NCBI GenBank assembly: GCA_019429365.1
Contig: JAHYJD010000002.1
Coordinates: forward strand, 21,347 to 85,346
Direction: 5' to 3'
DNA: 64,000 bases
Source of the DNA: Bacteroidales bacterium
Lineage (GTDB): Bacteria > Bacteroidota > Bacteroidia > Bacteroidales > UBA7960
Of this stretch, positions 1 to 64,000 are shown in pieces (positions within the stretch are counted from its first letter, which is position 1; each line of letters begins with the position of its first letter). The notes under the pieces are model-generated. The model did not search any database. It was not told the DNA's origin and saw nothing but the letters and a program-made list of their open reading frames with translations. A program made the translations under genes and the position numbers.

Positions 1-949
1 AACCTACCTGCGAAACGGCGTGATAACCCAGCAGTCGCTTATAATCATGTTGCGCCAGGGCCATCATTACAGCAATAATAATGGTAGAAACCCCGATAAC
101 AAGAACCGCCAATGTAATCCAATCGTTAATTATGAACATGCTGTTGAATAACCTGGCAAGGAAATAAATACCAAGCAGCTTGTCGAGCGAGGCCGGCATC
201 AAAGCCGATGAGCTTGCCGAAGCATGTGTGGCATAATCGGGTACCCAGGTATGGAAAGGGAATGCACCGGCCTTGGTAAATGCACCGATCAGCAGGCAAA
301 CAAAGGCAATGACAGTAATCAGGCTTGTGGTGGGCACACTCATGGCCGAAATCGACAAGGGGTATCCCAGCCGCCAGAGAATCGCCAACCCCAGGATCAT
401 GATGCCATCCGATGCCCCGATCAGGATAAAGGTTTTCTTTGCCGCAGCAGCGGTAACGCTGTTGTATCCTTTAATCAGTTTGTAAAGGGTAATGCCAAGT
501 ATGCCCCAGAAGAAGATAAAAAGCAGCATATGGTCGGCCAGAACCGCACCGTTTGAGCAACCCGCGGTGATCAGCACATAGGTAAAGAAACTCCTTGGTC
601 TGATTCGCGGGAGAAGGTATCCAATGGAATACACCGAAACAAGAAGCGTAAACAAGCCAACAAAAATGATAATCAGTTTAGCCAGGCTGTCAACATTCAG
701 CATGGTAAAACTCTCGGCTTGAACCAGCAAATCATGCATTTGACTACCCTCGGAGAAAAATTTTTGTCCAAGACCCAGGTTCATCATGCCACCGTCTGTA
801 AAATAGAGCCTGCAGGAGTAAAAAAGACTCACTGCAGCCACCAGTGAAGCAACGATTCCCTTTGCGGTAAAATATTTTCTCGGCACGGCATACAGGATAA
901 TTCCCACAATGACCGGCAAAAAAATGATTATGTATACCTCTCTCATCAT
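1..949 (-). CDS. Group-4 hydrogenase membrane subunit, NuoL/M/N (HycC/HyfB/EchA)-type antiporter-like protein; 3' end runs off the window
   Basis: Absent from the ORF track because there is no stop in the window. Checked by hand: ATG at 949 (4 nt after the large-subunit stop), no in-frame stop down to nt 2. Translation MMREVYIIIFLPVIVGIILYAVPRKYF... is polytopic, with FFWGILGITLYKLI and KRLLGYHAVSQVG motifs typical of Nuo/Mrp antiporter-like subunits. Confidence 0.75.
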   Translation of the reverse strand, partial: MMREVYIIIFLPVIVGIILYAVPRKYFTAKGIVASLVAAVSLFYSCRLYFTDGGMMNLGLGQKFFSEGSQMHDLLVQAESFTMLNVDSLAKLIIIFVGLFTLLVSVYSIGYLLPRIRPRSFFTYVLITAGCSNGAVLADHMLLFIFFWGILGITLYKLIKGYNSVTAAAAKKTFILIGASDGIMILGLAILWRLGYPLSISAMSVPTTSLITVIAFVCLLIGAFTKAGAFPFHTWVPDYATHASASSSALMPASLDKLLGIYFLARLFNSMFIINDWITLAVLVIGVSTIIIAVMMALAQHDYKRLLGYHAVSQVG

Positions 950-953
950 GATC

Positions 954-2162
954 TCAGGTATTTTTTCCAAACAGATTTTTTTTCAGGGTTTGAGTACGTT
1001 GCTGCGACAATTGAATGAGGCCGCGTCCATCGAGCACTCGTTGACGGGTGCGAGAATCATATACATGGGCCATACGTTCGGTGCAACAATAGCAAGGGTC
1101 CACCGCAGCCAACGCCAGGGTGGCGTCGGAGATGGTTTGGCCCACGCATGATTTTTTAAAGGTGGCTACATTCACATAGCTGGGGGCCCTAATCTTATGC
1201 CTTACAGGCGAGTTGGAGCCATCAGTGATCACATAATGAAAAACTTCGCCCCTCGGAGCTTCGGCCCTGCCGGCACCATTGCCCTCTGGTATATTTTTTA
1301 CCTTCACATCAATCTGACCCGGGGGGTCTTTGCGGAGTTTTTCTACGCACTGTTCAATAATGCTTATTGACTCAAAAATTTCGAGAAACCTGACCACGGC
1401 CTTGGCAAACACATCGCCTTCCTGCGTTACAATAACTTTCCAGTTAACAAGCGGGTATGCTGCATAGGGGTCGTCGCGCCTTATATCCACATCAACTCCT
1501 GAGGCGCGAGCAGTGGGCCCAACCGCGCAGTAATCAAGAATGTCTTGTTTGGTCAGGATGCCGATGCCTTTGGTGCGCATGTGTATGACCGGATCGTCAA
1601 TTACAGCCTTCATGAGCATCTCAGCCTTGGGCTTCACCCCGTCAAGAATCTTAAGAATCTTTGAATAGTCCTTCTCATCAATATCCCTTCTCACCCCGCC
1701 TATCTTGAACATGGCGTAGCTATTGCGGTTGCCGGTTATGATCTCAAAAAGGTCGAGTATTGGCTCACGGTATTTCCAGGCCCACATAAAAACCGTGTTG
1801 TAACCGATAAAGTGGCCTGCCAGACCCACCCACAAAAGGTGGCTGTGAATCCTTTCAAGCTCGGCAATAATGGTTCTGATGTACTTTGCCCGGTCGGGAA
1901 CTTTAACTTGGGCAATCTCTTCCATGGCATTTGCAAAGGCAAAGGGATGCGAAGTGCTGCAAATGCCACAGATCCGCTCAACCACAAAAAAGACCTGTTC
2001 AAATGTCTTTGATTCGTTGATCTTTTCAATACCCCGGTGGTTGTAACCAGTCTCCCATTCAATGTCAGTAACTATTTCGCCATCGCAAAACAATTTGAAT
2101 AGCTCAGGTTCTTCCTGAAGTGGGTGATAAGGGCCAACCGGTATGATTGTTTTTTGTTTCAT
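954..2162 (-). CDS. [NiFe]-hydrogenase large (catalytic) subunit, group 4 / NuoD-like
   Basis: 402 aa. N-terminal Ni-ligand motif RICGICSTSH and C-terminal DPCYCCTER motif are both intact. Short NuoD-like length and membrane-subunit neighbours are typical of Ech/Hyc/Mbh-type enzymes. Confidence 0.9.
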   Translation of the reverse strand: MKQKTIIPVGPYHPLQEEPELFKLFCDGEIVTDIEWETGYNHRGIEKINESKTFEQVFFVVERICGICSTSHPFAFANAMEEIAQVKVPDRAKYIRTIIAELERIHSHLLWVGLAGHFIGYNTVFMWAWKYREPILDLFEIITGNRNSYAMFKIGGVRRDIDEKDYSKILKILDGVKPKAEMLMKAVIDDPVIHMRTKGIGILTKQDILDYCAVGPTARASGVDVDIRRDDPYAAYPLVNWKVIVTQEGDVFAKAVVRFLEIFESISIIEQCVEKLRKDPPGQIDVKVKNIPEGNGAGRAEAPRGEVFHYVITDGSNSPVRHKIRAPSYVNVATFKKSCVGQTISDATLALAAVDPCYCCTERMAHVYDSRTRQRVLDGRGLIQLSQQRTQTLKKNLFGKNT

Positions 2163-2212
2163 GCAGATTTGCTGGTTAAAAGTATTTGTAATACTCTGCT
2201 TAGTATAAACGC

Positions 2213-2653
2213 TTACTCGCTAACAGGCTTCCTGTATGGATATTCTCCAGCGCCCCAGTTATCGCCAGAAAGCAAACTTCTCATATTGGGGTGATTCAGG
2301 AAGTTGATACCAAGCAATTCATGAATTTCGCGCTCAATCCAGTCGGCTGCCACAAACAGTGGGGTAAGCGACTCCACCTCTGGTTTCTTTTTGGGGATGC
2401 TCACCCTGATGTTTGCCAAAAGCCCGGTTTTGTCATTGCTGAAATGATAGGTAATTTCAAAAGCTTTTACGTTGTCCAGGCCGGTGGCAATAATAAAGCG
2501 GAAATTCAGCTCCTTGTAAAGGAAGGTAGCCACCTTGAGCAGGGCGTCTTTTTCAATGTCGATCAGCACCCTGTTCCTATACCTTAAAAAGGCACGTTGC
2601 ACATTGTGCTTGAACTTAAACTTCATAAAATCGATGAACTCCTGGGTATCCAT
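2213..2653 (-). CDS. NuoC/30-kDa-like hydrogenase subunit (EchD-like position)
   Basis: 146 aa soluble protein between the NuoB-like and NuoD-like genes, which is the position and size of the NuoC-type subunit in group-4 hydrogenases. Family call is by context and general resemblance only. Confidence 0.65.
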   Translation of the reverse strand: MDTQEFIDFMKFKFKHNVQRAFLRYRNRVLIDIEKDALLKVATFLYKELNFRFIIATGLDNVKAFEITYHFSNDKTGLLANIRVSIPKKKPEVESLTPLFVAADWIEREIHELLGINFLNHPNMRSLLSGDNWGAGEYPYRKPVSE

Positions 2654-2664
2654 AGGATGTACTG

Positions 2665-3078
2665 TTACGATTTATTAAGAAAATTGACGATACCAGCCAG
2701 GATGGCCTCGGGCTTGGGCGGGCAGCCAGGAATGTACACATCAACAGGAATGATCTTATCGACCGGGCCTGCAAAAGTATTTCCTTCGGCAAAAACGCCA
2801 CCGGTGATGCCGCAGGCCCCAATGGCCACCACCACCAAAGGCTTGGGCGCCTGGTGATAAACTTCGAGCAGTCGCGATTTGCATTTCTTGTTAATGGAGC
2901 CGGCAACCAGCAATACATCTGCATGCCGAACGCTGCCAATAAGCAGCATTCCGAAGCGCTCCACATCGTATCGGGGCGTAAGGCAGTCAAGCACCTCAAT
3001 GTCGCAGTTGTTGCACGATGCACCTGCAAAGTGGTATAGCCACAACGACTTCTTAAAGCAATAACTTTTTATTCCCAC
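2665..3078 (-). CDS. NuoB-like [4Fe-4S] hydrogenase small subunit (EchC/HycG/MbhJ type)
   Basis: 137 aa, GTG start. Cluster-ligand motifs ASCNNCDIE, AIGACGITGG and IPGCPPKPE match the NuoB/HycG pattern. Confidence 0.9.
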   Translation of the reverse strand: MGIKSYCFKKSLWLYHFAGASCNNCDIEVLDCLTPRYDVERFGMLLIGSVRHADVLLVAGSINKKCKSRLLEVYHQAPKPLVVVAIGACGITGGVFAEGNTFAGPVDKIIPVDVYIPGCPPKPEAILAGIVNFLNKS

Positions 3079-3090
3079 AGCAAAAAAGGT

Positions 3091-4020
3091 TTAATAACCA
3101 AAATATGCCAGCACAATTGCAATAATGGCAAACAGGTTCATCCAAATAAAGAAGAACCGCATGGATTGCCCAATAGTAAGCCTGGGATTGGTATTTCTGA
3201 CCAGTGTAATCAGCAGCACCACGCCCAAAAGCTTCAGTACAGACCAAAGAATATGAATCCCTTCAAACCTGAATCCGCCCAACAGGATAACCACCACGAA
3301 CGATGGCAAAACGAGCAGCATGATGTATTTTGCAAGTTTAACCATGGCCAGGGTAAAGCCTGAGAACTCAAGGAAAATGCCCCCGGCAATCTCGGTTTCG
3401 GCATCGGCAATATCGAAGGGTACAAATGCAAGCTTTGCCTGCACGCACATCATGGACACAATAAAAAGAAGCATGCCTGAGATGCTGCCAATAAAAGCCC
3501 CCTGTTGCTGCTGAACCGCAATGATCTCATTAAGACTGATGGTATTCCCAGCTTTAAGAATAATGGCTGCCAGCACCAGCAGCAGGCTGAGTTCGTAGCC
3601 AATGATCAGTTTCATTTCGCGCGAAGCGCCCAGGTTGGCTATGGGATTTCCACTGGCAAGGGCACCGATGATATATGCCAGCGAAGGCACCATAAGCAGG
3701 TAAAACACAACGACCAGATCGCCTCTAAAACCTGAACTGATTCCGAAGCCTGGCAGCAGGATAAACACGCTCGACAGGCAAGCTCCGGCAACAGCAAGAA
3801 TAGGCGCAAGCAAGAAAACCGTTTTGGCTGCATTGGATGGGATGATGGTTTCCTTGGCCATCAGCTTAACAAAGTCGTAGAATGGCTGAAGCAGCGGCGG
3901 GCCAACCCTGAACTGCACCCTGGCAGTGATTTTCCGGTCGAACCAGCTCAATAAACCACCTCCGACCCCCGCAAACAAAAGGCCCGGAAAGATCAGAAAA
4001 TAAAAAATGTGTCCGGCCAT
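3091..4020 (-). CDS. NuoH/HycD/EchB-like integral membrane subunit
   Basis: 309 aa, about 8 TM segments. LQPFYDFVKLMAKE resembles the conserved NuoH-family QPxxDxxKLxxKE loop. Confidence 0.85.
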   Translation of the reverse strand: MAGHIFYFLIFPGLLFAGVGGGLLSWFDRKITARVQFRVGPPLLQPFYDFVKLMAKETIIPSNAAKTVFLLAPILAVAGACLSSVFILLPGFGISSGFRGDLVVVFYLLMVPSLAYIIGALASGNPIANLGASREMKLIIGYELSLLLVLAAIILKAGNTISLNEIIAVQQQQGAFIGSISGMLLFIVSMMCVQAKLAFVPFDIADAETEIAGGIFLEFSGFTLAMVKLAKYIMLLVLPSFVVVILLGGFRFEGIHILWSVLKLLGVVLLITLVRNTNPRLTIGQSMRFFFIWMNLFAIIAIVLAYFGY

Positions 4021-4025
4021 GGCTA

Positions 4026-4511
4026 CTAGATTTCTTTGATTTTTTCCCAGGCGTATTCTTTCACAAGCACATGCTTATTCAGCTCAAAAACATAAGACGC
4101 TTCATCGGGTTCCTGCTCAGTAAATGAGAGGGCGCCGTAAGGGCAGGTATCGATACACTTAAGGCTAAGGGTAAGCTCATCGAATTTGCAATAATCGCAA
4201 ATGGATTTCCTGACCTCAAAAAAATGATTCATAAGGGTTCCGAATGGGCAGGCTGCAATGCACGATTTGCATGAAACGCAAAGGTTCACCGCCCGCTCAA
4301 CAATTCCTTCACTCGTGCGCTCAAGGGCTTCAGCGGGGCACACCTCAATGCAGGGAGCGTCTTCACAACGGCGGCAGGTGAAGTTGAAAACCGCCATTTC
4401 GTGCAAACCTACCATACCATTATTTTTGGGATGGTGCAAATAAGCGCACTCCACAATGCATTTGTCGCACTCGCGGCATTTCATTAAATCAATAAGGATC
4501 CGTTTACTCAT
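4026..4511 (-). CDS. Poly-[4Fe-4S] ferredoxin-type subunit (HycB-like)
   Basis: 161 aa with several Cys clusters (CRECDKCIVEC, CRRCEDAPCIEVCP, CVSCKSCIAACP, CDYC...CIDTCP). Confidence 0.8.
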   Translation of the reverse strand: MSKRILIDLMKCRECDKCIVECAYLHHPKNNGMVGLHEMAVFNFTCRRCEDAPCIEVCPAEALERTSEGIVERAVNLCVSCKSCIAACPFGTLMNHFFEVRKSICDYCKFDELTLSLKCIDTCPYGALSFTEQEPDEASYVFELNKHVLVKEYAWEKIKEI

Positions 4512-4551
4512 TTTGCTATTCCTTTATTGATATTGATTCATTATTAAATCA

Positions 4552-5376
4552 TTACCAGATGTGGGGCTGGTCTTTGATCTCATCATAAGTAAACACCGGG
4601 CCATCGCGGCAAACGAAATAGCCTCCCAGCATGCATCGACCGCATTTTCCCAGTCCGCACGACATGTTTTTCTCCATTGAGAGATAAATGAGGTTTTCGG
4701 GAAACCCCATTTCGAGCAGTTTAAAGGTTCCGTATTTCATCATTATGGGAGGGCCACAAACCACAGCCACTGCATTGGGCAAATCCACTTCCACATGATC
4801 GAGCAATACGGTAGCCACCCCAACATGTTCTTCCCAGTATGGATCGGTAAAGTCAACCGTTCGCAGTGTTGAGAACTTTTCAATCTTGTTCAATTCGCTG
4901 AATAAGGGCTTGTAAATGCAATCCTCAGGGGTTTTTGAACCGTAGCACAGGGTTACCTTCCTCAGCTTGTCTTTCATGTCGATAAGCATATACAGCAACG
5001 AGCGGATGGGAGCAAGGCCGCAACCCCCGCTGAGGATCAAAATCTCTTTGTCCACAAATTCTTCAATCGGATAGCCCCTGCCATATGGACCCCTGACGCC
5101 CAAAACAGCGCCAGGCTCAAGTTTGTGCATCTTTTCAGTTACATAGCCTGCCTTCATAATGGTAACATCAAAGCGCTCAGTAACCAATGGCGAAGAAGAA
5201 GGGGTAAAAGGTGCTTCACCAATGCCATCAAGAGTAAGCTCAATAAACTCTCCGGTCTTAAAACTGAATTCCCTTTCGGGAACAAAGACAAAAGTTTTGA
5301 TTAGGGGCGACTCTTCAATTACTTTTTCGAGCGTGACCTTAAAAGGTTTGTATATATTTTCGCTTTTTGTACCCAC
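4552..5376 (-). CDS. FAD/NAD(P)-binding oxidoreductase with C-terminal [2Fe-2S] site (AsrB / PyrK / sulfhydrogenase gamma-like)
   Basis: 274 aa, GTG start. Ferredoxin-reductase-type layout (LILSGGCGLAPIRS nucleotide-binding segment) plus CGLGKCGRC...C motif near the C-terminus. Confidence 0.8.
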   Translation of the reverse strand: MGTKSENIYKPFKVTLEKVIEESPLIKTFVFVPEREFSFKTGEFIELTLDGIGEAPFTPSSSPLVTERFDVTIMKAGYVTEKMHKLEPGAVLGVRGPYGRGYPIEEFVDKEILILSGGCGLAPIRSLLYMLIDMKDKLRKVTLCYGSKTPEDCIYKPLFSELNKIEKFSTLRTVDFTDPYWEEHVGVATVLLDHVEVDLPNAVAVVCGPPIMMKYGTFKLLEMGFPENLIYLSMEKNMSCGLGKCGRCMLGGYFVCRDGPVFTYDEIKDQPHIW

Positions 5377-5382
5377 TATCTT

Positions 5383-6384
5383 TTATTTTGTAAGTTCAAC
5401 CAGCAATTCGTTTTTATTGATCTTGGCAATGCACGCCTCTATGCAACGTCCGCAGCCTGTGCAGGCAATGGCATCAAATTTCTCGGGCCGGTAAAGGTAT
5501 TTGCACATGTACCGGTTTTTAAACCGGTATTCAAGTTCTTTCAGTGGGTCCTCCCCTCCTGCGGTCCGTTCAAATCCAGGATATTGACAGGCATCAAGTT
5601 GTCGAACCTTCTCAAAGCCGGGCCTGTCGATAAGCAGGAAACAGGTACAGGTAGGGCAAATGGTGGCACAGGCACCGCATGAAACGCATGCTTTGGCATA
5701 CTTTTCCCAAATGGCCCTGTCAGAATTGATTACCGCATCAGTGGTTTCCTGGTAGTTCGGAAGAAGCCTGTTGGCTTTTTCCAGTTCCCTTTTCACATTC
5801 AACCTGATTTCTGATAAACCGACCGGGAGCTCATCAAAAGTGGGTACATCAGATTCAATATCAAGAATCCTGACCATCAGCGCCTCTCCTTTCGGGGAAA
5901 AAGCCGAAATGATGGCATGGCCATTGAGCATGCTGATAGAAATATCCTGATTGTTCTCAGGATATGGATTCAGGCCATAACTGGTGCAATGACAATGCTT
6001 GTTTGTTGAATGGCAATCGGACCCGATCAGCACGGAATTCTTTCGCCGTTTTTCGTAATAATGATCATGGTATTCTTCTGCCATATAAAATTTATCAAGC
6101 AGATCAATGGCCGAAAGATCACAGGCCGGCACACCAAGGATAATGACCGGTTTTTCGGCTTCCGGTTCAACTACCACGTTTTCCTTAACGGGAAGAAAAA
6201 AAGTTTTTAGCGGAACAACAGGTTTGGGCGTGTTGTAAACAATTTGGGGAATATGCTCCTCCTTAATCAGTTCGTAGTCAAGGGTTTTCCCTTTTAAAAT
6301 AGGGGCAAATACCCTGAAGGAACCTAAAAGGCTTGTCAACGCCTTATCCCAGGCAGTTTTTTCAAGCTGATAATAACTGGCCAT
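5383..6384 (-). CDS. 4Fe-4S dicluster protein (AsrA / sulfhydrogenase beta-like)
   Basis: 333 aa. CVSCGACATICPTCTC and CTGCGRCIEAC ferredoxin-type motifs. Lies 6 nt upstream of the AsrB-like gene. Confidence 0.75.
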   Translation of the reverse strand: MASYYQLEKTAWDKALTSLLGSFRVFAPILKGKTLDYELIKEEHIPQIVYNTPKPVVPLKTFFLPVKENVVVEPEAEKPVIILGVPACDLSAIDLLDKFYMAEEYHDHYYEKRRKNSVLIGSDCHSTNKHCHCTSYGLNPYPENNQDISISMLNGHAIISAFSPKGEALMVRILDIESDVPTFDELPVGLSEIRLNVKRELEKANRLLPNYQETTDAVINSDRAIWEKYAKACVSCGACATICPTCTCFLLIDRPGFEKVRQLDACQYPGFERTAGGEDPLKELEYRFKNRYMCKYLYRPEKFDAIACTGCGRCIEACIAKINKNELLVELTK

Positions 6385-6455
6385 ACAAACGTTTTTGGAT
6401 GGGAAATGAAAACGATTGTTGGCGCAATGTTAAAATTTAATAAGAAGGGGGGCAA

Positions 6456-6467
6456 TGACCTGAGTCA
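6456..6467. promoter_or_regulatory. Candidate Crp/Fnr-type operator TGAC-N4-GTCA upstream of the hydrogenase operon
   Basis: Perfect inverted repeat TGACctgaGTCA, about 72-83 nt upstream of the ATG at 6384, in the 102-nt gap after the Crp/Fnr gene. Confidence 0.3.
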
Positions 6468-6486
6468 GAAAAAAAACTGATTTTTG

Positions 6487-7194
6487 TCATGCATAATAGG
6501 CCTTGCCAATCTTCAGCAATTCCTTTTTGTTCAAGACTTTGATCTTCCTTCCGCGAATTTCTACCAGTTCATCATGCTTAAACTCCGAAAGCAGCCTGAT
6601 CACCGTCTCAGTAGCGGTTCCCACAAGGTTTGCGAGGTCTTCGCGCGAAAGGCTAATGATTCCCCCATCGTTGCATTTCTCGCTCTTGAAGGCTTCATCG
6701 AGCGAAAGTAAGGTTTCTGCCAGCCGCTCGCGAACTGATTTCTGGGCCAGGGAGGTGATCTTGTTCTCAGCACCATCGAGTAGCTGACTGAGCAGGATCA
6801 TGATCCTTTGCGAAATTTCTGGGTATTTTATGGTGAGTTGAAAAAACTTTCGCTTGCTGATAAAACAACACACTGAATCGTCGAGTGCGGTAGCTGAAGC
6901 TGAGTAAGGCCTTCCTGAAACCACTGATCGCAAACCCATTACTTCGCCCGGCAAAACAACCCTGATGATCTGCTCCTTGCCTTCAGGGCCAAGCTTAAAG
7001 ATTTTGATCTTTCCCTGGTTCACGCAATAAATGCCCAGCGCTCCTTTACCTTCGTAAAAGATCATTTGCCCTTTGCGGTAAAAATAACAGGTCTTCTTCA
7101 GGCTAAGATCGAGCATGTCACATGCGTCAATGCCCCGAAAAATGGATTTCCTGTGAACCGGGCACTCGTCGCAATTGACATTCAGGATTGGCAT
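6487..7194 (-). CDS. Crp/Fnr-family transcriptional regulator
   Basis: 235 aa. cNMP-binding-like beta-barrel region plus C-terminal HTH (REDLANLVGTATETVIRLLSEF). N-terminal Cys8-x2-Cys11-x13-Cys25 and Cys109/Cys110. Confidence 0.85.
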   Translation of the reverse strand: MPILNVNCDECPVHRKSIFRGIDACDMLDLSLKKTCYFYRKGQMIFYEGKGALGIYCVNQGKIKIFKLGPEGKEQIIRVVLPGEVMGLRSVVSGRPYSASATALDDSVCCFISKRKFFQLTIKYPEISQRIMILLSQLLDGAENKITSLAQKSVRERLAETLLSLDEAFKSEKCNDGGIISLSREDLANLVGTATETVIRLLSEFKHDELVEIRGRKIKVLNKKELLKIGKAYYA

Positions 7195-7303
7195 AACGAA
7201 CAGTTAAGGCTGAGTAACAAGAATCAAAACCTTAGAGTGTTGCAATTTAATAAACTTTTGTTTAAAATACCCGGTAAAGCAATAAAAAAAATGGCAGTAA
7301 TTA

Positions 7304-7319
7304 TATGATTAATATCATA
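7304..7319. promoter_or_regulatory. FNR-box-like palindrome TATGAT-N4-ATCATA in the crp/fnr-hypF divergent region
   Basis: Perfect 6-bp half-sites with a 4-bp spacer. The core TGAT-N4-ATCA equals the core of the FNR consensus TTGAT-N4-ATCAA. Sits 54-69 nt upstream of the hypF ATG (7373). Confidence 0.4.
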
Positions 7320-7372
7320 CTTTGCTTTCACGGCAGGTTGTACTTTTGGTTGGGTTAAACTATTTTCTTCCC

Positions 7373-9691
7373 ATGAAACCCAATGCTCCATACACCGAGA
7401 CTCCTTCCCAAGGCAATATACAAATCTCAGTGGAAGCTGTTAAAATCCGCGTCACGGGCTTGGTACAAGGTGTTGGTTTCCGCCCGCATATTTACCGGAT
7501 CGCTCTCATAAATAAAATTGAAGGCTGGGTAAAAAATTCAACCAGTGGTGTTCAGATCAAGGCCATTGGCCAAAAGGAACTTTTACAAAAATTTATTCGC
7601 GATATTTCTGATCTGGCTCCGTCGGTAGCAGAAATCAGTAAAATTGATGTGGCTGTTTCGACCCGAAACGGAGAACAGGGTTTTAAGATCGTTGCCAGCA
7701 GCGGGAAGCAACAGGAGATCACCGAAGTTTCGCCCGATATTGCCGTTTGTGACGATTGCCTGCTCGACATGGGAAACCAGGATCACCGGATTGATTACCC
7801 CCTGATAAACTGCACCAATTGCGGCCCGCGATTCAGCATTATCAAAGCACTGCCCTACGACCGCCGCCAAACCACCATGGATATTTTTCCCATGTGCAGG
7901 ACCTGCGCTGCCGAATACAGCGACATAAACGACCGGCGTTTCCACGCTCAGCCAGTGGCATGCAATGTTTGCGGCCCGGTTTACAGCCTGTTTTCCCCCG
8001 AAGGAAAATTAATCGATTGTGAGAACCTGCCTAAGCATACCGCCCAACTCATTGATGCAGGAAATATCCTTGCCATTAAAGGCACAGGCGGATTCCACCT
8101 TGCCTGCGATGCCCTGAATGCCGAAACGGTTAATCGGCTTAGAACAGGAAAGCTCCGCGAAGGAAAACCCTTTGCAGTCATGTTTCCAAATATTGATACC
8201 CTGTCAGAATTTGCTTTTTTAAGTACTGAAGAAATCACCACCCTAACTTCATGGCGGCGACCAATCGTGCTGTTGGACGGCAAAAACAAGCTTCCGGCCA
8301 CGGTCAATGCAGGACTTTCAAGAATCGGAGCAGTACTCCCCTATATGCCTTTTCATTTTCTGCTTTTCAGGCACCTTTCCACCAAGGCGATTATCCTGAC
8401 CAGCGGAAACCTTTCGCAGGAGCCTGTAATCATTGATCCGGCGCAAGCAAAAGAAAAGATCGGATCGGTTTTCGATTTTATGATCGATTACAACCGCGAC
8501 ATACATAACCGGACGGATGATTCAGTTGTGCAACATATTGAAGGAAGCATTCAGATTATCAGGCGTTCACGGGGCTATACTCCAAAGCCAATCGCCTTGA
8601 ATTTTGAAACGGAAGGCATTTTTGCCACCGGTGCCGAACTGAAGAATGTCTTTTGCCTGGGAAAAGGGAACCAAGCCATTATGAGTCAGCACATTGGCGA
8701 CCTTAAGAACCTGGAAACTTTCACTTTTTTTACTGAATCTGCCGCAAGATTCAGCGATCTTTTCCGGTTTGAACCAAAACTGGTTGCCACCGACCTGCAC
8801 CCCGATTACCTTACCAGCGAATGGAGCCGTAAGCCGGGCTTGCCAGTGGAGTGCGTGCAGCACCATCACGCCCATATTGCTTCATGCATGGCTGAGCACA
8901 AGATAAATGAAAAAGTGATCGGTCTTAGTTTCGATGGCACAGGTTACGGAACCGATGGCCATATCTGGGGCAGTGAGATCATGTTGTGCGACCTGGCTGG
9001 TTTTGAAAGGCTTGGGCATTTCGAGTATCTTCCCATGCCAGGCGGCGACAAGGCTATAACAGAACCCTGGCGAATGGCGCTCGCCTGCCTTTATACCGTT
9101 TACGGAAACAATTTACCATTTGCAGCTTTGAAGCATTTTAACTTTCTTAATCAGCAGGAGATCGAAATGATTTTGGTTGCACTGGAAAAACGCATCAATA
9201 TCACCCTTACTTCAGGCATTGGAAGATTGTTCGATGCCGCCGCTTCCCTGCTGGGCCTGTGCCAAAAACCTGGTTTCGAGGCCGAAGGCCCAATGCGGCT
9301 CGAAGCATGCGCAACCGAAAAAATCAACGATTTCTACCCGACTACCATTGATAAGGGAGGAATGATCAGAGTAAACGGGATCATTGATGGGATAATCAGT
9401 GATCTTCAAAAAGGAATCAGGAAAGAAAGGATCGCAACTCGTTTTCATAATTCAATCATAGAGGCAGCAGCCAGTGCAATTTCTGAAACAAACATTTCCA
9501 GCATGCCTGAAAAGGTTTTGCTTTCAGGCGGTGCATTCCAAAACTGTTATTTGCTTTCGGGCCTATCCAAAAAACTGAAAGAAATGGGGTTTCAGGTATT
9601 GACAAACCACCAGGTTCCCGCCAACGACGGTGGGATTGCTTTGGGTCAGTTGGCAGTTGCCGCAGCAAGGAGGAACAAATCATGTGTCTGA
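7373..9691 (+). CDS. hypF: [NiFe]-hydrogenase maturation carbamoyltransferase HypF
   Basis: Acylphosphatase-like N-terminus (VTGLVQGVGFRPHIYR), two Zn-finger pairs (CDDC...CTNCGPRFS; CRTC...CNVCGP), YrdC and Kae1-like regions. The track ORF starts at TTG 7322; ATG 7373 (MKPNAPY) is preferred. Confidence 0.9.
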   Translation: MKPNAPYTETPSQGNIQISVEAVKIRVTGLVQGVGFRPHIYRIALINKIEGWVKNSTSGVQIKAIGQKELLQKFIRDISDLAPSVAEISKIDVAVSTRNGEQGFKIVASSGKQQEITEVSPDIAVCDDCLLDMGNQDHRIDYPLINCTNCGPRFSIIKALPYDRRQTTMDIFPMCRTCAAEYSDINDRRFHAQPVACNVCGPVYSLFSPEGKLIDCENLPKHTAQLIDAGNILAIKGTGGFHLACDALNAETVNRLRTGKLREGKPFAVMFPNIDTLSEFAFLSTEEITTLTSWRRPIVLLDGKNKLPATVNAGLSRIGAVLPYMPFHFLLFRHLSTKAIILTSGNLSQEPVIIDPAQAKEKIGSVFDFMIDYNRDIHNRTDDSVVQHIEGSIQIIRRSRGYTPKPIALNFETEGIFATGAELKNVFCLGKGNQAIMSQHIGDLKNLETFTFFTESAARFSDLFRFEPKLVATDLHPDYLTSEWSRKPGLPVECVQHHHAHIASCMAEHKINEKVIGLSFDGTGYGTDGHIWGSEIMLCDLAGFERLGHFEYLPMPGGDKAITEPWRMALACLYTVYGNNLPFAALKHFNFLNQQEIEMILVALEKRINITLTSGIGRLFDAAASLLGLCQKPGFEAEGPMRLEACATEKINDFYPTTIDKGGMIRVNGIIDGIISDLQKGIRKERIATRFHNSIIEAAASAISETNISSMPEKVLLSGGAFQNCYLLSGLSKKLKEMGFQVLTNHQVPANDGGIALGQLAVAAARRNKSCV

Positions 9692-9903
9692 GCATACCTG
9701 CAGAAGTGCTTGCCATGCAAGGCGATGAGGCAGAAGTGTCAGTAAATGGAAACCGGCTGAAAATTTCGCTGATGGTGCTGAAAAACGTAAAACCGGGCGA
9801 TTTTGTGCTGATCCATTCCGGATTTGCCATTGAGATCATCAACCGGGATGAAGCAGAAAAGACCCTTGAAATCGCAAGGCTGATGAAAGCCGACAAAATT
9901 TGA
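9682..9903 (+). CDS. hypC: Hydrogenase assembly chaperone HypC
   Basis: 73 aa with the hallmark N-terminus MCLSIPAEV. Overlaps the hypF stop by 10 nt. Confidence 0.9.
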   Translation: MCLSIPAEVLAMQGDEAEVSVNGNRLKISLMVLKNVKPGDFVLIHSGFAIEIINRDEAEKTLEIARLMKADKI

Positions 9904-9910
9904 TTGACCA

Positions 9911-10996
9911 ATGAACTGGCTTGAAGGATACCGGTCGAGGGAACTCTGTGAAGCGCTTATGAGCGAGATTCGCCAGCTGGCTGCCCAACCCCTGCGCTTC
10001 ATGGAGGTCTGCGGAGGACATACCATGGCTATTCGCAAATTTGGCATCCCTTCACTGCTTCCGGAGACCATCAGCCTGCTTTCGGGCCCGGGCTGCCCCG
10101 TTTGTGTTACCGGTAGGGCTTTTATTGATCAGGCCATTTACCTTTCCGGCCTGGAAGAAACCGTTGTGTGCACCTTCGGCGACCTGATCAGGGTAAGGGG
10201 CACCGACGCCAGCCTTGAAAAGGCCCGGGCAGAAGGAAAGCAAATCCGGATTGTCTTTTCAAGCCTTGATGCCGTTGAGCTTGCCAAAAAAAACCCGGAG
10301 AAAAAAATTGTGTTTCTGGGTGTCGGGTTTGAAACTACGGCACCAGGCACCGCCGCTGCCATTCTTAAGGCCAACCGCGAAGGTGTAAAAAACTTTTCAG
10401 TGCTCAGCGCCCATAAACTCATGCCCCCTGCCATGGAGGGTATCATAAGCGAAGGAATACCCATCGACGGCTATATTTGCCCGGGGCATGTCAGCACCAT
10501 TACCGGCACAAAAATGTACCACCCGATTGTTGAAAATTTTGGGATCGGATGCGTGGTATCGGGCTTCGAACCCCTTGACCTGCTGCAGTCCATTTTAATG
10601 CTGGTCAAACAAGTGGTAAAAAGAAAACCAAAAGTGGAGATCCAATATTCAAGGGCGGTAAAACCAGAGGGTAATCCTGAAGCTCAAAAGATCATGCGTG
10701 AAGTATTTGAACCGGCCGATGAATGGTGGCGCGGCCTTGGGGTTTTAAGTTACAGTGGACTGAAGCCAAACCGAAAATATCGTGAGTTTGACACACGCGA
10801 AGTTTTTGAGCTTCCTGACTTCAGGGAAATAGAACCGAATGGCTGCTTATGCGGAGAAATATTGAAGGGATTGAAAACACCCCACCAGTGCGTGTTATTT
10901 GGAAAAGCCTGCACCCCATCCAACCCAGTGGGTGCCTGCATGGTTTCATCCGAAGGGGCCTGCCAAACCTGGTACACTTATGAAGGAAAAAACTGA
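9911..10996 (+). CDS. hypD: Hydrogenase maturation Fe-S protein HypD
   Basis: 361 aa. CGGHT and GPGCPVCV motifs. Confidence 0.9.
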   Translation: MNWLEGYRSRELCEALMSEIRQLAAQPLRFMEVCGGHTMAIRKFGIPSLLPETISLLSGPGCPVCVTGRAFIDQAIYLSGLEETVVCTFGDLIRVRGTDASLEKARAEGKQIRIVFSSLDAVELAKKNPEKKIVFLGVGFETTAPGTAAAILKANREGVKNFSVLSAHKLMPPAMEGIISEGIPIDGYICPGHVSTITGTKMYHPIVENFGIGCVVSGFEPLDLLQSILMLVKQVVKRKPKVEIQYSRAVKPEGNPEAQKIMREVFEPADEWWRGLGVLSYSGLKPNRKYREFDTREVFELPDFREIEPNGCLCGEILKGLKTPHQCVLFGKACTPSNPVGACMVSSEGACQTWYTYEGKN

Positions 10997-12002
10997 CCGG
11001 ATACTATTAAGCCACGGAAGCGGCGGAAGCCTAATGCACGACCTTATCAGGGAATTGTTCGTAAGGCATTTCGACAACCCGATCCTTGGCAAAGAAAGCG
11101 ACTCGGCCCTGTTGCAGGCTGGCAGCTCAAATATTGCCTTTACTACCGATTCTTTCGTGGTCGACCCGATCTTTTTCCCTGGTGGCGACATTGGCAAACT
11201 GGCCGTATGCGGAACAATAAACGACCTGGTAGCAGCAGGGGCCAGACCTCACTGTCTCAGCGCAGGCTTTATTCTTGAAGAAGGTTTCCCTATGCAGGCT
11301 TTGGAAAGAATCGTGGAATCCATGGCCGAAGTTGCCAAATTGGCGGAGGTTTTTATAGCCACCGGCGATACCAAGGTGGTTGAAAAAGGTAAATGCGACA
11401 AGATTTTTATCAATACATCAGGAATAGGCTTTTTCTCACAGAGGGATGTGCCACTTCTCTCAAAAGAAACAATTGGCCCCGGTGATCAGCTGATCATTAC
11501 GGGGTTTCTTGGCGACCATGGCATGGCGGTAATGGCCGCCCGGAACCAGCTGGAGCATGCCATAAGTTTTCAGTCAGATTGCGCCCCCCTGAACATATTG
11601 CTTGAAGAAATTTTGAATGTTGATTCGGGCATAAAATTCATGCGCGACCCCACCCGAGGAGGTTTGGCAACCACCCTTTGCGAAATTGCCAGTGGTTCAA
11701 CATTTGGCATAAAAATTTTTGAGGACCAGATTCCGGTACGACCATCAGTTAAAGGCCTGTGCGACATATTCGGTTTCGATCCGCTATACGTCGCAAACGA
11801 AGGGAAAATGCTGATCGTGGCAAAAAAGGGAAGAGAACAAAACATTCTTGAAATTCTGAAAAAAAATCCCCTTGGAAAAAATGCAGCCATAATCGGCGAA
11901 GTGACCCGCGAAAATAAAGGATGGGTAACCCTGGTAACTTCCATCGGAGGCACCAGGATTGTAAATATGCTTTCGGGCGAGCAATTGCCCAGAATTTGTT
12001 AA
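10980..12002 (+). CDS. hypE: Hydrogenase maturation protein HypE
   Basis: AIR-synthase-like protein ending in the HypE C-terminal PRIC motif. ATG 10980 (MKEKTDRILLSHGSGG) is preferred over the track's extended start at 10899. Confidence 0.9.
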   Translation: MKEKTDRILLSHGSGGSLMHDLIRELFVRHFDNPILGKESDSALLQAGSSNIAFTTDSFVVDPIFFPGGDIGKLAVCGTINDLVAAGARPHCLSAGFILEEGFPMQALERIVESMAEVAKLAEVFIATGDTKVVEKGKCDKIFINTSGIGFFSQRDVPLLSKETIGPGDQLIITGFLGDHGMAVMAARNQLEHAISFQSDCAPLNILLEEILNVDSGIKFMRDPTRGGLATTLCEIASGSTFGIKIFEDQIPVRPSVKGLCDIFGFDPLYVANEGKMLIVAKKGREQNILEILKKNPLGKNAAIIGEVTRENKGWVTLVTSIGGTRIVNMLSGEQLPRIC

Positions 12003-12016
12003 TCAACTTATAAGAA

Positions 12017-12367
12017 ATGCACGAACTGGGAATTGCCATGCGAATTGCTGAAATTGCCACACGGGTGGCAAGGCAGGAAGGCGTCAAGAAGGTAGATGCT
12101 GTTCTTGTTGAAGTAGGCGAACTGTCAGGCATTGTTCCTGAAGCCCTGTTATTCTCTTTCGAAAGCGCCATTAAAAACAGTTTCCTGGAAAATTCAAGGC
12201 TGGAAATCAATCTTATCTCTGCCAGTGCCAAATGCAGCAGATGCCAAACGGTTTTCAGGCCTGAAGGGTTCTTTTCCCTTTGCCCTGTTTGCGAAGGAGT
12301 TGATTGCGAGATCCTTTCCGGAAAGGAACTGTTTATTAAATCTCTCGTTTCAGAAAACGGGAAATAG
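12017..12367 (+). CDS. hypA: Nickel insertion metallochaperone HypA
   Basis: 116 aa. N-terminal MHELGIA, C-terminal CxxC...CxxC Zn site (CSRC...CPVC). Confidence 0.9.
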   Translation: MHELGIAMRIAEIATRVARQEGVKKVDAVLVEVGELSGIVPEALLFSFESAIKNSFLENSRLEINLISASAKCSRCQTVFRPEGFFSLCPVCEGVDCEILSGKELFIKSLVSENGK

Positions 12368-12397
12368 TATTATAGGTTACAACTAAAATCTTGAGTA

Positions 12398-13234
12398 ATG
12401 TGCCAGACATGCGGTTGTGAAGGAAAAGGAAGCATGGTAACCATTGGGAGACCCCTCCATTTTCAACCCCAAAAACTAGAAACAATACCTGAAAAATTTC
12501 GGGAATCCGACTCTCCATCACCTTTGGCAGGCATTAGGATCGATCGCCCTGCGGTAAGAAAAGGTACCGGTGGGGCAAGGGAAATTGAAGTGGTGGAAAA
12601 CCTTCTGGGCGATAATGATGCCGCTGCAGCGGAAAACCGCAAATTTCTCAATGAACGGAAAATTTTCTCCCTGAACCTGATGGGCTCACCAGGCTGCGGA
12701 AAGACCACCTTCATAATAAAAACCATCGAGTCACTGAAAGAAGAGCTGGAGGTGTTTGTGATTGAGGGCGATCAGTTTGGCTCGCTCGATGCCGACCGCA
12801 TCAGCGCTACCGGAGCAAAGGTGATTCAGATCAATACCGGCAATGGCTGCCATTTAGATGCACGTTCAGTTGGAAAAGCAATAATAGAACTTGAAATACC
12901 GGTGAACTCCCTCCTTTTCATTGAAAATGTGGGCAATCTTGTCTGTCCGGCGCTTTTCGACCTGGGCGAGCACCTGAGGATCGTCATGCTCAGCGTTACA
13001 GAAGGCGATGACAAACCCGTTAAGTATGCACCCATGTTTCACGGGGCTGCCATGTGCGTGATAAACAAAACTGATCTTTTGGATTATGTTGACTTCGACA
13101 TCGAAAAGGCAAAAGACAATCTGCGAAAAATAAACGGCAAACAGAAAATCATGACCCTTTCTGCCAGTCGCGGTAAAGGCATGGAAGATTGGCTTGCTGC
13201 GCTAAGAAATGAAATCCGGGCATCAAAGTCCTAA
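12398..13234 (+). CDS. hypB: Nickel-binding GTPase HypB
   Basis: 278 aa. N-terminal high-affinity site MCQTCGC, P-loop GSPGCGKT, SIMIBI-type GTPase core. Confidence 0.9.
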   Translation: MCQTCGCEGKGSMVTIGRPLHFQPQKLETIPEKFRESDSPSPLAGIRIDRPAVRKGTGGAREIEVVENLLGDNDAAAAENRKFLNERKIFSLNLMGSPGCGKTTFIIKTIESLKEELEVFVIEGDQFGSLDADRISATGAKVIQINTGNGCHLDARSVGKAIIELEIPVNSLLFIENVGNLVCPALFDLGEHLRIVMLSVTEGDDKPVKYAPMFHGAAMCVINKTDLLDYVDFDIEKAKDNLRKINGKQKIMTLSASRGKGMEDWLAALRNEIRASKS

Positions 13235-13987
13235 AAAAGCAATGCTTATACCGCAGATAAACAGGGTAAAGCCTGCAAGGGCATGCATATACCTTTCGGC
13301 CCAGCCCCATCTGAATGATTTGACACCCGCATAAGCCAGGCCCACAATCAGGGTCATGGTGGCAACGGTAAAGAACATGAAGATGCCTGCCACCGTAACC
13401 ACGCCGGCCATGCTTAGTTTAGCAGCAGGGTACATAAGCAAAGGAATTAATGGTTCGCAGGGCCCGAAAATAAATATCACGAAAAGAATCCAAATACTCA
13501 TTTTCTTTTTATCCTGCTGAGCAGAAGGCCCGCTTATATTTTCCCTTCCGGGAAAGGCTGTGGAAGCAGCATGTACATGTAGGTGGTTTTCCTCGTGGAT
13601 ATGAGTATGAGCGTGAGAGGTGCCATCTGAGTGTACATGAAAATGGGTGTGGGATTTGTTTCGCAAAGCTTTTTTCAGCCCCCAGGCAAAATATGCCAGG
13701 CCAAATCCAATGAAGAGCCATGCGGCAATGTCGCCCCTGAAGCCTTCAATGAATTCAATGCGATGAATCCCAATGCCAATGACGATACCGATGAGGCCCA
13801 AAATGATTGATCCCAGTACATGACCTACCCCGCAAAAGGCCGTGATCAGGCAGGTTTTTCGTAACGACCATTTCCCTGCCTTGCCCATCATCACAAAAGG
13901 GATATAGTGATCAGGTCCAAGCACCGTATGAATCAGCCCCAGGGAGGCCGCACTGGCAAGCAGCACAAACATTTCCTGTTCAGCCAT
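13223..13987 (-). CDS. Putative nickel/cobalt transporter with His-rich loop
   Basis: 254 aa, about 6 TM segments. Central loop SHTHFHVHSDGTSHAHTHIHEENHLHVH. Convergent with hypB, with a 12-nt 3' overlap. Family (RcnA/NicO-like) is inferred, not verified. Confidence 0.6.
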   Translation of the reverse strand: MAEQEMFVLLASAASLGLIHTVLGPDHYIPFVMMGKAGKWSLRKTCLITAFCGVGHVLGSIILGLIGIVIGIGIHRIEFIEGFRGDIAAWLFIGFGLAYFAWGLKKALRNKSHTHFHVHSDGTSHAHTHIHEENHLHVHAASTAFPGRENISGPSAQQDKKKMSIWILFVIFIFGPCEPLIPLLMYPAAKLSMAGVVTVAGIFMFFTVATMTLIVGLAYAGVKSFRWGWAERYMHALAGFTLFICGISIAFLGL

Positions 13988-14112
13988 AGCATTCCTGATT
14001 AAAGGTTAGAAAATCAATGCAAAGAATAAAAAACCACCGAAATAAAACATGACCAAAATCATATACCGCAAAATTCCTTACATTTATTCAGCAAAACAGA
14101 AAACAAAACATT

Positions 14113-14874
14113 ATGCTTCACCGGTATTTCATTTGGTTAAGTTTTAAAGGCACCGCCTACTGTGGATGGCAGATCCAGCCCGGATCGCCCAGCGTGCAGC
14201 AAACCCTGAACAATGCCCTTACCATTTTGCTTCGCGAAGATGCGGAAACCATTGGCTGCGGCCGAACCGACACGGGAGTGCATGCAAGCACATTTGCTGC
14301 TCACTTCGATACCGCTTTGCCGGCCGAAGAACTCAATTTGCCGCAGCTAACCTATAAGTTGAACCGGATTTTGCCCTCTGATATTGCCATAAACAAGATT
14401 GAAGCCGTTCAACCTGACATTCATGCCCGTTTCAGCGCCATAAGCCGTACCTACCATTATAATATCTGCAGGCATAAAGACCCTTTTCAATACGGCCGTT
14501 CATGGCTTGTTGAGCGGCGGCTTAACTTGGAGGCGATGCAGCAGGCTGCCGACCTGCTGTTGGCCTACGAGGACTTCGAAAGTTTCTCCAAAACCAATAC
14601 CCAGGTTAAAACTTTTCATTGCAAGATTGCAAAAGCCCGATGGGAACAGGACGGAAATATATTGCGATTTGAAATTACGGCCGACCGCTTTCTTCGAAAT
14701 ATGGTACGTGCAATTGTTGGCACCCTGGTCGATGTGGGCCTGGGGAAAATCTCGCCCGATGATTTTGCTTCCATAATTGAAAGCAAAGACCGCGGCCAGG
14801 CTGGTTTTTCAGCACCCGGCAGCGGCCTTTTTCTGACTGATGTGGTTTATCCGGCAAATTACCGACAACAGTAG
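14113..14874 (+). CDS. truA: tRNA pseudouridine(38-40) synthase TruA
   Basis: 253 aa. GCGRTDTGVHA catalytic-Asp motif and overall TruA layout. Confidence 0.9.
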   Translation: MLHRYFIWLSFKGTAYCGWQIQPGSPSVQQTLNNALTILLREDAETIGCGRTDTGVHASTFAAHFDTALPAEELNLPQLTYKLNRILPSDIAINKIEAVQPDIHARFSAISRTYHYNICRHKDPFQYGRSWLVERRLNLEAMQQAADLLLAYEDFESFSKTNTQVKTFHCKIAKARWEQDGNILRFEITADRFLRNMVRAIVGTLVDVGLGKISPDDFASIIESKDRGQAGFSAPGSGLFLTDVVYPANYRQQ

Positions 14875-14882
14875 GGTATGTT

Positions 14883-16001
14883 TCAGACTTTGAACCGGCC
14901 TCTTACCTTGATAAGCTTATCACGAATTGTGCGGATTTCTTTTTTCTCAGCTGCGGCCTTGGTGTCGCCAAGCAGAAATCCGTATGCCTCCATGCCGGGG
15001 ATTTCGTCGAAGATTACCTTTAGTACCGCCATACCCGGAATAAACAAAATCATCCCCGTAAGACCCCAGATAAAATTTCCCATAAACAAGGCCACAATGG
15101 TCATAAAAGGATTCATGGATACCTTTCCACCAACAATTTTTGGTGTAAAAAAGTTACTCTCAGCCAGTTGAATGAAGTAAAAAGCCAGGAAAACGCCAAA
15201 AGGATACCATAGCGAATCTTTGGTTAACAAAGCAAAAAGAATGGGCAATGTGGAACCGATAAGCGGACCCACATAAGGAATAACATTGAGCATGGCAGCA
15301 AAAATGGCAAAAAGCAGGGCGTGCTTTATGCCCAGACTGAAAAGGGCAATGCTGTTAAGTATCGCCAGAATGATAATGACAAGAAACATACCCACAATGT
15401 AATTCTGAACTACCTTTTTAATTTTATCTGTGGCGTTCTTAACCTTTTCCCTGTGCTTGTCGGCAAAAGCCATCATAAGGAATTCAACAAGAAAATGCCT
15501 GAAATAAAGGAAAAGAAAAATATAAACCGGCAAAATAAACAGAACAGTAAGAGAGGAGGCCGTGGCAATTGCACCTTGGGTAATAGATGAAACATTTCCT
15601 TTCAAATAATTGAAAACAGAGTCTTTCAAACTTCCGGCCGAGATCGGCACAACCCCCTCGATATGGGAATCGATGAAATCGTTAAATTTATTTAACAGCT
15701 CGGTAACCTTGGCTTCCAGAGCCCCCAGGTCATCAGCAAAACCAATAAGCTGATTATATAATAAATATAATAAGCCTGCCAAAAACCCAAGCAAGGCCAC
15801 CAGGCTAAAAATACTGGCAAGGGCTTTGGGTATTTTATGCCGTTCGAGCCAGCTGGTTAGCGGGCTGATCAGCACTGCCAACAAACCCGAAATAAGCAGA
15901 GGCACAAGAACTGATTTGGCCTCTATCATTACAGAAACGACCAGCACAATTCCCAGAAGAATTAAAACCATTTTAAGGTAAGCAGGTAGTTTAATATCCA
16001 T
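14883..16001 (-). CDS. AI-2E (PerM) family membrane transporter
   Basis: Polytopic membrane protein with AI-2E-like organisation. ATG 16001 (MDIKLPAYL) chosen; the track start at 16166 would overlap the upstream amidase gene. Confidence 0.7.
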   Translation of the reverse strand: MDIKLPAYLKMVLILLGIVLVVSVMIEAKSVLVPLLISGLLAVLISPLTSWLERHKIPKALASIFSLVALLGFLAGLLYLLYNQLIGFADDLGALEAKVTELLNKFNDFIDSHIEGVVPISAGSLKDSVFNYLKGNVSSITQGAIATASSLTVLFILPVYIFLFLYFRHFLVEFLMMAFADKHREKVKNATDKIKKVVQNYIVGMFLVIIILAILNSIALFSLGIKHALLFAIFAAMLNVIPYVGPLIGSTLPILFALLTKDSLWYPFGVFLAFYFIQLAESNFFTPKIVGGKVSMNPFMTIVALFMGNFIWGLTGMILFIPGMAVLKVIFDEIPGMEAYGFLLGDTKAAAEKKEIRTIRDKLIKVRGRFKV

Positions 16002-16020
16002 AGCATTAATTCTTAAATGG

Positions 16021-17682
16021 TTAATTGGTTTTAAACATTGGGGGTTGTTTGAGATGGTGTCCGGAATACTCCTGCCAGGCTGCAGCCAATGCCACCAACT
16101 TTCCTTCTTCAAACAAATTTCCAATAAATGAAATACTGGTGGGGCTTCCGTTTTGATTAAAACCATTGGGAGCTACCAGGCAGGGTTGGCCTGTGAGGTT
16201 TGTTACCAGCAATTGATTTCCTCCATACGAAGGTGTAACAATCACATCATATTTCTTCATCAGCTCATGCACTTGTTGAATGAGCAGGCTACGAATCCGG
16301 TTGGCATTAATGTATTCCACGGCCGGGATAAACCGGGCAGCGCGAAACGTGTTTGGCCAGGCATTGGCACCCTGAGCCACCAGCAGGCTGTCGCGTTTTG
16401 TAACAGTTAGTTCATCAAAGGCAGCAGCTGCTTCGGCAGTTAAAATAATACGCAAGGCGGTAACGGGCATACTAAAATCCCATTCCACCTCTTCCGGTTC
16501 AAAGCCCATTTTCTCCAGGTCGGCCAACACCTGCCGGTCGTTTTCGTTGCCTGGGTATTCCTGTTCAAAAAAACTTTTGATATACCCCACCCTGAAGTTT
16601 TGAACCTGACTGGTTTCGGGTACTTCGAAAGCGACATCGCGGGTGGTAACATCGGCGGCATCCCGGCCCGAAATGGCTTCGAGCACAATGGCGCAATCGT
16701 AGGCACTGCGGGCAATTGGACCGATCTTATCCATGCTCCAGCTCAGGGCCATGGCGCCGCTGCGGCTTACGCGGCCAAAGGTGGGCCGCAATCCGGTTAC
16801 CCCACATCGCGTGGAGGGCGACACAATGCTGCCCAGGGTTTCGGTGCCTATGGCAAAGGGCAGCAGGCCGGCCGATACCGTCGATGCCGCCCCGGCTGAA
16901 GAGCCGCTTGAGCCCTGCTCCAGGTTCCATGGATTCTTGGTAACGCCGCCAAACCAGATATCGCCCATAGCCAGCGCGCCCATCGTCAATTTGGCCACCA
17001 GAATGGCACCTGCCTCATCGAGTTTGCGAATAACGGTTGCAGTCTGGTCAATCGTTTGATCTTTGTAGGGCATGGCACCCCAGGTGGTTTTAAAACCCTC
17101 AACGGCCAGCAAATCTTTGGCGCCGTAAGGAATGCCATGTAGTGGGCCACGGTAGCGGCCCATGGCAATCTCCCGGTCGGCATAGCGGGCCTGGGCAAGA
17201 GCCGTTTCGCGGGTAATTGTAACCACTGCCTGCAGGGTGTCGCCATACTTTTCGAGGCGTTCGAGAAAAAACCTGGTAAGTTCTTCGGCGCTTATGCGAC
17301 GACTTTGAATGAGCGAGGCCAGCTGTGGCACGGAGTAAAATGCCAGCTCATCCCTATTGGCTGGCAAAGGTACATCAGCAGGTATATCCCATTTGATTTT
17401 GCCGGTTGGAGCTGGTGGCAAGTAGCCAGCAGGAATAGGATCGAAAACCAGGGCCGGGGTAACTTCGTTTTTCAACTCAAAATCGCGAATGGCATCATAA
17501 GCCTGACGATTCATTTCCAGGTTGCGAACCATCATTTCGTTTTGCTTTTCAGAAAACTCCAGCCCAATCAAGCGCGAAGCCTGTTGAATCATGGCCAAAG
17601 AAATAACATTATCGCTAAGGGCCGCTGCAAAACCAAAAAGGAAGGCGACAAATACCAGTATGGGAATAATAAATTTTTTCAT
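16021..17682 (-). CDS. Secreted amidase (amidase-signature family)
   Basis: 553 aa. N-terminal signal peptide and a Gly/Ser-rich amidase signature (GSSGSSAGAASTVSAGL). Confidence 0.8.
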   Translation of the reverse strand: MKKFIIPILVFVAFLFGFAAALSDNVISLAMIQQASRLIGLEFSEKQNEMMVRNLEMNRQAYDAIRDFELKNEVTPALVFDPIPAGYLPPAPTGKIKWDIPADVPLPANRDELAFYSVPQLASLIQSRRISAEELTRFFLERLEKYGDTLQAVVTITRETALAQARYADREIAMGRYRGPLHGIPYGAKDLLAVEGFKTTWGAMPYKDQTIDQTATVIRKLDEAGAILVAKLTMGALAMGDIWFGGVTKNPWNLEQGSSGSSAGAASTVSAGLLPFAIGTETLGSIVSPSTRCGVTGLRPTFGRVSRSGAMALSWSMDKIGPIARSAYDCAIVLEAISGRDAADVTTRDVAFEVPETSQVQNFRVGYIKSFFEQEYPGNENDRQVLADLEKMGFEPEEVEWDFSMPVTALRIILTAEAAAAFDELTVTKRDSLLVAQGANAWPNTFRAARFIPAVEYINANRIRSLLIQQVHELMKKYDVIVTPSYGGNQLLVTNLTGQPCLVAPNGFNQNGSPTSISFIGNLFEEGKLVALAAAWQEYSGHHLKQPPMFKTN

Positions 17683-17811
17683 CTGCTGGGGTTTAAAACG
17701 AAAGGCTAATTTAATGAATAAAGACTGAATAATTGCGGATAAGCCCCTGTGATTATTTTTTTAGCCTAATTTTGAAAAAAATTGCCGGCCGGCTCTTAAA
17801 AAACTGGGTTT

Positions 17812-20397
17812 ATGAAAAGAAAAAAAATTGTACAATTTACTGCATTGTTTATGGCCATCATCGCACTCACAGCCTGTTCAGGCAAACAAACCAAAGAGAT
17901 AAACCTTTCTGGGGGATGGCATTTCCGTCAAGCTGGAGGTGAAACCTGGCTGAAGGCTACTGTGCCGGGCACCGTGCACGACGACCTGCTTTTTCACCAA
18001 ATAATTCCGGACCCTTTTATCGGCACCAACGAAGACCTGGTGCAATGGGTCGAAAAAGAAGACTGGGAGTACCGCACTATTTTTAAAGTGCCCCGGGCCT
18101 TGCTCTATCACGATGCCATTGTACTCGATTTTAAGGGGCTCGACACTTATGCCGATGTTTTCCTTAACGGGAAGAAGATACTGGAAGCCGACAATATGTT
18201 TCGGGCCTGGGAGGTTGATGTAAAAAATGAAATTAAAAGTGGTGAAAACGAACTTCTCATATATTTTCATTCGCCTGTTAAGCGGGGTCTGGAAAAGCTT
18301 CAGCAACTCGACTACCTTCTTCCGGCCGAAAATGAGCAAGCTCCCGAAGGTGAACGGACCAACATTTTTTCCCGCAAAGCACCTTTCCATTATGGCTGGG
18401 ACTGGGGCCCGCGCCTGGTGACCAGCGGCATTTGGCGCCCGGTTACCCTCAAAGCCTGGAGCAATGCCCGCATTACCGACCCCTACCTGGCTACCGACTC
18501 CATAAATGATCATTTTGCTTTCGTAAAAATGAATGTGGTGCTCGACATTCTTCAAACAGGCGACTACCTATTGATCACCCGCCTCGACCAGGAAGAAATC
18601 AGCCGCCTTCCTTTGGCTGAGCTGGGCCCAGGAAAATTTCCAGTAAACCAAACCTTGCCAGTTCCGGATCCAAAGCTCTGGTGGAGTAACGGACTGGGAG
18701 AGCCCTATTTGTATAAAACCGAATTTGTACTTGAAAAAAATGGCGAAACAATTGATACTTACAGCCTCGATTTCGGAATTCGTACTTTGAAACTGGTGCA
18801 GGAACCCGACGATGTGGGGCACACCTTTCATTTCGAACTGAACGGAGTACCCGTGTTTATGAAGGGCGCCAATGTGATTCCCTCCGAAACGCTTACCCCG
18901 CGGCTTACCCGCGAAAGGCACGAGCAACTGATTGCTGATGCGGTAGATGCCCATATGAACATGTTACGCGTGTGGGGAGGTGCCATTTACAAAGACGATA
19001 TTTTTTATGAACTCTGCGACCAGAATGGGATCCTGGTATGGCAGGATTTTATGTTTGCCTGCGCCCTGCAACCGGGCGATGAAGCCCACCTGGAGAATAT
19101 CCGCAAAGAAGCCGAATACAACGTGAAGCGCCTGCGCAACCATGCCAGCATTGCCCTGTGGTGTGGCAACAACGAAAACCTGCACGGATGGCATGCATGG
19201 GGCTGGCAAGATTTGTACACTCCGGAGCAGCGTGCCTTTGTTTGGCGCACCTACGAGCGCATCTTTCATGAAATATTGCCGGAAGCCGTTGCCCAATTCG
19301 ACCCCAAAACCACCTATCACTCCTCCTCCCCTTCGTCGGTGGGCAACACCCTGGCCGACCGCCGCTCGGGCGACGAGCACGACTGGACCGTTTATTTCGG
19401 GCAGGCGCCCTTCAGCAATTACGAAAAAAATGTGCCCCGTTTTGTCAGCGAATACGGACTGCAGTCGTTTGCCAACATGGAAACCATTCGCTACTTTGCC
19501 AGCGATGATTCCCTTTGGGTTAACGCTCCAATACTCGACCACCGCCAGCGCAGCCGCATGGAATGGCATTCGCCAGGCTTCAACGGAAACCTCATGACCG
19601 AGTGGTATGCGCAACAATATTTTCCTGAAACCAAAACGTTCGAAGAACTGGCTTTTGTCAGCCAACTGGTTCAGGCAAAAGCCTATAAAACGGCCCTGGA
19701 AGCCCACCGCCGCAACATGCCGCATTGCATGGGCTCGCTCTACTGGCAGCTAAACGACTGCTGGCCCACCACCTCTTGGTCAACCGTCGATTATTTCGGC
19801 AACTGGAAAGCCAGCCATTATGCCGTTAGAAAAGCAAACCAGGCGGTTATTGTCAGCCCTGCCCTTGAAGACGGAATGGTAAAGATTTATGTGGTTTCTG
19901 ACCTGCTCCAAGAGGTGCCTGCCAAACTGAAGTTCACACTTATTGACCATAACGGAAATATTTTAAAGGAGGCAGAAACAGAAATAATGGTGAAGCCCAA
20001 TCAAAGCAAGGTCGCTTTCGCGGAAAGCCTTGAAACCCTGCAACTGGCCGACAATAATGACTGGTTTTTACATGTCAGCATTATTGGAGAAGACATAAAC
20101 CATGAGAACATCCTTTATCCAATGCTGCCCCGTGAGCATGACCTTCAGCCCTTCTCAATAGAATACAAAATAAGAAAAGTTGACGAAGGGATTGAAATCG
20201 AGCTCTTCTCAACCGGCCTGATCAAGGGCGTGTATCTTGAAGCAGAGAATATGGGAGCCAGGTTCTCTGATAATTATTTCGACCTGCTGCCCGGCATCCC
20301 AAAAATCATCAGCGTAAGCGGAAAAAAGGAGCCCGGCAGGATAACCTACACCAGCCTGAACAACATACGGTTTGGAGACTCGCCATTGAAGCTTTGA
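17812..20397 (+). CDS. GH2 beta-mannosidase, lipoprotein
   Basis: 861 aa. Signal peptide with Cys (LTACSG). GH2 acid/base WCGNNE and nucleophile SEYG segments. Confidence 0.8.
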   Translation: MKRKKIVQFTALFMAIIALTACSGKQTKEINLSGGWHFRQAGGETWLKATVPGTVHDDLLFHQIIPDPFIGTNEDLVQWVEKEDWEYRTIFKVPRALLYHDAIVLDFKGLDTYADVFLNGKKILEADNMFRAWEVDVKNEIKSGENELLIYFHSPVKRGLEKLQQLDYLLPAENEQAPEGERTNIFSRKAPFHYGWDWGPRLVTSGIWRPVTLKAWSNARITDPYLATDSINDHFAFVKMNVVLDILQTGDYLLITRLDQEEISRLPLAELGPGKFPVNQTLPVPDPKLWWSNGLGEPYLYKTEFVLEKNGETIDTYSLDFGIRTLKLVQEPDDVGHTFHFELNGVPVFMKGANVIPSETLTPRLTRERHEQLIADAVDAHMNMLRVWGGAIYKDDIFYELCDQNGILVWQDFMFACALQPGDEAHLENIRKEAEYNVKRLRNHASIALWCGNNENLHGWHAWGWQDLYTPEQRAFVWRTYERIFHEILPEAVAQFDPKTTYHSSSPSSVGNTLADRRSGDEHDWTVYFGQAPFSNYEKNVPRFVSEYGLQSFANMETIRYFASDDSLWVNAPILDHRQRSRMEWHSPGFNGNLMTEWYAQQYFPETKTFEELAFVSQLVQAKAYKTALEAHRRNMPHCMGSLYWQLNDCWPTTSWSTVDYFGNWKASHYAVRKANQAVIVSPALEDGMVKIYVVSDLLQEVPAKLKFTLIDHNGNILKEAETEIMVKPNQSKVAFAESLETLQLADNNDWFLHVSIIGEDINHENILYPMLPREHDLQPFSIEYKIRKVDEGIEIELFSTGLIKGVYLEAENMGARFSDNYFDLLPGIPKIISVSGKKEPGRITYTSLNNIRFGDSPLKL

Positions 20398-20440
20398 AAA
20401 ATTTACCTGAAACCAATTCTGCTGGTAAACTTATAAATGT

Positions 20441-20486
20441 ATAAAATAAAAAAACACGAACTGTTCTATTGCGGACAGTTCGTGTT
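20441..20486 (-). terminator. Intrinsic terminator after the efflux operon (shared hairpin for the convergent mannosidase gene)
   Basis: Perfect 12-bp stem AACACGAACTGT/ACAGTTCGTGTT (20453-20464 / 20475-20486), 10-nt loop, followed on the minus strand by a T-rich run (complement of 20441-20452). Confidence 0.75.
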
Positions 20487-20516
20487 CACTACTGAACGAG
20501 AATATTGAAACCCAGA

Positions 20517-21695
20517 TTACTGGCTAAAATGTTTCAGATTGGCGATCACTTTGTGCAATTGCCGGTCGGTTTCGAGCATCATGTTCACCGCCTCATAATA
20601 AAAACCCAGCTCAAGCATATAATCTATCAGCGAGATTTGTCCGGCTTCCAGTGCTTTAAGCAGCAACCCGGAATTATCGAGGTTTTGTAACATACTGCGA
20701 TAGTTGAGCGACAATTCCTGCAGCGATTTGGCCTGATCGTACATGCCTTTCAGCTGGCTGAAGTACCTTGTTTCAATATCGGTTTGGCGCTGCTGCATGG
20801 CCTCGGTGTGCAAGCGGGCATATTTTACCGTATTTCTGTTTTCCCATAAAGGGATGGAAATGCCCATTCCAAATCCGGCAAAGCGTTCTGCAGGCAACGC
20901 CTCCACCATGTAGCCTGCCGAGAATGACGGCAGCCAGGCCGCCCTTGCAAGGCGTTCCTCCTGCCTGCTAATGGCAATTTGCTGGGCAGCGCCCAGCAGA
21001 AAGGGATTGCTGGGGGCGGCCTCCTCAAACCATTCGGCAAACACACCTGGAATCTGCGGAACTGGAAACTCCTTTTCTGACACTTCCAGTTCGATCCCCC
21101 CATTAAGGGCCTGCAATCGGGCCAGCAAAGACGCGCGTTCCACAGCGTTCAGTTCTGAAGCCTTTCGTGAGTTAAACAGGTTGATCTGCGCCTTGTTGTG
21201 CTCCAGGATGTTCACCTCGCCGGCATTGAGCATGGCCTCGTATGAACGGGCAATATTGGCGGCATGTTCCAACCTGATTTCAAGCTCCCGCCCAAGGGCA
21301 TTAAGGTAAATCAGGTCAATTACAATCTGGTGCGCTTCAAGCAGAACATCCTGCCTATGCTGAAGATATTCATAATCGAGCTGCTGATTAAGCGCCCGCG
21401 AGAGCTGGTTTTTCCGGCCCAGGAGAGTAGGAAAATCGAAGGGCTGCACCAGGTTGAAGTTGGTGCGCTGCACCTGCTCGTCGCGGTTATTGAGCAAGTA
21501 AAGATCCATCTCGGGGTTGTGCAGAAAAATTCCGGTGCGGTTACCGGTCTTTTCTGCTTCCACCCGGCTGCGCAGGGCTGAAAGGGTTGTATTGTTCTTC
21601 TCCACCTCCTGCAATACCCTTTCAACAGGCGATTGGGCATTTAGAATGAAGGGAAGCCCTGTAACCAGCAAAAACAACATAATTAACTTTCTCAT
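20517..21695 (-). CDS. TolC-family outer-membrane efflux protein
   Basis: 392 aa. Signal peptide and a two-repeat OEP-like helical sequence. 4-nt overlap with the RND gene. Confidence 0.8.
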   Translation of the reverse strand: MRKLIMLFLLVTGLPFILNAQSPVERVLQEVEKNNTTLSALRSRVEAEKTGNRTGIFLHNPEMDLYLLNNRDEQVQRTNFNLVQPFDFPTLLGRKNQLSRALNQQLDYEYLQHRQDVLLEAHQIVIDLIYLNALGRELEIRLEHAANIARSYEAMLNAGEVNILEHNKAQINLFNSRKASELNAVERASLLARLQALNGGIELEVSEKEFPVPQIPGVFAEWFEEAAPSNPFLLGAAQQIAISRQEERLARAAWLPSFSAGYMVEALPAERFAGFGMGISIPLWENRNTVKYARLHTEAMQQRQTDIETRYFSQLKGMYDQAKSLQELSLNYRSMLQNLDNSGLLLKALEAGQISLIDYMLELGFYYEAVNMMLETDRQLHKVIANLKHFSQ

Positions 21696-24600
21696 AATTC
21701 ATCCTTTTTTAGGGGTCTCTTTGCAGCCAGCAGGCTATACACCACGGGTACCACATAAATATTCAAGAGCGTAGAAGTTAGTAGGCCGCCAAGGATAACC
21801 TTTGCCATGGGGCTCTGAATCTCATTTCCTGAAAGGTGGCCTTGCAAAGCCAGGGGTATAAGGGCAAGGGCAGCAGTAAGTGCGGTCATCAGAATGGGGT
21901 TCAGGCGATCGACCGAACCAAGTAAGACTGTTTCTTTCAGATCGGCGCCTTCGTCCTGAAGGTTTTGGTAGCGCGACACCAGCAAAATGCCATTGCGCGT
22001 GGCAATACCAAAAAGGGTAATAAACCCGATAATAGCCGGAATGCTGAGAATGCCCGAGGTAAAATAAATGGAGAACACGCCCCCTATAAGCGCCAGCGGA
22101 AGGTTGATCAGTATTATGCCCGCCAGCCTGAGGTTGCGGAATTCCTGGTAAAGCAATAAGAAGATGATAAATATTGCCATAATGGAGGTTAGCAGCAAGG
22201 TTTGGGAAGCCCGGGCCTCGCTCTCAAACTGGCCGCCATACTCAATTCGGTAGCCTTCGGGTAAAACAATTTGCTGCCCAACAGCCTCCTGAATATCGTT
22301 CACAGCTCCAAGCAGGTCGCGGCCTGCCACGTTGGCCGACACCACCACTTTGCGTTGCACATTTTCGCGGCTGATGGAGCTGGGTCCTGTGGCCGAAACG
22401 ATCTCGGCCACCTGGTCGAGCGGTACCTTGCGCCCATCATGGGTATCTATTAAGGCTGAGCGGAATCCATCCATGGAGGTGGTGTAGTCCTGATTCAGCT
22501 TTAAAATCAGGTCGAAACGTTGCTGGCCTTCATATATGTCGCCAATGCGCTCACCAGAAAAGGCCAGTTCCACGAATTCGTTGAACTCTCCAATGGTAAT
22601 GCCGTAATGGGCCAGCATATCTCGGTTGGCGCGGATCTGCAGTTGAGGCACTTCCACCTGCTGCTCCACGTTCACATCTACCAAGCCTTCAATATCGCCA
22701 ATGGCAGCAGCAATCTGTTTCCCGACATTGTACATTCTACCCAGGTCGGTGCCAAATATTTTTATGGCAATGTTGGCGCTGGTGCCAGATAACATATGGT
22801 CGATGCGGTGACCCAAGGGCTGCATCACCATAAAGGCTATGCCGGGTATTGCCGAAAGCTTCTCACGCACCTCGGCTACCAACGATTCATTGCTGCGACC
22901 ATTCAACTCGTAGTTTACGTCAATCTCGGCACTATTTACGCTTTGCGAGTGTTCGTCGAGTTCTCCCCTGCCTGTACGACGGGCGATACCCGTCACCTCA
23001 GGAATGGATAGCAGTTCTTTTTCAATCAGATAGCCTATATCGTTGCTTTGTTCGAGTGAAGTCCCTGGCCGACTCACTGCGCCAATGGTAAGGGAACCTT
23101 CATTAAACTCGGGCAGGAAAGACCGGCCCAGGGTGGTGAAAACCACCATGGAAACCATAAAAAGTCCAAGAGCAGAAAAAATGACCAGCCTGCGATGGCC
23201 CAGCGCCCATTGAAGGGAGCGCTGATAGTAGTCCTTCAGATTTTTTGCCAGCCAGCGATCTTTTTCATGCTTCGAAAGGTAGCGGTCGTTGGTGAGCAAG
23301 AGTTTACACAAAAGCGGAATCAGCGTCATGGCAACCAGGAGCGATACAAAAAGCGACACTACATATGCGATGCCCAGCGGCCGGAGCATACGGCCTTCCA
23401 TCCCAGAAAGGAAAAACAGGGGAATAAAAGCCACGATAATGATCAGAGTGGCATTGAGAATGGAGGAGCGAATTTCCTTTGAGGTCTCAAACACCACCAT
23501 AAATTTAGACTTTTGCTCTCCGGCAGGCTTGCGGTAGTTTTCGCGCAAGCGCTTAAAAGCATTCTCCACGTCAATAATGGCATCATCCACCACCGAACCA
23601 ATGGCAATGGCCATGCCGCCAAGACTCATGGTGTTGATGTTTAACCCAAGTGCATTGAGCACCAGCACGGCACCCAGCAATGAAATGGGAATGGCTATCA
23701 AAGAAATGATGGTGGTGCGGAAACTGCCCAGAAACAGGAAAAGAATCACGACAACAAAAATAGCCCCTTCGACCAGGGCTTTCTGCACGTTGCGAACCGA
23801 ACGTTCAATAAAATCGGCCTGCCGGAAGATGCGCGTATCGATTTCCACATCGGGTGGCAGGGTTTGCTGCACGCTGGCAATGTTTTCCTCCAGGCGGCGG
23901 GTGAGCTCAAGGGTGTTTACATTGGGCTGCTTCGACACAGAAATGATTACTGCAGGGCTGGCATTCTTTGAACCATGACCCATCTTCAGGGCCGGGCCAG
24001 TAATCACCTCGGCCACATCGCGCACCCTCACTGGCTGGCCATTGGCCGACTTTATGAAGGAGTTGCCCAACTCTTCCAGGTCGTTGGTACGGGCTAAACC
24101 ACGCACCACATATTCGTTGCCATGCTGGCGCAGTACGCTGCCGGAAGAGTTGTTGCTGAAGTCGCGGCAAATACTGGCCAGTTCTGAAAGCGAAACATCA
24201 TAAAACTTCAGCAGGTATGGATCGGCCAGCACCTGGTACTGCTTATAGTCGCCTCCCACAATGGTCACTTGCGACACCCCGCTCGTGGCCAGCAGCATGG
24301 GTTTAATCACCCAGTCGGAAAGGGTTCGAAGCTCCATCATGGAAGTGCTGTCGGCTTGCACGCTGATAAACATAATCTCGCCCATTATGCTGGATTGCGG
24401 GGCAAGCATTGGCTGGCTCACGCCGAAAGGCATCTCGGCCGACACGGTAATAAGCTTCTCGCTGACGATCTGGCGGGCCAGAAATATGTCAGTGCCCCAG
24501 TCGAATTCAACCCATACAAAAGAGAATCCCTGCGAGGAGGCCGATCGCACGCGACGCACGCCGGTGGCACCGTTTACGGCCGTTTCTATGGGAAAGGTCA

Positions 24601-24793
24601 CCAGGCGCTCCACCTCTTCGGCAGCCATGCCATGGGCATCGGTCATTACCACCACGGTGGGCGCCGTAAGGTCGGGAAACACGTCGACATCCATGCGGCT
24701 GCCTGTGTATAATCCCCAAACAACCAGCACCAACGCCGTAAGAAGGATAAAAAACCGGTTCCTTAATGAAAACAATATGATACTGTCTAGCAT
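21692..24793 (-). CDS. Heavy-metal efflux RND transporter (CusA/CzcA family)
   Basis: 1033 aa, 12-TM RND layout. TM4 motif AIGSVVDDAIIDVEN is of the HME-RND type. Confidence 0.9.
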   Translation of the reverse strand: MLDSIILFSLRNRFFILLTALVLVVWGLYTGSRMDVDVFPDLTAPTVVVMTDAHGMAAEEVERLVTFPIETAVNGATGVRRVRSASSQGFSFVWVEFDWGTDIFLARQIVSEKLITVSAEMPFGVSQPMLAPQSSIMGEIMFISVQADSTSMMELRTLSDWVIKPMLLATSGVSQVTIVGGDYKQYQVLADPYLLKFYDVSLSELASICRDFSNNSSGSVLRQHGNEYVVRGLARTNDLEELGNSFIKSANGQPVRVRDVAEVITGPALKMGHGSKNASPAVIISVSKQPNVNTLELTRRLEENIASVQQTLPPDVEIDTRIFRQADFIERSVRNVQKALVEGAIFVVVILFLFLGSFRTTIISLIAIPISLLGAVLVLNALGLNINTMSLGGMAIAIGSVVDDAIIDVENAFKRLRENYRKPAGEQKSKFMVVFETSKEIRSSILNATLIIIVAFIPLFFLSGMEGRMLRPLGIAYVVSLFVSLLVAMTLIPLLCKLLLTNDRYLSKHEKDRWLAKNLKDYYQRSLQWALGHRRLVIFSALGLFMVSMVVFTTLGRSFLPEFNEGSLTIGAVSRPGTSLEQSNDIGYLIEKELLSIPEVTGIARRTGRGELDEHSQSVNSAEIDVNYELNGRSNESLVAEVREKLSAIPGIAFMVMQPLGHRIDHMLSGTSANIAIKIFGTDLGRMYNVGKQIAAAIGDIEGLVDVNVEQQVEVPQLQIRANRDMLAHYGITIGEFNEFVELAFSGERIGDIYEGQQRFDLILKLNQDYTTSMDGFRSALIDTHDGRKVPLDQVAEIVSATGPSSISRENVQRKVVVSANVAGRDLLGAVNDIQEAVGQQIVLPEGYRIEYGGQFESEARASQTLLLTSIMAIFIIFLLLYQEFRNLRLAGIILINLPLALIGGVFSIYFTSGILSIPAIIGFITLFGIATRNGILLVSRYQNLQDEGADLKETVLLGSVDRLNPILMTALTAALALIPLALQGHLSGNEIQSPMAKVILGGLLTSTLLNIYVVPVVYSLLAAKRPLKKDEL

Positions 24794-24806
24794 AATGTTT
24801 TAGGTT

Positions 24807-26306
24807 TTAGTGTACGTGACCAGCATGAGGGTCGAGTGCGGCCGAGGACTCGGCCAGTTTTACCCAAATGGCTCCTTTGGTAACCACACGGTCGGTAATA
24901 ACCAGGCCTTGCCTTATTTCGGTGCGAAGCCCATCGGTAACCCCAATGGCCACCTCGCGTTTGGCGAACATCTCAGGGGTGAGTTGAACAAAAACATAAT
25001 AGGTTCCCTGTTCTTCCATTAGTGCTTCACGCGGAATGGTGATAGCCTCCTGCTGGCTGCGGGTAATCAGGAAAAGCTCGGCAAATCCACCGGGAAAAAG
25101 GTCGCCGGTCTGGTTTACCTCCAGAAGGACGGGTATAAGGTAGTTGTCGGAATTGGCGGCCCTGCCCACCGACAGTATCCTTCCGCCAAGCTGCTCCAGT
25201 GTAAAGGTTTGCTCATGGTTTGGAATGCTGATGTTGGCCGTTTCCAGTGCGATGAGGTCGCGGGCAAAGCGCTGGGGCACACTGGCACGCAGCAGCAGCC
25301 GGCGGTTTTGCATCACACTGAAAAGCGGCTGTCCGGCCTCCACATATTGCCCATTCTCAACCAAAAGGTCTTTTACGATGCCAGCCATGGGGCTCGACAC
25401 CGTCTGACCTGCCTGGCTGAAATTGCGGTTGAGGTTTTCGAAAACGGCACGGGCATTTTCGTATTCGTTGCGGGCGTGCAAAAGTTCTCTTTCCGACACT
25501 ATCTGCTCTGAAGCCAACTCTTCGGCACGCTTCAAATCGGCACTGGCTTTCTCGTAATTGTTGCGTGCTTCAGTAAGTCGCAGGCCCATGTTATTATCGG
25601 CCAACCCACTGGAGCTAACGCTCATCAGGGGCCGTCCCGAGGCCACATTCATGCCGGGAAGCAGGGCGCCTGCAGAAAACAGGACCACCCCGCTTGTACG
25701 TGCCGTTACCAAAACCTCGTCGCCCTGCGCAGGAAGCACCTGTGCCGCAGTTCTTATTACCTGCCCAAAAGCCTCCTTTCGGGGGAGATCGGTGGCGAAG
25801 TTTACCTTCCACGACTGCTCCTTGGTAAAGACAATGGCGTTGGGGTCATTGGGCATCAATTCTTCGGCAGCATAAATGGCATCGTGGGCATCGTCGTAAA
25901 CCATTATGTTTGGAATGCTGATGCGATATTCCCCGGAAGGGGTTTTTACATCGAAAACTACTTGCCCTTGCCCTGCCGCCACCGGCTGAAGGCTGAAAGC
26001 GTAAATACCTTTTCTGACAGGAGTTTCGACCGTTTGCCGGATGCCCTCACGGCCCACGATAAGGCTTAAGGTCACTTCGGCATCTTCAAGCTGTTTGAAA
26101 TCAGCAAGCCGCGTAAAATGAGCATAAATGGCCGAATTTTGCCCCAAGGCAAAAGGGGTGGCTTCGGCAAATACTTCAAGGCCATCATTGTATCCGGTCA
26201 GAAACAAAAGAACATCATCGTGCGAATGATCGTGGTCATCCTGACCATTTTTGCAGCCACCAAAGAGCGTAAGCACGACCAAAAGGCCAGTTAATATTTT
26301 GTACAT
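24807..26306 (-). CDS. RND periplasmic adaptor (MFP), lipoprotein, His-rich termini
   Basis: 499 aa. Lipobox (LFGGC), HlyD/CusB-like barrel-sandwich/coiled-coil region. N-terminal DDHDHSHDD and C-terminal DPHAGHVH. Confidence 0.8.
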   Translation of the reverse strand: MYKILTGLLVVLTLFGGCKNGQDDHDHSHDDVLLFLTGYNDGLEVFAEATPFALGQNSAIYAHFTRLADFKQLEDAEVTLSLIVGREGIRQTVETPVRKGIYAFSLQPVAAGQGQVVFDVKTPSGEYRISIPNIMVYDDAHDAIYAAEELMPNDPNAIVFTKEQSWKVNFATDLPRKEAFGQVIRTAAQVLPAQGDEVLVTARTSGVVLFSAGALLPGMNVASGRPLMSVSSSGLADNNMGLRLTEARNNYEKASADLKRAEELASEQIVSERELLHARNEYENARAVFENLNRNFSQAGQTVSSPMAGIVKDLLVENGQYVEAGQPLFSVMQNRRLLLRASVPQRFARDLIALETANISIPNHEQTFTLEQLGGRILSVGRAANSDNYLIPVLLEVNQTGDLFPGGFAELFLITRSQQEAITIPREALMEEQGTYYVFVQLTPEMFAKREVAIGVTDGLRTEIRQGLVITDRVVTKGAIWVKLAESSAALDPHAGHVH

Positions 26307-26342
26307 TTCTAAAAATTTTTATCCATTAATAATGGTAAGGGC

Positions 26343-26370
26343 AAAAAACCCGGCAGCCTGATGCTGCCGG
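26343..26370 (-). terminator. Hairpin plus T-run between the His-rich gene and the MFP gene
   Basis: 8-bp perfect stem CCGGCAGC/GCTGCCGG (26350-57 / 26363-70), 5-nt loop, then TTTTTT on the minus strand (complement of 26343-48). Confidence 0.6.
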
Positions 26371-26391
26371 ATATTTCACCAAAAATTAAGT

Positions 26392-26646
26392 TTAGTGGGT
26401 ATGGGGTTTGCCTCCATCGTGGCTGTGGACCTCGCTGTCATGGTCATTTTCATGGTCATGATCGTGGTCATCGGCCACAAAATGCTCCTGATCGGGGGTG
26501 GCATGGTCGTGACTTTGGTCACAGTCGGCGGTGTGCACATGGGTGGTGCCATCGGCATGGGTGTGGGTTTCGGTTTGTTGGGTCGATCCACCGCAGGCAG
26601 CGCAAAGCATGCCAATTATGGCAAGAAGAAAAAATAGCTTTTTCAT
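26392..26646 (-). CDS. Small secreted His/Asp-rich protein (putative periplasmic metal-binding protein)
   Basis: 84 aa. Signal peptide with Cys, then 15 His in 66 residues (THTHADGTTHVH...DDHDHDHENDHDSEVHSHDGGKPHTH). Immediately upstream of the RND operon. Confidence 0.6.
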   Translation of the reverse strand: MKKLFFLLAIIGMLCAACGGSTQQTETHTHADGTTHVHTADCDQSHDHATPDQEHFVADDHDHDHENDHDSEVHSHDGGKPHTH

Positions 26647-26729
26647 GGGTTTTCTGTTTAAATGATTTTAAAAAAATAAAAGATGGACAACCTGAAAGGC
26701 TATCCCTGCAAAGGAAGCAGAATAATCAT

Positions 26730-27170
26730 TTAAACAGAAGGGGGCGCACGCAAGCCATGGCTGTGGCCTGTGCATTGAAGGTGAATAGTATTTTGGGGTG
26801 GATGTTGTCGGAAAGAGAGGCTTGGAATTGAAAAAATACCATCCGGATTCTGGGCAATGAGACCATCCTGCAAAAAAACCGGAAAACCTTTTTCTGCAGG
26901 AAGGCTGGCCGTTTCAAGATCGTGTCTGGAACTTTCGGGGTGAAACATAACCAGGTGATCAAGAACACAGCATTTCCCGTCGGTGCTGGCAGGCAGCTCC
27001 TTGTTGTGATCTTCGGGACAGGTTTCTTGGTCTGATATTTCGCAGCTATGGTGGTGATTCAACTCAAAGCACACCGCATCGCCGTGGTGGTGATGTGGAA
27101 CGACGCTGTGTGCCAGCAGCATTATACTGGCAAGGGCAGCAAAGAATATGGCGGTGAGTCGTTTAAGCAT
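26730..27170 (-). CDS. Hypothetical His/Cys-rich exported or membrane-anchored protein
   Basis: N-terminal hydrophobic helix, then PHHHHGDAVCFELNHHHSCEISDQETCPEDH...DGKCCVLDH. ATG 27170 is preferred over the track's TTG 27179. No family recognised. Confidence 0.5.
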   Translation of the reverse strand: MLKRLTAIFFAALASIMLLAHSVVPHHHHGDAVCFELNHHHSCEISDQETCPEDHNKELPASTDGKCCVLDHLVMFHPESSRHDLETASLPAEKGFPVFLQDGLIAQNPDGIFSIPSLSFRQHPPQNTIHLQCTGHSHGLRAPPSV

Positions 27171-27242
27171 GCTTCTCAAATAATTGGAGCAAAATTACGA
27201 ATAAATTTAATTAATCCTTAGCAGTTTTTCTCGCTAGCCTCG

Positions 27243-27277
27243 AAATAAAAAGGGCACCGCTCTCGCAATGCCCTTTT
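27243..27277 (-). terminator. Intrinsic terminator after dcp
   Basis: Stem AAAGGGCA/TGCCCTTT (within 27247-27277), followed on the minus strand by TTTTATTT. Confidence 0.6.
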
Positions 27278-27294
27278 GAACTGTTTTTAAGGAA

Positions 27295-29400
27295 TTAGTT
27301 TAATCCCCTTTGTTTCAGCAAGCCATCAATGGTGGGAGCCTGTCCGCGGAAGCGAACATAAGCATCCATGCCTTCGTAAAGCGAGTTCTTAGCGTGTACA
27401 TACTCGCGGAATTTGGCGGCCAGTTCCTGATTGAACAGGTCGCCGCTTTCCTTGAACGCATAGAACGCATCGGCATCGAGCACGCCTGCCCACAGGTACA
27501 CATAATAGCCGGCGGCATAGCCTGTGCCGTGAATGTGGCCAAAGTTGGTGGTGTAATAGCGCGGAACGATCTCATCGATCAGGCCGATACGCTTCATGGA
27601 AGCCTGCTCAAAAGCATTCACGTCAATGTCGCCACTATGGTCGGCCGTGTGCCAGTCCATATCCAAAATGGCGGCAGCAGTGTATTCTGTGTTAATGAAA
27701 CCCTGGTTGAAGTGCTGGCTTTTACCAAGCTTTTCAATCAGTTCATCAGAAATGGGCTCATCGGTTTCGTAATGCTTGGCATATACCTTCAGCACCTCGG
27801 GTTCGCCGGCCCAGTTTTCCATTACCTGTGAGGGCAACTCAACAAAATCGCGGGGCACGCTGCGGGCGGTGCGGCGATACTGTCCATCAGAAAAGAAGTT
27901 ATGCAGGGCATGACCAAACTCATGGAAGTAAGTTTCCACTTCGTCCCAGCTCAGCAGGGCGGGCCTGTCGCCAGTGGGGCGCGAGAAGTTCATAACCATG
28001 GTAACCACAGGTGTAATACGTTCGCCATCCTTGTAGCCGCCGCTGCGGTAAGTGCCGCACCATGCGCCACCACGCTTGCTCGGACGTGGATGTGGGTCAA
28101 TGTAAAGGACCGCAAGATGGGTTCCGTCATAATCAAGCACTTCAAAAGCTTCCACTTCTTCGTGATAAACCGGAATGTCGTCGCGCTTGATAAACTCCAA
28201 TCCATAGAGTCTGTTGGCCACGTAGAAAGATCCGTCTCTTACATTGTCGATTGCAAAGTAAGGCTTAATTTCTTCTTCGTCAAGATCATACATTTCTTTA
28301 CGGACTTTCTCGGCATAGTACCACCAGTCCCATGATTCGAGCTTGAAGTTGTCGCCTTCGCGGTCGATGATCTTTTGCATGTCGTCACGTTCACCCATGG
28401 CACGCTTCAGGGCGGGCTCCCAAACCTGGTAAAGAAAGTTGTACACATTCTCAGGTGTTTCGGCCATGTTGATGCTCACCGCATATTCAGCAAAGTTATT
28501 GTAACCCAGAAGTTGCGAAGCCTGTTGGCGCAATTTCATCAATTCAGCAAAAAGTTCTTTGTTGTCATTTTCATTGTCGTTGTTTCCGCGCATAAAATAA
28601 GCGGTATAGATCTGCTCGCGCAGGTCGCGGCGCTCAGAGAAAGTAACGAAAGGAATCCAGCTGGGCTTAGTAAGGTCAACCACCCATTTGCCTTCGTGGC
28701 CATCTCTTGCTGCAAGCGAAGCAGCAGCGCTGATCACGTCCTCTGGGAGGCCAACCAGGTCAGCTTCATCTTCAAGGATCAGTTTGAAGCCATTGTTTTC
28801 TTTCAATGAATTCTCACCAAGTTGCAACGAGATCATGCTCATGCGCTCGTTGAGTTTTTTAAGCTCTTCCCGTTGTTCTTCAGGAAGGGCGGCGCCACCG
28901 CGCTCAAAATCCTGGTAGATTTTTTCCACAAGGCGCATCTGTTCCAGGTCCAGGCCCAGGGTCTCGCGCTTGTCGTAAACGGCCTTAATGCGCCCAAACA
29001 GATCCTGGTTCATGCGGATCTCGTTGCTGTGGGCCGACAGCATAGGCGTAGTTTCGCGGGCAATCTCTTGTAAGCGATCGTTGGTGTTGGCACCACGAAG
29101 GCCGCCAAATACTGCTCCTACCTTGCTCATTAGCTCACCAGCCTGATCGTAGGCTACAATGGTGTTTTCGAAAGTAGGCTCATCAGGATTGTTGATGATG
29201 GCATCGATCTCAGCCCTGTGCTGCTTGATGGCTTCTTCGTAAGCAGGAAGAAAATGTTCATTGTCGATCTTGTCGAAAGGCGGCACGCCAAACGGGGTAT
29301 CCCACTCCATGAAGAAGGGGTTGTCAACCTTGGCAGTACGTTCACCACAACCTGACATAAGCATAACGGCAGGAATTAATAACAGAAAAAACTTTCTCAT
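27295..29400 (-). CDS. dcp: Peptidyl-dipeptidase Dcp (M3 family), lipoprotein
   Basis: 701 aa. HEFGH zinc motif (YFHEFGHALH) and M3-type length. Signal peptide with Cys (MSGCG). Confidence 0.85.
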   Translation of the reverse strand: MRKFFLLLIPAVMLMSGCGERTAKVDNPFFMEWDTPFGVPPFDKIDNEHFLPAYEEAIKQHRAEIDAIINNPDEPTFENTIVAYDQAGELMSKVGAVFGGLRGANTNDRLQEIARETTPMLSAHSNEIRMNQDLFGRIKAVYDKRETLGLDLEQMRLVEKIYQDFERGGAALPEEQREELKKLNERMSMISLQLGENSLKENNGFKLILEDEADLVGLPEDVISAAASLAARDGHEGKWVVDLTKPSWIPFVTFSERRDLREQIYTAYFMRGNNDNENDNKELFAELMKLRQQASQLLGYNNFAEYAVSINMAETPENVYNFLYQVWEPALKRAMGERDDMQKIIDREGDNFKLESWDWWYYAEKVRKEMYDLDEEEIKPYFAIDNVRDGSFYVANRLYGLEFIKRDDIPVYHEEVEAFEVLDYDGTHLAVLYIDPHPRPSKRGGAWCGTYRSGGYKDGERITPVVTMVMNFSRPTGDRPALLSWDEVETYFHEFGHALHNFFSDGQYRRTARSVPRDFVELPSQVMENWAGEPEVLKVYAKHYETDEPISDELIEKLGKSQHFNQGFINTEYTAAAILDMDWHTADHSGDIDVNAFEQASMKRIGLIDEIVPRYYTTNFGHIHGTGYAAGYYVYLWAGVLDADAFYAFKESGDLFNQELAAKFREYVHAKNSLYEGMDAYVRFRGQAPTIDGLLKQRGLN

Positions 29401-29525
29401 TGTGTGTTACGTTTTGGTTTGATTAATGTTAATGGAAAAATTATGTGTATGTATCGTCACTTTTGGTGATTTCGTTAAATGCTGTGTTTCAATAGTATAG
29501 CGTGGCAAAGATAGATGTTTTGGAA

Positions 29526-31022
29526 TTATTCTGAATATAATTTCCCGATCTTTTTATTGAAAACAATCAATAACCCCAGCACAATACCCCATTGCAGCAG
29601 TACCGTCATAAGGCTGAAGGGGTTGAGCGGGTTGAACCACTCGCCGGGTGCAAACTCGGTAATGGTTAGACCCAGCCACCAAATAAGCAGAATCACTCCT
29701 GCTGAAGGTACAAAGTAACGGATAAGGTACTCCCACCATTTGCCCAGCGGCCAGTCGCCTGGCGCTCTTTCTGTCTCTTCGCGCAGTTTAGACAGGCCAT
29801 ACTTCGTCAGGAAGAGGGCAATAAATACGCCCGAAACCATCAGGCCGAGACCCCAGACAAAGTCCTGGTTGCTAAGAATATTCAGGCTCATGGCCGATGG
29901 GATGCCCATCAGGTAAACCACCGCTGCCACGATAGGCACTGCATAATTTCTTCTAATGCCACGGTCAACCAAGGTCCTTGAGGCCAGTTCGAGCATAGAG
30001 ATCAGCGAGGAAAATCCTGCAAAGGCCAGGCCCAGGAAAAAGAAGATGGAAAGAATGCTTCCGGCCCCCATACGAGCAAAGAGCTGCGGCAGCCAAATGA
30101 AGGTAAGTCCAGTACTTGCCGGACCGCTGGTTTGCATCACCTCCAGCACCTGGCCATCGCTGTAACCATAACCATGCTGCAATACCGAGAATACGGTACC
30201 GAAGATCATAATGGCCATGATCAGCGAAATGAAGTTGTTGCCAAGCCCGGTAATGAAGGCATTTTTTACCGTTCCATGGCGGGCGTGCATATAGGCGGCA
30301 TAGGCAATGAACAGCCCCCAGCCCGCGCCGGTGTCCCAGGCATTCTGCGTAAGCGCCTGCAGCCATATGCCGGGCGTGCTCAGCTGCGACCAATCCACCC
30401 TGAAAAGATACGCGATACCCTGCCCGGAGCCGGGCAGGGTAATGGCGCGTATCACAGCAGCAAAAATGATCAGTATCAATACCGGGATAAGAATCTTATT
30501 GACCTTTTCAATGGATTTGATCCCTTTCCAGATCACCAGTGCGCCTACCGCAACAGCCAGGAAGTGCAGGGCAAATGGCCACATGCTTTGCTGGAAGTTA
30601 TCCCAAATAATGGTTGCTTCCTGGGTGTTCCCCGGAAGGGGAAAGAAAAGCATTTGAAAGAAATAATAAAGCGCCCAGCCAACAATGATGGCATAAAAGA
30701 AACTTATTGCCGTGGCCACGAACACCACGAAGGCGCCCATCCAGGCAAAGCGCTTCCCCATCCCTTTTACGAAGGAGCCCACCACGCCGAAGCGGTACTT
30801 GCGACCGATCAAGTATTCGGCAATGATCAGGGGCACGCTCCAAAGAAACAGAAATATGATCCATGCCAGGATGAGTGCGCCGGCGCCTTCATCGCCTCCG
30901 TTCTGGGCGGCGATGCGCGGGAAGCGCCAGATGTTGCCGGTACCCACGGCAATGCCAAGTGCGCTGAGCAGGAGTCCTGCCCGGGTACTGAAGCGCTGCT
31001 GAACGGAGCTGTCGGCGGGCAT
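29526..31022 (-). CDS. Sodium-dependent transporter, NSS/SNF (SLC6) family
   Basis: About 12 TM segments. N-terminal GTGNIWRFP motif. ATG 31022 (MPADSSVQQRF) is preferred over the track start at 31190. Confidence 0.85.
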   Translation of the reverse strand: MPADSSVQQRFSTRAGLLLSALGIAVGTGNIWRFPRIAAQNGGDEGAGALILAWIIFLFLWSVPLIIAEYLIGRKYRFGVVGSFVKGMGKRFAWMGAFVVFVATAISFFYAIIVGWALYYFFQMLFFPLPGNTQEATIIWDNFQQSMWPFALHFLAVAVGALVIWKGIKSIEKVNKILIPVLILIIFAAVIRAITLPGSGQGIAYLFRVDWSQLSTPGIWLQALTQNAWDTGAGWGLFIAYAAYMHARHGTVKNAFITGLGNNFISLIMAIMIFGTVFSVLQHGYGYSDGQVLEVMQTSGPASTGLTFIWLPQLFARMGAGSILSIFFFLGLAFAGFSSLISMLELASRTLVDRGIRRNYAVPIVAAVVYLMGIPSAMSLNILSNQDFVWGLGLMVSGVFIALFLTKYGLSKLREETERAPGDWPLGKWWEYLIRYFVPSAGVILLIWWLGLTITEFAPGEWFNPLNPFSLMTVLLQWGIVLGLLIVFNKKIGKLYSE

Positions 31023-31227
31023 TATTTGCAGTTTTGGAAGTTTAATGAATAATCGGGCTAATGTAAAAAAAATAATTGTGAATGGTAGCCGGAATTTATT
31101 AGTTTTGAGGCCTTTTGTCAGTATTGGCAGGCTTTCCCCTGTAGCGGGAAAATTCTTTAATACTGAAGGAAATCGAATACTTATGATCAAAAACCATATT
31201 TAACAAACTTATATTCCATTTCAATCC

Positions 31228-32745
31228 ATGAAGCATAGATTTTCCCTGCTACTGATTTCGCTGTTTTTTGCAGCCACCCTTCACGCCCAGCCGGTGGCCG
31301 GCTATGGCCAAAACGACAAGGACGCGCTGATCAAAGCCCTTCACGGGATATCAGAAGCCACCATTACCGACTGGATGCACACCCTGATCGCACCCGAAAT
31401 GCGCGGGCGCCTTGCCGGCGATATTGGCTACGACCGCTCTGCACAATGGGCGGCAGAAGAATTGCAAGGCTGGGGCCTGAAGCCTTTAGCGCCCATTGGA
31501 AGCTACTTCCAGGAGTTTCTGCAGCCATACACCCTGGTAAAGGACCAAGGGCATTTGCAATTGAAGACACGCATCGGAAGGCAAACCATCAGCAAACCCT
31601 TTGAATTTGCCACCGACTACTGGCCCAGTGGACTTTCGGGAAGCGGGGAGCTGGAAGCCGAAGTGGTGTATGTGGGGCATGGCATTTCGGCCTACGAAAT
31701 GGGCTATGACGAATACGCCGGAATCGATGTTAGGGGCAAAATCGTGATTGTAGAGCTGGGCTCGCCCTATACCGGCACTTCGCCCGACACCCTTGAAATG
31801 TGGTACCCCTATGCCCAGACCGATTATAAAATTGAAAATGCAGCCAAACACGGCGCCAAAGGGATGCTGATGGCCTATATGGCTGCCAACCCAAGGCCAA
31901 CGGTGCTGCCCGGCTTTCTTTACCTTAGCGTGGCCGACCATGTGGTGGAAGAATTTCTGGCAGGTACCGGCAAGGAACTCAAAACCGTGCGCGAGCAAAT
32001 CAAAAGCGAAATGAAGCCGCAGTCGTTCAGCACGGGCAAACAGGCCTTTATGGCGGTGAATACCGAATTTTTTCCCGACGGCAAGACCAGCAACGTGGTG
32101 GCTGTGATCGAAGGCAGCGACCCAGTGCTTAAGAACGAATACATGATCATTGGCGCACATCTCGACCACCTGGGCATGATGCCCGTGCTGTTTCCCGGCG
32201 CGCTCGACAATGCCTCGGGATCGGTTATCGCCATGGGCGTGGCCAAATCGCTGGCCGAAGCCGGTATTGAGCTGAAAAGAACGATGATCATACTGCTTTT
32301 TGGGGCCGAAGAAGTTGGTCTGGCCGGCTCCTCCTGGTTCGTCGAAAACTGGCCCTACGACAGGGAGCAGATCAAGTTCATGATCAACCTCGACATGGTG
32401 GGGCGCGGCAATTCGTTTTTTGCGGCCACTTCCGAGCCATGGAAGGAGCTCCTGCCCTTTTTTGAGCGCAACAACGAGCGTTGGGTACACAGGCCCATTT
32501 TAACCCGCTCAGGCCCATGGACATTCTCTTTCAGGCCGCGCACCGATGGCGCCGTTTTCTCGAACGAGAAAATCCCGGCCATACATTTCGGCGCCCGCGG
32601 CGCCACCACCCGCACCCTATACCACGTACCCGAAGACGATATGCGCCAGATCGAAGTGGAGATCATGCGCGATGTGATCAAACTCCTCACCATGAGCATC
32701 ATAGAAATGGGCAACGCAAAGAGTTTGGAGACGGGGGGATTTTAA
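31228..32745 (+). CDS. Secreted M28-family aminopeptidase with PA domain
   Basis: 505 aa. Signal peptide. Metal-ligand regions GAHLDHLG and FGAEEVGLAGS. Confidence 0.8.
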   Translation: MKHRFSLLLISLFFAATLHAQPVAGYGQNDKDALIKALHGISEATITDWMHTLIAPEMRGRLAGDIGYDRSAQWAAEELQGWGLKPLAPIGSYFQEFLQPYTLVKDQGHLQLKTRIGRQTISKPFEFATDYWPSGLSGSGELEAEVVYVGHGISAYEMGYDEYAGIDVRGKIVIVELGSPYTGTSPDTLEMWYPYAQTDYKIENAAKHGAKGMLMAYMAANPRPTVLPGFLYLSVADHVVEEFLAGTGKELKTVREQIKSEMKPQSFSTGKQAFMAVNTEFFPDGKTSNVVAVIEGSDPVLKNEYMIIGAHLDHLGMMPVLFPGALDNASGSVIAMGVAKSLAEAGIELKRTMIILLFGAEEVGLAGSSWFVENWPYDREQIKFMINLDMVGRGNSFFAATSEPWKELLPFFERNNERWVHRPILTRSGPWTFSFRPRTDGAVFSNEKIPAIHFGARGATTRTLYHVPEDDMRQIEVEIMRDVIKLLTMSIIEMGNAKSLETGGF

Positions 32746-32764
32746 ATTTTTTCTTTAAGGGATA

Positions 32765-33010
32765 AAACGTGTCGCCCCTGCAGGGCTAATGTTTAATCTT
32801 TGTACCCTTACAAAGGGTTGGCACCCTGTGCTGTTACGTTTTGCCCCTTCAGGGCAATTCCTCTGAGCGATTAAAATCCTTTGAGGGTGCTTATTTTGCT
32901 TCACCATAATAAGGGGCGAAGCCCCGAAACATAACAGCACAGGGTGAAGCGAAGCGAAACCCTGTGAACGAAGCGCCACCAGGATCGCAAACCCTGTTAG
33001 GGCGCCGCGT
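32765..33010. repeat. Structured palindromic repeat element, copy A1 (pair of inverted ~95-nt units)
   Basis: The left unit (GTCGCCCCTGCAGGGC...CAAAGGGTTGGCACCCTGTGCTGTTACGTTTTGCCCCTTCAGGGCAA) is an imperfect reverse complement of the right unit (GGGGCGAAGCCCCGAAACATAACAGCACAGGGTGAAGCGAAGCGAAACCCTGTG...CCCTGTTAGGGCGCCGCG). Confidence 0.85.
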
Positions 33011-33026
33011 AATAAATCATAACTCA

Positions 33027-33271
33027 AAACGTGTCGCCCTTTCAGGGCTAACCTGGATTGTCGCCAGTTTACACAGGGTTGGCACCCTGTGCTTTCACGC
33101 ATTGCCCTTTCAGGGCAAATTCAGAGTGAATACTCCGGCTTTCGCTGGATGCAATACTCCCGAATCCAATCAAGGAGCGTAGCCCCGAAACTTAAAAGCA
33201 CAAGGTGAAGCGAAGCGAAACCCGGTGAGCGAAGCGCCACCAGGATCGCAAGCCCTGAAAGGGCGACGCGT
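33027..33271. repeat. Structured palindromic repeat element, copy A2 (tandem to A1)
   Basis: Same architecture and clear sequence similarity to A1 (AAACGTGTCGCCCTTTCAGGGCT ... AGCCCTGAAAGGGCGACGCGT termini). Confidence 0.85.
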
Positions 33272-33287
33272 AAAGAATCAAACCCTT

Positions 33288-34328
33288 TTAAATTCCCTTT
33301 TCAACATATTCAATAACTTCCTGCATCAATGGCTCCAAAAAAGGAGTGTACGCGCTTTGGGGATAGTCGGTTTTGAATTGCTCAAAAACGGTAATCAGAT
33401 CCTGATCAAAAAACCTAAAGCGGTATTGCTGGTCTATGTAGGCAGCAATAAAAAACTCAAGGTTCATATCTGAAGAATACTCTTTGGCCAGTTCAATGGT
33501 ATTGCTGTGGATTAAACCCTGGCTGCGGTTTTCAGCCCGGATTGCCACCACTTCTTTATAACCAAGGGCTGAATACAAATTAAACCAGAAAGTCATAAAC
33601 AAATAGTCGTAAGCATACAAAGACCTCAAGAAAAAGGGTTGATCTGAAGAAACCATCGAAATAGCTTCTTCCCAAATTTCCATAAGGTCATCAGGAGTAG
33701 AACTACCGTCACCATTAATCCTGAGATGATTCATTGAAGCCAGCACAGCTTGGGCGGTGCCGTAATAAACATTCCTGTCGGCAACAAGCAGAGCATAGAC
33801 ATCCTCAGAAATTTCTCCCATTGTCAAAAACTCCCCAAAACCATTCAACTCCTTTTGCAATTCAGCCTGCAACTCCCGCCTGATTTCCAAATATTCAGAT
33901 GGATCGTGGCTGCCAAAGGAAAAAATACACGATCTTGGATGGGTGTGCATCAAACCGGTATAAAATTCCTGCACTTTGCCCAAATTCCCTTCGATGGATA
34001 ATTTCTGATCTGGGCTAAGATTAAGAATTATGTCGTAGTGTTTTCCTTGCTCAACAATTAAAGAAGGCGAATCGAAATACCGGAAATTAATCAAAGCCGG
34101 TTTTTCAAGTTCAAGGCGGATCTCAAACCCACCCAATGAGTCAAGGGTGACTTCTTCATAAAAACCTTCGAATACAGTTCCATTTACAGGCACTGTATAA
34201 CTTAACACTTCAGGAGTATTACCAGCGAATTGGCCTGTTATGGTAACTTGACTGGTTTGGAACCTGTTGCATCCCAAGAAAATTAACAAAAAGCCAAGTA
34301 TTAAGGTGCTGTAAATCATCTGTTTCAT
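33288..34328 (-). CDS. Hypothetical lipoprotein
   Basis: 346 aa. Lipobox (FLGCN), an N-terminal beta-rich about 100 aa, then a helical region. No catalytic motif recognised. AT-rich gene. Confidence 0.5.
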   Translation of the reverse strand: MKQMIYSTLILGFLLIFLGCNRFQTSQVTITGQFAGNTPEVLSYTVPVNGTVFEGFYEEVTLDSLGGFEIRLELEKPALINFRYFDSPSLIVEQGKHYDIILNLSPDQKLSIEGNLGKVQEFYTGLMHTHPRSCIFSFGSHDPSEYLEIRRELQAELQKELNGFGEFLTMGEISEDVYALLVADRNVYYGTAQAVLASMNHLRINGDGSSTPDDLMEIWEEAISMVSSDQPFFLRSLYAYDYLFMTFWFNLYSALGYKEVVAIRAENRSQGLIHSNTIELAKEYSSDMNLEFFIAAYIDQQYRFRFFDQDLITVFEQFKTDYPQSAYTPFLEPLMQEVIEYVEKGI

Positions 34329-34489
34329 TTGTAAATTTTTTTTTGAACTTATATGAACTGTGCATAGTCAAAGAAAAGAATTTTTTAAAAATTCGTATGA
34401 TTTTTTCTGCCAACCGCTTTAATTTAAATTGATTCTAAATAATCTAATTTTTCCGAAAAAAACAGGCCGGGTTTCATGATTCGGCAGGC

Positions 34490-35119
34490 TTAGTTTGAAG
34501 GATTTTCGTGGTGAAAAAGGTTCAGGGCATCTTTCCTGGAATTGATTTCCAATTTGGAGTAAATGCTGTTTACATGCGATTTTACCGTGCTTAAACTAAC
34601 CATTAAAGATTCTGAAATTTCTTTGTTGGTTTTGCCTTCCATGATCATGGAGAATACTTTACGCTCCTGGACAGTTAAATCTTTCAAGCGGTTTTGGTTT
34701 CGTTGCCAGCTTTTTTTAAACAACCGGTTAGCAAAAAAACCAGCAATAAACAAAACGGCCCCAAATAGAAGTATCCTGAATGAAAGCCAGTTACTCTTTT
34801 GAATTGGGATCTTATTCCTGAACTCCTCCAAATAAATCGAGTCTTCGTTTTTCCACTTCAGAAGAAAATCTTTGTAATACTGCCTGTTTTGCTGGTAGTT
34901 GCTCTCAAACCTGCTTTTATAAAGGGCATAAAGGCTTACCATATGGTTTGAACAGGTGTCGGCAAATGCCCTAAGGTTCTCGAAAACACCACTTCTGATT
35001 AAATCGCTTATTACCGGGCTTGTCTCAAAGCTAGCACTATCAAGATAGGCCGCAATTTGATTAATTTGCTGTAGCTGTATTCCCTTGTTTTTCGCCGGAG
35101 GAGTCAAGAATCTCAACAC
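34490..35119 (-). CDS. Membrane-anchored LuxR/GerE-type HTH regulator (start uncertain, possibly frameshifted from the upstream ORF)
   Basis: One TM helix (WLSFRILLFGAVLFIAGFF), then a C-terminal LuxR HTH (LTVQERKVFSMIMEGKTNKEISESLMVSLSTVKSHVNSIYSKL). The only start is a GTG that overlaps ORF 35061-35321 by 59 nt. Confidence 0.6.
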   Translation of the reverse strand: MLRFLTPPAKNKGIQLQQINQIAAYLDSASFETSPVISDLIRSGVFENLRAFADTCSNHMVSLYALYKSRFESNYQQNRQYYKDFLLKWKNEDSIYLEEFRNKIPIQKSNWLSFRILLFGAVLFIAGFFANRLFKKSWQRNQNRLKDLTVQERKVFSMIMEGKTNKEISESLMVSLSTVKSHVNSIYSKLEINSRKDALNLFHHENPSN

Positions 35120-35321
35120 TCATCTTTCCTTCGCGAATGGTTGAATCGATAGAAAGGGCGAAAGTATCGTACTCAGTTGAAACATCAATGGAAATGTGCT
35201 GTTCCTTTGATTCATTTTCCAATTTCAGGCTCCTTGAAGAATTAAACGTAGCTCTTTCCTGTGCATTTGCCAATGGCAGCAGAAAAAAAACGCAAACAAC
35301 GAGAATGATTAACTTTTTCAT
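35061..35321 (-). CDS. Small secreted protein, or the N-terminal signal and sensor part of the LuxR-type regulator
   Basis: 86 aa. Clear signal peptide MKKLIILVVCVFFLLPLANAQ. The 3' end overlaps the LuxR ORF in another frame, around an A5 run. Confidence 0.4.
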   Translation of the reverse strand: MKKLIILVVCVFFLLPLANAQERATFNSSRSLKLENESKEQHISIDVSTEYDTFALSIDSTIREGKMSVEILDSSGEKQGNTATAN

Positions 35322-35592
35322 TTTTTTTGATTTAAATGGTTAAAGAATGAACGAAGCAAATCTATATTACCATATCTTATTTAACAACTAAAAAAAGGTT
35401 GAATTAGTGCTGAAAAAAGGTTTAAAATGTAAGGGGAAACCAAGGTTGTTTCATATTTCCGCAAAAAACAGTAGCGAAGCTTCGCCACTTAACAATCAAA
35501 TGTGACCCTGCCTAAATCGTCTAAGCAGCTTTCCTTTAAAAAGTATTTTTCAAATTTCAAATAACCTCGGACCTGATCCATTTCATCTTCAG

Positions 35593-35670
35593 AGTTCAAA
35601 CGTAGTTAATACGTAGTTAACACGTAGTTAATACGTAAATTTACGTTTGAACTATGTTTTAACTACGTGT
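35593..35670. repeat. 11-bp tandem array (ACGTAGTTAAY x3, plus a degenerate 4th) inside an 11-bp perfect inverted repeat, plus one inverted copy
   Basis: AGTTCAAACGT (35593-603) / ACGTTTGAACT (35643-653). Units at 35600, 35611 and 35622. Reverse copy TTAACTACGTG at 35659-669. Confidence 0.9.
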
Positions 35671-35803
35671 ATATCTCGTATTAAACTAAAACTTTAAAGG
35701 ACCTTGTCAGGGTTAGGTTTCTTTTGGGAATGCAGGCTTGTTTATATCGTTTATAAATAAGGAGTGAGGCCTGATTTATCCTCGGGGAAGCACAGGGATT
35801 TGC

Positions 35804-35811
35804 TATTTTTG
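35804..35811 (+). promoter_or_regulatory. Candidate Bacteroidetes -7 promoter box (TATTTTTG) for dmsABC
   Basis: Matches the TAnnTTTG consensus, 30 nt upstream of ATG 35841. No well-spaced -33 TTTG was seen. Confidence 0.3.
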
Positions 35812-35840
35812 CCAAAGCAAGTTTAATTATTACCAGACCC

Positions 35841-38273
35841 ATGCTCGAACATCAGTTGGATTATTCTGCGCCCGGCCCCGACCCTGATACCCTGGGCATG
35901 GACCGCCGCTGCTTTGTGAAACTGAGCGCCCTTTTTGCCGGCGGGGTGGCGGCCTTTGGCGGCTTGCTGGGCTGCCGCGACGACAAGGATGCGGTGGCCC
36001 TCACAGGCATCCCCGAAAGGGATGGCACCACCATTATGCGGGTGGGCTGCCCTGCGCACAACTGTGGCGGGCGCTGCGTGCTGAAGCTCCATGTGAAGGA
36101 TGGCATCATAAAGCGCATTGAAACCGACGACCGCCCCACCGACGACATCAGCGACCCTCAGCTGCGCGCCTGCATACGCGGCCGTGCTTACCGCCGCCGG
36201 CAGTACCACCCCGACCGCCTCAAATACCCCATGAAGCGCGTGGGCAAGCGCGGCGAAGCCAAGTTCGAACGCATCAGCTGGGATGAAGCCCTCGACATTA
36301 TGGCCGCCCAGCTAAAGCGCGTGAAGCAGCAATACGGCAACGACGCCATACTGGTGCCCTACGGAACGGGCAGCTACAACCAGACCAACGGCCGGCAGAC
36401 GGCAGCCCGCCTGATGAACCTCTATGGCGGATCGCTGGGTTTCTACAACAGCTACAGCTGGGCCTGCATCAGCGCTGCCACACCCTATGTGTTTGGCACG
36501 GGCGTTACGGGCAACCAGCGCCAAGACTGGGTCAACTCAAAATACATTATCATGTGGGGCTGGAACCCCGCCGAGATGCGCGACGGCACCAACAGCGAGT
36601 TTTTCATTAAAAAAGCACGCGAAAACGGCGCCAAGGTCATTTGCATTGACCCGCGCATGAGCATGAGCGCCACCGCACTGGCTGATGAGTGGATACCCAT
36701 CAGACCGGGTACTGACGTGGCCCTGATGAGCGCCATGGCACACGTGATCATCTCCGAAGACCTGCACGACAAGGACTTTATCAGCCGCTGCTGCGTAGGC
36801 TTCGATGCCAGCCAGATGCCAGCAGGCTGCGAAAATGAAGAGAGCTACCACGATTATATTTTTGGCACGCGCGACGGTCAGCCCAAAACGCCCGAATGGG
36901 CCGAAGCCATCACCGGCATACCGCGCGACACCATTGTGCGCATTGCCCGCGATTACGGCAGCATTAAGCCGGCCATGCTTTACCAGGGCTATGGCATGCA
37001 GCGCCGCGCCTATGGCGAGCAGCCCGTGATCGGCGGCTGCGTGCTGGCGGCCATCACCGGCAATGTGGGCATTTCGGGTGGCTGGGCCAGCGGCATTGCA
37101 CTGCAGGCCGACGATGGCGGTCCGTTCTGGAACGTATTTCCAGTAGGTCGCAATCCCGTAAGAGCCACCATTCCGGTATTCCTCTGGACCGAAGGCGTGC
37201 TGCGCGGAAAGGAAATGACCCCAGCCGATGGTGTAAGGGGCGCCGAAAAGCTCGAAAACAACATTAAGCTGATCTGGTGCGTGGCATCGAACATACTCAT
37301 AAACCAGCATGCCGATGTGAACCGCTCGGCCAAAATTCTGGAAGACGAGAGCCTGGTGGAGTTCATTGCGGTGCAGGATCAGTTTTTGACCCCCTCGGCC
37401 CGCTATGCCGACCTGGTGCTGCCGGTGTGCACCCAGTTTGAGACATGGGGCCTGGAGGATGGCTGGAAGTACGGCGATGAAGTAATCCTCATGCCCAAGG
37501 TGGCTGAGCCACCCCACGAAACAAAGAGCGATTATCAGATCTGCGCCGAGCTGGCCGAAAGGCTGGGCCTGCGCGACGAATACACCCTTGGGCGCACCGA
37601 GCGCGACTGGGTCGAATGGGCTGTGAAATACTACCAGAACACCCGCTTCCCCGACATCCCCAGCCTCGACAAACTGCACGAAATGAACCGGGGCGTGTAT
37701 TCCACCCCCATCACCGAGCCGAAGGTAGCCTTTACTGAATTCCGTAAGGATCCCGAAAAGCACCCGCTCAACACCCCTACAGGCAAGGTAGAGATCTTCT
37801 CGAAACGCCTGTTCGATATGGGCAAGCCTGATACCATTCCGGCCGTGCCAAAATACATTCAGGAATGGGAAAGCCCTTTCGGGGAAGAAGCGAAACAATA
37901 TCCGTTGCAGGCCCTGGGCCACCATTACATGCCACGGGTGCACTCCACCCACGACGGCATCGACTGGCTCGAAGAAGCCTTCCCGCAAAGGGTATTCATA
38001 AACCCGATCGATGCCCGCCCGCGCGGGATCAAGGACGGCGACCAAGTCCTGGTTTACAACGAGCGCGGAAAGATCAAGATCCCCTGCCGCCTCACCAGCA
38101 AGATCATGCCCGGAGTGGTAAACATACCGCAGGGCGCCTGGTGGGAGCCCGACAAGGATGGCATTGACCGCCGCGGCAACGTGAACGTGCTCACCAGCCA
38201 TAAATGGACCCCGCTGGCCTATGGCAATGCACAGCATACGATTATGGTGGAAGTAAGGAAAGGTATAGGTTGA
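35841..38273 (+). CDS. dmsA: Anaerobic DMSO-reductase-family molybdopterin oxidoreductase, catalytic subunit (DmsA-like)
   Basis: Twin-arginine leader (MDRRCFVKLSALFAGG; alternative start ATG 35898), N-terminal FeS motif CPAHNCGGRC, DmsA-like C-terminus (NVNVLTSHKWTPLAYGNAQHT). Substrate not determinable. Confidence 0.85.
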   Translation: MLEHQLDYSAPGPDPDTLGMDRRCFVKLSALFAGGVAAFGGLLGCRDDKDAVALTGIPERDGTTIMRVGCPAHNCGGRCVLKLHVKDGIIKRIETDDRPTDDISDPQLRACIRGRAYRRRQYHPDRLKYPMKRVGKRGEAKFERISWDEALDIMAAQLKRVKQQYGNDAILVPYGTGSYNQTNGRQTAARLMNLYGGSLGFYNSYSWACISAATPYVFGTGVTGNQRQDWVNSKYIIMWGWNPAEMRDGTNSEFFIKKARENGAKVICIDPRMSMSATALADEWIPIRPGTDVALMSAMAHVIISEDLHDKDFISRCCVGFDASQMPAGCENEESYHDYIFGTRDGQPKTPEWAEAITGIPRDTIVRIARDYGSIKPAMLYQGYGMQRRAYGEQPVIGGCVLAAITGNVGISGGWASGIALQADDGGPFWNVFPVGRNPVRATIPVFLWTEGVLRGKEMTPADGVRGAEKLENNIKLIWCVASNILINQHADVNRSAKILEDESLVEFIAVQDQFLTPSARYADLVLPVCTQFETWGLEDGWKYGDEVILMPKVAEPPHETKSDYQICAELAERLGLRDEYTLGRTERDWVEWAVKYYQNTRFPDIPSLDKLHEMNRGVYSTPITEPKVAFTEFRKDPEKHPLNTPTGKVEIFSKRLFDMGKPDTIPAVPKYIQEWESPFGEEAKQYPLQALGHHYMPRVHSTHDGIDWLEEAFPQRVFINPIDARPRGIKDGDQVLVYNERGKIKIPCRLTSKIMPGVVNIPQGAWWEPDKDGIDRRGNVNVLTSHKWTPLAYGNAQHTIMVEVRKGIG

Positions 38274-38319
38274 TTGGTAGATTGGTAGATTGGTAGATTA
38301 GTGGATTAGTGGATTGGAG
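38272..38319. repeat. Six tandem octamers (GATTGGTA x3, GATTAGTG x2, GATTGGAG)
   Basis: Read directly. The array begins inside the dmsA stop codon (TGA 38271-73). Confidence 0.9.
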
Positions 38320-38370
38320 CATAATGGTTTTAATTTTTGTCAGTTTGGTGTGGTTTTTTACTTATGCATT

Positions 38371-38409
38371 AATCTGTGTAAATCCGTTAAATCTGCGTAA
38401 TCTGTGTTC
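38371..38409. repeat. Four tandem ~10-bp units AATCYGNKTW
   Basis: AATCTGTGTA / AATCCGTTA / AATCTGCGTA / AATCTGTGTT. The AATC cores are complementary to the GATT cores of the upstream octamer array. Confidence 0.8.
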
Positions 38410-38435
38410 TAAAAAAAATACAAATAAATAATAGA

Positions 38436-39053
38436 ATGTCTCAACTGGGTTTCTTTTTTGATGCGTCGGCTTGTTCGGGTTGCAAGACCTGCCAGGTGGC
38501 CTGTAAGGACAAGAACGACTCGCCCATGGGTGTGCGGTGGCGCCGGGTTTACGAAGTCAGTGGCGGGGAATGGGTGCAGCAGGGACCGGCCTGGGTGCAG
38601 GATATTTTCTCATGGAACGTTTCGATGGCTTGCAACCACTGCATTGATCCCATTTGCCTGAAATCGTGCCCCAACAATGCCATCACCAAAAACGAGATGG
38701 GCCTGGTGCTGATCGACCCCAATAAATGCATGGGCTGCAAATACTGCGAATGGACCTGTCCTTATGGCGCCCTGCAGTTCGACAATGAACGCAAGGTCAT
38801 GAGCAAGTGCGATTTTTGCGCCGATTACCTGGAGCAGGGGAAACCACCCGCTTGCGTTGCCGCCTGCCCCATGCGCGTGATCGACTTCGGCGAGCTGGAA
38901 GAACTCCGCAAGCGCCACGGAAGCCAAAATGAAGTGTTCCCGCTTCCACAGAAAACCTTTACCGACCCAGCACTGGTCGTGAAGCCGCACCCCGGAACCA
39001 AAAAAGCTGAAAAGCATTCACCACACATTGCCAATATTGAGGAGGTACGATAA
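38436..39053 (+). CDS. dmsB: DMSO reductase Fe-S subunit DmsB
   Basis: 205 aa. Collinear with E. coli DmsB as I remember it (GFFFDASACSGCKTCQVACKD..., four Cys groups, ...ELRKRHG). Confidence 0.9.
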   Translation: MSQLGFFFDASACSGCKTCQVACKDKNDSPMGVRWRRVYEVSGGEWVQQGPAWVQDIFSWNVSMACNHCIDPICLKSCPNNAITKNEMGLVLIDPNKCMGCKYCEWTCPYGALQFDNERKVMSKCDFCADYLEQGKPPACVAACPMRVIDFGELEELRKRHGSQNEVFPLPQKTFTDPALVVKPHPGTKKAEKHSPHIANIEEVR

Positions 39054-39923
39054 ATGAACAGCAACGAATGGCCCCTGGTATTTTTTACCCTGCTCTCGCA
39101 ATTAAGCATGGGAATTATTCTGGCCGGACTGGTAACTTTTCTTTTTTTGAGAAATCAGGAATTCACTTCCAATACAGAATTGAAGCGTTTGGTTACCTTC
39201 ATTGCCATGTCGGGTATGGCCGTGGCCCTGGTGCTTTCGTTTCTGCACCTGGCAAAACCGCTGCATTCGGTATATGCCCTGGGGAATATGGGCAGTTCAT
39301 TCCTGAGTCGCGAGATCCTGCTGGTGTCGCTGTTCCTTTTCACGCTTACCTTAGCCTGGACATCGGTTCGTTTTGGTCTACCCTCAGCGGTTTCGTTCAA
39401 TTTCCTCTATCTGGCAGCCCTGTTTACCGGAATTCTGCTGGTATGGGTTATGGCCAGGCTTTATATGATCCCTACCGTGCCTGCCTGGAACACCCCGCTC
39501 ACCATACTGAAGTTCTTCAACAGCGGACTGCTGCTGGGTGCAGGGGCTATGCTGGTGGCAGTGGTTTTTCTTCATGGAAAAGGCATTGAAATACCAAGGG
39601 TGCAGCAGATGGTAACCATTCTTTTTTACCTGATGGCCCTGGGTGTATTCATTCATTTGACCACCGCCCTAATTCCTGTGGCAGCGCACGAAGGCATGCA
39701 TTCATCCTTCCCCGCGCCTTTGATCCCCTTTGCCTGGAAAGCCGCCCGACTGCTGTTTCTGATGCTGGGTTTCTCGCTGCTGGCATGGTGGTACCCCGGG
39801 TTCGTTTCCATGACCTCGCGCGGGGCCCCATACTGGGCTTACTTGGCTTTCATCCTGCTTTTCCTTTCGGAAATATGCGGGCGCTATATCTTCTATGCAT
39901 CTTATTACCGGGTTGGAGTCTGA
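39054..39923 (+). CDS. dmsC: DMSO reductase membrane anchor DmsC
   Basis: 289 aa, about 8 TM segments. N-terminal NEWPLVFFTLLSQ resembles the DmsC HEWPLMIFTVFGQ motif. The start abuts the dmsB stop. Confidence 0.8.
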   Translation: MNSNEWPLVFFTLLSQLSMGIILAGLVTFLFLRNQEFTSNTELKRLVTFIAMSGMAVALVLSFLHLAKPLHSVYALGNMGSSFLSREILLVSLFLFTLTLAWTSVRFGLPSAVSFNFLYLAALFTGILLVWVMARLYMIPTVPAWNTPLTILKFFNSGLLLGAGAMLVAVVFLHGKGIEIPRVQQMVTILFYLMALGVFIHLTTALIPVAAHEGMHSSFPAPLIPFAWKAARLLFLMLGFSLLAWWYPGFVSMTSRGAPYWAYLAFILLFLSEICGRYIFYASYYRVGV

Positions 39924-40004
39924 AAGATGAGAAAAAGAGAAAGAGTGAAAAAGTGAAGGGGAGAAAGTAAGAAAATGAGAAGGTGAGATATTAAAAGAAA
40001 AAAA
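39921..40004 (+). repeat. 84-nt cytosine-free purine-rich low-complexity tract (GAGAAA/GTGAAA words)
   Basis: There is no C on the + strand from 39921 (the dmsC stop) to 40004. It fills the dmsC-mobA gap. Confidence 0.9.
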
Positions 40005-40016
40005 CGTTTTGGGTTG

Positions 40017-40610
40017 ATGAATTCCAGTTGGGACAGGAAGCAGATTTCAGGGGTTGTTTTGGCAGGTGGCAAAAGCAGCCGCTTCGGGCAGGATAAAGGT
40101 TTGTTTCCCTTCCGGGGAAAGGCTTTGGTGGAGCATGCCATCGACATCCTGAAGCCTCTTTGCAGCGAAATCCTGATCAGCACAAATAATCCCGATGCAT
40201 ACGGTTTCACGGGTCAAAAAACAATCGCAGACATCCACGCCGGCTGCGGCCCCATTGGCGGCATGCACAGCGGGCTTTTTAATGCCAGTGGCCAAATAGT
40301 TCTTTTCCTGGGTTGCGATATGCCTTTTGTGGATAGCAAAGTCTTTTCGTTTTTGCTGGAAAATATCGCCGTAAACCATGCTGCCGTGGCCATGCACAAT
40401 GGTTTCCGCGAAACGCTTTGCATGGCCTTGAAAAAAGAAAGCCTGCCCCTTGTGGAACAGGCCATTGCCGAAAAAAAATACAAGATTCTTGATATGCTCG
40501 AAATGCTTAGCGTAAGCTATCCTGAGTTAAGCACCCAGTCTTTCTTTCACCGCGATATGTTTCACAACATTAATTTTCGGGAGGATCTTCCCCCTGATCG
40601 GAAACAATAG
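40017..40610 (+). CDS. mobA: Molybdenum cofactor guanylyltransferase MobA
   Basis: GVVLAGGKSSRFGQDKGL nucleotide-binding motif and about 197 aa. The track start 40014 is TTG; ATG 40017 is preferred. Confidence 0.85.
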   Translation: MNSSWDRKQISGVVLAGGKSSRFGQDKGLFPFRGKALVEHAIDILKPLCSEILISTNNPDAYGFTGQKTIADIHAGCGPIGGMHSGLFNASGQIVLFLGCDMPFVDSKVFSFLLENIAVNHAAVAMHNGFRETLCMALKKESLPLVEQAIAEKKYKILDMLEMLSVSYPELSTQSFFHRDMFHNINFREDLPPDRKQ

Positions 40611-40983
40611 ACGGACCAGTATTGAGTTTATAATCTTTAACTAGAATACCGGCTGATAAATTAAGCCTGGAAGTCAGTTTTCTGATCATCTCAACAGTAA
40701 GTTTTCTTTTGCGGTTCAAAATCTCCGAAACCCTGCTTTTCCCACCAATTTCATTAACTAGGTCACTCTGTTTCAGATTTAACTCTTCCATTCTGATTTT
40801 AATAGCGGCAATGGGGTCAGGCGCTTCAATCGGGTAATGCTTCTTTTCGTAATCGTCGATAAGCAAAGCCAGCACATCTGCCTCATCGCTTTCAGGAGTA
40901 CCAACAGGAGCATCAAAAAGAATCTCCAGTCTTTTCAACGCCTTTTCATAGTCAGCTTTTTTCTTAATAATTTTTATGTCCAT
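40570..40983 (-). CDS. higA: HigA-type antitoxin (XRE-family HTH)
   Basis: 137 aa. C-terminal HTH (QSDLVNEIGGKSRVSEILNRKRKLTVEMIRKL). Located immediately downstream of the toxin gene, which is the HigBA order. Confidence 0.75.
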   Translation of the reverse strand: MDIKIIKKKADYEKALKRLEILFDAPVGTPESDEADVLALLIDDYEKKHYPIEAPDPIAAIKIRMEELNLKQSDLVNEIGGKSRVSEILNRKRKLTVEMIRKLTSRLNLSAGILVKDYKLNTGPSIVSDQGEDPPEN

Positions 40984-40995
40984 GGTTTTAATTGA

Positions 40996-41292
40996 TCAAA
41001 TTAGGTTTGCATCAATTTTATCGTATTCAGCATGGGTTCCGATAAAACGAACAAAGGCCCATTGCTTCTCAAAATTGAACTTCACAACCAGTCTGAAGGT
41101 ATTTCCCTTTATGTTAAAAACTACCCTCGAATTTTTCAATATACTGGCAGTGGCATAAGCACTTTTTATCTCATTGGGATTCTTCCATTCAGAGCTCATT
41201 GTGGTATCATACCAGGTTTTTAGGTATTGTTCAGTTTCAGGGTGTTTCTCCCAAAAACTCCGCAAGGTACTCTTCGAAAAGATCCGCTCCAT
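40996..41292 (-). CDS. higB: HigB-type toxin (RelE-superfamily mRNA interferase)
   Basis: 98 aa. Sequence (FWEKHPETEQYLKTWYD...VFNIKGNTFRLVVKFNF...VRFIGTHAEYDKI) matches the HigB-toxin family pattern as I recall it. Confidence 0.75.
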   Translation of the reverse strand: MERIFSKSTLRSFWEKHPETEQYLKTWYDTTMSSEWKNPNEIKSAYATASILKNSRVVFNIKGNTFRLVVKFNFEKQWAFVRFIGTHAEYDKIDANLI

Positions 41293-41310
41293 TTTCTGAA
41301 AAATGATTTA

Positions 41311-41318
41311 CAAATTTA
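41311..41318 (-). promoter_or_regulatory. Candidate -7 box TAAATTTG for higBA
   Basis: The minus-strand sequence TAAATTTG matches TAnnTTTG, about 20 nt upstream of the higB ATG. A small inverted repeat AGTTC-N9-GAACT (41325-41343) lies just upstream. Confidence 0.3.
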
Positions 41319-41351
41319 ATAAAAAGTTCTCGATTTGGGAACTGTGTTGTA

Positions 41352-42236
41352 TTAATTTTTACAATCCTCATTCACATCCAATACATACCTTTCAATCACC
41401 CCAATTTGCGAAGCGGTTTCCCAGCCATCAAAGCCGGTGATTTGCTCATAAGCAACCGATTGTTTGAAAGCCTCAAGGTACAATTCCGATACCGGTTTAT
41501 ACGACCAGTGCCATTTTTCTTCTTCATAACCACCATTGCGATTGGCACCTTGTGCGGTGTATGGCTGACAAAAACCAAATTGGGCGGCGTTCTGCTGCAG
41601 CCATTCATAAACCCTTTTTCCCTGACCTGACTCGAAATGACTGTTTACCAGGCTGTTCAGGTCAATGTCGGTGCCCCAGTGGTGGCGCGAGGTGCCGGGC
41701 ATGGCGCTGAAACGCAGTATCTCGCGGGCGCGCTCAACAGGATCGGTAATGCTCGTAGCACTAATGTTTCCTTCGAGCATTTGCCGGCCATTCCATTTGT
41801 CATTCCAGATGCGGCGCTGGTGGTTATAAGTGCGCATGGCCGAAACAATCACAAGGTTTACCCCATCGGCACGCGCTGCTTCAAGCATTTTTACAAAAGC
41901 TTCATAGGCCTCCCTGCGCATAAACATGCCCGAACGGGTGGCATACTTTGCCTCAATTGCCGCAAAATGAGGGTTGGATGCCGGGTCAACCTTACCCATC
42001 AACAGTTCAAGGGTAATTGGTTCTGTAACTTCAGGAGTTTGGGGTTCCATATTTTCTTGGGTTTCGGTTATCTGGGTAGTTTGCAAGGTCTCGACTTGCG
42101 GCTGAGCAGGCATTATTGCCCTGCGGGAGGCACGCTCGCCCCTGGAAAAAATGAACAGCACAGCCAATAAAACGACCAGGGCAGCCAGCAACCAGCTTTT
42201 TGGATGATTGTTGTTTCTTTTGTTTTTCAATGCCAA
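41352..42236 (-). CDS. M15-family (VanY-like) D-Ala-D-Ala carboxypeptidase, membrane-anchored
   Basis: N-terminal TM helix. SAMRTYNHQ and SRHHWGTDIDL motifs (SxHxxGxAxD type). The start is a TTG at 42236, so the start is uncertain. Confidence 0.7.
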   Translation of the reverse strand: MALKNKRNNNHPKSWLLAALVVLLAVLFIFSRGERASRRAIMPAQPQVETLQTTQITETQENMEPQTPEVTEPITLELLMGKVDPASNPHFAAIEAKYATRSGMFMRREAYEAFVKMLEAARADGVNLVIVSAMRTYNHQRRIWNDKWNGRQMLEGNISATSITDPVERAREILRFSAMPGTSRHHWGTDIDLNSLVNSHFESGQGKRVYEWLQQNAAQFGFCQPYTAQGANRNGGYEEEKWHWSYKPVSELYLEAFKQSVAYEQITGFDGWETASQIGVIERYVLDVNEDCKN

Positions 42237-42302
42237 TCATGTTAAGAGAAACAAATTTACCGAAATATTAAACATTGGCTGGTAACTTCATTTTATTAAG
42301 CA

Positions 42303-42535
42303 TCGCCCTTACAGGGCTTGCGAATTAAGGATTGGGCTAAACACAGGGTTAGCACCCTGCGCTTACACGTTTTGCCCCTTCAGGGCAAAATTTTGAATCT
42401 TGTGATCCAAAGGTTTTTATAAAGTTTCTCCACAGCAAAGGGGCGAAGCCCCGAAACTTAAAAGCACAGGGTGGAGCGAAGCGAAACCCTGTGTGTGAAA
42501 ACCCAGAAAAAAATTAAGCCCTGAAGGGGCGAAAC
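42303..42535. repeat. Structured palindromic repeat element, copy B (single full element)
   Basis: TCGCCCTTACAGGGCTTGCG...ACACAGGGTTAGCACCCTGCGCTTACACGTTTTGCCCCTTCAGGGCAA ... GGGGCGAAGCCCCGAAACTTAAAAGCACAGGGTGGAGCGAAGCGAAACCCTGTG...AAGCCCTGAAGGGGCGAAAC. Same family as A1 and A2. Confidence 0.85.
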
Positions 42536-42618
42536 ATTGTTACCCATAAAAAAGCTAAAATAATCAGAAACCATTAAATTTGAATCACTATTCCCAATTC
42601 TAAGAAGAGCTATCAACC

Positions 42619-43029
42619 ATGCCCCTCCCACCTGTAACAGAGCGCAATTTTTACCCGGAATTCCGGTTTCAGACCTCGCGCAGCAGTGGTCCGGGCGGGC
42701 AGCATGTAAACAAGACCGAAAGCCGGGTGGAGCTGTTTTTCAACATCGATGCTTCAACACAGCTTGACGACGAAGAGAAGGAACGCCTTCAGCGGAAGCT
42801 AAAAAAACGCATAAATGCCGATGGCGAATTGATCATTGCGTCAGAAATCACCCGCTCACAAATCCGCAACAAGGAGGATTGCATAAAAAAATTCTTTGAG
42901 CTGATTGAAAAGGTGCTAACGATAGAGAAAAAGCGCATTGCCACCCGTCCTTCCCTGGCTGCCAGAAAAAAAAGACTGGAGACCAAGCGCCTCCAGTCTG
43001 AAAAAAAGCAGTTGCGAAAAAAGCCCTGA
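42619..43029 (+). CDS. arfB: Alternative ribosome-rescue factor ArfB (peptidyl-tRNA hydrolase)
   Basis: 136 aa. GGQ motif (SSGPGGQHVNKTESRVEL) and a basic C-terminal tail. Confidence 0.9.
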   Translation: MPLPPVTERNFYPEFRFQTSRSSGPGGQHVNKTESRVELFFNIDASTQLDDEEKERLQRKLKKRINADGELIIASEITRSQIRNKEDCIKKFFELIEKVLTIEKKRIATRPSLAARKKRLETKRLQSEKKQLRKKP

Positions 43030-45051
43030 TTACTTCAGATACTGATCGAGCCATTTGAAAAACTCGCGCTGCCACAGGATGCCGTTTTGCGGGCTGAGCA
43101 CCCAGTGGTTCTCTTCAGGGAATACCATGAAACGGCTGGGAATACCTTGCAGTTGTGCAGCGTTAAAAGCCTCCATCCCCTGACCATATGGCACGCGGAA
43201 ATCTTTCAATCCGTGAATGACCAGTATCGGCGTATCCCAGTTGCCCACGAAAAGATGGGGCGAAAAGTCGTAGTTTCTTGGCCGCGGCTCCGCGTAATAT
43301 GCCCCGCCCATATCCCAGTTGGCGAAAAACATTTCTTCGGTGGTGCCATACCAGCTTTCGAAGTTGAACATGCCGCAGTGGGCCACGAAGGCGCTGAAGC
43401 GGTTCTGGTGGTTGCCAGCCAGCCAGAATACGGAGAACCCGCCATAACTGGCCCCAACTGCCCCCAGGCGTTTCTCATCCACATAAGGTTCGGCAGCAAT
43501 GGCATCGATGGCGCTGAGCAGGTCGAGCTTGTTTTGCCCGCCATAGTCCTGGCTGATCTGATCGTTCCATTCCTGCCCGAAAGTGGGCACACCCCGGCGG
43601 TTGGGTGCCACCACAATGTATCCCTGCGAAGCCATTAGCTGAAAGTTCCAGCGATAGGAATAGCCCTGGCTGATGGCGTTTTGCGGACCGCCGCCGCAAA
43701 AGAGCAGGGCAGGATATTTTTTGTTGGGGTCGAAATCGGGCGGATAGATTACCCAGGCATGCATATCCTTGTTGTCGGAAGTCTTGATCCAGCGTTCCTC
43801 CACACGACCAAGGGCTGTGCGCTCCAGCAACTCCGCATTCGCAAAGGTTAACTGCTGCTGCACTGTGCCACGGCGGGTTTCCTCAATTCGGTAAATCTCG
43901 GTGGGAACCGACATGCTGACGCGCTGACCAACCAGATATCTGCCGGCCACAGCCACCGACTGGTAGTTGTGCATTCCGTCGGTGATTTTGTTTATGCTGC
44001 CGTTGGCAAGCTCGAGCGAGTAGATCTGGTAGGTGGCATGCTGACCGCTGATAAAATAGAGTTTGCGGCTGTCGGCCGACCAGGTGAGGTTGCTGCTGCT
44101 CTGGTCGAAGCCTTCCGAATAATCGCGGTGTGTACCGGCTTGCAGGTCCATAATCATGATGCGGGTCTTATCGGCTTCAAAGCCTTCGCGTTCCATGCTT
44201 TCCCAAGCTAGGTACCGTCCATTGGGCGAAATGGACGGGTTCTTGTCGTAGCCATAGTTAAAGGGTGTCAGGTCGCGGGTTTCACGGGTCTCAAGGTCGT
44301 ACAGATACAGGTTGGAATTGGTGCTCACGGCAAATTCCTTGCCGAATTTCTTTTTCGACGTGTAAACCAGGAAGCGGCCATCAGGGCTCCAGGTAATTTC
44401 CGAACTGCCACCAAACGGAGGCACCGGCGAATCGTATGGTTCACCTTCCATAATATCGGTATGGCGGCCAATGGAGCCATCGAGGTAAGGTGCCACGAAC
44501 ACATGGCTGAATGTGCCGTCTTTCCATTGGTCCCAGTGGCGGTACATCAGGTCATCATAAATCATGGCATTGGCCATGGGCAGGTCGGTATGCACATCGT
44601 TCACCGTGGGCATTACGCGCACCCTTTTAGTGAAATGAATGTGTTTCATATCGGGCGAATAGCCAAAACCTGTTACACCGCCCGAAATCTCAGTAATCTT
44701 CACCTGGTTACTGCCATCAGGCTCCATTTCCCAAACCTGTCCGCCGCGCATAAATCCGATCTTTTTGCCATCGGGGCGCCATTGCGCATTCGACTCGCTG
44801 GTAGTGGAGTTGGTAAGGTTGCGGGCCTGTCCGCCAGCAACGGGAACCACGAAAAGGTTACGTACGCCGCGATTTTCCTGCACATTGTAAGTGGTGACCC
44901 CGTAAAGCACCTGGGTGCCATCTGGCGACACCTGCGCATCGCTCACACGGCCAAACTCCCAGAGCGTTTCAGGGACCATTGGCGCTTTCTGCGAAAGCAC
45001 ATTAAAAACGACACCAAAAAGCATCGCCGAAAGAAAAAGTAATCTCTTCAT
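43030..45051 (-). CDS. Secreted S9-family serine peptidase (beta-propeller plus alpha/beta hydrolase)
   Basis: 673 aa. Signal peptide. Nucleophile elbow GASYGG. The C-terminal catalytic region is typical of prolyl-oligopeptidase/acylaminoacyl-peptidase relatives. Confidence 0.8.
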   Translation of the reverse strand: MKRLLFLSAMLFGVVFNVLSQKAPMVPETLWEFGRVSDAQVSPDGTQVLYGVTTYNVQENRGVRNLFVVPVAGGQARNLTNSTTSESNAQWRPDGKKIGFMRGGQVWEMEPDGSNQVKITEISGGVTGFGYSPDMKHIHFTKRVRVMPTVNDVHTDLPMANAMIYDDLMYRHWDQWKDGTFSHVFVAPYLDGSIGRHTDIMEGEPYDSPVPPFGGSSEITWSPDGRFLVYTSKKKFGKEFAVSTNSNLYLYDLETRETRDLTPFNYGYDKNPSISPNGRYLAWESMEREGFEADKTRIMIMDLQAGTHRDYSEGFDQSSSNLTWSADSRKLYFISGQHATYQIYSLELANGSINKITDGMHNYQSVAVAGRYLVGQRVSMSVPTEIYRIEETRRGTVQQQLTFANAELLERTALGRVEERWIKTSDNKDMHAWVIYPPDFDPNKKYPALLFCGGGPQNAISQGYSYRWNFQLMASQGYIVVAPNRRGVPTFGQEWNDQISQDYGGQNKLDLLSAIDAIAAEPYVDEKRLGAVGASYGGFSVFWLAGNHQNRFSAFVAHCGMFNFESWYGTTEEMFFANWDMGGAYYAEPRPRNYDFSPHLFVGNWDTPILVIHGLKDFRVPYGQGMEAFNAAQLQGIPSRFMVFPEENHWVLSPQNGILWQREFFKWLDQYLK

Positions 45052-45156
45052 TTTGTTCTGATTTTGATTATGTTGATTGCTGAATTTTTCCGGTCATAAA
45101 AATAGCAATATTCCTATGGCCTGCGCGTATTTTTTTGTTGAAAACCAGATTGCCCG

Positions 45157-45184
45157 AAATAAAAAAGGGCTTTTCTCAAAGCCC
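45157..45184 (-). terminator. Intrinsic terminator after recA
   Basis: Stem GGGCTTT/AAAGCCC (45167-73 / 45178-84), loop TCTC, followed on the minus strand by TTTTTTATTT. Confidence 0.65.
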
Positions 45185-45214
45185 CTTATTCGTATTTGAA
45201 AAAATGAAAATAGT

Positions 45215-46231
45215 TTATGCGCTTACTTTCAGCGCATCCTTAATTTTATTTTCCACTTCTTCAGAAAGTTCCGGGTTGTCAAGCAGCAATTGTTTCACCG
45301 CATCGCGGCCTTGCCCCAGCTTGGTTTCTCCGTAGCTGAACCATGATCCGGATTTTTTAATGATATTATGATCGACGGCCAGGTCGATGATCTCACCCAC
45401 CTTAGAAATGCCCAGACCAAAAATAATATCAAATTCTGCCTGACGGAACGGGGGTGCCAGCTTGTTCTTCACCACTTTTACGCGGGTGCGGTTACCCACA
45501 GCGCTGTCGCCTTCCTTGATCTGAGAAATACGTCTGATATCAAGCCGCACTGAGGCATAAAACTTCAGGGCGTTTCCCCCTGTTGTTGTTTCAGGGTTGC
45601 CAAACATAACCCCGATCTTTTCGCGAAGCTGGTTAATGAAAATACAGCAGCAACCGGTCTTATTAATGGTTCCTGTCAGTTTTCTCAAAGCCTGCGACAT
45701 AAGCCTTGCCTGAAGACCCATTTTCGAGTCGCCCATCTCGCCTTCGATCTCGCTCTTTGGCGTCAATGCGGCCACTGAGTCAATTACTATGATATCGATG
45801 GCACCGGAGCGGATCAGGTTTTCGGCAATTTCGAGTGCCTGTTCGCCATTATCGGGCTGGCTTACCAGCAGGTTTTCAATGTCCACGCCCAGTTTCTTGG
45901 CGTAGTTGCTGTCGAAAGCGTTTTCTGCATCAATGAAAGCAGCTATGCCGCCGGCTTTTTGTGCTTCGGCAATGGCATGGATAGCCAGGGTGGTTTTACC
46001 TGATGATTCCGGACCATAAATTTCAACCACACGGCCGCGTGGCAGACCGCCAGTGCCCAGTGCAATGTCGAGGGTAAGTGAGCCGGTACTAATGACTTCA
46101 ACCGGCACAACGGCCGAGTCGCCAAGTTTCATAATGGTGCCCTTGCCGTACGATTTCTCTAACTTGTCCAGCGTGAGCTGAAGGGCCTTCAGCTTTTCGG
46201 CATTCTGGGGGTTTTCCTTTTCTTTACTCAT
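45215..46231 (-). CDS. recA: Recombinase RecA
   Basis: 338 aa. Walker [10 protein letters not shown] and canonical RecA sequence throughout. Confidence 0.97.
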
Positions 46232-46277
46232 ACAAATGATTATATTTCAATGAATTAAATCAAACTTTCCTGCAGTT

Positions 46278-46285
46278 CAAATATA
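46278..46285 (-). promoter_or_regulatory. Candidate -7 box TATATTTG for recA
   Basis: The minus-strand sequence TATATTTG matches TAnnTTTG, 47 nt upstream of the recA ATG. Confidence 0.3.
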
Positions 46286-46942
46286 TCAATTTTTTTCCTT
46301 ACTGGAAAATTTATTCGATTTGAACGAACTCAAATGAACCAGCTTTTTTGTCTCGAAAAAGGGCTCCTCGAACCAATGGCTTAGCTCAAACACCTTGACA
46401 GACATTTTCACCTGCTTTAATTCCTCCTCAAATTCGCCCCCTTTCAGATACAGAATTCCATTGGTCAGAGAGTTGCGGTTTTCGGCAGAGATTTTATCCT
46501 TTACCCATCCAACAAATACTGGCAGGGCAGTAACGGCGCGGCTAACCACATAGTCAAATTTACCCGGCAGGTCTTCTGCACGGGAATGGAGGGCTTTTAC
46601 ATTTTTCAGGTCAATCGCATTAGCAACCTCATTTACCACCCTGATCTTTTTCCCAATGGAGTCAACCAGCAGGAATTCCGTTTCCGGGAAAAGAATAGCC
46701 AGCGGGATACCCGGAAATCCGCCACCGGTACCCACATCAAGCACCCTGGTGCCAGCCTTGAATTGAATGGCCCGGGCAATTCCAAGTGAATGCAGCACAT
46801 GATGCACGCTAAAATTCTCCATGTCCTTGCGGGAAATTACATTGATACGCTGGTTCCACTCTAGATACAAAGGAAGTAAAGCATCAAAACGCTCGTATTG
46901 AGCAGGTTGCAATTCCGGAAAATACTTTTTTATTTCTACCAT
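46286..46942 (-). CDS. rsmG: 16S rRNA (guanine527-N7)-methyltransferase RsmG
   Basis: 218 aa. SAM-binding VLDVGTGGGFPGIPLAI motif and GidB-like layout. Confidence 0.9.
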   Translation of the reverse strand: MVEIKKYFPELQPAQYERFDALLPLYLEWNQRINVISRKDMENFSVHHVLHSLGIARAIQFKAGTRVLDVGTGGGFPGIPLAILFPETEFLLVDSIGKKIRVVNEVANAIDLKNVKALHSRAEDLPGKFDYVVSRAVTALPVFVGWVKDKISAENRNSLTNGILYLKGGEFEEELKQVKMSVKVFELSHWFEEPFFETKKLVHLSSFKSNKFSSKEKN

Positions 46943-47096
46943 AGGTTGGCTTTAGGGCAGATCAACACCCGGCAAATATCCTGAACACAAAGCTAATGAA
47001 AGCTTCCAAGCCTTTCGCAACAAAAAATAATTATTTCTTTGAAACGTTTGCTTGAAGAATGCCGTATCATTACAAAACAATAAACTATAATACTCT

Positions 47097-48092
47097 ATGC
47101 GATATTCAATTAAAGCCTTTCTTAAAAGACTTTTTGTGTTTACCGTATTGTTTTGCCTGATACTGCCCGGCTATGCTGATGGCCAGCGCAGAATTACCCG
47201 CGAAGAATACATTGAAACCTACCGCGATATAGCCATTGAAGAAATGCGCACCAACGGCATTCCTGCCAGCATAAAGCTTGCCCAGGGCATTCTTGAATCT
47301 GGTTTTGGCAATAGCGAACTGGCCACCAGGGCCAACAATCATTTTGGCATTAAATGCAATGGATGGACTGGCCGTTCGGTATTGCAGGATGATGATGCCA
47401 AGAATGAATGTTTCCGCGCTTATAACGACCCCGTTGAATCCTGGCGTGATCACTCCCAGTTTCTGTTAACCCGACCTTGGTACGCCCCCCTTTTCAAGCT
47501 CGACCCCACCGATTATAAAGCCTGGGCACATGGATTGCGCCGCGCAGGCTATGCCACCAATCCGCGGTATGCCCAATTGCTTATCAGGGTTATTGAGGAA
47601 AACAACCTTTCCCAATACGACAAAATGGCCATGAATATGCTGGCCGAGCTGCCTGCATCTCCTAACCTTCGCAATGCCAGCAGCCGCCCCGCAAGGCCGG
47701 CACGCACACAAACGGTTGAGGATTTTGCGCCGGTATCCTTCGAGGCCGTCAGAACCGTACAGACCAACAACCGCGTAAAATATATTTTAGCCCGCCAGGG
47801 CGACACCCCCGAACGCATTGCCGAAGAAATGAGCATGCGTGCCTGGCAAATAGAGCGATACAATGAGCTGGAAAACGGGCGTACCATCAAGCCCGGGCAG
47901 ATTGTTTACTTGCAACCCAAGCGCAAACAGGCTGTAAAGGCTGTGCATGTTGCCCAGCCGGGCGAAACCATGTATGATATTTCGCAACAACATGGCATCA
48001 GACTCGACCAACTACTCAGCCGCAACAATATGCAAGAGTGGCAGCAGCCCCAACCCGGACAGAAGATTTTGTTAAAGGGCAGGGCAAGGTAA
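47097..48092 (+). CDS. Secreted glucosaminidase-domain peptidoglycan hydrolase with two LysM domains
   Basis: 331 aa. Signal peptide, glucosaminidase region (AQGILESGFGNSELATRANNHFGIK), two C-terminal LysM-like repeats. Confidence 0.8.
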   Translation: MRYSIKAFLKRLFVFTVLFCLILPGYADGQRRITREEYIETYRDIAIEEMRTNGIPASIKLAQGILESGFGNSELATRANNHFGIKCNGWTGRSVLQDDDAKNECFRAYNDPVESWRDHSQFLLTRPWYAPLFKLDPTDYKAWAHGLRRAGYATNPRYAQLLIRVIEENNLSQYDKMAMNMLAELPASPNLRNASSRPARPARTQTVEDFAPVSFEAVRTVQTNNRVKYILARQGDTPERIAEEMSMRAWQIERYNELENGRTIKPGQIVYLQPKRKQAVKAVHVAQPGETMYDISQQHGIRLDQLLSRNNMQEWQQPQPGQKILLKGRAR

Positions 48093-48147
48093 CTAACGGA
48101 ATCGCCCGTCTATTTTTTTGCACTTACCAGACTAATCTAAGGCTGCA

Positions 48148-48435
48148 ATGCTCGAAATCCTTTTCTTAATGGCCTTTGGAATTCTGATCGGGTTTTTCCT
48201 TCGCGGGAAGAAAAGAGCCGTGTTCTGGGTTGAAAAGGCCATTCTCTGGAGCATTTTCCTGCTGCTTTTTTTTCTGGGGCTTTCCATTGGTGGCGATGAG
48301 CTCATTATGGCAAGCCTGCCCTCGCTGGGGCTCAATGCATTTCTGATTACCCTGGGCGGGGTGTCGGGCAGCGTGCTTGCTGCCTGGGCCACCTGGAAGT
48401 TTCTGTTTAACAGGAAAAAAAGGAGCACCCAATGA
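48148..48435 (+). CDS. LysO/DUF340-family membrane protein, small N-terminal piece
   Basis: 95 aa, 3 TM segments. ATGA overlap with the next gene. Together the two ORFs total 296 aa, about the length of one LysO/YbjE-type protein as I recall it. Confidence 0.6.
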   Translation: MLEILFLMAFGILIGFFLRGKKRAVFWVEKAILWSIFLLLFFLGLSIGGDELIMASLPSLGLNAFLITLGGVSGSVLAAWATWKFLFNRKKRSTQ

Positions 48436-49037
48436 AAACAAGCCTGATCATACTGCTGTTTTTTGCCGCCGGGGTGCTGGCCGGAACGCTTGATTTTTTA
48501 CCAGCTGCCCTTAACGGGAAGGATATGAGCACCTTGGCCTTGTACCTGCTTATGTTTTTGGTGGGCATCAGCATTGGTGCCGATGACCGCGCCCTGGAAG
48601 CGCTCAAATCGCACGGACTGAAACTGTTCCTGGTGCCCCTTGCCACCATTATCGGCACCTTTGCCGGGGTGGCAGCCATTCACCTGGCCACCACCAATCT
48701 TCTTTTCGGCGAAAGCATGGCCGTGGGTGCCGGCTTCGGCTATTACAGCCTTTCGAGCATTATCATTGGCGAGTTGCACAGCGAAGCCCTGGGCGTTACC
48801 GCCCTGCTGGCTAACGTAATGCGCGAGATTATCACCCTGTTGCTTGCACCTTTTTTTGTGCTCTGGTTTGGAAAACTCTCACCCATTTCGGCAGGCGGCG
48901 CCACCAGTATGGACACCACCCTGCCCATAATCACCCGCGCATCAGGAAACGAATTTGCCATAGTGTCATTGTTTCATGGCATGGTCCTAACCATATTGGT
49001 GCCTTTGCTGGTAACGTTTATAATTTCAATGATTTAA
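48432..49037 (+). CDS. LysO/DUF340-family membrane protein, large piece
   Basis: 201 aa, polytopic. Family call from memory of DUF340 sequences (GFGYYSLSS...TSMDTTLP). Confidence 0.6.
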   Translation: MKTSLIILLFFAAGVLAGTLDFLPAALNGKDMSTLALYLLMFLVGISIGADDRALEALKSHGLKLFLVPLATIIGTFAGVAAIHLATTNLLFGESMAVGAGFGYYSLSSIIIGELHSEALGVTALLANVMREIITLLLAPFFVLWFGKLSPISAGGATSMDTTLPIITRASGNEFAIVSLFHGMVLTILVPLLVTFIISMI

Positions 49038-49047
49038 ACAAATAATG

Positions 49048-49146
49048 TTACGCCCTTACAGGGCTTGCAATATTGTGGCGTGTTAAAATCACAGGGTTTC
49101 GCTTCGCTTCACTCTGTGCTTTTACGTTACGGGGCTATGCCCCTGG
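49048..49146. repeat. Solo unit (long-loop type) of the structured repeat family, copy C
   Basis: CGCCCTTACAGGGCTTGCAA...CACAGGGTTTCGCTTCGCTTCACTCTGTGCTTTTACGTTACGGGGCTATGCCCC matches the reverse complement of the right-hand units of A1, A2 and B. Confidence 0.8.
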
Positions 49147-49311
49147 TTTTTTTGAATTGAACATCAAAATACATCGGTCTTTGCCGGCTGACATTGCCCC
49201 GAGGGGTGCAATTGCTTTACCACATTTTTTTAGAAATATCAAAAAAAATTTACTTTTTATTTTTTTTTATTTACTTTATTATTAGAAAATTAAATGATTT
49301 TTTACGATTTA

Positions 49312-49343
49312 TTTGCAGAATTTTGTAGTATTTAATATGTTTG
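49312..49343 (+). promoter_or_regulatory. Candidate Bacteroidetes promoter: TTTG (-33) - N20 - TATGTTTG (-7)
   Basis: TTTG at 49312-15 and TATGTTTG at 49336-43 fit the -33 TTTG / -7 TAnnTTTG consensus and spacing. ATG 49371 lies 28 nt downstream. Confidence 0.4.
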
Positions 49344-49385
49344 CAATATTCATTTTTATTTATTAATAATATGATGCCTTTGCTT

Positions 49386-49406
49386 ACACACACACACACA
49401 CACACA
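49386..49406. repeat. Dinucleotide microsatellite (AC)10A
   Basis: ACACACACACACACACACACA read directly. It starts 15 nt after ATG 49371. Confidence 0.95.
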
Positions 49407-49647
49407 GCGGGCATGGTGCAGCAAATCATTTATGCTTGCTGGTTTTTATTTTTTGGCAAAGTGTTAAGTTTGCTTTCACTCCATTTATTATTTTCCTTAT
49501 TAGTTCTCGTTGTCTATTTTTTTGGTTTGGTAAGAACAAGTTCGTTTAATTATGGCCATTAAACCCAATTTGTGGGATTAATGGCGTTTTTTCTATTCTT
49601 ACTATCAATTGTTAATTCAATTTTTTATTAACGCAAAACTAATAAAT

Positions 49648-50634
49648 ATGAAAACAAAAACTATGCTACTGCTGTTTTGCTTCGCTTTTTTGGGGGGCTG
49701 TTCAAAAAGAGATTTTGAGAGATCAATTGAACCATCAACTATTGTTGATAATAAATTCTCTGCTGAATTGAAGAATGTCGGCGTTAGGCAAGGTGTATTG
49801 TCTTTTAATGATATTAAGGAGTTTCGGGCTTTTTACAATTTCATCCTTGATTATCAAATGAATGTTGATTTTTTGTTAAAGTTTATAAGGGAAAACTTTG
49901 ATTTTGTTTCTGCAAGAGAGGTCTTTGAGGGTCAAATTAACAACATTGAACATCCAACGGAGTTCCTAAAAGCAGCTGAATCAAATCCTAATGTTTTTGA
50001 GAAAATTAACATAGGTGGTGAATTTTACTATGATTTGGCCTTTTCCAATGTTTCTTCATACTTCTTTAACAGAGAAGGTAAAGTCATAATTGGAGACACT
50101 TTGATTGTGGCTAGAAAAGAAGGCACATATCTTTTTGAGATTGGACGTGATCCAGAAATAGGTAACCTTGAATCGGATTCCAATGATTTTCGTTTTATAC
50201 CCAAAGAATTTGAGACATTTGGCCCCAAAAACCATTTCAGCTACAAGACAGCCTACTTTTCAAATTCTAGACGGATTGTTGCCAGATTATATTTGCACGA
50301 AATTTACTATCCAGGTATAGGGATCATGTATGAATATGATGCAAGGACTACCGGGCAAAGAAGGTATTTAGGAGCCTGGATTCAAAACAGGATCGATTTA
50401 ATAGGTTTCAAGCATGAGTATGGCTCTATTACCTATCAATCTTCAATAAGTCAATTCGTTAACCCTGCCGATTTTTTCCTTTTTGGCCGTGCAGATATTT
50501 CTCAAACCTTAGCTTATGGGTCATATATTGATCCCATTGTTCACGCTCAAAGTACGCTAATGCTAACCCATTATGGAACTTGGGACTCGGAATATGGTTA
50601 CCGAGAAATAACGGAAAACGAGCTTTTCAGATGA
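49648..50634 (+). CDS. Hypothetical lipoprotein (island gene 1)
   Basis: ATG 49648 gives MKTKTMLLLFCFAFLGGCSK (lipobox). 328 aa with no recognisable domain. AT-rich. Confidence 0.6.
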   Translation: MKTKTMLLLFCFAFLGGCSKRDFERSIEPSTIVDNKFSAELKNVGVRQGVLSFNDIKEFRAFYNFILDYQMNVDFLLKFIRENFDFVSAREVFEGQINNIEHPTEFLKAAESNPNVFEKINIGGEFYYDLAFSNVSSYFFNREGKVIIGDTLIVARKEGTYLFEIGRDPEIGNLESDSNDFRFIPKEFETFGPKNHFSYKTAYFSNSRRIVARLYLHEIYYPGIGIMYEYDARTTGQRRYLGAWIQNRIDLIGFKHEYGSITYQSSISQFVNPADFFLFGRADISQTLAYGSYIDPIVHAQSTLMLTHYGTWDSEYGYREITENELFR

Positions 50635-50654
50635 TAAATTAAAAATTTGTTTTT

Positions 50655-51251
50655 ATGGGCAGAGGTATAAATTTCAGGTTTTATTTAAAATTGATTTTTT
50701 TTTCAATTCTTTTCCAATTTTGGATAATTCCTGATGCAATTCCACAAGGAGGTTCAACTCCTTTGTTGGAGAGGCAGAATTTTTTGGGCTTTCAGCTAAA
50801 CCCTTTTTTTAACGATGTTTTTTTTGATGAACTCACCGCAGGAAATTTTCAACGTTCCTTATGGGTTTTCTCTGTTCATTACGGACGGGAGTCGGTTTTT
50901 TTTCCAAACCTGACCATTGGAGGTGAGTTTCATCAACATAGAACCTTTCGGGCAGATCCGGGCTATTCGTTTTTTACCCTGGGTCCATTCGCACGCTATT
51001 CTCATAGGGTTTTTACCTGGGCTGGTGTGTTTGCCGAAGCATCCCCCATGGTTAGCTATTCAGTTTCAAAAATTCCTAACCTCGGAATTGAAAACAAGGA
51101 TTTTGAGTTCATCTATTATTTTGCGCCTGGTATTTCATTAGGTCAGCACCAAAAGCGTTTTAGTGTTGACTTGTTTTGGAAGTTTTCAGGGAAAGTGCTT
51201 ATTGATGGAAATAAAAATGTTTTTAGCTTTAAACTTAATTACCATTTTTAA
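50655..51251 (+). CDS. Hypothetical small outer-membrane beta-barrel-like protein (island gene 2)
   Basis: 198 aa. N-terminal hydrophobic leader, alternating aromatic/hydrophobic pattern, ends in ...FKLNYHF (C-terminal Phe typical of OM barrels). Confidence 0.5.
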   Translation: MGRGINFRFYLKLIFFSILFQFWIIPDAIPQGGSTPLLERQNFLGFQLNPFFNDVFFDELTAGNFQRSLWVFSVHYGRESVFFPNLTIGGEFHQHRTFRADPGYSFFTLGPFARYSHRVFTWAGVFAEASPMVSYSVSKIPNLGIENKDFEFIYYFAPGISLGQHQKRFSVDLFWKFSGKVLIDGNKNVFSFKLNYHF

Positions 51252-53594
51252 GTGAGAATTAAATTTATCAACCATCATTGGCTAATCCTGTTTCTTATAC
51301 TTAACCCCACCTTGACTTTGGCTCAGGGTGGGGTTACAGTCCAGGGCTATGTCCGTGATTCTTTGAGCCGTGAAACTTTACCCGGCGTGCATGTTCTGTC
51401 AATAGAAACCCAAACTGGAACCATAACCAATAATTATGGGTTTTATTCTATCACTTTACCTCCTGAAAGTACTCAGCTAGTTTTTTCTTACGTGGGTTAT
51501 GGAACAAAGCATCTTTATTTATATATGTCAAAAAACCTTCGCCTCGATGTAGACTTGCAACCCAAGGTTGATTTGGAGATTGTGACAGTTAGTGCTGAAA
51601 GGCCACAGTTTGAAACACCGGCTTTAGGGGCAATTCGTCTGCCTATTATTCAGGCAAAGGCTGTGCCCGCAGTTTTTGGTGAAAAAGATGTAATGAAAGC
51701 ATTGCAACTATTGCCAGGCGTGCAAGGTGGCAATGAAGGAACCAGCGGATTGTTTGTAAGGGGCGGTGGTCATGATCAAAATCTGATCATCCTTGACGAT
51801 GCCATTGTTTATAATGTCAATCACCTTTTTGGTTTTTTTTCCCTTTTTAATGGAAATGCAATAAAAGATGTTGGGCTTTATAAGGGCGGCTTCCCTGCCA
51901 GGTATGGTGGCAGGCTCTCTTCGATAGTGGATATAACCATGCGCGAAGGCAATATGAATAAATATGAAGGTGAGGCGGGTATAGGGCTGATTTCGTCAAG
52001 ATTTTCATTTGAAGGTCCAATTGTTAAAGAGAAAGCCTCTTTTTTGCTCTCTGGCAGGCGTACCTATCTTGACCGACTTATTACTCCTTTTATGCCTGAT
52101 GAAGAAAAAATTGGCTATTTCTTTTACGACCTGAATGCCAAAATGAATTATGTATTAAATGAAAATAACCGTTTCTTTTTAAGTGGTTTTTTCGGAAAGG
52201 ATAAGCTCTCCACTTCATATATTGAACCTTATGAAAAAACCGTTGGAGGGTTAAACTGGCACAATGCTTTGCTGAGCGCCAGGTTAAGCAGCATTCTTCC
52301 CAAGGGATTATTTGTAAATAACACCTTGGTTTTTAGTCAATACCGCACTGGTTACCTGTTGCGGCAAATAGACATTCCTTCTTCTCAAGAGTATTATTTT
52401 AATTACCAAACCGGCATAAGAGACTATTCTCTTAAATCTGATTTCTTTTTTAACCCCTGGCCTTTTCATACCTTCAGGTTTGGAGGTGTTGCCATTGCAC
52501 ATGAATTTCAACCCAGGTTGTTTGAAATAAGAAATGAGCTTGTTGGACAGTACCGAGGTGAGGAAGAAAAACAATGGTCAGTTGAGTCGGCCTTATATGC
52601 TGAAAACGAATTTACCCGAAATCAATGGATGTATAATATTGGTTTCAGACTTTCTTTTTACAATACCCTTAAGCAAAGCCGGTTTAAGCCCGAACCACGA
52701 ATTACCATCGGATATCTTTATTCTCCGCTTGGTTCAGTAAAGGCTTCATACTCAGAAATGAATCAGCATATTCATTTGTTAAGCAATACGGGTGGTTCGC
52801 TTCCAACTGACATTTGGTTACCTGCTGGCCCAAGCCTGCTTTCGCAAAGCAGCAAACAATTTTCGTTAGGATGGAACAGGAGGCTTGAAAGGTTTGATGC
52901 TGAATTAACGTTGGAAGGATATTTTAAACAGTCTGATAATATTCTTACCTATAGAGATGGTGCCCACTTCTTTTTTATAGATGATCAAAATCCATCGGCC
53001 GATATCAACTGGGAAGACAACGTGTCCCAGGGCATTTCAGAGGCTTTTGGAATAGAGTTCTTAATTCACAAAAAGAAGGGTAAATTAAATGGATGGTTTG
53101 CGTATACCTGGTCGGAAGCCTTTTTTAGCTTCAACGAAATCAATAATGGGGAAAACTACCCCGCCAATTTTGACCGCAGGCATAATCTGTCACTAACCCT
53201 CTCTTACAGCTTTTCTTCTGCATTTCAGGTTTCTACTTCCTGGGTTTTTATGAGTGGCCACCCCATTACCTTGCCATTACATACTTCTCAAACTTTTCGG
53301 CCCATTGGCTTCCTCGGAGATCAAGGAATGGAGCCTGGTTTTATTGTTGACTATTATACGCAAAGAAACAACTACCTGACTGAAAACTATCACCGATTGG
53401 ATTTAAGTTTCAGGTTTATTAAAAATAAACGCTTTGGAGACAGGGTATGGGAAGTGGGTGTCTATAATGCTTATAATAGAATGAACCCTTTTTCATATAA
53501 TCTGATTACTGACCGCAATACTGGTCAAAGAAAACTCAGAAAAACTACCTTATTCCCTTTGATACCTTCCGTGACATACTTATTTAAGTTTTAA
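51252..53594 (+). CDS. TonB-dependent receptor with N-terminal CarboxypepD_reg-like domain (island gene 3)
   Basis: 780 aa, GTG start abutting the previous stop. Signal peptide, CarbopepD_reg-like segment (VQGYVRDSLSRETLPGVHV), plug (DVMKALQLLPGVQGGNEGTSGLFVRGG), C-terminal ...VTYLFKF. Confidence 0.85.
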   Translation: MRIKFINHHWLILFLILNPTLTLAQGGVTVQGYVRDSLSRETLPGVHVLSIETQTGTITNNYGFYSITLPPESTQLVFSYVGYGTKHLYLYMSKNLRLDVDLQPKVDLEIVTVSAERPQFETPALGAIRLPIIQAKAVPAVFGEKDVMKALQLLPGVQGGNEGTSGLFVRGGGHDQNLIILDDAIVYNVNHLFGFFSLFNGNAIKDVGLYKGGFPARYGGRLSSIVDITMREGNMNKYEGEAGIGLISSRFSFEGPIVKEKASFLLSGRRTYLDRLITPFMPDEEKIGYFFYDLNAKMNYVLNENNRFFLSGFFGKDKLSTSYIEPYEKTVGGLNWHNALLSARLSSILPKGLFVNNTLVFSQYRTGYLLRQIDIPSSQEYYFNYQTGIRDYSLKSDFFFNPWPFHTFRFGGVAIAHEFQPRLFEIRNELVGQYRGEEEKQWSVESALYAENEFTRNQWMYNIGFRLSFYNTLKQSRFKPEPRITIGYLYSPLGSVKASYSEMNQHIHLLSNTGGSLPTDIWLPAGPSLLSQSSKQFSLGWNRRLERFDAELTLEGYFKQSDNILTYRDGAHFFFIDDQNPSADINWEDNVSQGISEAFGIEFLIHKKKGKLNGWFAYTWSEAFFSFNEINNGENYPANFDRRHNLSLTLSYSFSSAFQVSTSWVFMSGHPITLPLHTSQTFRPIGFLGDQGMEPGFIVDYYTQRNNYLTENYHRLDLSFRFIKNKRFGDRVWEVGVYNAYNRMNPFSYNLITDRNTGQRKLRKTTLFPLIPSVTYLFKF

Positions 53595-53600
53595 ATTGAA

Positions 53601-54503
53601 ATGGCGAAAAGAAAGAATTTTGTTTCTCTCATTCTTTTGGTTTGTACCCTGGGTTTTTTAAGCTCAGCTTGCTCTGGATTGATTGAAGACATTGATCTTT
53701 CTTTTGCTGAGCCTCCGATAGTGGTTCATTGTTATTTGTTTCCGGGAATGCAGGTAATCGAAATATCAGTTGAATATGCTCATAATATTGGGGGAGGTGC
53801 CATCCCCTCCAATAGGATACCGGTTGAAGATGCCCTTGTAAAATTGTGGTCAGAGATTCATGAACCCATTCTGATCCCTTATGATGAAACCAAAATGTTA
53901 TTTAGCTCCTCTGCAGAGGAGCTGACAATTATTGAAGGGCTAGAGTATTACCTTTTAATTGAGCATCACCAGCATCACTCCATTTCGGCAAAGGTCCGGA
54001 TTCCTGAAAGCCATAATGAGTTTTTTGTTGAAGTTAGCGAATTGGAAACAAAAACAGACTCTCGTATCTTTAGTTTTGTGGCCTGGGTTCAGGATAAACC
54101 CCAAGAAAAAAACTTTTACCAATTTTTTGGTTTTCTTGATGGCGTCAGAATTTGTGAAATTGAGCAAGGGATAGAAGAAGTGGAATTTAGTTACTCAATT
54201 TTTGATTTTAATCCTTTAACACCTGATGAAAACCGGGATGGCCTGACGATTCTCTTTACATCCCGTGAATTGGAATTCTTCAACTCTCATATATGTCATT
54301 ATAGGATTGATAGCCTTCGTTTTAGCCTGGCTTTTTTTGAAGAGAGCACTTTCTTTTACCTTAAATCCATTGAGGACTTTATGGACGCAACCGATAATCC
54401 GTTTCTTTTCCCGCAGACTCCATATTCTAACATTACGAATGGGGTTGGTATATTTGGCGCTTACAGCATGAAAGAAAAAGTTATTTATGCTGATGAATTT
54501 TAA
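53601..54503 (+). CDS. DUF4249-like lipoprotein (island gene 4)
   Basis: 300 aa. Lipobox (LSSACSG). Lies directly after a non-SusC TonB receptor, the usual partner arrangement for DUF4249 proteins in Bacteroidota. Family call from context and memory. Confidence 0.55.
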   Translation: MAKRKNFVSLILLVCTLGFLSSACSGLIEDIDLSFAEPPIVVHCYLFPGMQVIEISVEYAHNIGGGAIPSNRIPVEDALVKLWSEIHEPILIPYDETKMLFSSSAEELTIIEGLEYYLLIEHHQHHSISAKVRIPESHNEFFVEVSELETKTDSRIFSFVAWVQDKPQEKNFYQFFGFLDGVRICEIEQGIEEVEFSYSIFDFNPLTPDENRDGLTILFTSRELEFFNSHICHYRIDSLRFSLAFFEESTFFYLKSIEDFMDATDNPFLFPQTPYSNITNGVGIFGAYSMKEKVIYADEF

Positions 54504-54674
54504 GAGATTAGTTTCTTGCCTCGGAATTCCCCTTTTTTATAGCCCTAATCTTAGCTTAGTGAAAAATAGGTAATGATATTTTCGTCGGTTATTTTTAACC
54601 TCGCGCCAAAAAAGTTGGCCTGCTACATCAGTAGTGGTAAGCTTTTGTCCGCATTATAATATTAAGTAGCGCAT

Positions 54675-54764
54675 CCAACAGGACTTGCGATTCTGGGGGC
54701 ATTTCATTCACAGGGTTTCGCTTCGCTGTACCCTGTGCTTTTACGTTACGGGACTTCGTACCTT
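54675..54764. repeat. Solo unit (long-loop type) of the structured repeat family, copy D
   Basis: CAACAGGACTTGCGATT...CACAGGGTTTCGCTTCGCTGTACCCTGTGCTTTTACGTTACGGGACTTCGTACC. Same orientation as copy C, and near-identical over the core CACAGGGTTTCGCTTCGCT...CTGTGCTTTTACGTTACGGG. Confidence 0.8.
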
Positions 54765-54774
54765 AGCCCAAAAT

Positions 54775-56889
54775 TTACCTTACCGCCGCCACATATGCGC
54801 CCTTTGTTCGCACCGGCCAAACCTCGATGCCGGCTTCCTGGCAGGCTTCTTCCCAGCGGTTCGTATTCCAGAAGGTATTGGAGGCGTCAATGATTACCTT
54901 TTGAGGCTGCAAGGCTTCAAGGGCGATTTGCGGATTTACACGCGAATTCTGACTTATAATCAGGTAATGGATTGGCATGCCAGGGTCAGGGATTTCCCGC
55001 AAAGGGGACTGATCAAGTAAGAAAAGGTTTAATTGCCCGAAGCGCAAAAAAGGGCCGCGGCGGTAAAGGTTTCCATTGACAAAGGGTTCTTCGGCTTCTG
55101 CCAGGCTGGCCGGCAGCACCGACCTGATGCCATGCTGCACCCTGTTTTCCTTCAAATGAAAATCGACCTTGCGCGGATCGTCCTGCAGGGTTTCACACAT
55201 CAAAAAAACGCTTTCCTTTCCTGAAACAAAATCGATGGCGCAGGCATTGTTCACATGATACACTACCATTTTATCGTTTCGCAGGTTCTGAATACTCCGG
55301 GCCGAAATGGAAACGCTGACCACCAGAAAAATGCCCAATGCCAGGCGAAGGGCCATGGTGCGCTGCTGCATCAAAAACAGGCTGAGAAAAATCAGCACCA
55401 TGAAGATTGCCAATGTTTCCGGGAGGTTTATAAAAACATTGCTGGAAGTGGAGTAAGGCAGCCCTTCGATAAATTTTACCGACTGGTGCAGGGCAAAAAC
55501 CACTCCAAAAAGGACTTTACCTGCAAGCATGCCCACCACGGGAATGGGCGTGAGCAAAAGGGTTGCCAATGCGGAGTAAATAATCAGACTCGCCAGCGGT
55601 ATCACAATCAGGTTGGTAAGCAGGAAATAATTGGGAAACTGGTGGAAATAAAACAGCGAAAGCGGCCCGGTGGCCAGTTGCGCAGCCAGCGAAACGGTGA
55701 GGATGGCCCAGGCCTTATCTACCAAATAATTCTTGAAAACTAACTGCCTGTAAAAGAAAGGTTGCAGGGCCACAATGCTGATCACTGCCAGGTAGGAAAG
55801 CTGGAAACCGATGCGTGTAATGATGTAAGGGTCAATGATCATGAGCAAAAACGCCGAAGCTGCCAGGGTATTGTAAATGTTGGTGGTACGCCTGAAACTT
55901 TGCCCCAGCGCCACAAAGCTGAACATGGTGCTGGCCCTGAGCACCGATGGCGAAAAACCGGTAATGGCCGCGTAAAACCAAATGAGCAGGATGACCAGAA
56001 CGGTTTGAATAATGCGCCCGCGGGGAACCTTATTCAAAAATGACAGAATAAATTTCAGCACCAGGAAAATGATGCCCACATGCAGGCCCGACACGCAAAG
56101 TATGTGCATGGCTCCTGCCCCTGCAAATTCGCGCCGCAGGTCCTCATCAAGGTATTCGCGGAAGCCCAGCAGCAGGGCCGACACCACGGCAAACTCCCGG
56201 CCGCTTAAATGGTGCTCTTCGAAGGTTTCCAGGGCTTTGTGCCGCATGGCCAGCGACCACCGTATCAGAAAGAAGCCCCGGTTCTCATCAGTTGACTGCC
56301 AATGCCCTGAAGCCCTGTATGCCTGGTGAAAAATATTGCTGTAAGAAAGGAAGCGACGGTAGTTGAACTCGCCCGGGTTTTTCGGGTCGCCCACTTCCTG
56401 AAACTGGTTTTCTATGAGCAGGTAATCGCCATAACACACCGAAGCTGCCAGGCTGTCCTTTTGCAAGTAAAGCATCAGGTGTCCGCTGACTTTTTTGGCT
56501 TCCCCATTAACCAACACCTCTTTCACGCGGGTGATGACCTGGTAGGAGTTGGCTTTTTCGGATACCGGCTCCCTTACCTTAAGAAGAAGGAAGCCCTCCT
56601 CTTCCAGAAAATGGCTGAAATGGTCGGCCCGTGCAAGCTGGTGGTTGTTTTGGGCAATATGATAGCCCGCCACCAGCAAAAATACCGCTGCCCAGGTCCC
56701 GAAAATCCAGCGCCGGGCATAATGCCCCAGAAAAAATCTGCGGCCCAGCAGCCAGAGCAACCCAAGCAAAAGGTAAACTGTCAAAAAGAAAAGTAAGGAA
56801 AAATGAGTCCTGGCCGACAGATATGCGATGATTCCGACGGTAAATGGCACAACCAACCTTGCCAGGGGGATATGGGCAAAATGATTCAT
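54775..56889 (-). CDS. comEC: ComEC/Rec2-family DNA internalisation channel protein
   Basis: 704 aa. Many TM segments, a Competence-domain-like core (GAGAMHILCVSGLHVGI), and a soluble C-terminal domain. Confidence 0.8.
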   Translation of the reverse strand: MNHFAHIPLARLVVPFTVGIIAYLSARTHFSLLFFLTVYLLLGLLWLLGRRFFLGHYARRWIFGTWAAVFLLVAGYHIAQNNHQLARADHFSHFLEEEGFLLLKVREPVSEKANSYQVITRVKEVLVNGEAKKVSGHLMLYLQKDSLAASVCYGDYLLIENQFQEVGDPKNPGEFNYRRFLSYSNIFHQAYRASGHWQSTDENRGFFLIRWSLAMRHKALETFEEHHLSGREFAVVSALLLGFREYLDEDLRREFAGAGAMHILCVSGLHVGIIFLVLKFILSFLNKVPRGRIIQTVLVILLIWFYAAITGFSPSVLRASTMFSFVALGQSFRRTTNIYNTLAASAFLLMIIDPYIITRIGFQLSYLAVISIVALQPFFYRQLVFKNYLVDKAWAILTVSLAAQLATGPLSLFYFHQFPNYFLLTNLIVIPLASLIIYSALATLLLTPIPVVGMLAGKVLFGVVFALHQSVKFIEGLPYSTSSNVFINLPETLAIFMVLIFLSLFLMQQRTMALRLALGIFLVVSVSISARSIQNLRNDKMVVYHVNNACAIDFVSGKESVFLMCETLQDDPRKVDFHLKENRVQHGIRSVLPASLAEAEEPFVNGNLYRRGPFLRFGQLNLFLLDQSPLREIPDPGMPIHYLIISQNSRVNPQIALEALQPQKVIIDASNTFWNTNRWEEACQEAGIEVWPVRTKGAYVAAVR

Positions 56890-56951
56890 GGCACCGTATA
56901 AAAATACGATGTTTTTTGTCCGAAGTCAAGTTTTTTACCTTCGGGTTACCC

Positions 56952-58073
56952 TTAATTTGTCGTAAGAAATTTTACTAATATTTCTGCGGCTTTCCGGCTT
57001 GCTCCTGCCCCACCCAGCTTTTGCCGCAACTCCTGGTAACCTGCTTTTACATTCTCCACATATTCCTGATCGTGCAGCAGGCGCTGCAATTCCTTTTTCA
57101 GGTCGGCACTGTTAAAGTCATACTGTATCATTTCGCGCACCAGGGGGCGGTCCATGATCAGGTTTACCAGCGAAATGTATTTGACCTTAACCAGTCTTTT
57201 GGCGATCAGGTATGAGACCCTTCCTGCCCGGTAGCAAACGGCCTGGGGCACGCCAAAAAGGGCGGTTTCAAGGGTGGCGGTGCCTGAAGTGACCAGTGCG
57301 GCTTGGGCATGCGCCAGCAGGCGATAGGTCTGCCCGAAAACCAGCCTGACATCAGCGTCTTTTATAAGCGCCTGGTAGTATTCGGCAGGATGGCCCTTTA
57401 CCCCAGCCACCACAAACTGGTGGTCAGGAAACGAATCGACCACCGATGCCATCACCTTCAGGGTGGCGGCCAGCTCCTGCTTGCGGCTGCCCGGCAGCAA
57501 TGCCACAATGGGCTTATCCGCAAGCCCGTTATCCGAAAGGAAAACTTCCCTCGAATCACCCTCCTGATACTCACCTATGGCATCGAGCAAGGGATGACCG
57601 GGAAATTCCACCTCCACGCCAAAGCGGCTGTAAAATTCCTGTTCAAAGGGCAGTATCACCAGCATTTTGTCCACATCGCGTCGGATCTGCTTCACGCGCG
57701 ACTGCTTCCAAGCCCAAATCTGGGGCGATATGTAATACACCACCTTCATGCCCTGCTTTTTGGCAAACCCGGCCATGCGCAGGTTAAATCCCGGATAATC
57801 GATGAGTACGAGCACATCGGGTTTCCATTCGAGCAGGTCTTTCTTGCAAAGTTTGATGTTGCGGAGAATGGTGCGAAGGTTGATCAGCACTTCCCAGAAA
57901 CCCATGAATGCCAGTTCGTTGATGTGTTTCACCAGCTGCCCCCCCTGCGCCAGCATGCGGTCGCCGCCCCATATGCGAAAAGCCGCCCCGGCATCCTGCC
58001 GTTTCAGCTCCCTCATCAGGTTGCTGCCGTGCAGGTCGCCCGAAGCTTCGCCGGCAATAATGTAATACTTCAT
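56952..58073 (-). CDS. lpxB: Lipid-A-disaccharide synthase LpxB
   Basis: 373 aa. N-terminal MKYYIIAGEASGDLHGSNL is characteristic of LpxB. Confidence 0.9.
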   Translation of the reverse strand: MKYYIIAGEASGDLHGSNLMRELKRQDAGAAFRIWGGDRMLAQGGQLVKHINELAFMGFWEVLINLRTILRNIKLCKKDLLEWKPDVLVLIDYPGFNLRMAGFAKKQGMKVVYYISPQIWAWKQSRVKQIRRDVDKMLVILPFEQEFYSRFGVEVEFPGHPLLDAIGEYQEGDSREVFLSDNGLADKPIVALLPGSRKQELAATLKVMASVVDSFPDHQFVVAGVKGHPAEYYQALIKDADVRLVFGQTYRLLAHAQAALVTSGTATLETALFGVPQAVCYRAGRVSYLIAKRLVKVKYISLVNLIMDRPLVREMIQYDFNSADLKKELQRLLHDQEYVENVKAGYQELRQKLGGAGASRKAAEILVKFLTTN

Positions 58074-58091
58074 GGGCCTGCTTGTAGAATA

Positions 58092-58364
58092 TTACAATAG
58101 GATAAAGTTGGCCAGGAACAAGACAAAAGCAGCAACCAGGATACCGCGTCCGGTTTTGTCGAACTTCAGGCTAAGCATGTAATACCTGAACGCAATAATA
58201 CTGGCTGCCAGTCCAATGAGTCCCGGAACCTGAGGTTTGGGCGTATATACCAGTCCTTCCACATTTCCCCAGAAGCCCAGTATCAGTATGGCAAGTGCAT
58301 AAACCAGCACAGGAAGGCCTGCGCCGATAAGAATCCCAAGGGTCCAGCTGTCTTTTTTAAACAT
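58092..58364 (-). CDS. Small hypothetical membrane protein
   Basis: ATG 58364 (MFKKDSWTLGILIGAGLPVLVYALAIL...), 90 aa, 3 TM segments. 8-nt overlap with the surE stop. The longer track start (58463) would lie inside surE. Confidence 0.5.
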   Translation of the reverse strand: MFKKDSWTLGILIGAGLPVLVYALAILILGFWGNVEGLVYTPKPQVPGLIGLAASIIAFRYYMLSLKFDKTGRGILVAAFVLFLANFILL

Positions 58365-59127
58365 CGAATTTCCAGGTTTTAATTTCGGGTATAATTTGAT
58401 GGGCAGTAAAGTCGAACTGTATGGGAACCAGCGACACGTATTTATTGGCCAGGGCCCACTCATCGGTTTCGTTGCTGTTTTCGAAGAGCTGAAAATGGCC
58501 GGTCAGCCAGAAATAGTCTCGTCCGCGGGGGTCCTTGCGGTGGTCGAATTCCTCGTTCCAGTTGGCATTGGCTTGTCGGCAAACGCGGATGCCCTTAATG
58601 TCCTTTTCGGGAACGGCGGGAATGTTCACGTTGAGGCAAATACCTGCCGGAAGTCCGTTTTTCAGCACATTGCGGGCAATCTCCTGCAAAAACTTCTTCG
58701 AAGGCATGAAGTCGGCGTCGAACTTATAATCGAGCAGGGAAAAGCCGATGGAAGGAATGCCTTCCATGGCGCCCTCGATGGCAGCTGACATGGTGCCGCT
58801 GTAAATCACGTTGATCGATGAGTTGGAGCCGTGGTTGATGCCCGACACCAGCAGGTCGGGCTTGCGGTGCAGCACCTTGTTCACGGCCAGTTTCACGCAG
58901 TCTACCGGGGTGCCGCTACAGCTGAATTCTTTATGATCGCCATCCACGCTGATTTTTTCAAGGCGCAGCGGGCTTTCAATGGTTACGGCATGACCCATGG
59001 CGCTCTGGGGCTTGTCGGGCGCCACCACTACCACATCGCCCAGCTCAAGCATAAAATGAACCAAATGGCGGATTCCGGGAGCCATTATGCCATCGTCGTT
59101 GGTAACAAGAATTACGGGTTTTCGCAT
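58357..59127 (-). CDS. surE: 5'/3'-nucleotidase SurE
   Basis: 256 aa. N-terminal ILVTNDDGIMAPGI motif. Confidence 0.9.
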   Translation of the reverse strand: MRKPVILVTNDDGIMAPGIRHLVHFMLELGDVVVVAPDKPQSAMGHAVTIESPLRLEKISVDGDHKEFSCSGTPVDCVKLAVNKVLHRKPDLLVSGINHGSNSSINVIYSGTMSAAIEGAMEGIPSIGFSLLDYKFDADFMPSKKFLQEIARNVLKNGLPAGICLNVNIPAVPEKDIKGIRVCRQANANWNEEFDHRKDPRGRDYFWLTGHFQLFENSNETDEWALANKYVSLVPIQFDFTAHQIIPEIKTWKFDV

Positions 59128-59319
59128 TTTTCAAAATTTCTTACACAAAGCTATTAAGATTTCGGCGGATTGCAAGCCCAAAAATTACCCGGAAGGAAGA
59201 CCGCACAGGGCTTAACTTTTTTTAACGCCGGCCAAAATGTCACTTTTTATAGCTTGGATTGCTTTTTGACTAATTTTGTTCTACAAATTTCTGACATTAA
59301 CAATTTAAAAACCATAGGA

Positions 59320-59997
59320 ATGGCTGGAATATATGTTATTTTCATTGTTTTCATGATCCTGAGCTGGCTGGTATCCAACCAGTTGAAGAGGCGCTTTGAC
59401 AAATACTCAAAAATCGGGCTTCGCTCTGGACTTTCGGGCCGTGAGATAGCCGAAAAGATGCTCCGCGAAAGCGGTGTAGAAGGCGTGCGGGTGATCTCTA
59501 CTCCCGGTCGCCTTACCGACCACTACAACCCCATGGACAAAACGGTAAACCTGAGCCCCGAGGTATTCGATGGCCGCAGTGTTGCCGCCGCCGCGGTGTC
59601 CGCCCACGAATGCGGGCACGCTGTGCAGCATGCCAGGGCATACGCCTTCCTGAAAATGCGCTCGGCACTGGTGCCCGTTATCAGCGTCAGCTCAAAATAC
59701 ATGCAGTGGGTGCTGCTGGCAGGTATACTGCTGGTGGAAACATTTCCCGGCGTGTTGCTGGCAGGTATAGTAATGTTTGCCGCCACCACACTGTTCAGCT
59801 TCGTTACCCTTCCGGTTGAGTTCGATGCCACCAAAAGAGCACTGGTGTGGCTCGACGACTCTGGCTTGACCTCGGGCCAGGAACACAGCAACGCCAAAGA
59901 CGCACTGAAATGGGCCGCACTCACTTATGTAGTGGCTGCACTGGCTTCACTGGCCACACTGCTTTATTACATTATGATATTTTTAAGAAGAAGGTAA
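59320..59997 (+). CDS. Membrane zinc metallopeptidase (YugP/Zn_peptidase_2-like)
   Basis: ATG 59320 (MAGIYVIFIVFMILSW). HECGHAVQH zinc motif. TM segments at both ends. Confidence 0.8.
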   Translation: MAGIYVIFIVFMILSWLVSNQLKRRFDKYSKIGLRSGLSGREIAEKMLRESGVEGVRVISTPGRLTDHYNPMDKTVNLSPEVFDGRSVAAAAVSAHECGHAVQHARAYAFLKMRSALVPVISVSSKYMQWVLLAGILLVETFPGVLLAGIVMFAATTLFSFVTLPVEFDATKRALVWLDDSGLTSGQEHSNAKDALKWAALTYVVAALASLATLLYYIMIFLRRR

Positions 59998-60022
59998 TCT
60001 CTGGAAAATGATCTTTTAAAAG

Positions 60023-60052
60023 CGCCTCCGGTTTTTCCGGGGGCGTTTTTTT
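60023..60052 (+). terminator. Intrinsic terminator after the Zn-peptidase gene
   Basis: Stem CGCCTCCGG/CCGGGGGCG (one G-U pair), loop TTTTT, then TTTTTTT (60046-52). Confidence 0.75.
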
Positions 60053-60132
60053 GCTTAAAAAGCAGCCAGTTTTTCTTAAACGGCTTATCACATTTAAGGC
60101 AACATAAATATAAAACTGGAAGTACTGGATTA

Positions 60133-60729
60133 TCAGCCCCCAATCAGCGTTTTCAGCTCTGTAAACACCCTTTCCACAGGTAGCCCAACTACATTGGGGT
60201 ATGAGCCTTCTATGTGGTGTATGCCCACATGGCCGATCCACTCCTGTATGCCATAGGCGCCGGCTTTGTCGAAGGGCTGGTAATGGGTCACATAATACTG
60301 CATTTCTTCCTCGCTCAGATCTTTGAAAAAGACCGTTGTGGTTTCGTAAAATTGCCGGATGTTTTTTTTGTGGCGGATACAAACACCAGTAATGACCTCA
60401 TGGGCTTTGCCCGAAAGGCTTCGAAGCATTTCAACGGCATGGTCATGGTCGCCGGGCTTGTTTATGATTTTGCCATCCACCACCACAATGGTATCGGCGG
60501 TAATTACCACAACGCGCTCGTCATTAAGTTCATCGGCGAAAGCATGGGCTTTTTGGCGGGCCAGCATCATGGCCACTTCATGGGGTGGCAGATTTTTGGG
60601 GAATGCTTCATCGGTAGGTTTAACGAGAACCCGGAAGGGGATACCGGTCTGTGCAAGCAACTCACGTCGCCGGGGAGATTGAGAGGCAAGAATAATGTCG
60701 TATGATTGCAGGGTCTCGAAAAATTTCAT
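60133..60729 (-). CDS. maf: Maf-family nucleoside triphosphate pyrophosphatase
   Basis: 198 aa. ILASQSPRRRELL and AGAYGIQE motifs. Confidence 0.9.
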   Translation of the reverse strand: MKFFETLQSYDIILASQSPRRRELLAQTGIPFRVLVKPTDEAFPKNLPPHEVAMMLARQKAHAFADELNDERVVVITADTIVVVDGKIINKPGDHDHAVEMLRSLSGKAHEVITGVCIRHKKNIRQFYETTTVFFKDLSEEEMQYYVTHYQPFDKAGAYGIQEWIGHVGIHHIEGSYPNVVGLPVERVFTELKTLIGG

Positions 60730-61691
60730 TAACCAACGATATAGAATTTTTGGATAATCATTGAAAGCACACCCGCCAGCATAATGAGCTTTACCACTTG
60801 CTGAATGGTGGCAAAGTCCATTGGACCCAAGGCCTTACTTACATGCAGCAGCACCAGTAGCAGGGGAACAATCACCACCAGCACAAAATAGCCAATGAGT
60901 GTATAATGACCTTGCGTGCCCAGAGAGAAGAGATAGGCGCCAACAAGCAGTAACATAATTACCATCAGGCCCATTACCACCTTGCGCGTGGTTTCGAGGC
61001 CAGCCACAATGGCCATTGACCGGCAACCGGTTTTTTTGTCGCCCACATAATCCTGCATGTCTTTTACAATTTCGCGAATCAGGGTGGTGATAAAAGCAAA
61101 AAAAGCATAGAGCCACGCATAAAAACTTACTTTCATTAGTTCAGGCCCCACGGTAAAATGCAGGCTAGCGGCCCGGTATTCGACCAGCCATACCAGGCCA
61201 ACCACCATTGCCGAAAGCACTGCTACGGTGATATTTCCAGTAAGGAAACTGCGCTTAAACCTAATGCTGTAAAGCCACAGCACCATTGGCACGGTGGCAA
61301 ATACCAGGGCAAGCGGCCAATAACGGATTTGCCACGAAATGTACACGCCTATCAATACGCCTGCCGTGTTGAGAATCCAGTGCCACAGGATGGCGGTACG
61401 CCGGCTTATGAGACGACCAATAATCACTTTTTCGGGCTTGTTGATGCGGTCGATGCGCAGGTCGAAATAGTCGTTTATGGCGTAACCAGCCGCGCTCACA
61501 AGCACCGTAGCCAGCACCAGCAAAAAAAAATCGGTGGATGAAAGCGGCAGTGAAAATCCATGTGCCCTGAATACCGGCAAAATGATGAAATATCTGAAAA
61601 GGTACTGGGTTAAGGCAACCATTATCAGATTATACCAGCGCACCAAGCTAAGAAAAGCCCCGAATTTTTCCATCATCCCCCCTTTTTCCAT
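60729..61691 (-). CDS. UbiA-family prenyltransferase
   Basis: 320 aa, about 8-9 TM segments. Asp-rich motif NDYFDLRIDRIN (NxxxDxxxD). Substrate unknown. Confidence 0.75.
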   Translation of the reverse strand: MEKGGMMEKFGAFLSLVRWYNLIMVALTQYLFRYFIILPVFRAHGFSLPLSSTDFFLLVLATVLVSAAGYAINDYFDLRIDRINKPEKVIIGRLISRRTAILWHWILNTAGVLIGVYISWQIRYWPLALVFATVPMVLWLYSIRFKRSFLTGNITVAVLSAMVVGLVWLVEYRAASLHFTVGPELMKVSFYAWLYAFFAFITTLIREIVKDMQDYVGDKKTGCRSMAIVAGLETTRKVVMGLMVIMLLLVGAYLFSLGTQGHYTLIGYFVLVVIVPLLLVLLHVSKALGPMDFATIQQVVKLIMLAGVLSMIIQKFYIVG

Positions 61692-61699
61692 CAGAATTT

Positions 61700-62221
61700 T
61701 TACCAGTGGAAGCCGTCGTCGTTAAACCATGTGCCATGAATCTTCATAACCTGCTCAATGACGTCGCGCACGCAACCTTCGCCGCCTTTAAATGCAGATA
61801 TATATTTGGAAATGCTTTTTATCTCCTCGACAGCATCGGATGGGCAGGCCGGCACACCCACCATTTTCATCACCTCGTAATCGGGAATATCGTCGCCCAT
61901 ATAAAGAATGTTCTCGGGCTGCAATTTTCTTTTTTCAACGTATTTTTTAAACACTTCAAGCTTATTGCTCACTCCCAGAAAGATATCTTCTATTCCCAGA
62001 ATGGCAAAGCGCGCCCTTACCGCTTTGCAGTTTCCGCCCGATATGATCATGATTTGATACCCTTTGCGGACGGCAAGCTGCAGGGCATAACCATCTTTTA
62101 CATGCATGCTTCTCAGCATTTCATTGTCGAGGGTAAGCAGCACTGTGCCGCTGGTCATTACCCCATCCACGTCAAACACGAATGTTTTGACCGAAGAAAG
62201 CAGTTGTTTGTAGTTTGTCAT
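61700..62221 (-). CDS. kdsC: KDO 8-phosphate phosphatase KdsC (HAD-IIIA)
   Basis: 173 aa. FVFDVDGVMT HAD motif I and MGDDIPD motif. Confidence 0.85.
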   Translation of the reverse strand: MTNYKQLLSSVKTFVFDVDGVMTSGTVLLTLDNEMLRSMHVKDGYALQLAVRKGYQIMIISGGNCKAVRARFAILGIEDIFLGVSNKLEVFKKYVEKRKLQPENILYMGDDIPDYEVMKMVGVPACPSDAVEEIKSISKYISAFKGGEGCVRDVIEQVMKIHGTWFNDDGFHW

Positions 62222-62338
62222 AAAGCAAGGCGGATAAAAGTATTTAAATTAATCAAATGTCGGCAATAAAATTAAAACAATTTAATGATTTGCCCCCCGT
62301 ATTTCCACTTAGTAGAAATGCGCAATCAAACACAATAG

Positions 62339-64000
62339 TTACTCTTTGCCTTCGCGATGCTTCCATCGATGCCTGAACGCAATGAAGAAACCAACCAGCA
62401 TTACCAGGCTACTGATCCACAGCAGGTTAATAAAGGGGAAGATCACTGTTTTGATGATGATAAAGTCGGGCCTTACCTCAATAATTTCCAAAACAATGGT
62501 CATGGGCTTTTCGCTCACTTCCCTGAAACGGAACCTGAGGTCAAGGTCGCGTACCTCCGCATCTTCATAAAGCATAGTGCCTTGTCTTACCGTAAATACT
62601 GGGTTCAGCTCGTAACGCTCGCCGGTTTGAGTAATCAAATCCATATTGGCAGTAATGGAAATATTTGACGGGTCGACCACCCCACCGGGAACATCTATGC
62701 CTTTCAGCACGAGCCGGTGACTTAAAATACTGATGGTGTCGTTAATGGCAATTTCCACTTCGTCCAACAAGGTCTGTTCGGAATGCTCGTGGCCATCCAC
62801 GGGCAAGTCGGCAAAAGTTACGTAGGTAAAAATGTCGCGAAGCAGATATACTTTGGCAAAGGGCTCATACACATTGCCCATACGCTCGTTAAGTTGCACC
62901 GATGGGTAAGAGCTGAACGATTTAAAAAACTCACCTTCCTTGTTTTTCTTTAAAAAATCGACCTGGTAAACAATATGGTTGCCGGTTCTTTCCTTGCCCA
63001 CGTATGTTACATGAAATTCACCCATAGGCAGCACTTCGCCCTGAATAAGCAGGAGGTTTTCGTTGGCCGGGAAATTGGCACCCAAATCGAAACCCGAAGT
63101 ATTTTGAGAAATGGTGTCCTTTTTTGAGAAAGTGAGCATAACAGCAAGCAGAAAGAGGGCAACCCCCAGGTGACTTATCACAGCTCCGTTGGTGGCATAT
63201 TGCCTGTAAAACCGAAGCACCAGGTCGAGGGCCGAAAAGAAGGCAAACAAAGCGGCAAATATATACAAAACAAATGCCGGCACGTTGATTTTATAAAACA
63301 CCACCATTAGAATGGTTGCCACTGCGGCAAGCACCAGCGAAAGCACCATGGCCCTCAGGAATTTCTTCATGTCGTTTTGACCCCATTTGATAAAATGGGT
63401 TACCCCGATAAGCAGTGCCATGGCAATAGCAAAGGGCAACTGCCAGTTGTTGTAATGTGCTACCACATCGACCGGAGGAGCAAGGTTAGATCCAAAGATG
63501 CTGTTGAAAACCGGTATGGACGTTGTGAAAATGATCTGAAAAGCCGACAGCACCAGCACCAGCGCACCGATAAAAAGCCAGAACTCGCGTGTAAAAGGCT
63601 CCTCGCTTTCCTTGGCGGGAAGTTTATGATAATTTTTTGCCAGAAGTATGATGCCTGCCACCAGGAAGGTAAAGATATAAATCAAAATTTGCCGGCCCAT
63701 GCCATCGTTTCCGAACGAATGAACTGAAGTGCCCGAGAGCACGCCACTTCGGGTGAGGAAAGTGGAGTAGATGACCAGGACAAAGGCGAGGATGGTAAAC
63801 AAAAAGGTGGGGAAATAGGTGTTTCTCTTTTTTGAGGAAACCAGCATGGTATGCAAAGCGGCCACCAGCACCAGCCATGGCACCAGCGAGGCATTTTCCA
63901 CGGGGTCCCAGGCCCAAAAGCCTCCGAAGGTAAGCGACTCATATGCCCAAACGCCTCCCAGCAGCAAGCCGGCCCCCAAAAACAACACACCCAGCAGGGT
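62339..64000 (-). CDS. Cytochrome c biogenesis heme-handling protein (CcsA/CcmF family), 5' end outside the window
   Basis: The open frame reaches the window edge. WWD-type motif GGFWAWDPVENASLVPW, many TM segments, a large periplasmic C-terminal region and a final TM segment. Confidence 0.8.
   Translation of the reverse strand, partial: TLLGVLFLGAGLLLGGVWAYESLTFGGFWAWDPVENASLVPWLVLVAALHTMLVSSKKRNTYFPTFLFTILAFVLVIYSTFLTRSGVLSGTSVHSFGNDGMGRQILIYIFTFLVAGIILLAKNYHKLPAKESEEPFTREFWLFIGALVLVLSAFQIIFTTSIPVFNSIFGSNLAPPVDVVAHYNNWQLPFAIAMALLIGVTHFIKWGQNDMKKFLRAMVLSLVLAAVATILMVVFYKINVPAFVLYIFAALFAFFSALDLVLRFYRQYATNGAVISHLGVALFLLAVMLTFSKKDTISQNTSGFDLGANFPANENLLLIQGEVLPMGEFHVTYVGKERTGNHIVYQVDFLKKNKEGEFFKSFSSYPSVQLNERMGNVYEPFAKVYLLRDIFTYVTFADLPVDGHEHSEQTLLDEVEIAINDTISILSHRLVLKGIDVPGGVVDPSNISITANMDLITQTGERYELNPVFTVRQGTMLYEDAEVRDLDLRFRFREVSEKPMTIVLEIIEVRPDFIIIKTVIFPFINLLWISSLVMLVGFFIAFRHRWKHREGKE

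Follow-up and report, generated by a model that had tools for sequence, protein, structure and literature searches.

The analysed window is a 64,000-nt stretch of a metagenome-assembled genome of a Bacteroidales bacterium (GCA_019429365.1, contig JAHYJD010000002.1). Between the convergent genes lysO and comEC it carries four co-oriented genes that encode a predicted lipoprotein, a small barrel-like protein, a TonB-dependent receptor, and a DUF4249 protein. These genes are bracketed by two same-orientation units, C and D, of a structured repeat with three hairpins (H1, H2, and H3). The features of the locus, of the SNF–M3 intergenic site, and of two other sites with related repeats are listed in the table, in which L numbers denote retrieved sequences and species A denotes the other species that carries the same island.

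Features of the lysO–comEC locus and of related sites in the window
Position	Strand	Feature	Description
48432–49037	+	lysO	Lysine exporter (Pfam Lys_export, E 3.5e-64); conserved left flank; homology with relatives ends at its stop codon
49044–49148	+	Unit C	H1 49052–49064; H2 49090–49118 (stem CACAGGGT/ACTCTGTG, loop TTCGCTTCGCTTC); H3 49131–49143; T-run 49147–49153; H3 plus the T-run scores as terminator-like
49089–54727	+	Transferred segment	Left crossover in 49089–49112, right crossover in 54716–54727; if these are one reciprocal event, it lies in the H2 loop TTTCGCTTCGCT
49195–49208	+	Hairpin TGCCCCGAGGGGTG	Remnant of an inverted short-loop unit, the truncated second half of a compound element (alignment with the compound elements of L093 and L001; scan for terminator-like hairpins)
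49209–49647	+	AT-rich cassette leader	Bacteroidetes-type promoter-like motif (TTTG-N20-TATGTTTG) at 49312–49343; (AC)10 microsatellite at 49386–49405; cluster of 11 substitutions relative to species A at 49462–49550
49609–50634	+	Gene 1	Predicted lipoprotein; probable start is the ATG at 49648, giving 328 aa as called in relatives; signal peptide ends LGGC, before SK; no family match
50655–51251	+	Gene 2	198 aa; signal peptide and C-terminal F; probably a small outer-membrane beta-barrel (inferred from sequence only)
51252–53594	+	Gene 3	TonB-dependent receptor with CarboxypepD_reg-like and Plug domains (Pfam; NCBI name); weak partial NCBIfam match to SusC/RagA, far below that model's cutoff
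53601–54503	+	Gene 4	DUF4249 protein (Pfam, E 3.1e-21)
54664–54766	+	Unit D	H1 degenerate (54670–54690); H2 54709–54737; H3 degenerate (54750–54762)
54775–56889	-	comEC	Pfam Competence plus DUF4131; conserved right flank
29401–29525		SNF–M3 intergenic site	Between the SNF transporter and M3 peptidase genes; empty and repeat-free here; holds the same island plus further cassettes in species A; one end of the inversion seen in L101, L103, L109, and L117
32767–33272		Two tandem 261-bp compound elements of the same family	Short-loop unit on +, long-loop unit on -; between the M28 peptidase gene and an AT-rich 346-aa gene
42297–42538		One compound element of the family	Short-loop +, long-loop -; between vanY and an RF-1-domain gene; position conserved in a relative about 85% identical (L082); no AT-rich DNA beside it

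Composition of the island and its repeats

The G+C content of the consecutive 1-kb windows across positions 49001–55000 was 0.321, 0.373, 0.409, 0.385, 0.397, and 0.416, while that of the neighbouring windows was 0.524 (48001–49000) and 0.496 (55001–56000). The original prediction of an AT-rich island bracketed by two units of the repeat was correct. A comparison of codon usage and tetranucleotide signature, which had been suggested as a check, also showed a strong deviation. The four island genes have the four lowest GC3 values of the 52 window genes (0.32–0.38 against 0.558 ± 0.072, z from -2.5 to -3.3), and the tetranucleotide distance to the rest of the window peaks on the island (0.404 against a median of 0.139).

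The units were located using a profile search. The repeat cores pointed out beforehand match exactly at 49090–49108 and 54709–54727 and at 49114–49133 and 54733–54752, where about 0.01 or fewer matches are expected by chance. Units C and D are 92% identical over a 48-nt core but only 72% identical over the whole unit of about 105 nt, and the outer hairpins of D are degenerate. Thus, they are direct repeats of roughly 50 well-conserved nucleotides within units of about 105 nt rather than repeats of about 90 bp, as had been proposed. One objection anticipated in advance was that units might flank intergenic regions so often that the bracketing would be unremarkable. However, units occupy only 4 of about 51 intergenic regions in the window, and the occupation of both flanks of one block by chance has a P of about 0.005, even before the same orientation is required. 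In agreement with the original prediction, the window has no tRNA gene, and no integrase or transposase domain was found in any of its about 52 genes.

Gene 1 shares its signal peptide and leader with the first gene of another cassette, although the mature parts of the two proteins are unrelated. The exact sequence of gene 2 is present in 114 blocks of the public collection.

The island in related genomes

To test whether the cassette could have been gained or lost as a whole, we examined the lysO–comEC site in relatives. As anticipated, empty sites were found: in ten relatives lysO and comEC lie 21–256 bp apart, and a closer relative, L115, has a gene-free spacer of 443 bp. The relative with the most similar LysO among the reference genomes scanned (L001, 98% LysO identity) carries a different 4.2-kb AT-rich cargo at this site, which is also bounded by units, indicating that the site is a hot spot.

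Meanwhile, a blastn comparison showed that positions 49089–54742 of the window are 99.36% identical to positions 8443–14087 of L091 and to the equivalent segments of L092–L100 and L089, whereas the flanking core genes are 68–84% identical. The two versions of the island differ at 36 places, with only 9 differences in about 5 kb of coding DNA. In those genomes, the island lies between an SNF transporter gene and further cassettes or the M3 peptidase gene. One of them, L095, is the same MAG as L003, whose lysO–comEC site is an empty 78-bp spacer without a unit.

The junctions were then aligned. The sequence 5' of TCACAGGG in the left unit differs between the two genomes, as does the sequence 3' of the H2 loop in the right unit, while everything between them is shared. 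The near-identity thus starts at H2 of unit C and ends in the H2 loop of unit D, which is the signature of recombination within the repeat. The H1 part of C is orthologous to a solo unit that directly follows lysO in L103, L109, and L117, while the part from H2 onward is identical to the cassette copy in species A. In unit D, the degenerate H1 travels with the cassette, while the 3' arm of H2 and the degenerate H3 are resident. The outer parts of C and D are site-specific, as expected if one crossover split a resident solo unit.

In the cassette arrays of relatives, every cassette is followed by a long-loop unit in the gene orientation (in L091 at 8410, 14010, and 15280; likewise in L093, L001, and L118). 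Another cassette module, consisting of a 147-aa gene, a terminator, and a unit, is 94–96% identical across three genomes whose core is about 78% identical. The H2 stem is kept by three compensatory pairs between two repeat types while the loop core is invariant: 99% of cells are paired, a value reached by 0 of 500 shuffles, and slid controls give 27–48%.

These results support the original interpretation that the cassette can be gained or lost through recombination between repeat units, with two qualifications. First, the single unit that had been expected between lysO and comEC was not found as such: the solo unit sits after lysO in relatives that also have an inversion, and the gene-free lysO–comEC sites carry no unit or a sister repeat type. 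Second, units also occur at sites with no AT-rich DNA, so they are not exclusive markers of foreign DNA.

Insertion model and alternative explanations

With high confidence, we explain the island as a horizontally exchanged four-gene cassette with its own AT-rich leader and promoter-like motif. We regard it as shown that the cassette entered the lysO–comEC spacer by a reciprocal crossover inside H2 of a resident solo copy of a REP/REPIN-like structured repeat. We also regard it as shown that this crossover split the resident unit into two flanking units, C with the resident H1 and the cassette H3, and D with the cassette H1 and the resident 3' arm of H2 plus H3, and that the reverse reaction between C and D would release the cassette with one unit. 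It should be noted that the exact pre-insertion state, with lysO, a solo unit, and comEC in a row, was not observed, that there are only one or two independent insertion events, and that other strain differences end at the outer edge of the unit (after the H3 T-run) or right after H2 and not in the loop. All sequences are metagenome assemblies, neither conspecific genomes nor reads were available, and the nearest relatives are 84–92% identical in core DNA. By contrast, it is our inference that the incoming form was a circle, or single-stranded DNA, carrying one hybrid unit, and that the crossover lies in the 12-nt H2 loop. In addition, H3 plus the T-run of the unit probably terminates the upstream gene.

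The catalyst is unresolved. A trans-acting Y1 HUH enzyme (IS200-like, annotated as RayT, subclass 1.2) that recognises the H2 hairpin on single-stranded DNA is a candidate, to which we give slightly less than an even chance. The only Y1_Tnp gene in 1.69 Mb of retrieved DNA encodes 148 aa and lies on the metagenome contig L087, which was fetched solely by the H2 pattern; the gene is flanked by four copies of a doublet that begins with the same H2 hairpin. However, L087 comes from a different organism with 38% GC and shares only H2 plus 7 nt with the units of the window. No recombinase or Y1 gene lies in the window or in any cassette locus, and a Y1 gene was not shown to exist in the genome of the window.

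The possibility that RecA alone is responsible is about equally likely, with a small remainder left to other recombinases. In this view, the units are passive portable homology, and after DNA uptake host homologous recombination crosses over in the conserved core of about 50 nt without any dedicated enzyme. The gene recA is present (45215–46231) and no recombinase is nearby. The crossover interval coincides with the longest identical stretch (21 nt), where RecA would also cross over, and the breakpoints of other variants fall at several positions in or next to units. On the other hand, perfect identity extends over only 20–21 nt, at or below the usual minimal length for efficient RecA exchange. 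The conservation of the H2 loop across two stem backgrounds and the occurrence of the same hairpin beside a Y1 HUH gene also speak against this model, as does an inversion of which one endpoint lies at a unit edge while the other lies in non-repeat DNA.

An integron-like model is very unlikely. The cassettes are indeed co-oriented, low in GC, and each ends in a structured repeat, and the rAID-1 clusters of Bacteroidales share low GC and repetitive intergenic sequences (10.1101/471110). However, there are no GTTRRRY or RYYYAAC cores at the unit ends, the unit forms three separate hairpins rather than one long imperfect one, and the cassettes are multi-gene with their own leaders. No integrase lies next to any array, including arrays bounded on both sides by core genes, such as that between SNF and M3 in L093.

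It is also very unlikely that the assembler spliced a co-occurring species-A island into a locus with lysO, a solo unit, and comEC through the shared repeat core. No independent assembly with the same junctions was found, and many contigs break at these repeats (L002, L113, and L116). Nevertheless, such a chimera would need two joins through a shared core of only about 21 nt in the correct order and orientation, and the allele of the window differs from all species-A alleles at 28 substitutions and by 3–4 microsatellite units. Moreover, an independent genome (L001) has other unit-bounded cargo at the same site, and the species-A arrays recur in many independent assemblies.

Vertical inheritance, in which an ancestral island was lost in most lineages and gained the repeats at its edges later, is the least likely: although an inversion joining exactly these two sites exists in L101, L103, L109, and L117, and two successive inversions could carry a cassette from SNF–M3 to lysO–comEC, as the sole explanation it is refuted by the contrast between the 99.4% identity of the island, including its non-coding DNA, and that of the core genes, while the inner halves of the units are identical in both genomes and so travel with the island.

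Relation to known repeats and cassettes

The closest known kinds of systems include REP/RAYT elements and integron-like cassettes. Like REP, BIME, and REPIN elements with RAYT (TnpA-REP) Y1 HUH enzymes (PMC3116915, PMC2817692, PMC6006769), the units are intergenic hairpin repeats that form doublets in inverted orientation and tandem composite arrays and often sit at the 3' ends of genes. In L087 a Y1 HUH gene is flanked by the repeats, and many of its homologues are named RayT by JGI. However, the units described here are about 105 nt long with three hairpins instead of 20–40 nt, and there is no consistent GTAG or CGTC tag. The linked enzyme carries the Y---Q--HH signature of subclass 1.2, which is described as generally lacking terminal structures and IS properties (PMC6006769). 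REPs and REPINs are not known to bound and move multi-gene cargo between species.

Integron gene cassettes and clusters of attC sites lacking a neighbouring integrase (CALIN; PMC4889954) likewise consist of co-oriented cassettes of accessory genes, each ending in a structured recombination site, which are shared between genomes and vary in order. Here, there are no attC cores and no neighbouring integrase, the structure has three hairpins, the cassettes have 1–5 genes with their own AT-rich leader, and the arrays sit at several ordinary intergenic sites. The rAID-1 clusters of gut Bacteroidales (10.1101/471110) come from the same order, have co-directional genes with a GC of 41% or less and repetitive intergenic sequences, and also suggest active gene acquisition. 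However, their defining 5' XerD-like recombinase is absent here, the cargo is an outer-membrane transporter set and not immunity genes, and a PADLOC search gave no hits.

IS200/IS605 elements and their non-autonomous derivatives also have similar hairpins on the same strand at both ends, no terminal inverted repeats, and a Y1 HUH enzyme as the candidate mobiliser, with possible single-stranded circular intermediates. The island, however, carries no tnpA, is with 5.6 kb far longer than typical elements, and its ends lie inside a hairpin that is regenerated on both sides rather than at a 4–5-nt target next to a hairpin. The H2–linker–H3 part of the short-loop unit has the same architecture as the Acido-Lenti-1 RNA motif (Rfam RF01687; PMC2864571), namely an 8-bp stem with a tetraloop, a 12-nt linker beginning GCU, and a 5-bp stem with a UUC loop, and a preprint notes such motifs downstream of variable protease genes in Tannerella. 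The score is 27 bits against a gathering score of 37, long-loop units do not match, and the function of the motif is unknown.

Finally, in the minimal mobile elements and intergenic mosaic repeats of Neisseria, alternative gene cassettes also occupy the same spacer between conserved genes, with repeat-rich spacers and exchange after DNA uptake. There, exchange uses homology in the conserved flanking genes, whereas here the same cassette sits between unrelated flanks, so the repeats themselves must provide the joint.

Composition of the island and anatomy of the repeat units

The G+C content was calculated in 1-kb windows. It falls from 0.52 at 48001-49000 to 0.32-0.42 across 49001-55000 and then returns to 0.50. 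The four genes inside have the four lowest GC3 values of the 52 genes in the window, their overall G+C content being 0.35-0.40. A comparison of the tetranucleotide signature with the genome had been proposed beforehand as a check, and the tetranucleotide distance to the rest of the window peaks on the island. The original prediction described an AT-rich island between two same-orientation copies of a structured repeat, without an integrase, transposase or tRNA gene, and this description holds.

To locate the repeats, we used a profile built from the repeat itself, which found eight units at four intergenic sites of the window. Two of them, C and D, lie on the + strand at the two ends of the island. 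They share a 48-nt core at 92% identity, but are 72% identical over the whole unit. It had been stated in advance that the bracketing would be unremarkable if units flanked random spacers often enough. However, only 4 of about 51 spacers are occupied, and the occupation of both flanks of one block has a P of about 0.005. No tRNA or tmRNA was found in the window, and no integrase, transposase or other recombinase domain was found in any of its approximately 52 genes.

A unit is about 105 nt long and has three hairpins. H1 is GCCCT-nnn-AGGGC. H2 is CACAGGGT-loop-ACCCTGTG, with a loop that is either long (TTCGCTTCGCTTC) or short (TGGC). H3 is GGGGC-TTC-GCCCC and is often followed by a T-run. RNA and DNA folding gave the same three hairpins on both strands, so that no strand preference was seen. 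Long-loop and short-loop units pair tail to tail into compound elements of about 260 bp.

The H3 of unit C, together with its T-run, scores as a terminator for lysO. LysO itself is encoded as two overlapping ORFs of 95 aa and 201 aa (overlap of 4 nt), both of which match the Lys_export family, and this arrangement is conserved in all relatives examined. Unit C is followed by a truncated inverted short-loop hairpin and then by an AT-rich leader. The leader holds an (AC)10 tract and the only exact match in the window to the Bacteroidetes promoter pattern TTTG-N18-22-TAnnTTTG. It should be noted that the count of this pattern is not above chance, although its position is apt. The genes encode a lipoprotein without family, a 198-aa signal-peptide protein ending in F, a TonB-dependent receptor with CarboxypepD_reg-like and Plug domains, and a DUF4249 protein.

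A second AT-rich block, next to the tandem repeat array of the window, was considered as a second mobile cassette. It holds a 346-aa gene without family and a LuxR-type regulator. The 346-aa protein is unique at 90% identity. A homologue with 49% aa identity is syntenic in the relative L118, where the flanks are about 90% identical at the nucleotide level. The block is absent from species A (the species that carries the same island at another site), in which the M28 and molybdopterin oxidoreductase genes are 540 bp apart without units. This is a variable, fast-evolving locus next to a repeat array, but no transfer was shown. Overlapping AT-rich palindromes (ACGTAGTTAA-type) lie in the long spacer upstream of the molybdopterin oxidoreductase gene and may be regulator binding sites. 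A HigB-toxin/HTH-antitoxin pair with a low GC3 (0.38-0.43) lies next to vanY and about 1 kb from the single compound element, and is conserved in the relative L113.

Positions of the features in the window and in the loci compared with it
Sequence	Position	Strand	Feature
Window	29401-29525		SNF-M3 spacer, 125 bp, repeat-free; one end of the inversion
Window	32767-33272		Two tandem 261-bp copies of the compound element
Window	32811-32856	+	Sub-threshold Acido-Lenti-1 match (27 bits)
Window	32912-32946	-	Sub-threshold Acido-Lenti-1 match (23.5 bits)
Window	33288-35840		Second AT-rich block
Window	35606-35684		Overlapping AT-rich palindromes
Window	40570-41292		HigB-toxin/HTH-antitoxin pair
Window	42297-42538		Single compound element
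Window	48148-49037		Two overlapping LysO ORFs
Window	49038-54774		lysO-comEC spacer with the island; other end of the inversion
Window	49044-49148	+	Unit C
Window	49089-54742		Segment aligned to species A by blastn, 5,654 bp
Window	49089-49112		Interval of the left joint
Window	49195-49208		Truncated inverted short-loop hairpin
Window	49312-49343		Match to the promoter pattern
Window	49371-49753		Leader and first 34 codons shared with L091 15591-15970
Window	49386-49405		(AC)10 tract
Window	49462-49550		Cluster of 11 substitutions (89 bp)
Window	49648		Probable start of the lipoprotein gene
Window	54664-54766	+	Unit D
Window	54716-54727		Interval of the right joint
L091 (species A)	8410, 14010 and 15280		Units following cassettes, in the gene orientation
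L091 (species A)	8740-8751 and 15606-15621		Dinucleotide tracts in cassette leaders
L091 (species A)	15591-15970		Leader and first 34 codons shared with the window
L001 (relative, LysO 98%)	2281-9366		Block between the glucosaminidase gene and lysO
L001	10607-10870		Type II repeat
L001	12544-12573		(AG)15 tract in a cassette leader
L113 (relative)	10607-10900		Type II repeat
L115 (relative, LysO 96%)	8772-9214		Type II repeat
L116 (relative)	12116-12320		Type II repeat
L087 (metagenome contig Ga0335397_10423312)	1-1108		Y1 HUH gene between four 148-bp doublets
L087	170-616	-	148-aa IS200-like Y1 HUH gene

The island and its boundaries in related genomes

The original prediction had proposed looking in relatives for an empty site with a single unit between lysO and comEC. 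For this, one genome per species with LysO was scanned, which returned 80 loci. In ten of them, lysO and comEC are convergent neighbours 21-256 bp apart. The 78-bp spacer of one such locus, L003, has no unit. A closer relative, L115, has a gene-free 443-bp spacer filled by a sister repeat type ("type II"), which also fills the lysO-comEC spacer in other relatives. The central hairpin of type II has a different stem (CCCATGGC/GCCATGGG) but the same loop core (TCGCTTCGCTT), and it lies on the opposite strand. Three exact look-ups for the strain of the window gave no record elsewhere, and the nearest relatives found are only 84-92% identical in core DNA. Meanwhile, in L103, L109 and L117, lysO is followed by a solo long-loop unit whose H1 part is orthologous to that of C. 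This is the kind of target that an insertion by exchange between units needs.

The relative L001 has different cargo at the same place, namely 4.2 kb of DNA with 31-41% G+C that holds two other cassettes. One encodes a DUF6705 protein plus a 147-aa protein, and the other a 455-aa protein with a C39-like peptidase domain plus a 147-aa protein. Their role is unknown. Each cassette ends in a terminator and a long-loop unit, and homology with the window stops exactly at the two stop codons. A further block of 7-9 kb (aminotransferase, M1 and S41 peptidases, DUF5916 protein, beta-lactamase-fold protein) lies between the glucosaminidase gene and lysO in L001, L101, L103 and L109, and is absent from the window and from L113.

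The same island was found at another site. The exact 198-aa protein occurs in 114 blocks of the collection, and in all ten places shown the four genes lie downstream of an SNF transporter gene and upstream of further cassettes or an M3 peptidase gene. The blastn comparison gave 99.35-99.36% identity over the aligned segment, against 68-84% for the flanking core genes. One of these loci (L095) is from the same MAG as L003, whose lysO-comEC site is empty. Conversely, the SNF-M3 spacer of the window holds neither the island nor a unit.

The boundaries of the shared DNA were then examined by alignment. On the left, the two genomes differ up to the base before TCACAGGG and are identical from there on, including the diagnostic ACTCTGTG arm. 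On the right, they are identical through the cassette-borne degenerate H1 and the 5' arm and loop of H2, and then differ (GTACCCTGTGCTTTTAC against TCACCTTGTGATTTTGG). The left and right joints were placed from these differences, although only one or two independent insertion events define the crossover. If both joints are products of one reciprocal exchange, it lies in the loop TTTCGCTTCGCT.

In the species-A arrays, long-loop units follow each cassette in the gene orientation. The module of 147-aa gene, terminator and unit is 94-96% identical in L001, L091 and L118, whose core DNA is about 78% identical. Units also occur where there is no AT-rich DNA, so they are a general intergenic repeat of which a subset forms cassette joints.

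The cassette leaders carry dinucleotide tracts downstream of a promoter-like motif: (AC)10 in the window, (AC)6-7 in species-A strains for the same cassette, (AC)8 in a paralogous cassette, and (AG)15 in L001. The length varies between strains, which suggests phase-variable expression. The leader and the first 34 codons (signal peptide, 73.5% aa identity) are shared between the lipoprotein gene of the island and the first gene of another cassette in L091, while the mature proteins are unrelated and the receptors of the two cassettes are 43% identical. The cassettes look like alternative versions of one outer-membrane set behind a common 5' module. Eleven of the 28 substitutions between the island of the window and the species-A copy cluster in the leader just upstream of the lipoprotein gene, which may be a small conversion patch from a paralogous leader.

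An inversion of the whole lysO...SNF segment, which spans about 20 kb in the window, distinguishes several relatives (L101, L103, L109, L117, L118). In L101, L103, L109 and L117, lysO (plus the solo unit or a remnant) is joined to the M3 peptidase region, which lies about 20 kb away and on the other strand in the window. The reciprocal junction, on the same 692-kb contig as L101, reads comEC - unit - 147-aa cassette - SNF, and the segment spans about 34 kb in that contig. The two sites that hold the island in the two species are thus also the two ends of an inversion. One breakpoint sits at the outer edge of a solo unit, and the other at the SNF stop codon, where no unit is seen.

Candidate mechanisms of cassette exchange

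The original prediction proposed that recombination between repeat units would allow gain or loss of the whole cassette, and that the repeat family marks or mediates the insertion of foreign DNA; the comparison with relatives supports this interpretation. What the analysis demonstrates is that the cassette is foreign in composition, that it is shared nearly unchanged with another species at a different locus, and that its ends lie inside the flanking units, whose outer halves belong to the site. From this we infer, as the simplest mechanism, a single reciprocal exchange between a unit on the incoming cassette and a resident solo unit, reversible by exchange between C and D. The repeat is the joint at which the cassette was inserted. 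Two catalysts are compatible with the data, and we give a trans-acting hairpin-specific enzyme only a slight preference over RecA, neither being rated as more likely than not; the small remainder is left to another recombinase.

Several lines of evidence favour the enzyme. The H2 stem differs by three compensatory pairs between the two repeat types, while the loop core is invariant: 99% of cells are paired, 0 of 500 shuffles reach that value, and slid controls give 27-48%, although the four type II copies count as one lineage. The metagenome contig L087, fetched only because it contains the H2 pattern, encodes a 148-aa Y1_Tnp protein (PF01797, E 2e-21) that is similar to solved IS200-type and ISDra2 transposase structures. 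The gene is flanked by four copies of a 148-bp doublet, each beginning with the same H2 long-loop hairpin, and it is the only such gene in 1.69 Mb of retrieved DNA. Its motifs (DHIH, WQ, YILSQPEHH) fit subclass 1.2 of Quentin et al., which is restricted to Cyanobacteria and Bacteroidetes and is described as lacking IS properties and terminal structures (PMC6006769). The doublets may give subclass-1.2 Y1 proteins their missing cognate structures. Many of the 4,737 relatives of the protein are named RayT by JGI and sit on contigs of about 1 kb, as genes between repeats do.

However, L087 is from a 38% G+C organism and shares only H2 plus 7 nt with the units of the window. No Y1 gene is present in the window or in any cassette locus; the genome of the window beyond the 64 kb was not examined for one. 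Some variant boundaries lie after H2 or after H3 rather than in the loop. RecA acting on the conserved core would need no dedicated enzyme, but the longest perfect blocks are 21 and 20 nt within 49 nt, which is short for RecA.

An assembly chimera at the repeats is not formally excluded, as all sequences are metagenome assemblies and neither a conspecific genome nor reads were examined. It would, however, need two precise joins through about 21 nt, and the allele of the window is distinct from all species-A alleles, with 28 substitutions and a longer microsatellite. Inversions cannot explain the position of the island by descent, because the island is 99.4% identical while the core is not. A phage or plasmid carrier was not found: there was no phage match, the plasmid matches showed only distant TonB-receptor similarity at 65-71%, and no viral contig contained the H2 pattern or the receptor gene. 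A defence island was rejected, since PADLOC gave no hit for the island or the neighbouring cassettes.

A more far-reaching possibility, which we regard as tentative, is that the three-hairpin units form a cassette-mobilising system together with a subclass-1.2 Y1 HUH enzyme (148 aa, "RayT"-annotated, so far without known function or cognate structures). In this view, the enzyme nicks the conserved loop of H2 on single-stranded DNA and exchanges strands between two H2 copies. Any DNA between two same-orientation units, here a 5.6-kb four-gene operon with its own promoter, could then be excised with one unit and inserted into any resident unit, within and between species. This would be a REP/RAYT-type system that works like an integron.

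Repeats of the REP type and the domesticated Y1 HUH enzymes linked to them are widespread, their biological role has been debated for decades, and they are regarded as small non-coding passengers. Here, a repeat of that general kind is the junction at which multi-gene accessory cassettes enter ordinary intergenic spacers, and the same cassette has recently crossed a species boundary. The sites that hold units vary in cargo and are endpoints of an inversion. If the repeats, or an enzyme that reads them, mediate this, it would be a route of gene flow in Bacteroidales of anaerobic digesters that needs no integrase, transposase or tRNA site next to the cargo, and current island- and integron-finding tools would miss it. 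The cargo consists of alternative outer-membrane receptor sets behind a shared leader with a length-variable dinucleotide tract, which suggests exchangeable, possibly phase-variable surface functions.

Comparison with known mobile and repeat systems

The combination that marks a classical genomic island, integration next to a tRNA gene with an integrase and short direct repeats, was not found, as the window contains neither a tRNA or tmRNA nor an integrase. In the search for known RNA families, there was no hit at the gathering score in the window or in four loci, and unit C gave only noise. The short-loop unit has the H2-linker-H3 architecture of the Rfam motif Acido-Lenti-1 (RF01687), but its two matches, of short-loop type only, score 27.0 and 23.5 bits against a gathering score of 37. 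A 2026 preprint reports such motifs downstream of strain-variable protease genes in Tannerella, another Bacteroidales genus.

As in IS200/IS605 elements or their non-autonomous derivatives, similar subterminal hairpins are found on one strand at both ends without terminal inverted repeats, H2 being in the same orientation at both ends. However, those elements insert 3' of a fixed 4-5-nt target with no duplication and are cleaved outside the hairpins. Here, the ends lie within H2, and a complete H2 is present on both sides, giving a direct repeat of at least 20 nt.

The island resembles rAID-1 of gut Bacteroidales (10.1101/471110) in having two or more co-directional genes with a G+C content of 41% or less and repetitive intergenic sequence, the units lying between cassettes. 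It lacks the defining 5' XerD-like tyrosine recombinase, none being found in the window or in the cassette loci, and its outer-membrane cargo is not one of interbacterial immunity genes.

It works like an integron cassette array, as units follow every cassette in the gene orientation and the identity boundaries lie in H2. The tests for attC were negative: no GTTRRRY core occurs in or around C or D, the single RYYYAAC lies inside the degenerate H1 of D, and folding gives three separate hairpins on either strand rather than one imperfect hairpin; the attC model of IntegronFinder was not applied. No integrase, which CALIN do not require, was found in the window or among the called genes of the species-A loci L091-L100 or of L118.

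The repeats are longer than the 20-40-nt palindromes of REP/BIME/REPIN, which are not known to carry cargo. GTAG precedes H1 in D and CGTC precedes H1 in the 33272 copy, but other copies have other tetranucleotides, so that the presence of a 5' GTAG or CGTC tag could be argued either way. A cognate single-copy Y1 HUH gene flanked by the repeats was seen on L087, which comes from another organism, and this does not settle the matter for the genome of the window. Only 10 metagenome contigs hold the exact 29-nt H2 pattern, and the copy number was counted in the 64 kb but not genome-wide. Meanwhile, the inverted doublets and composite tandem arrays typical of these repeats are present, as compound long-loop/short-loop elements in the window and as 148-bp doublets in L087. 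It is in this arrangement, and on L087 in the Y1 link, that the repeats resemble REP/BIME/REPIN, and a RayT-like Y1 HUH enzyme is a specific candidate for the catalyst.
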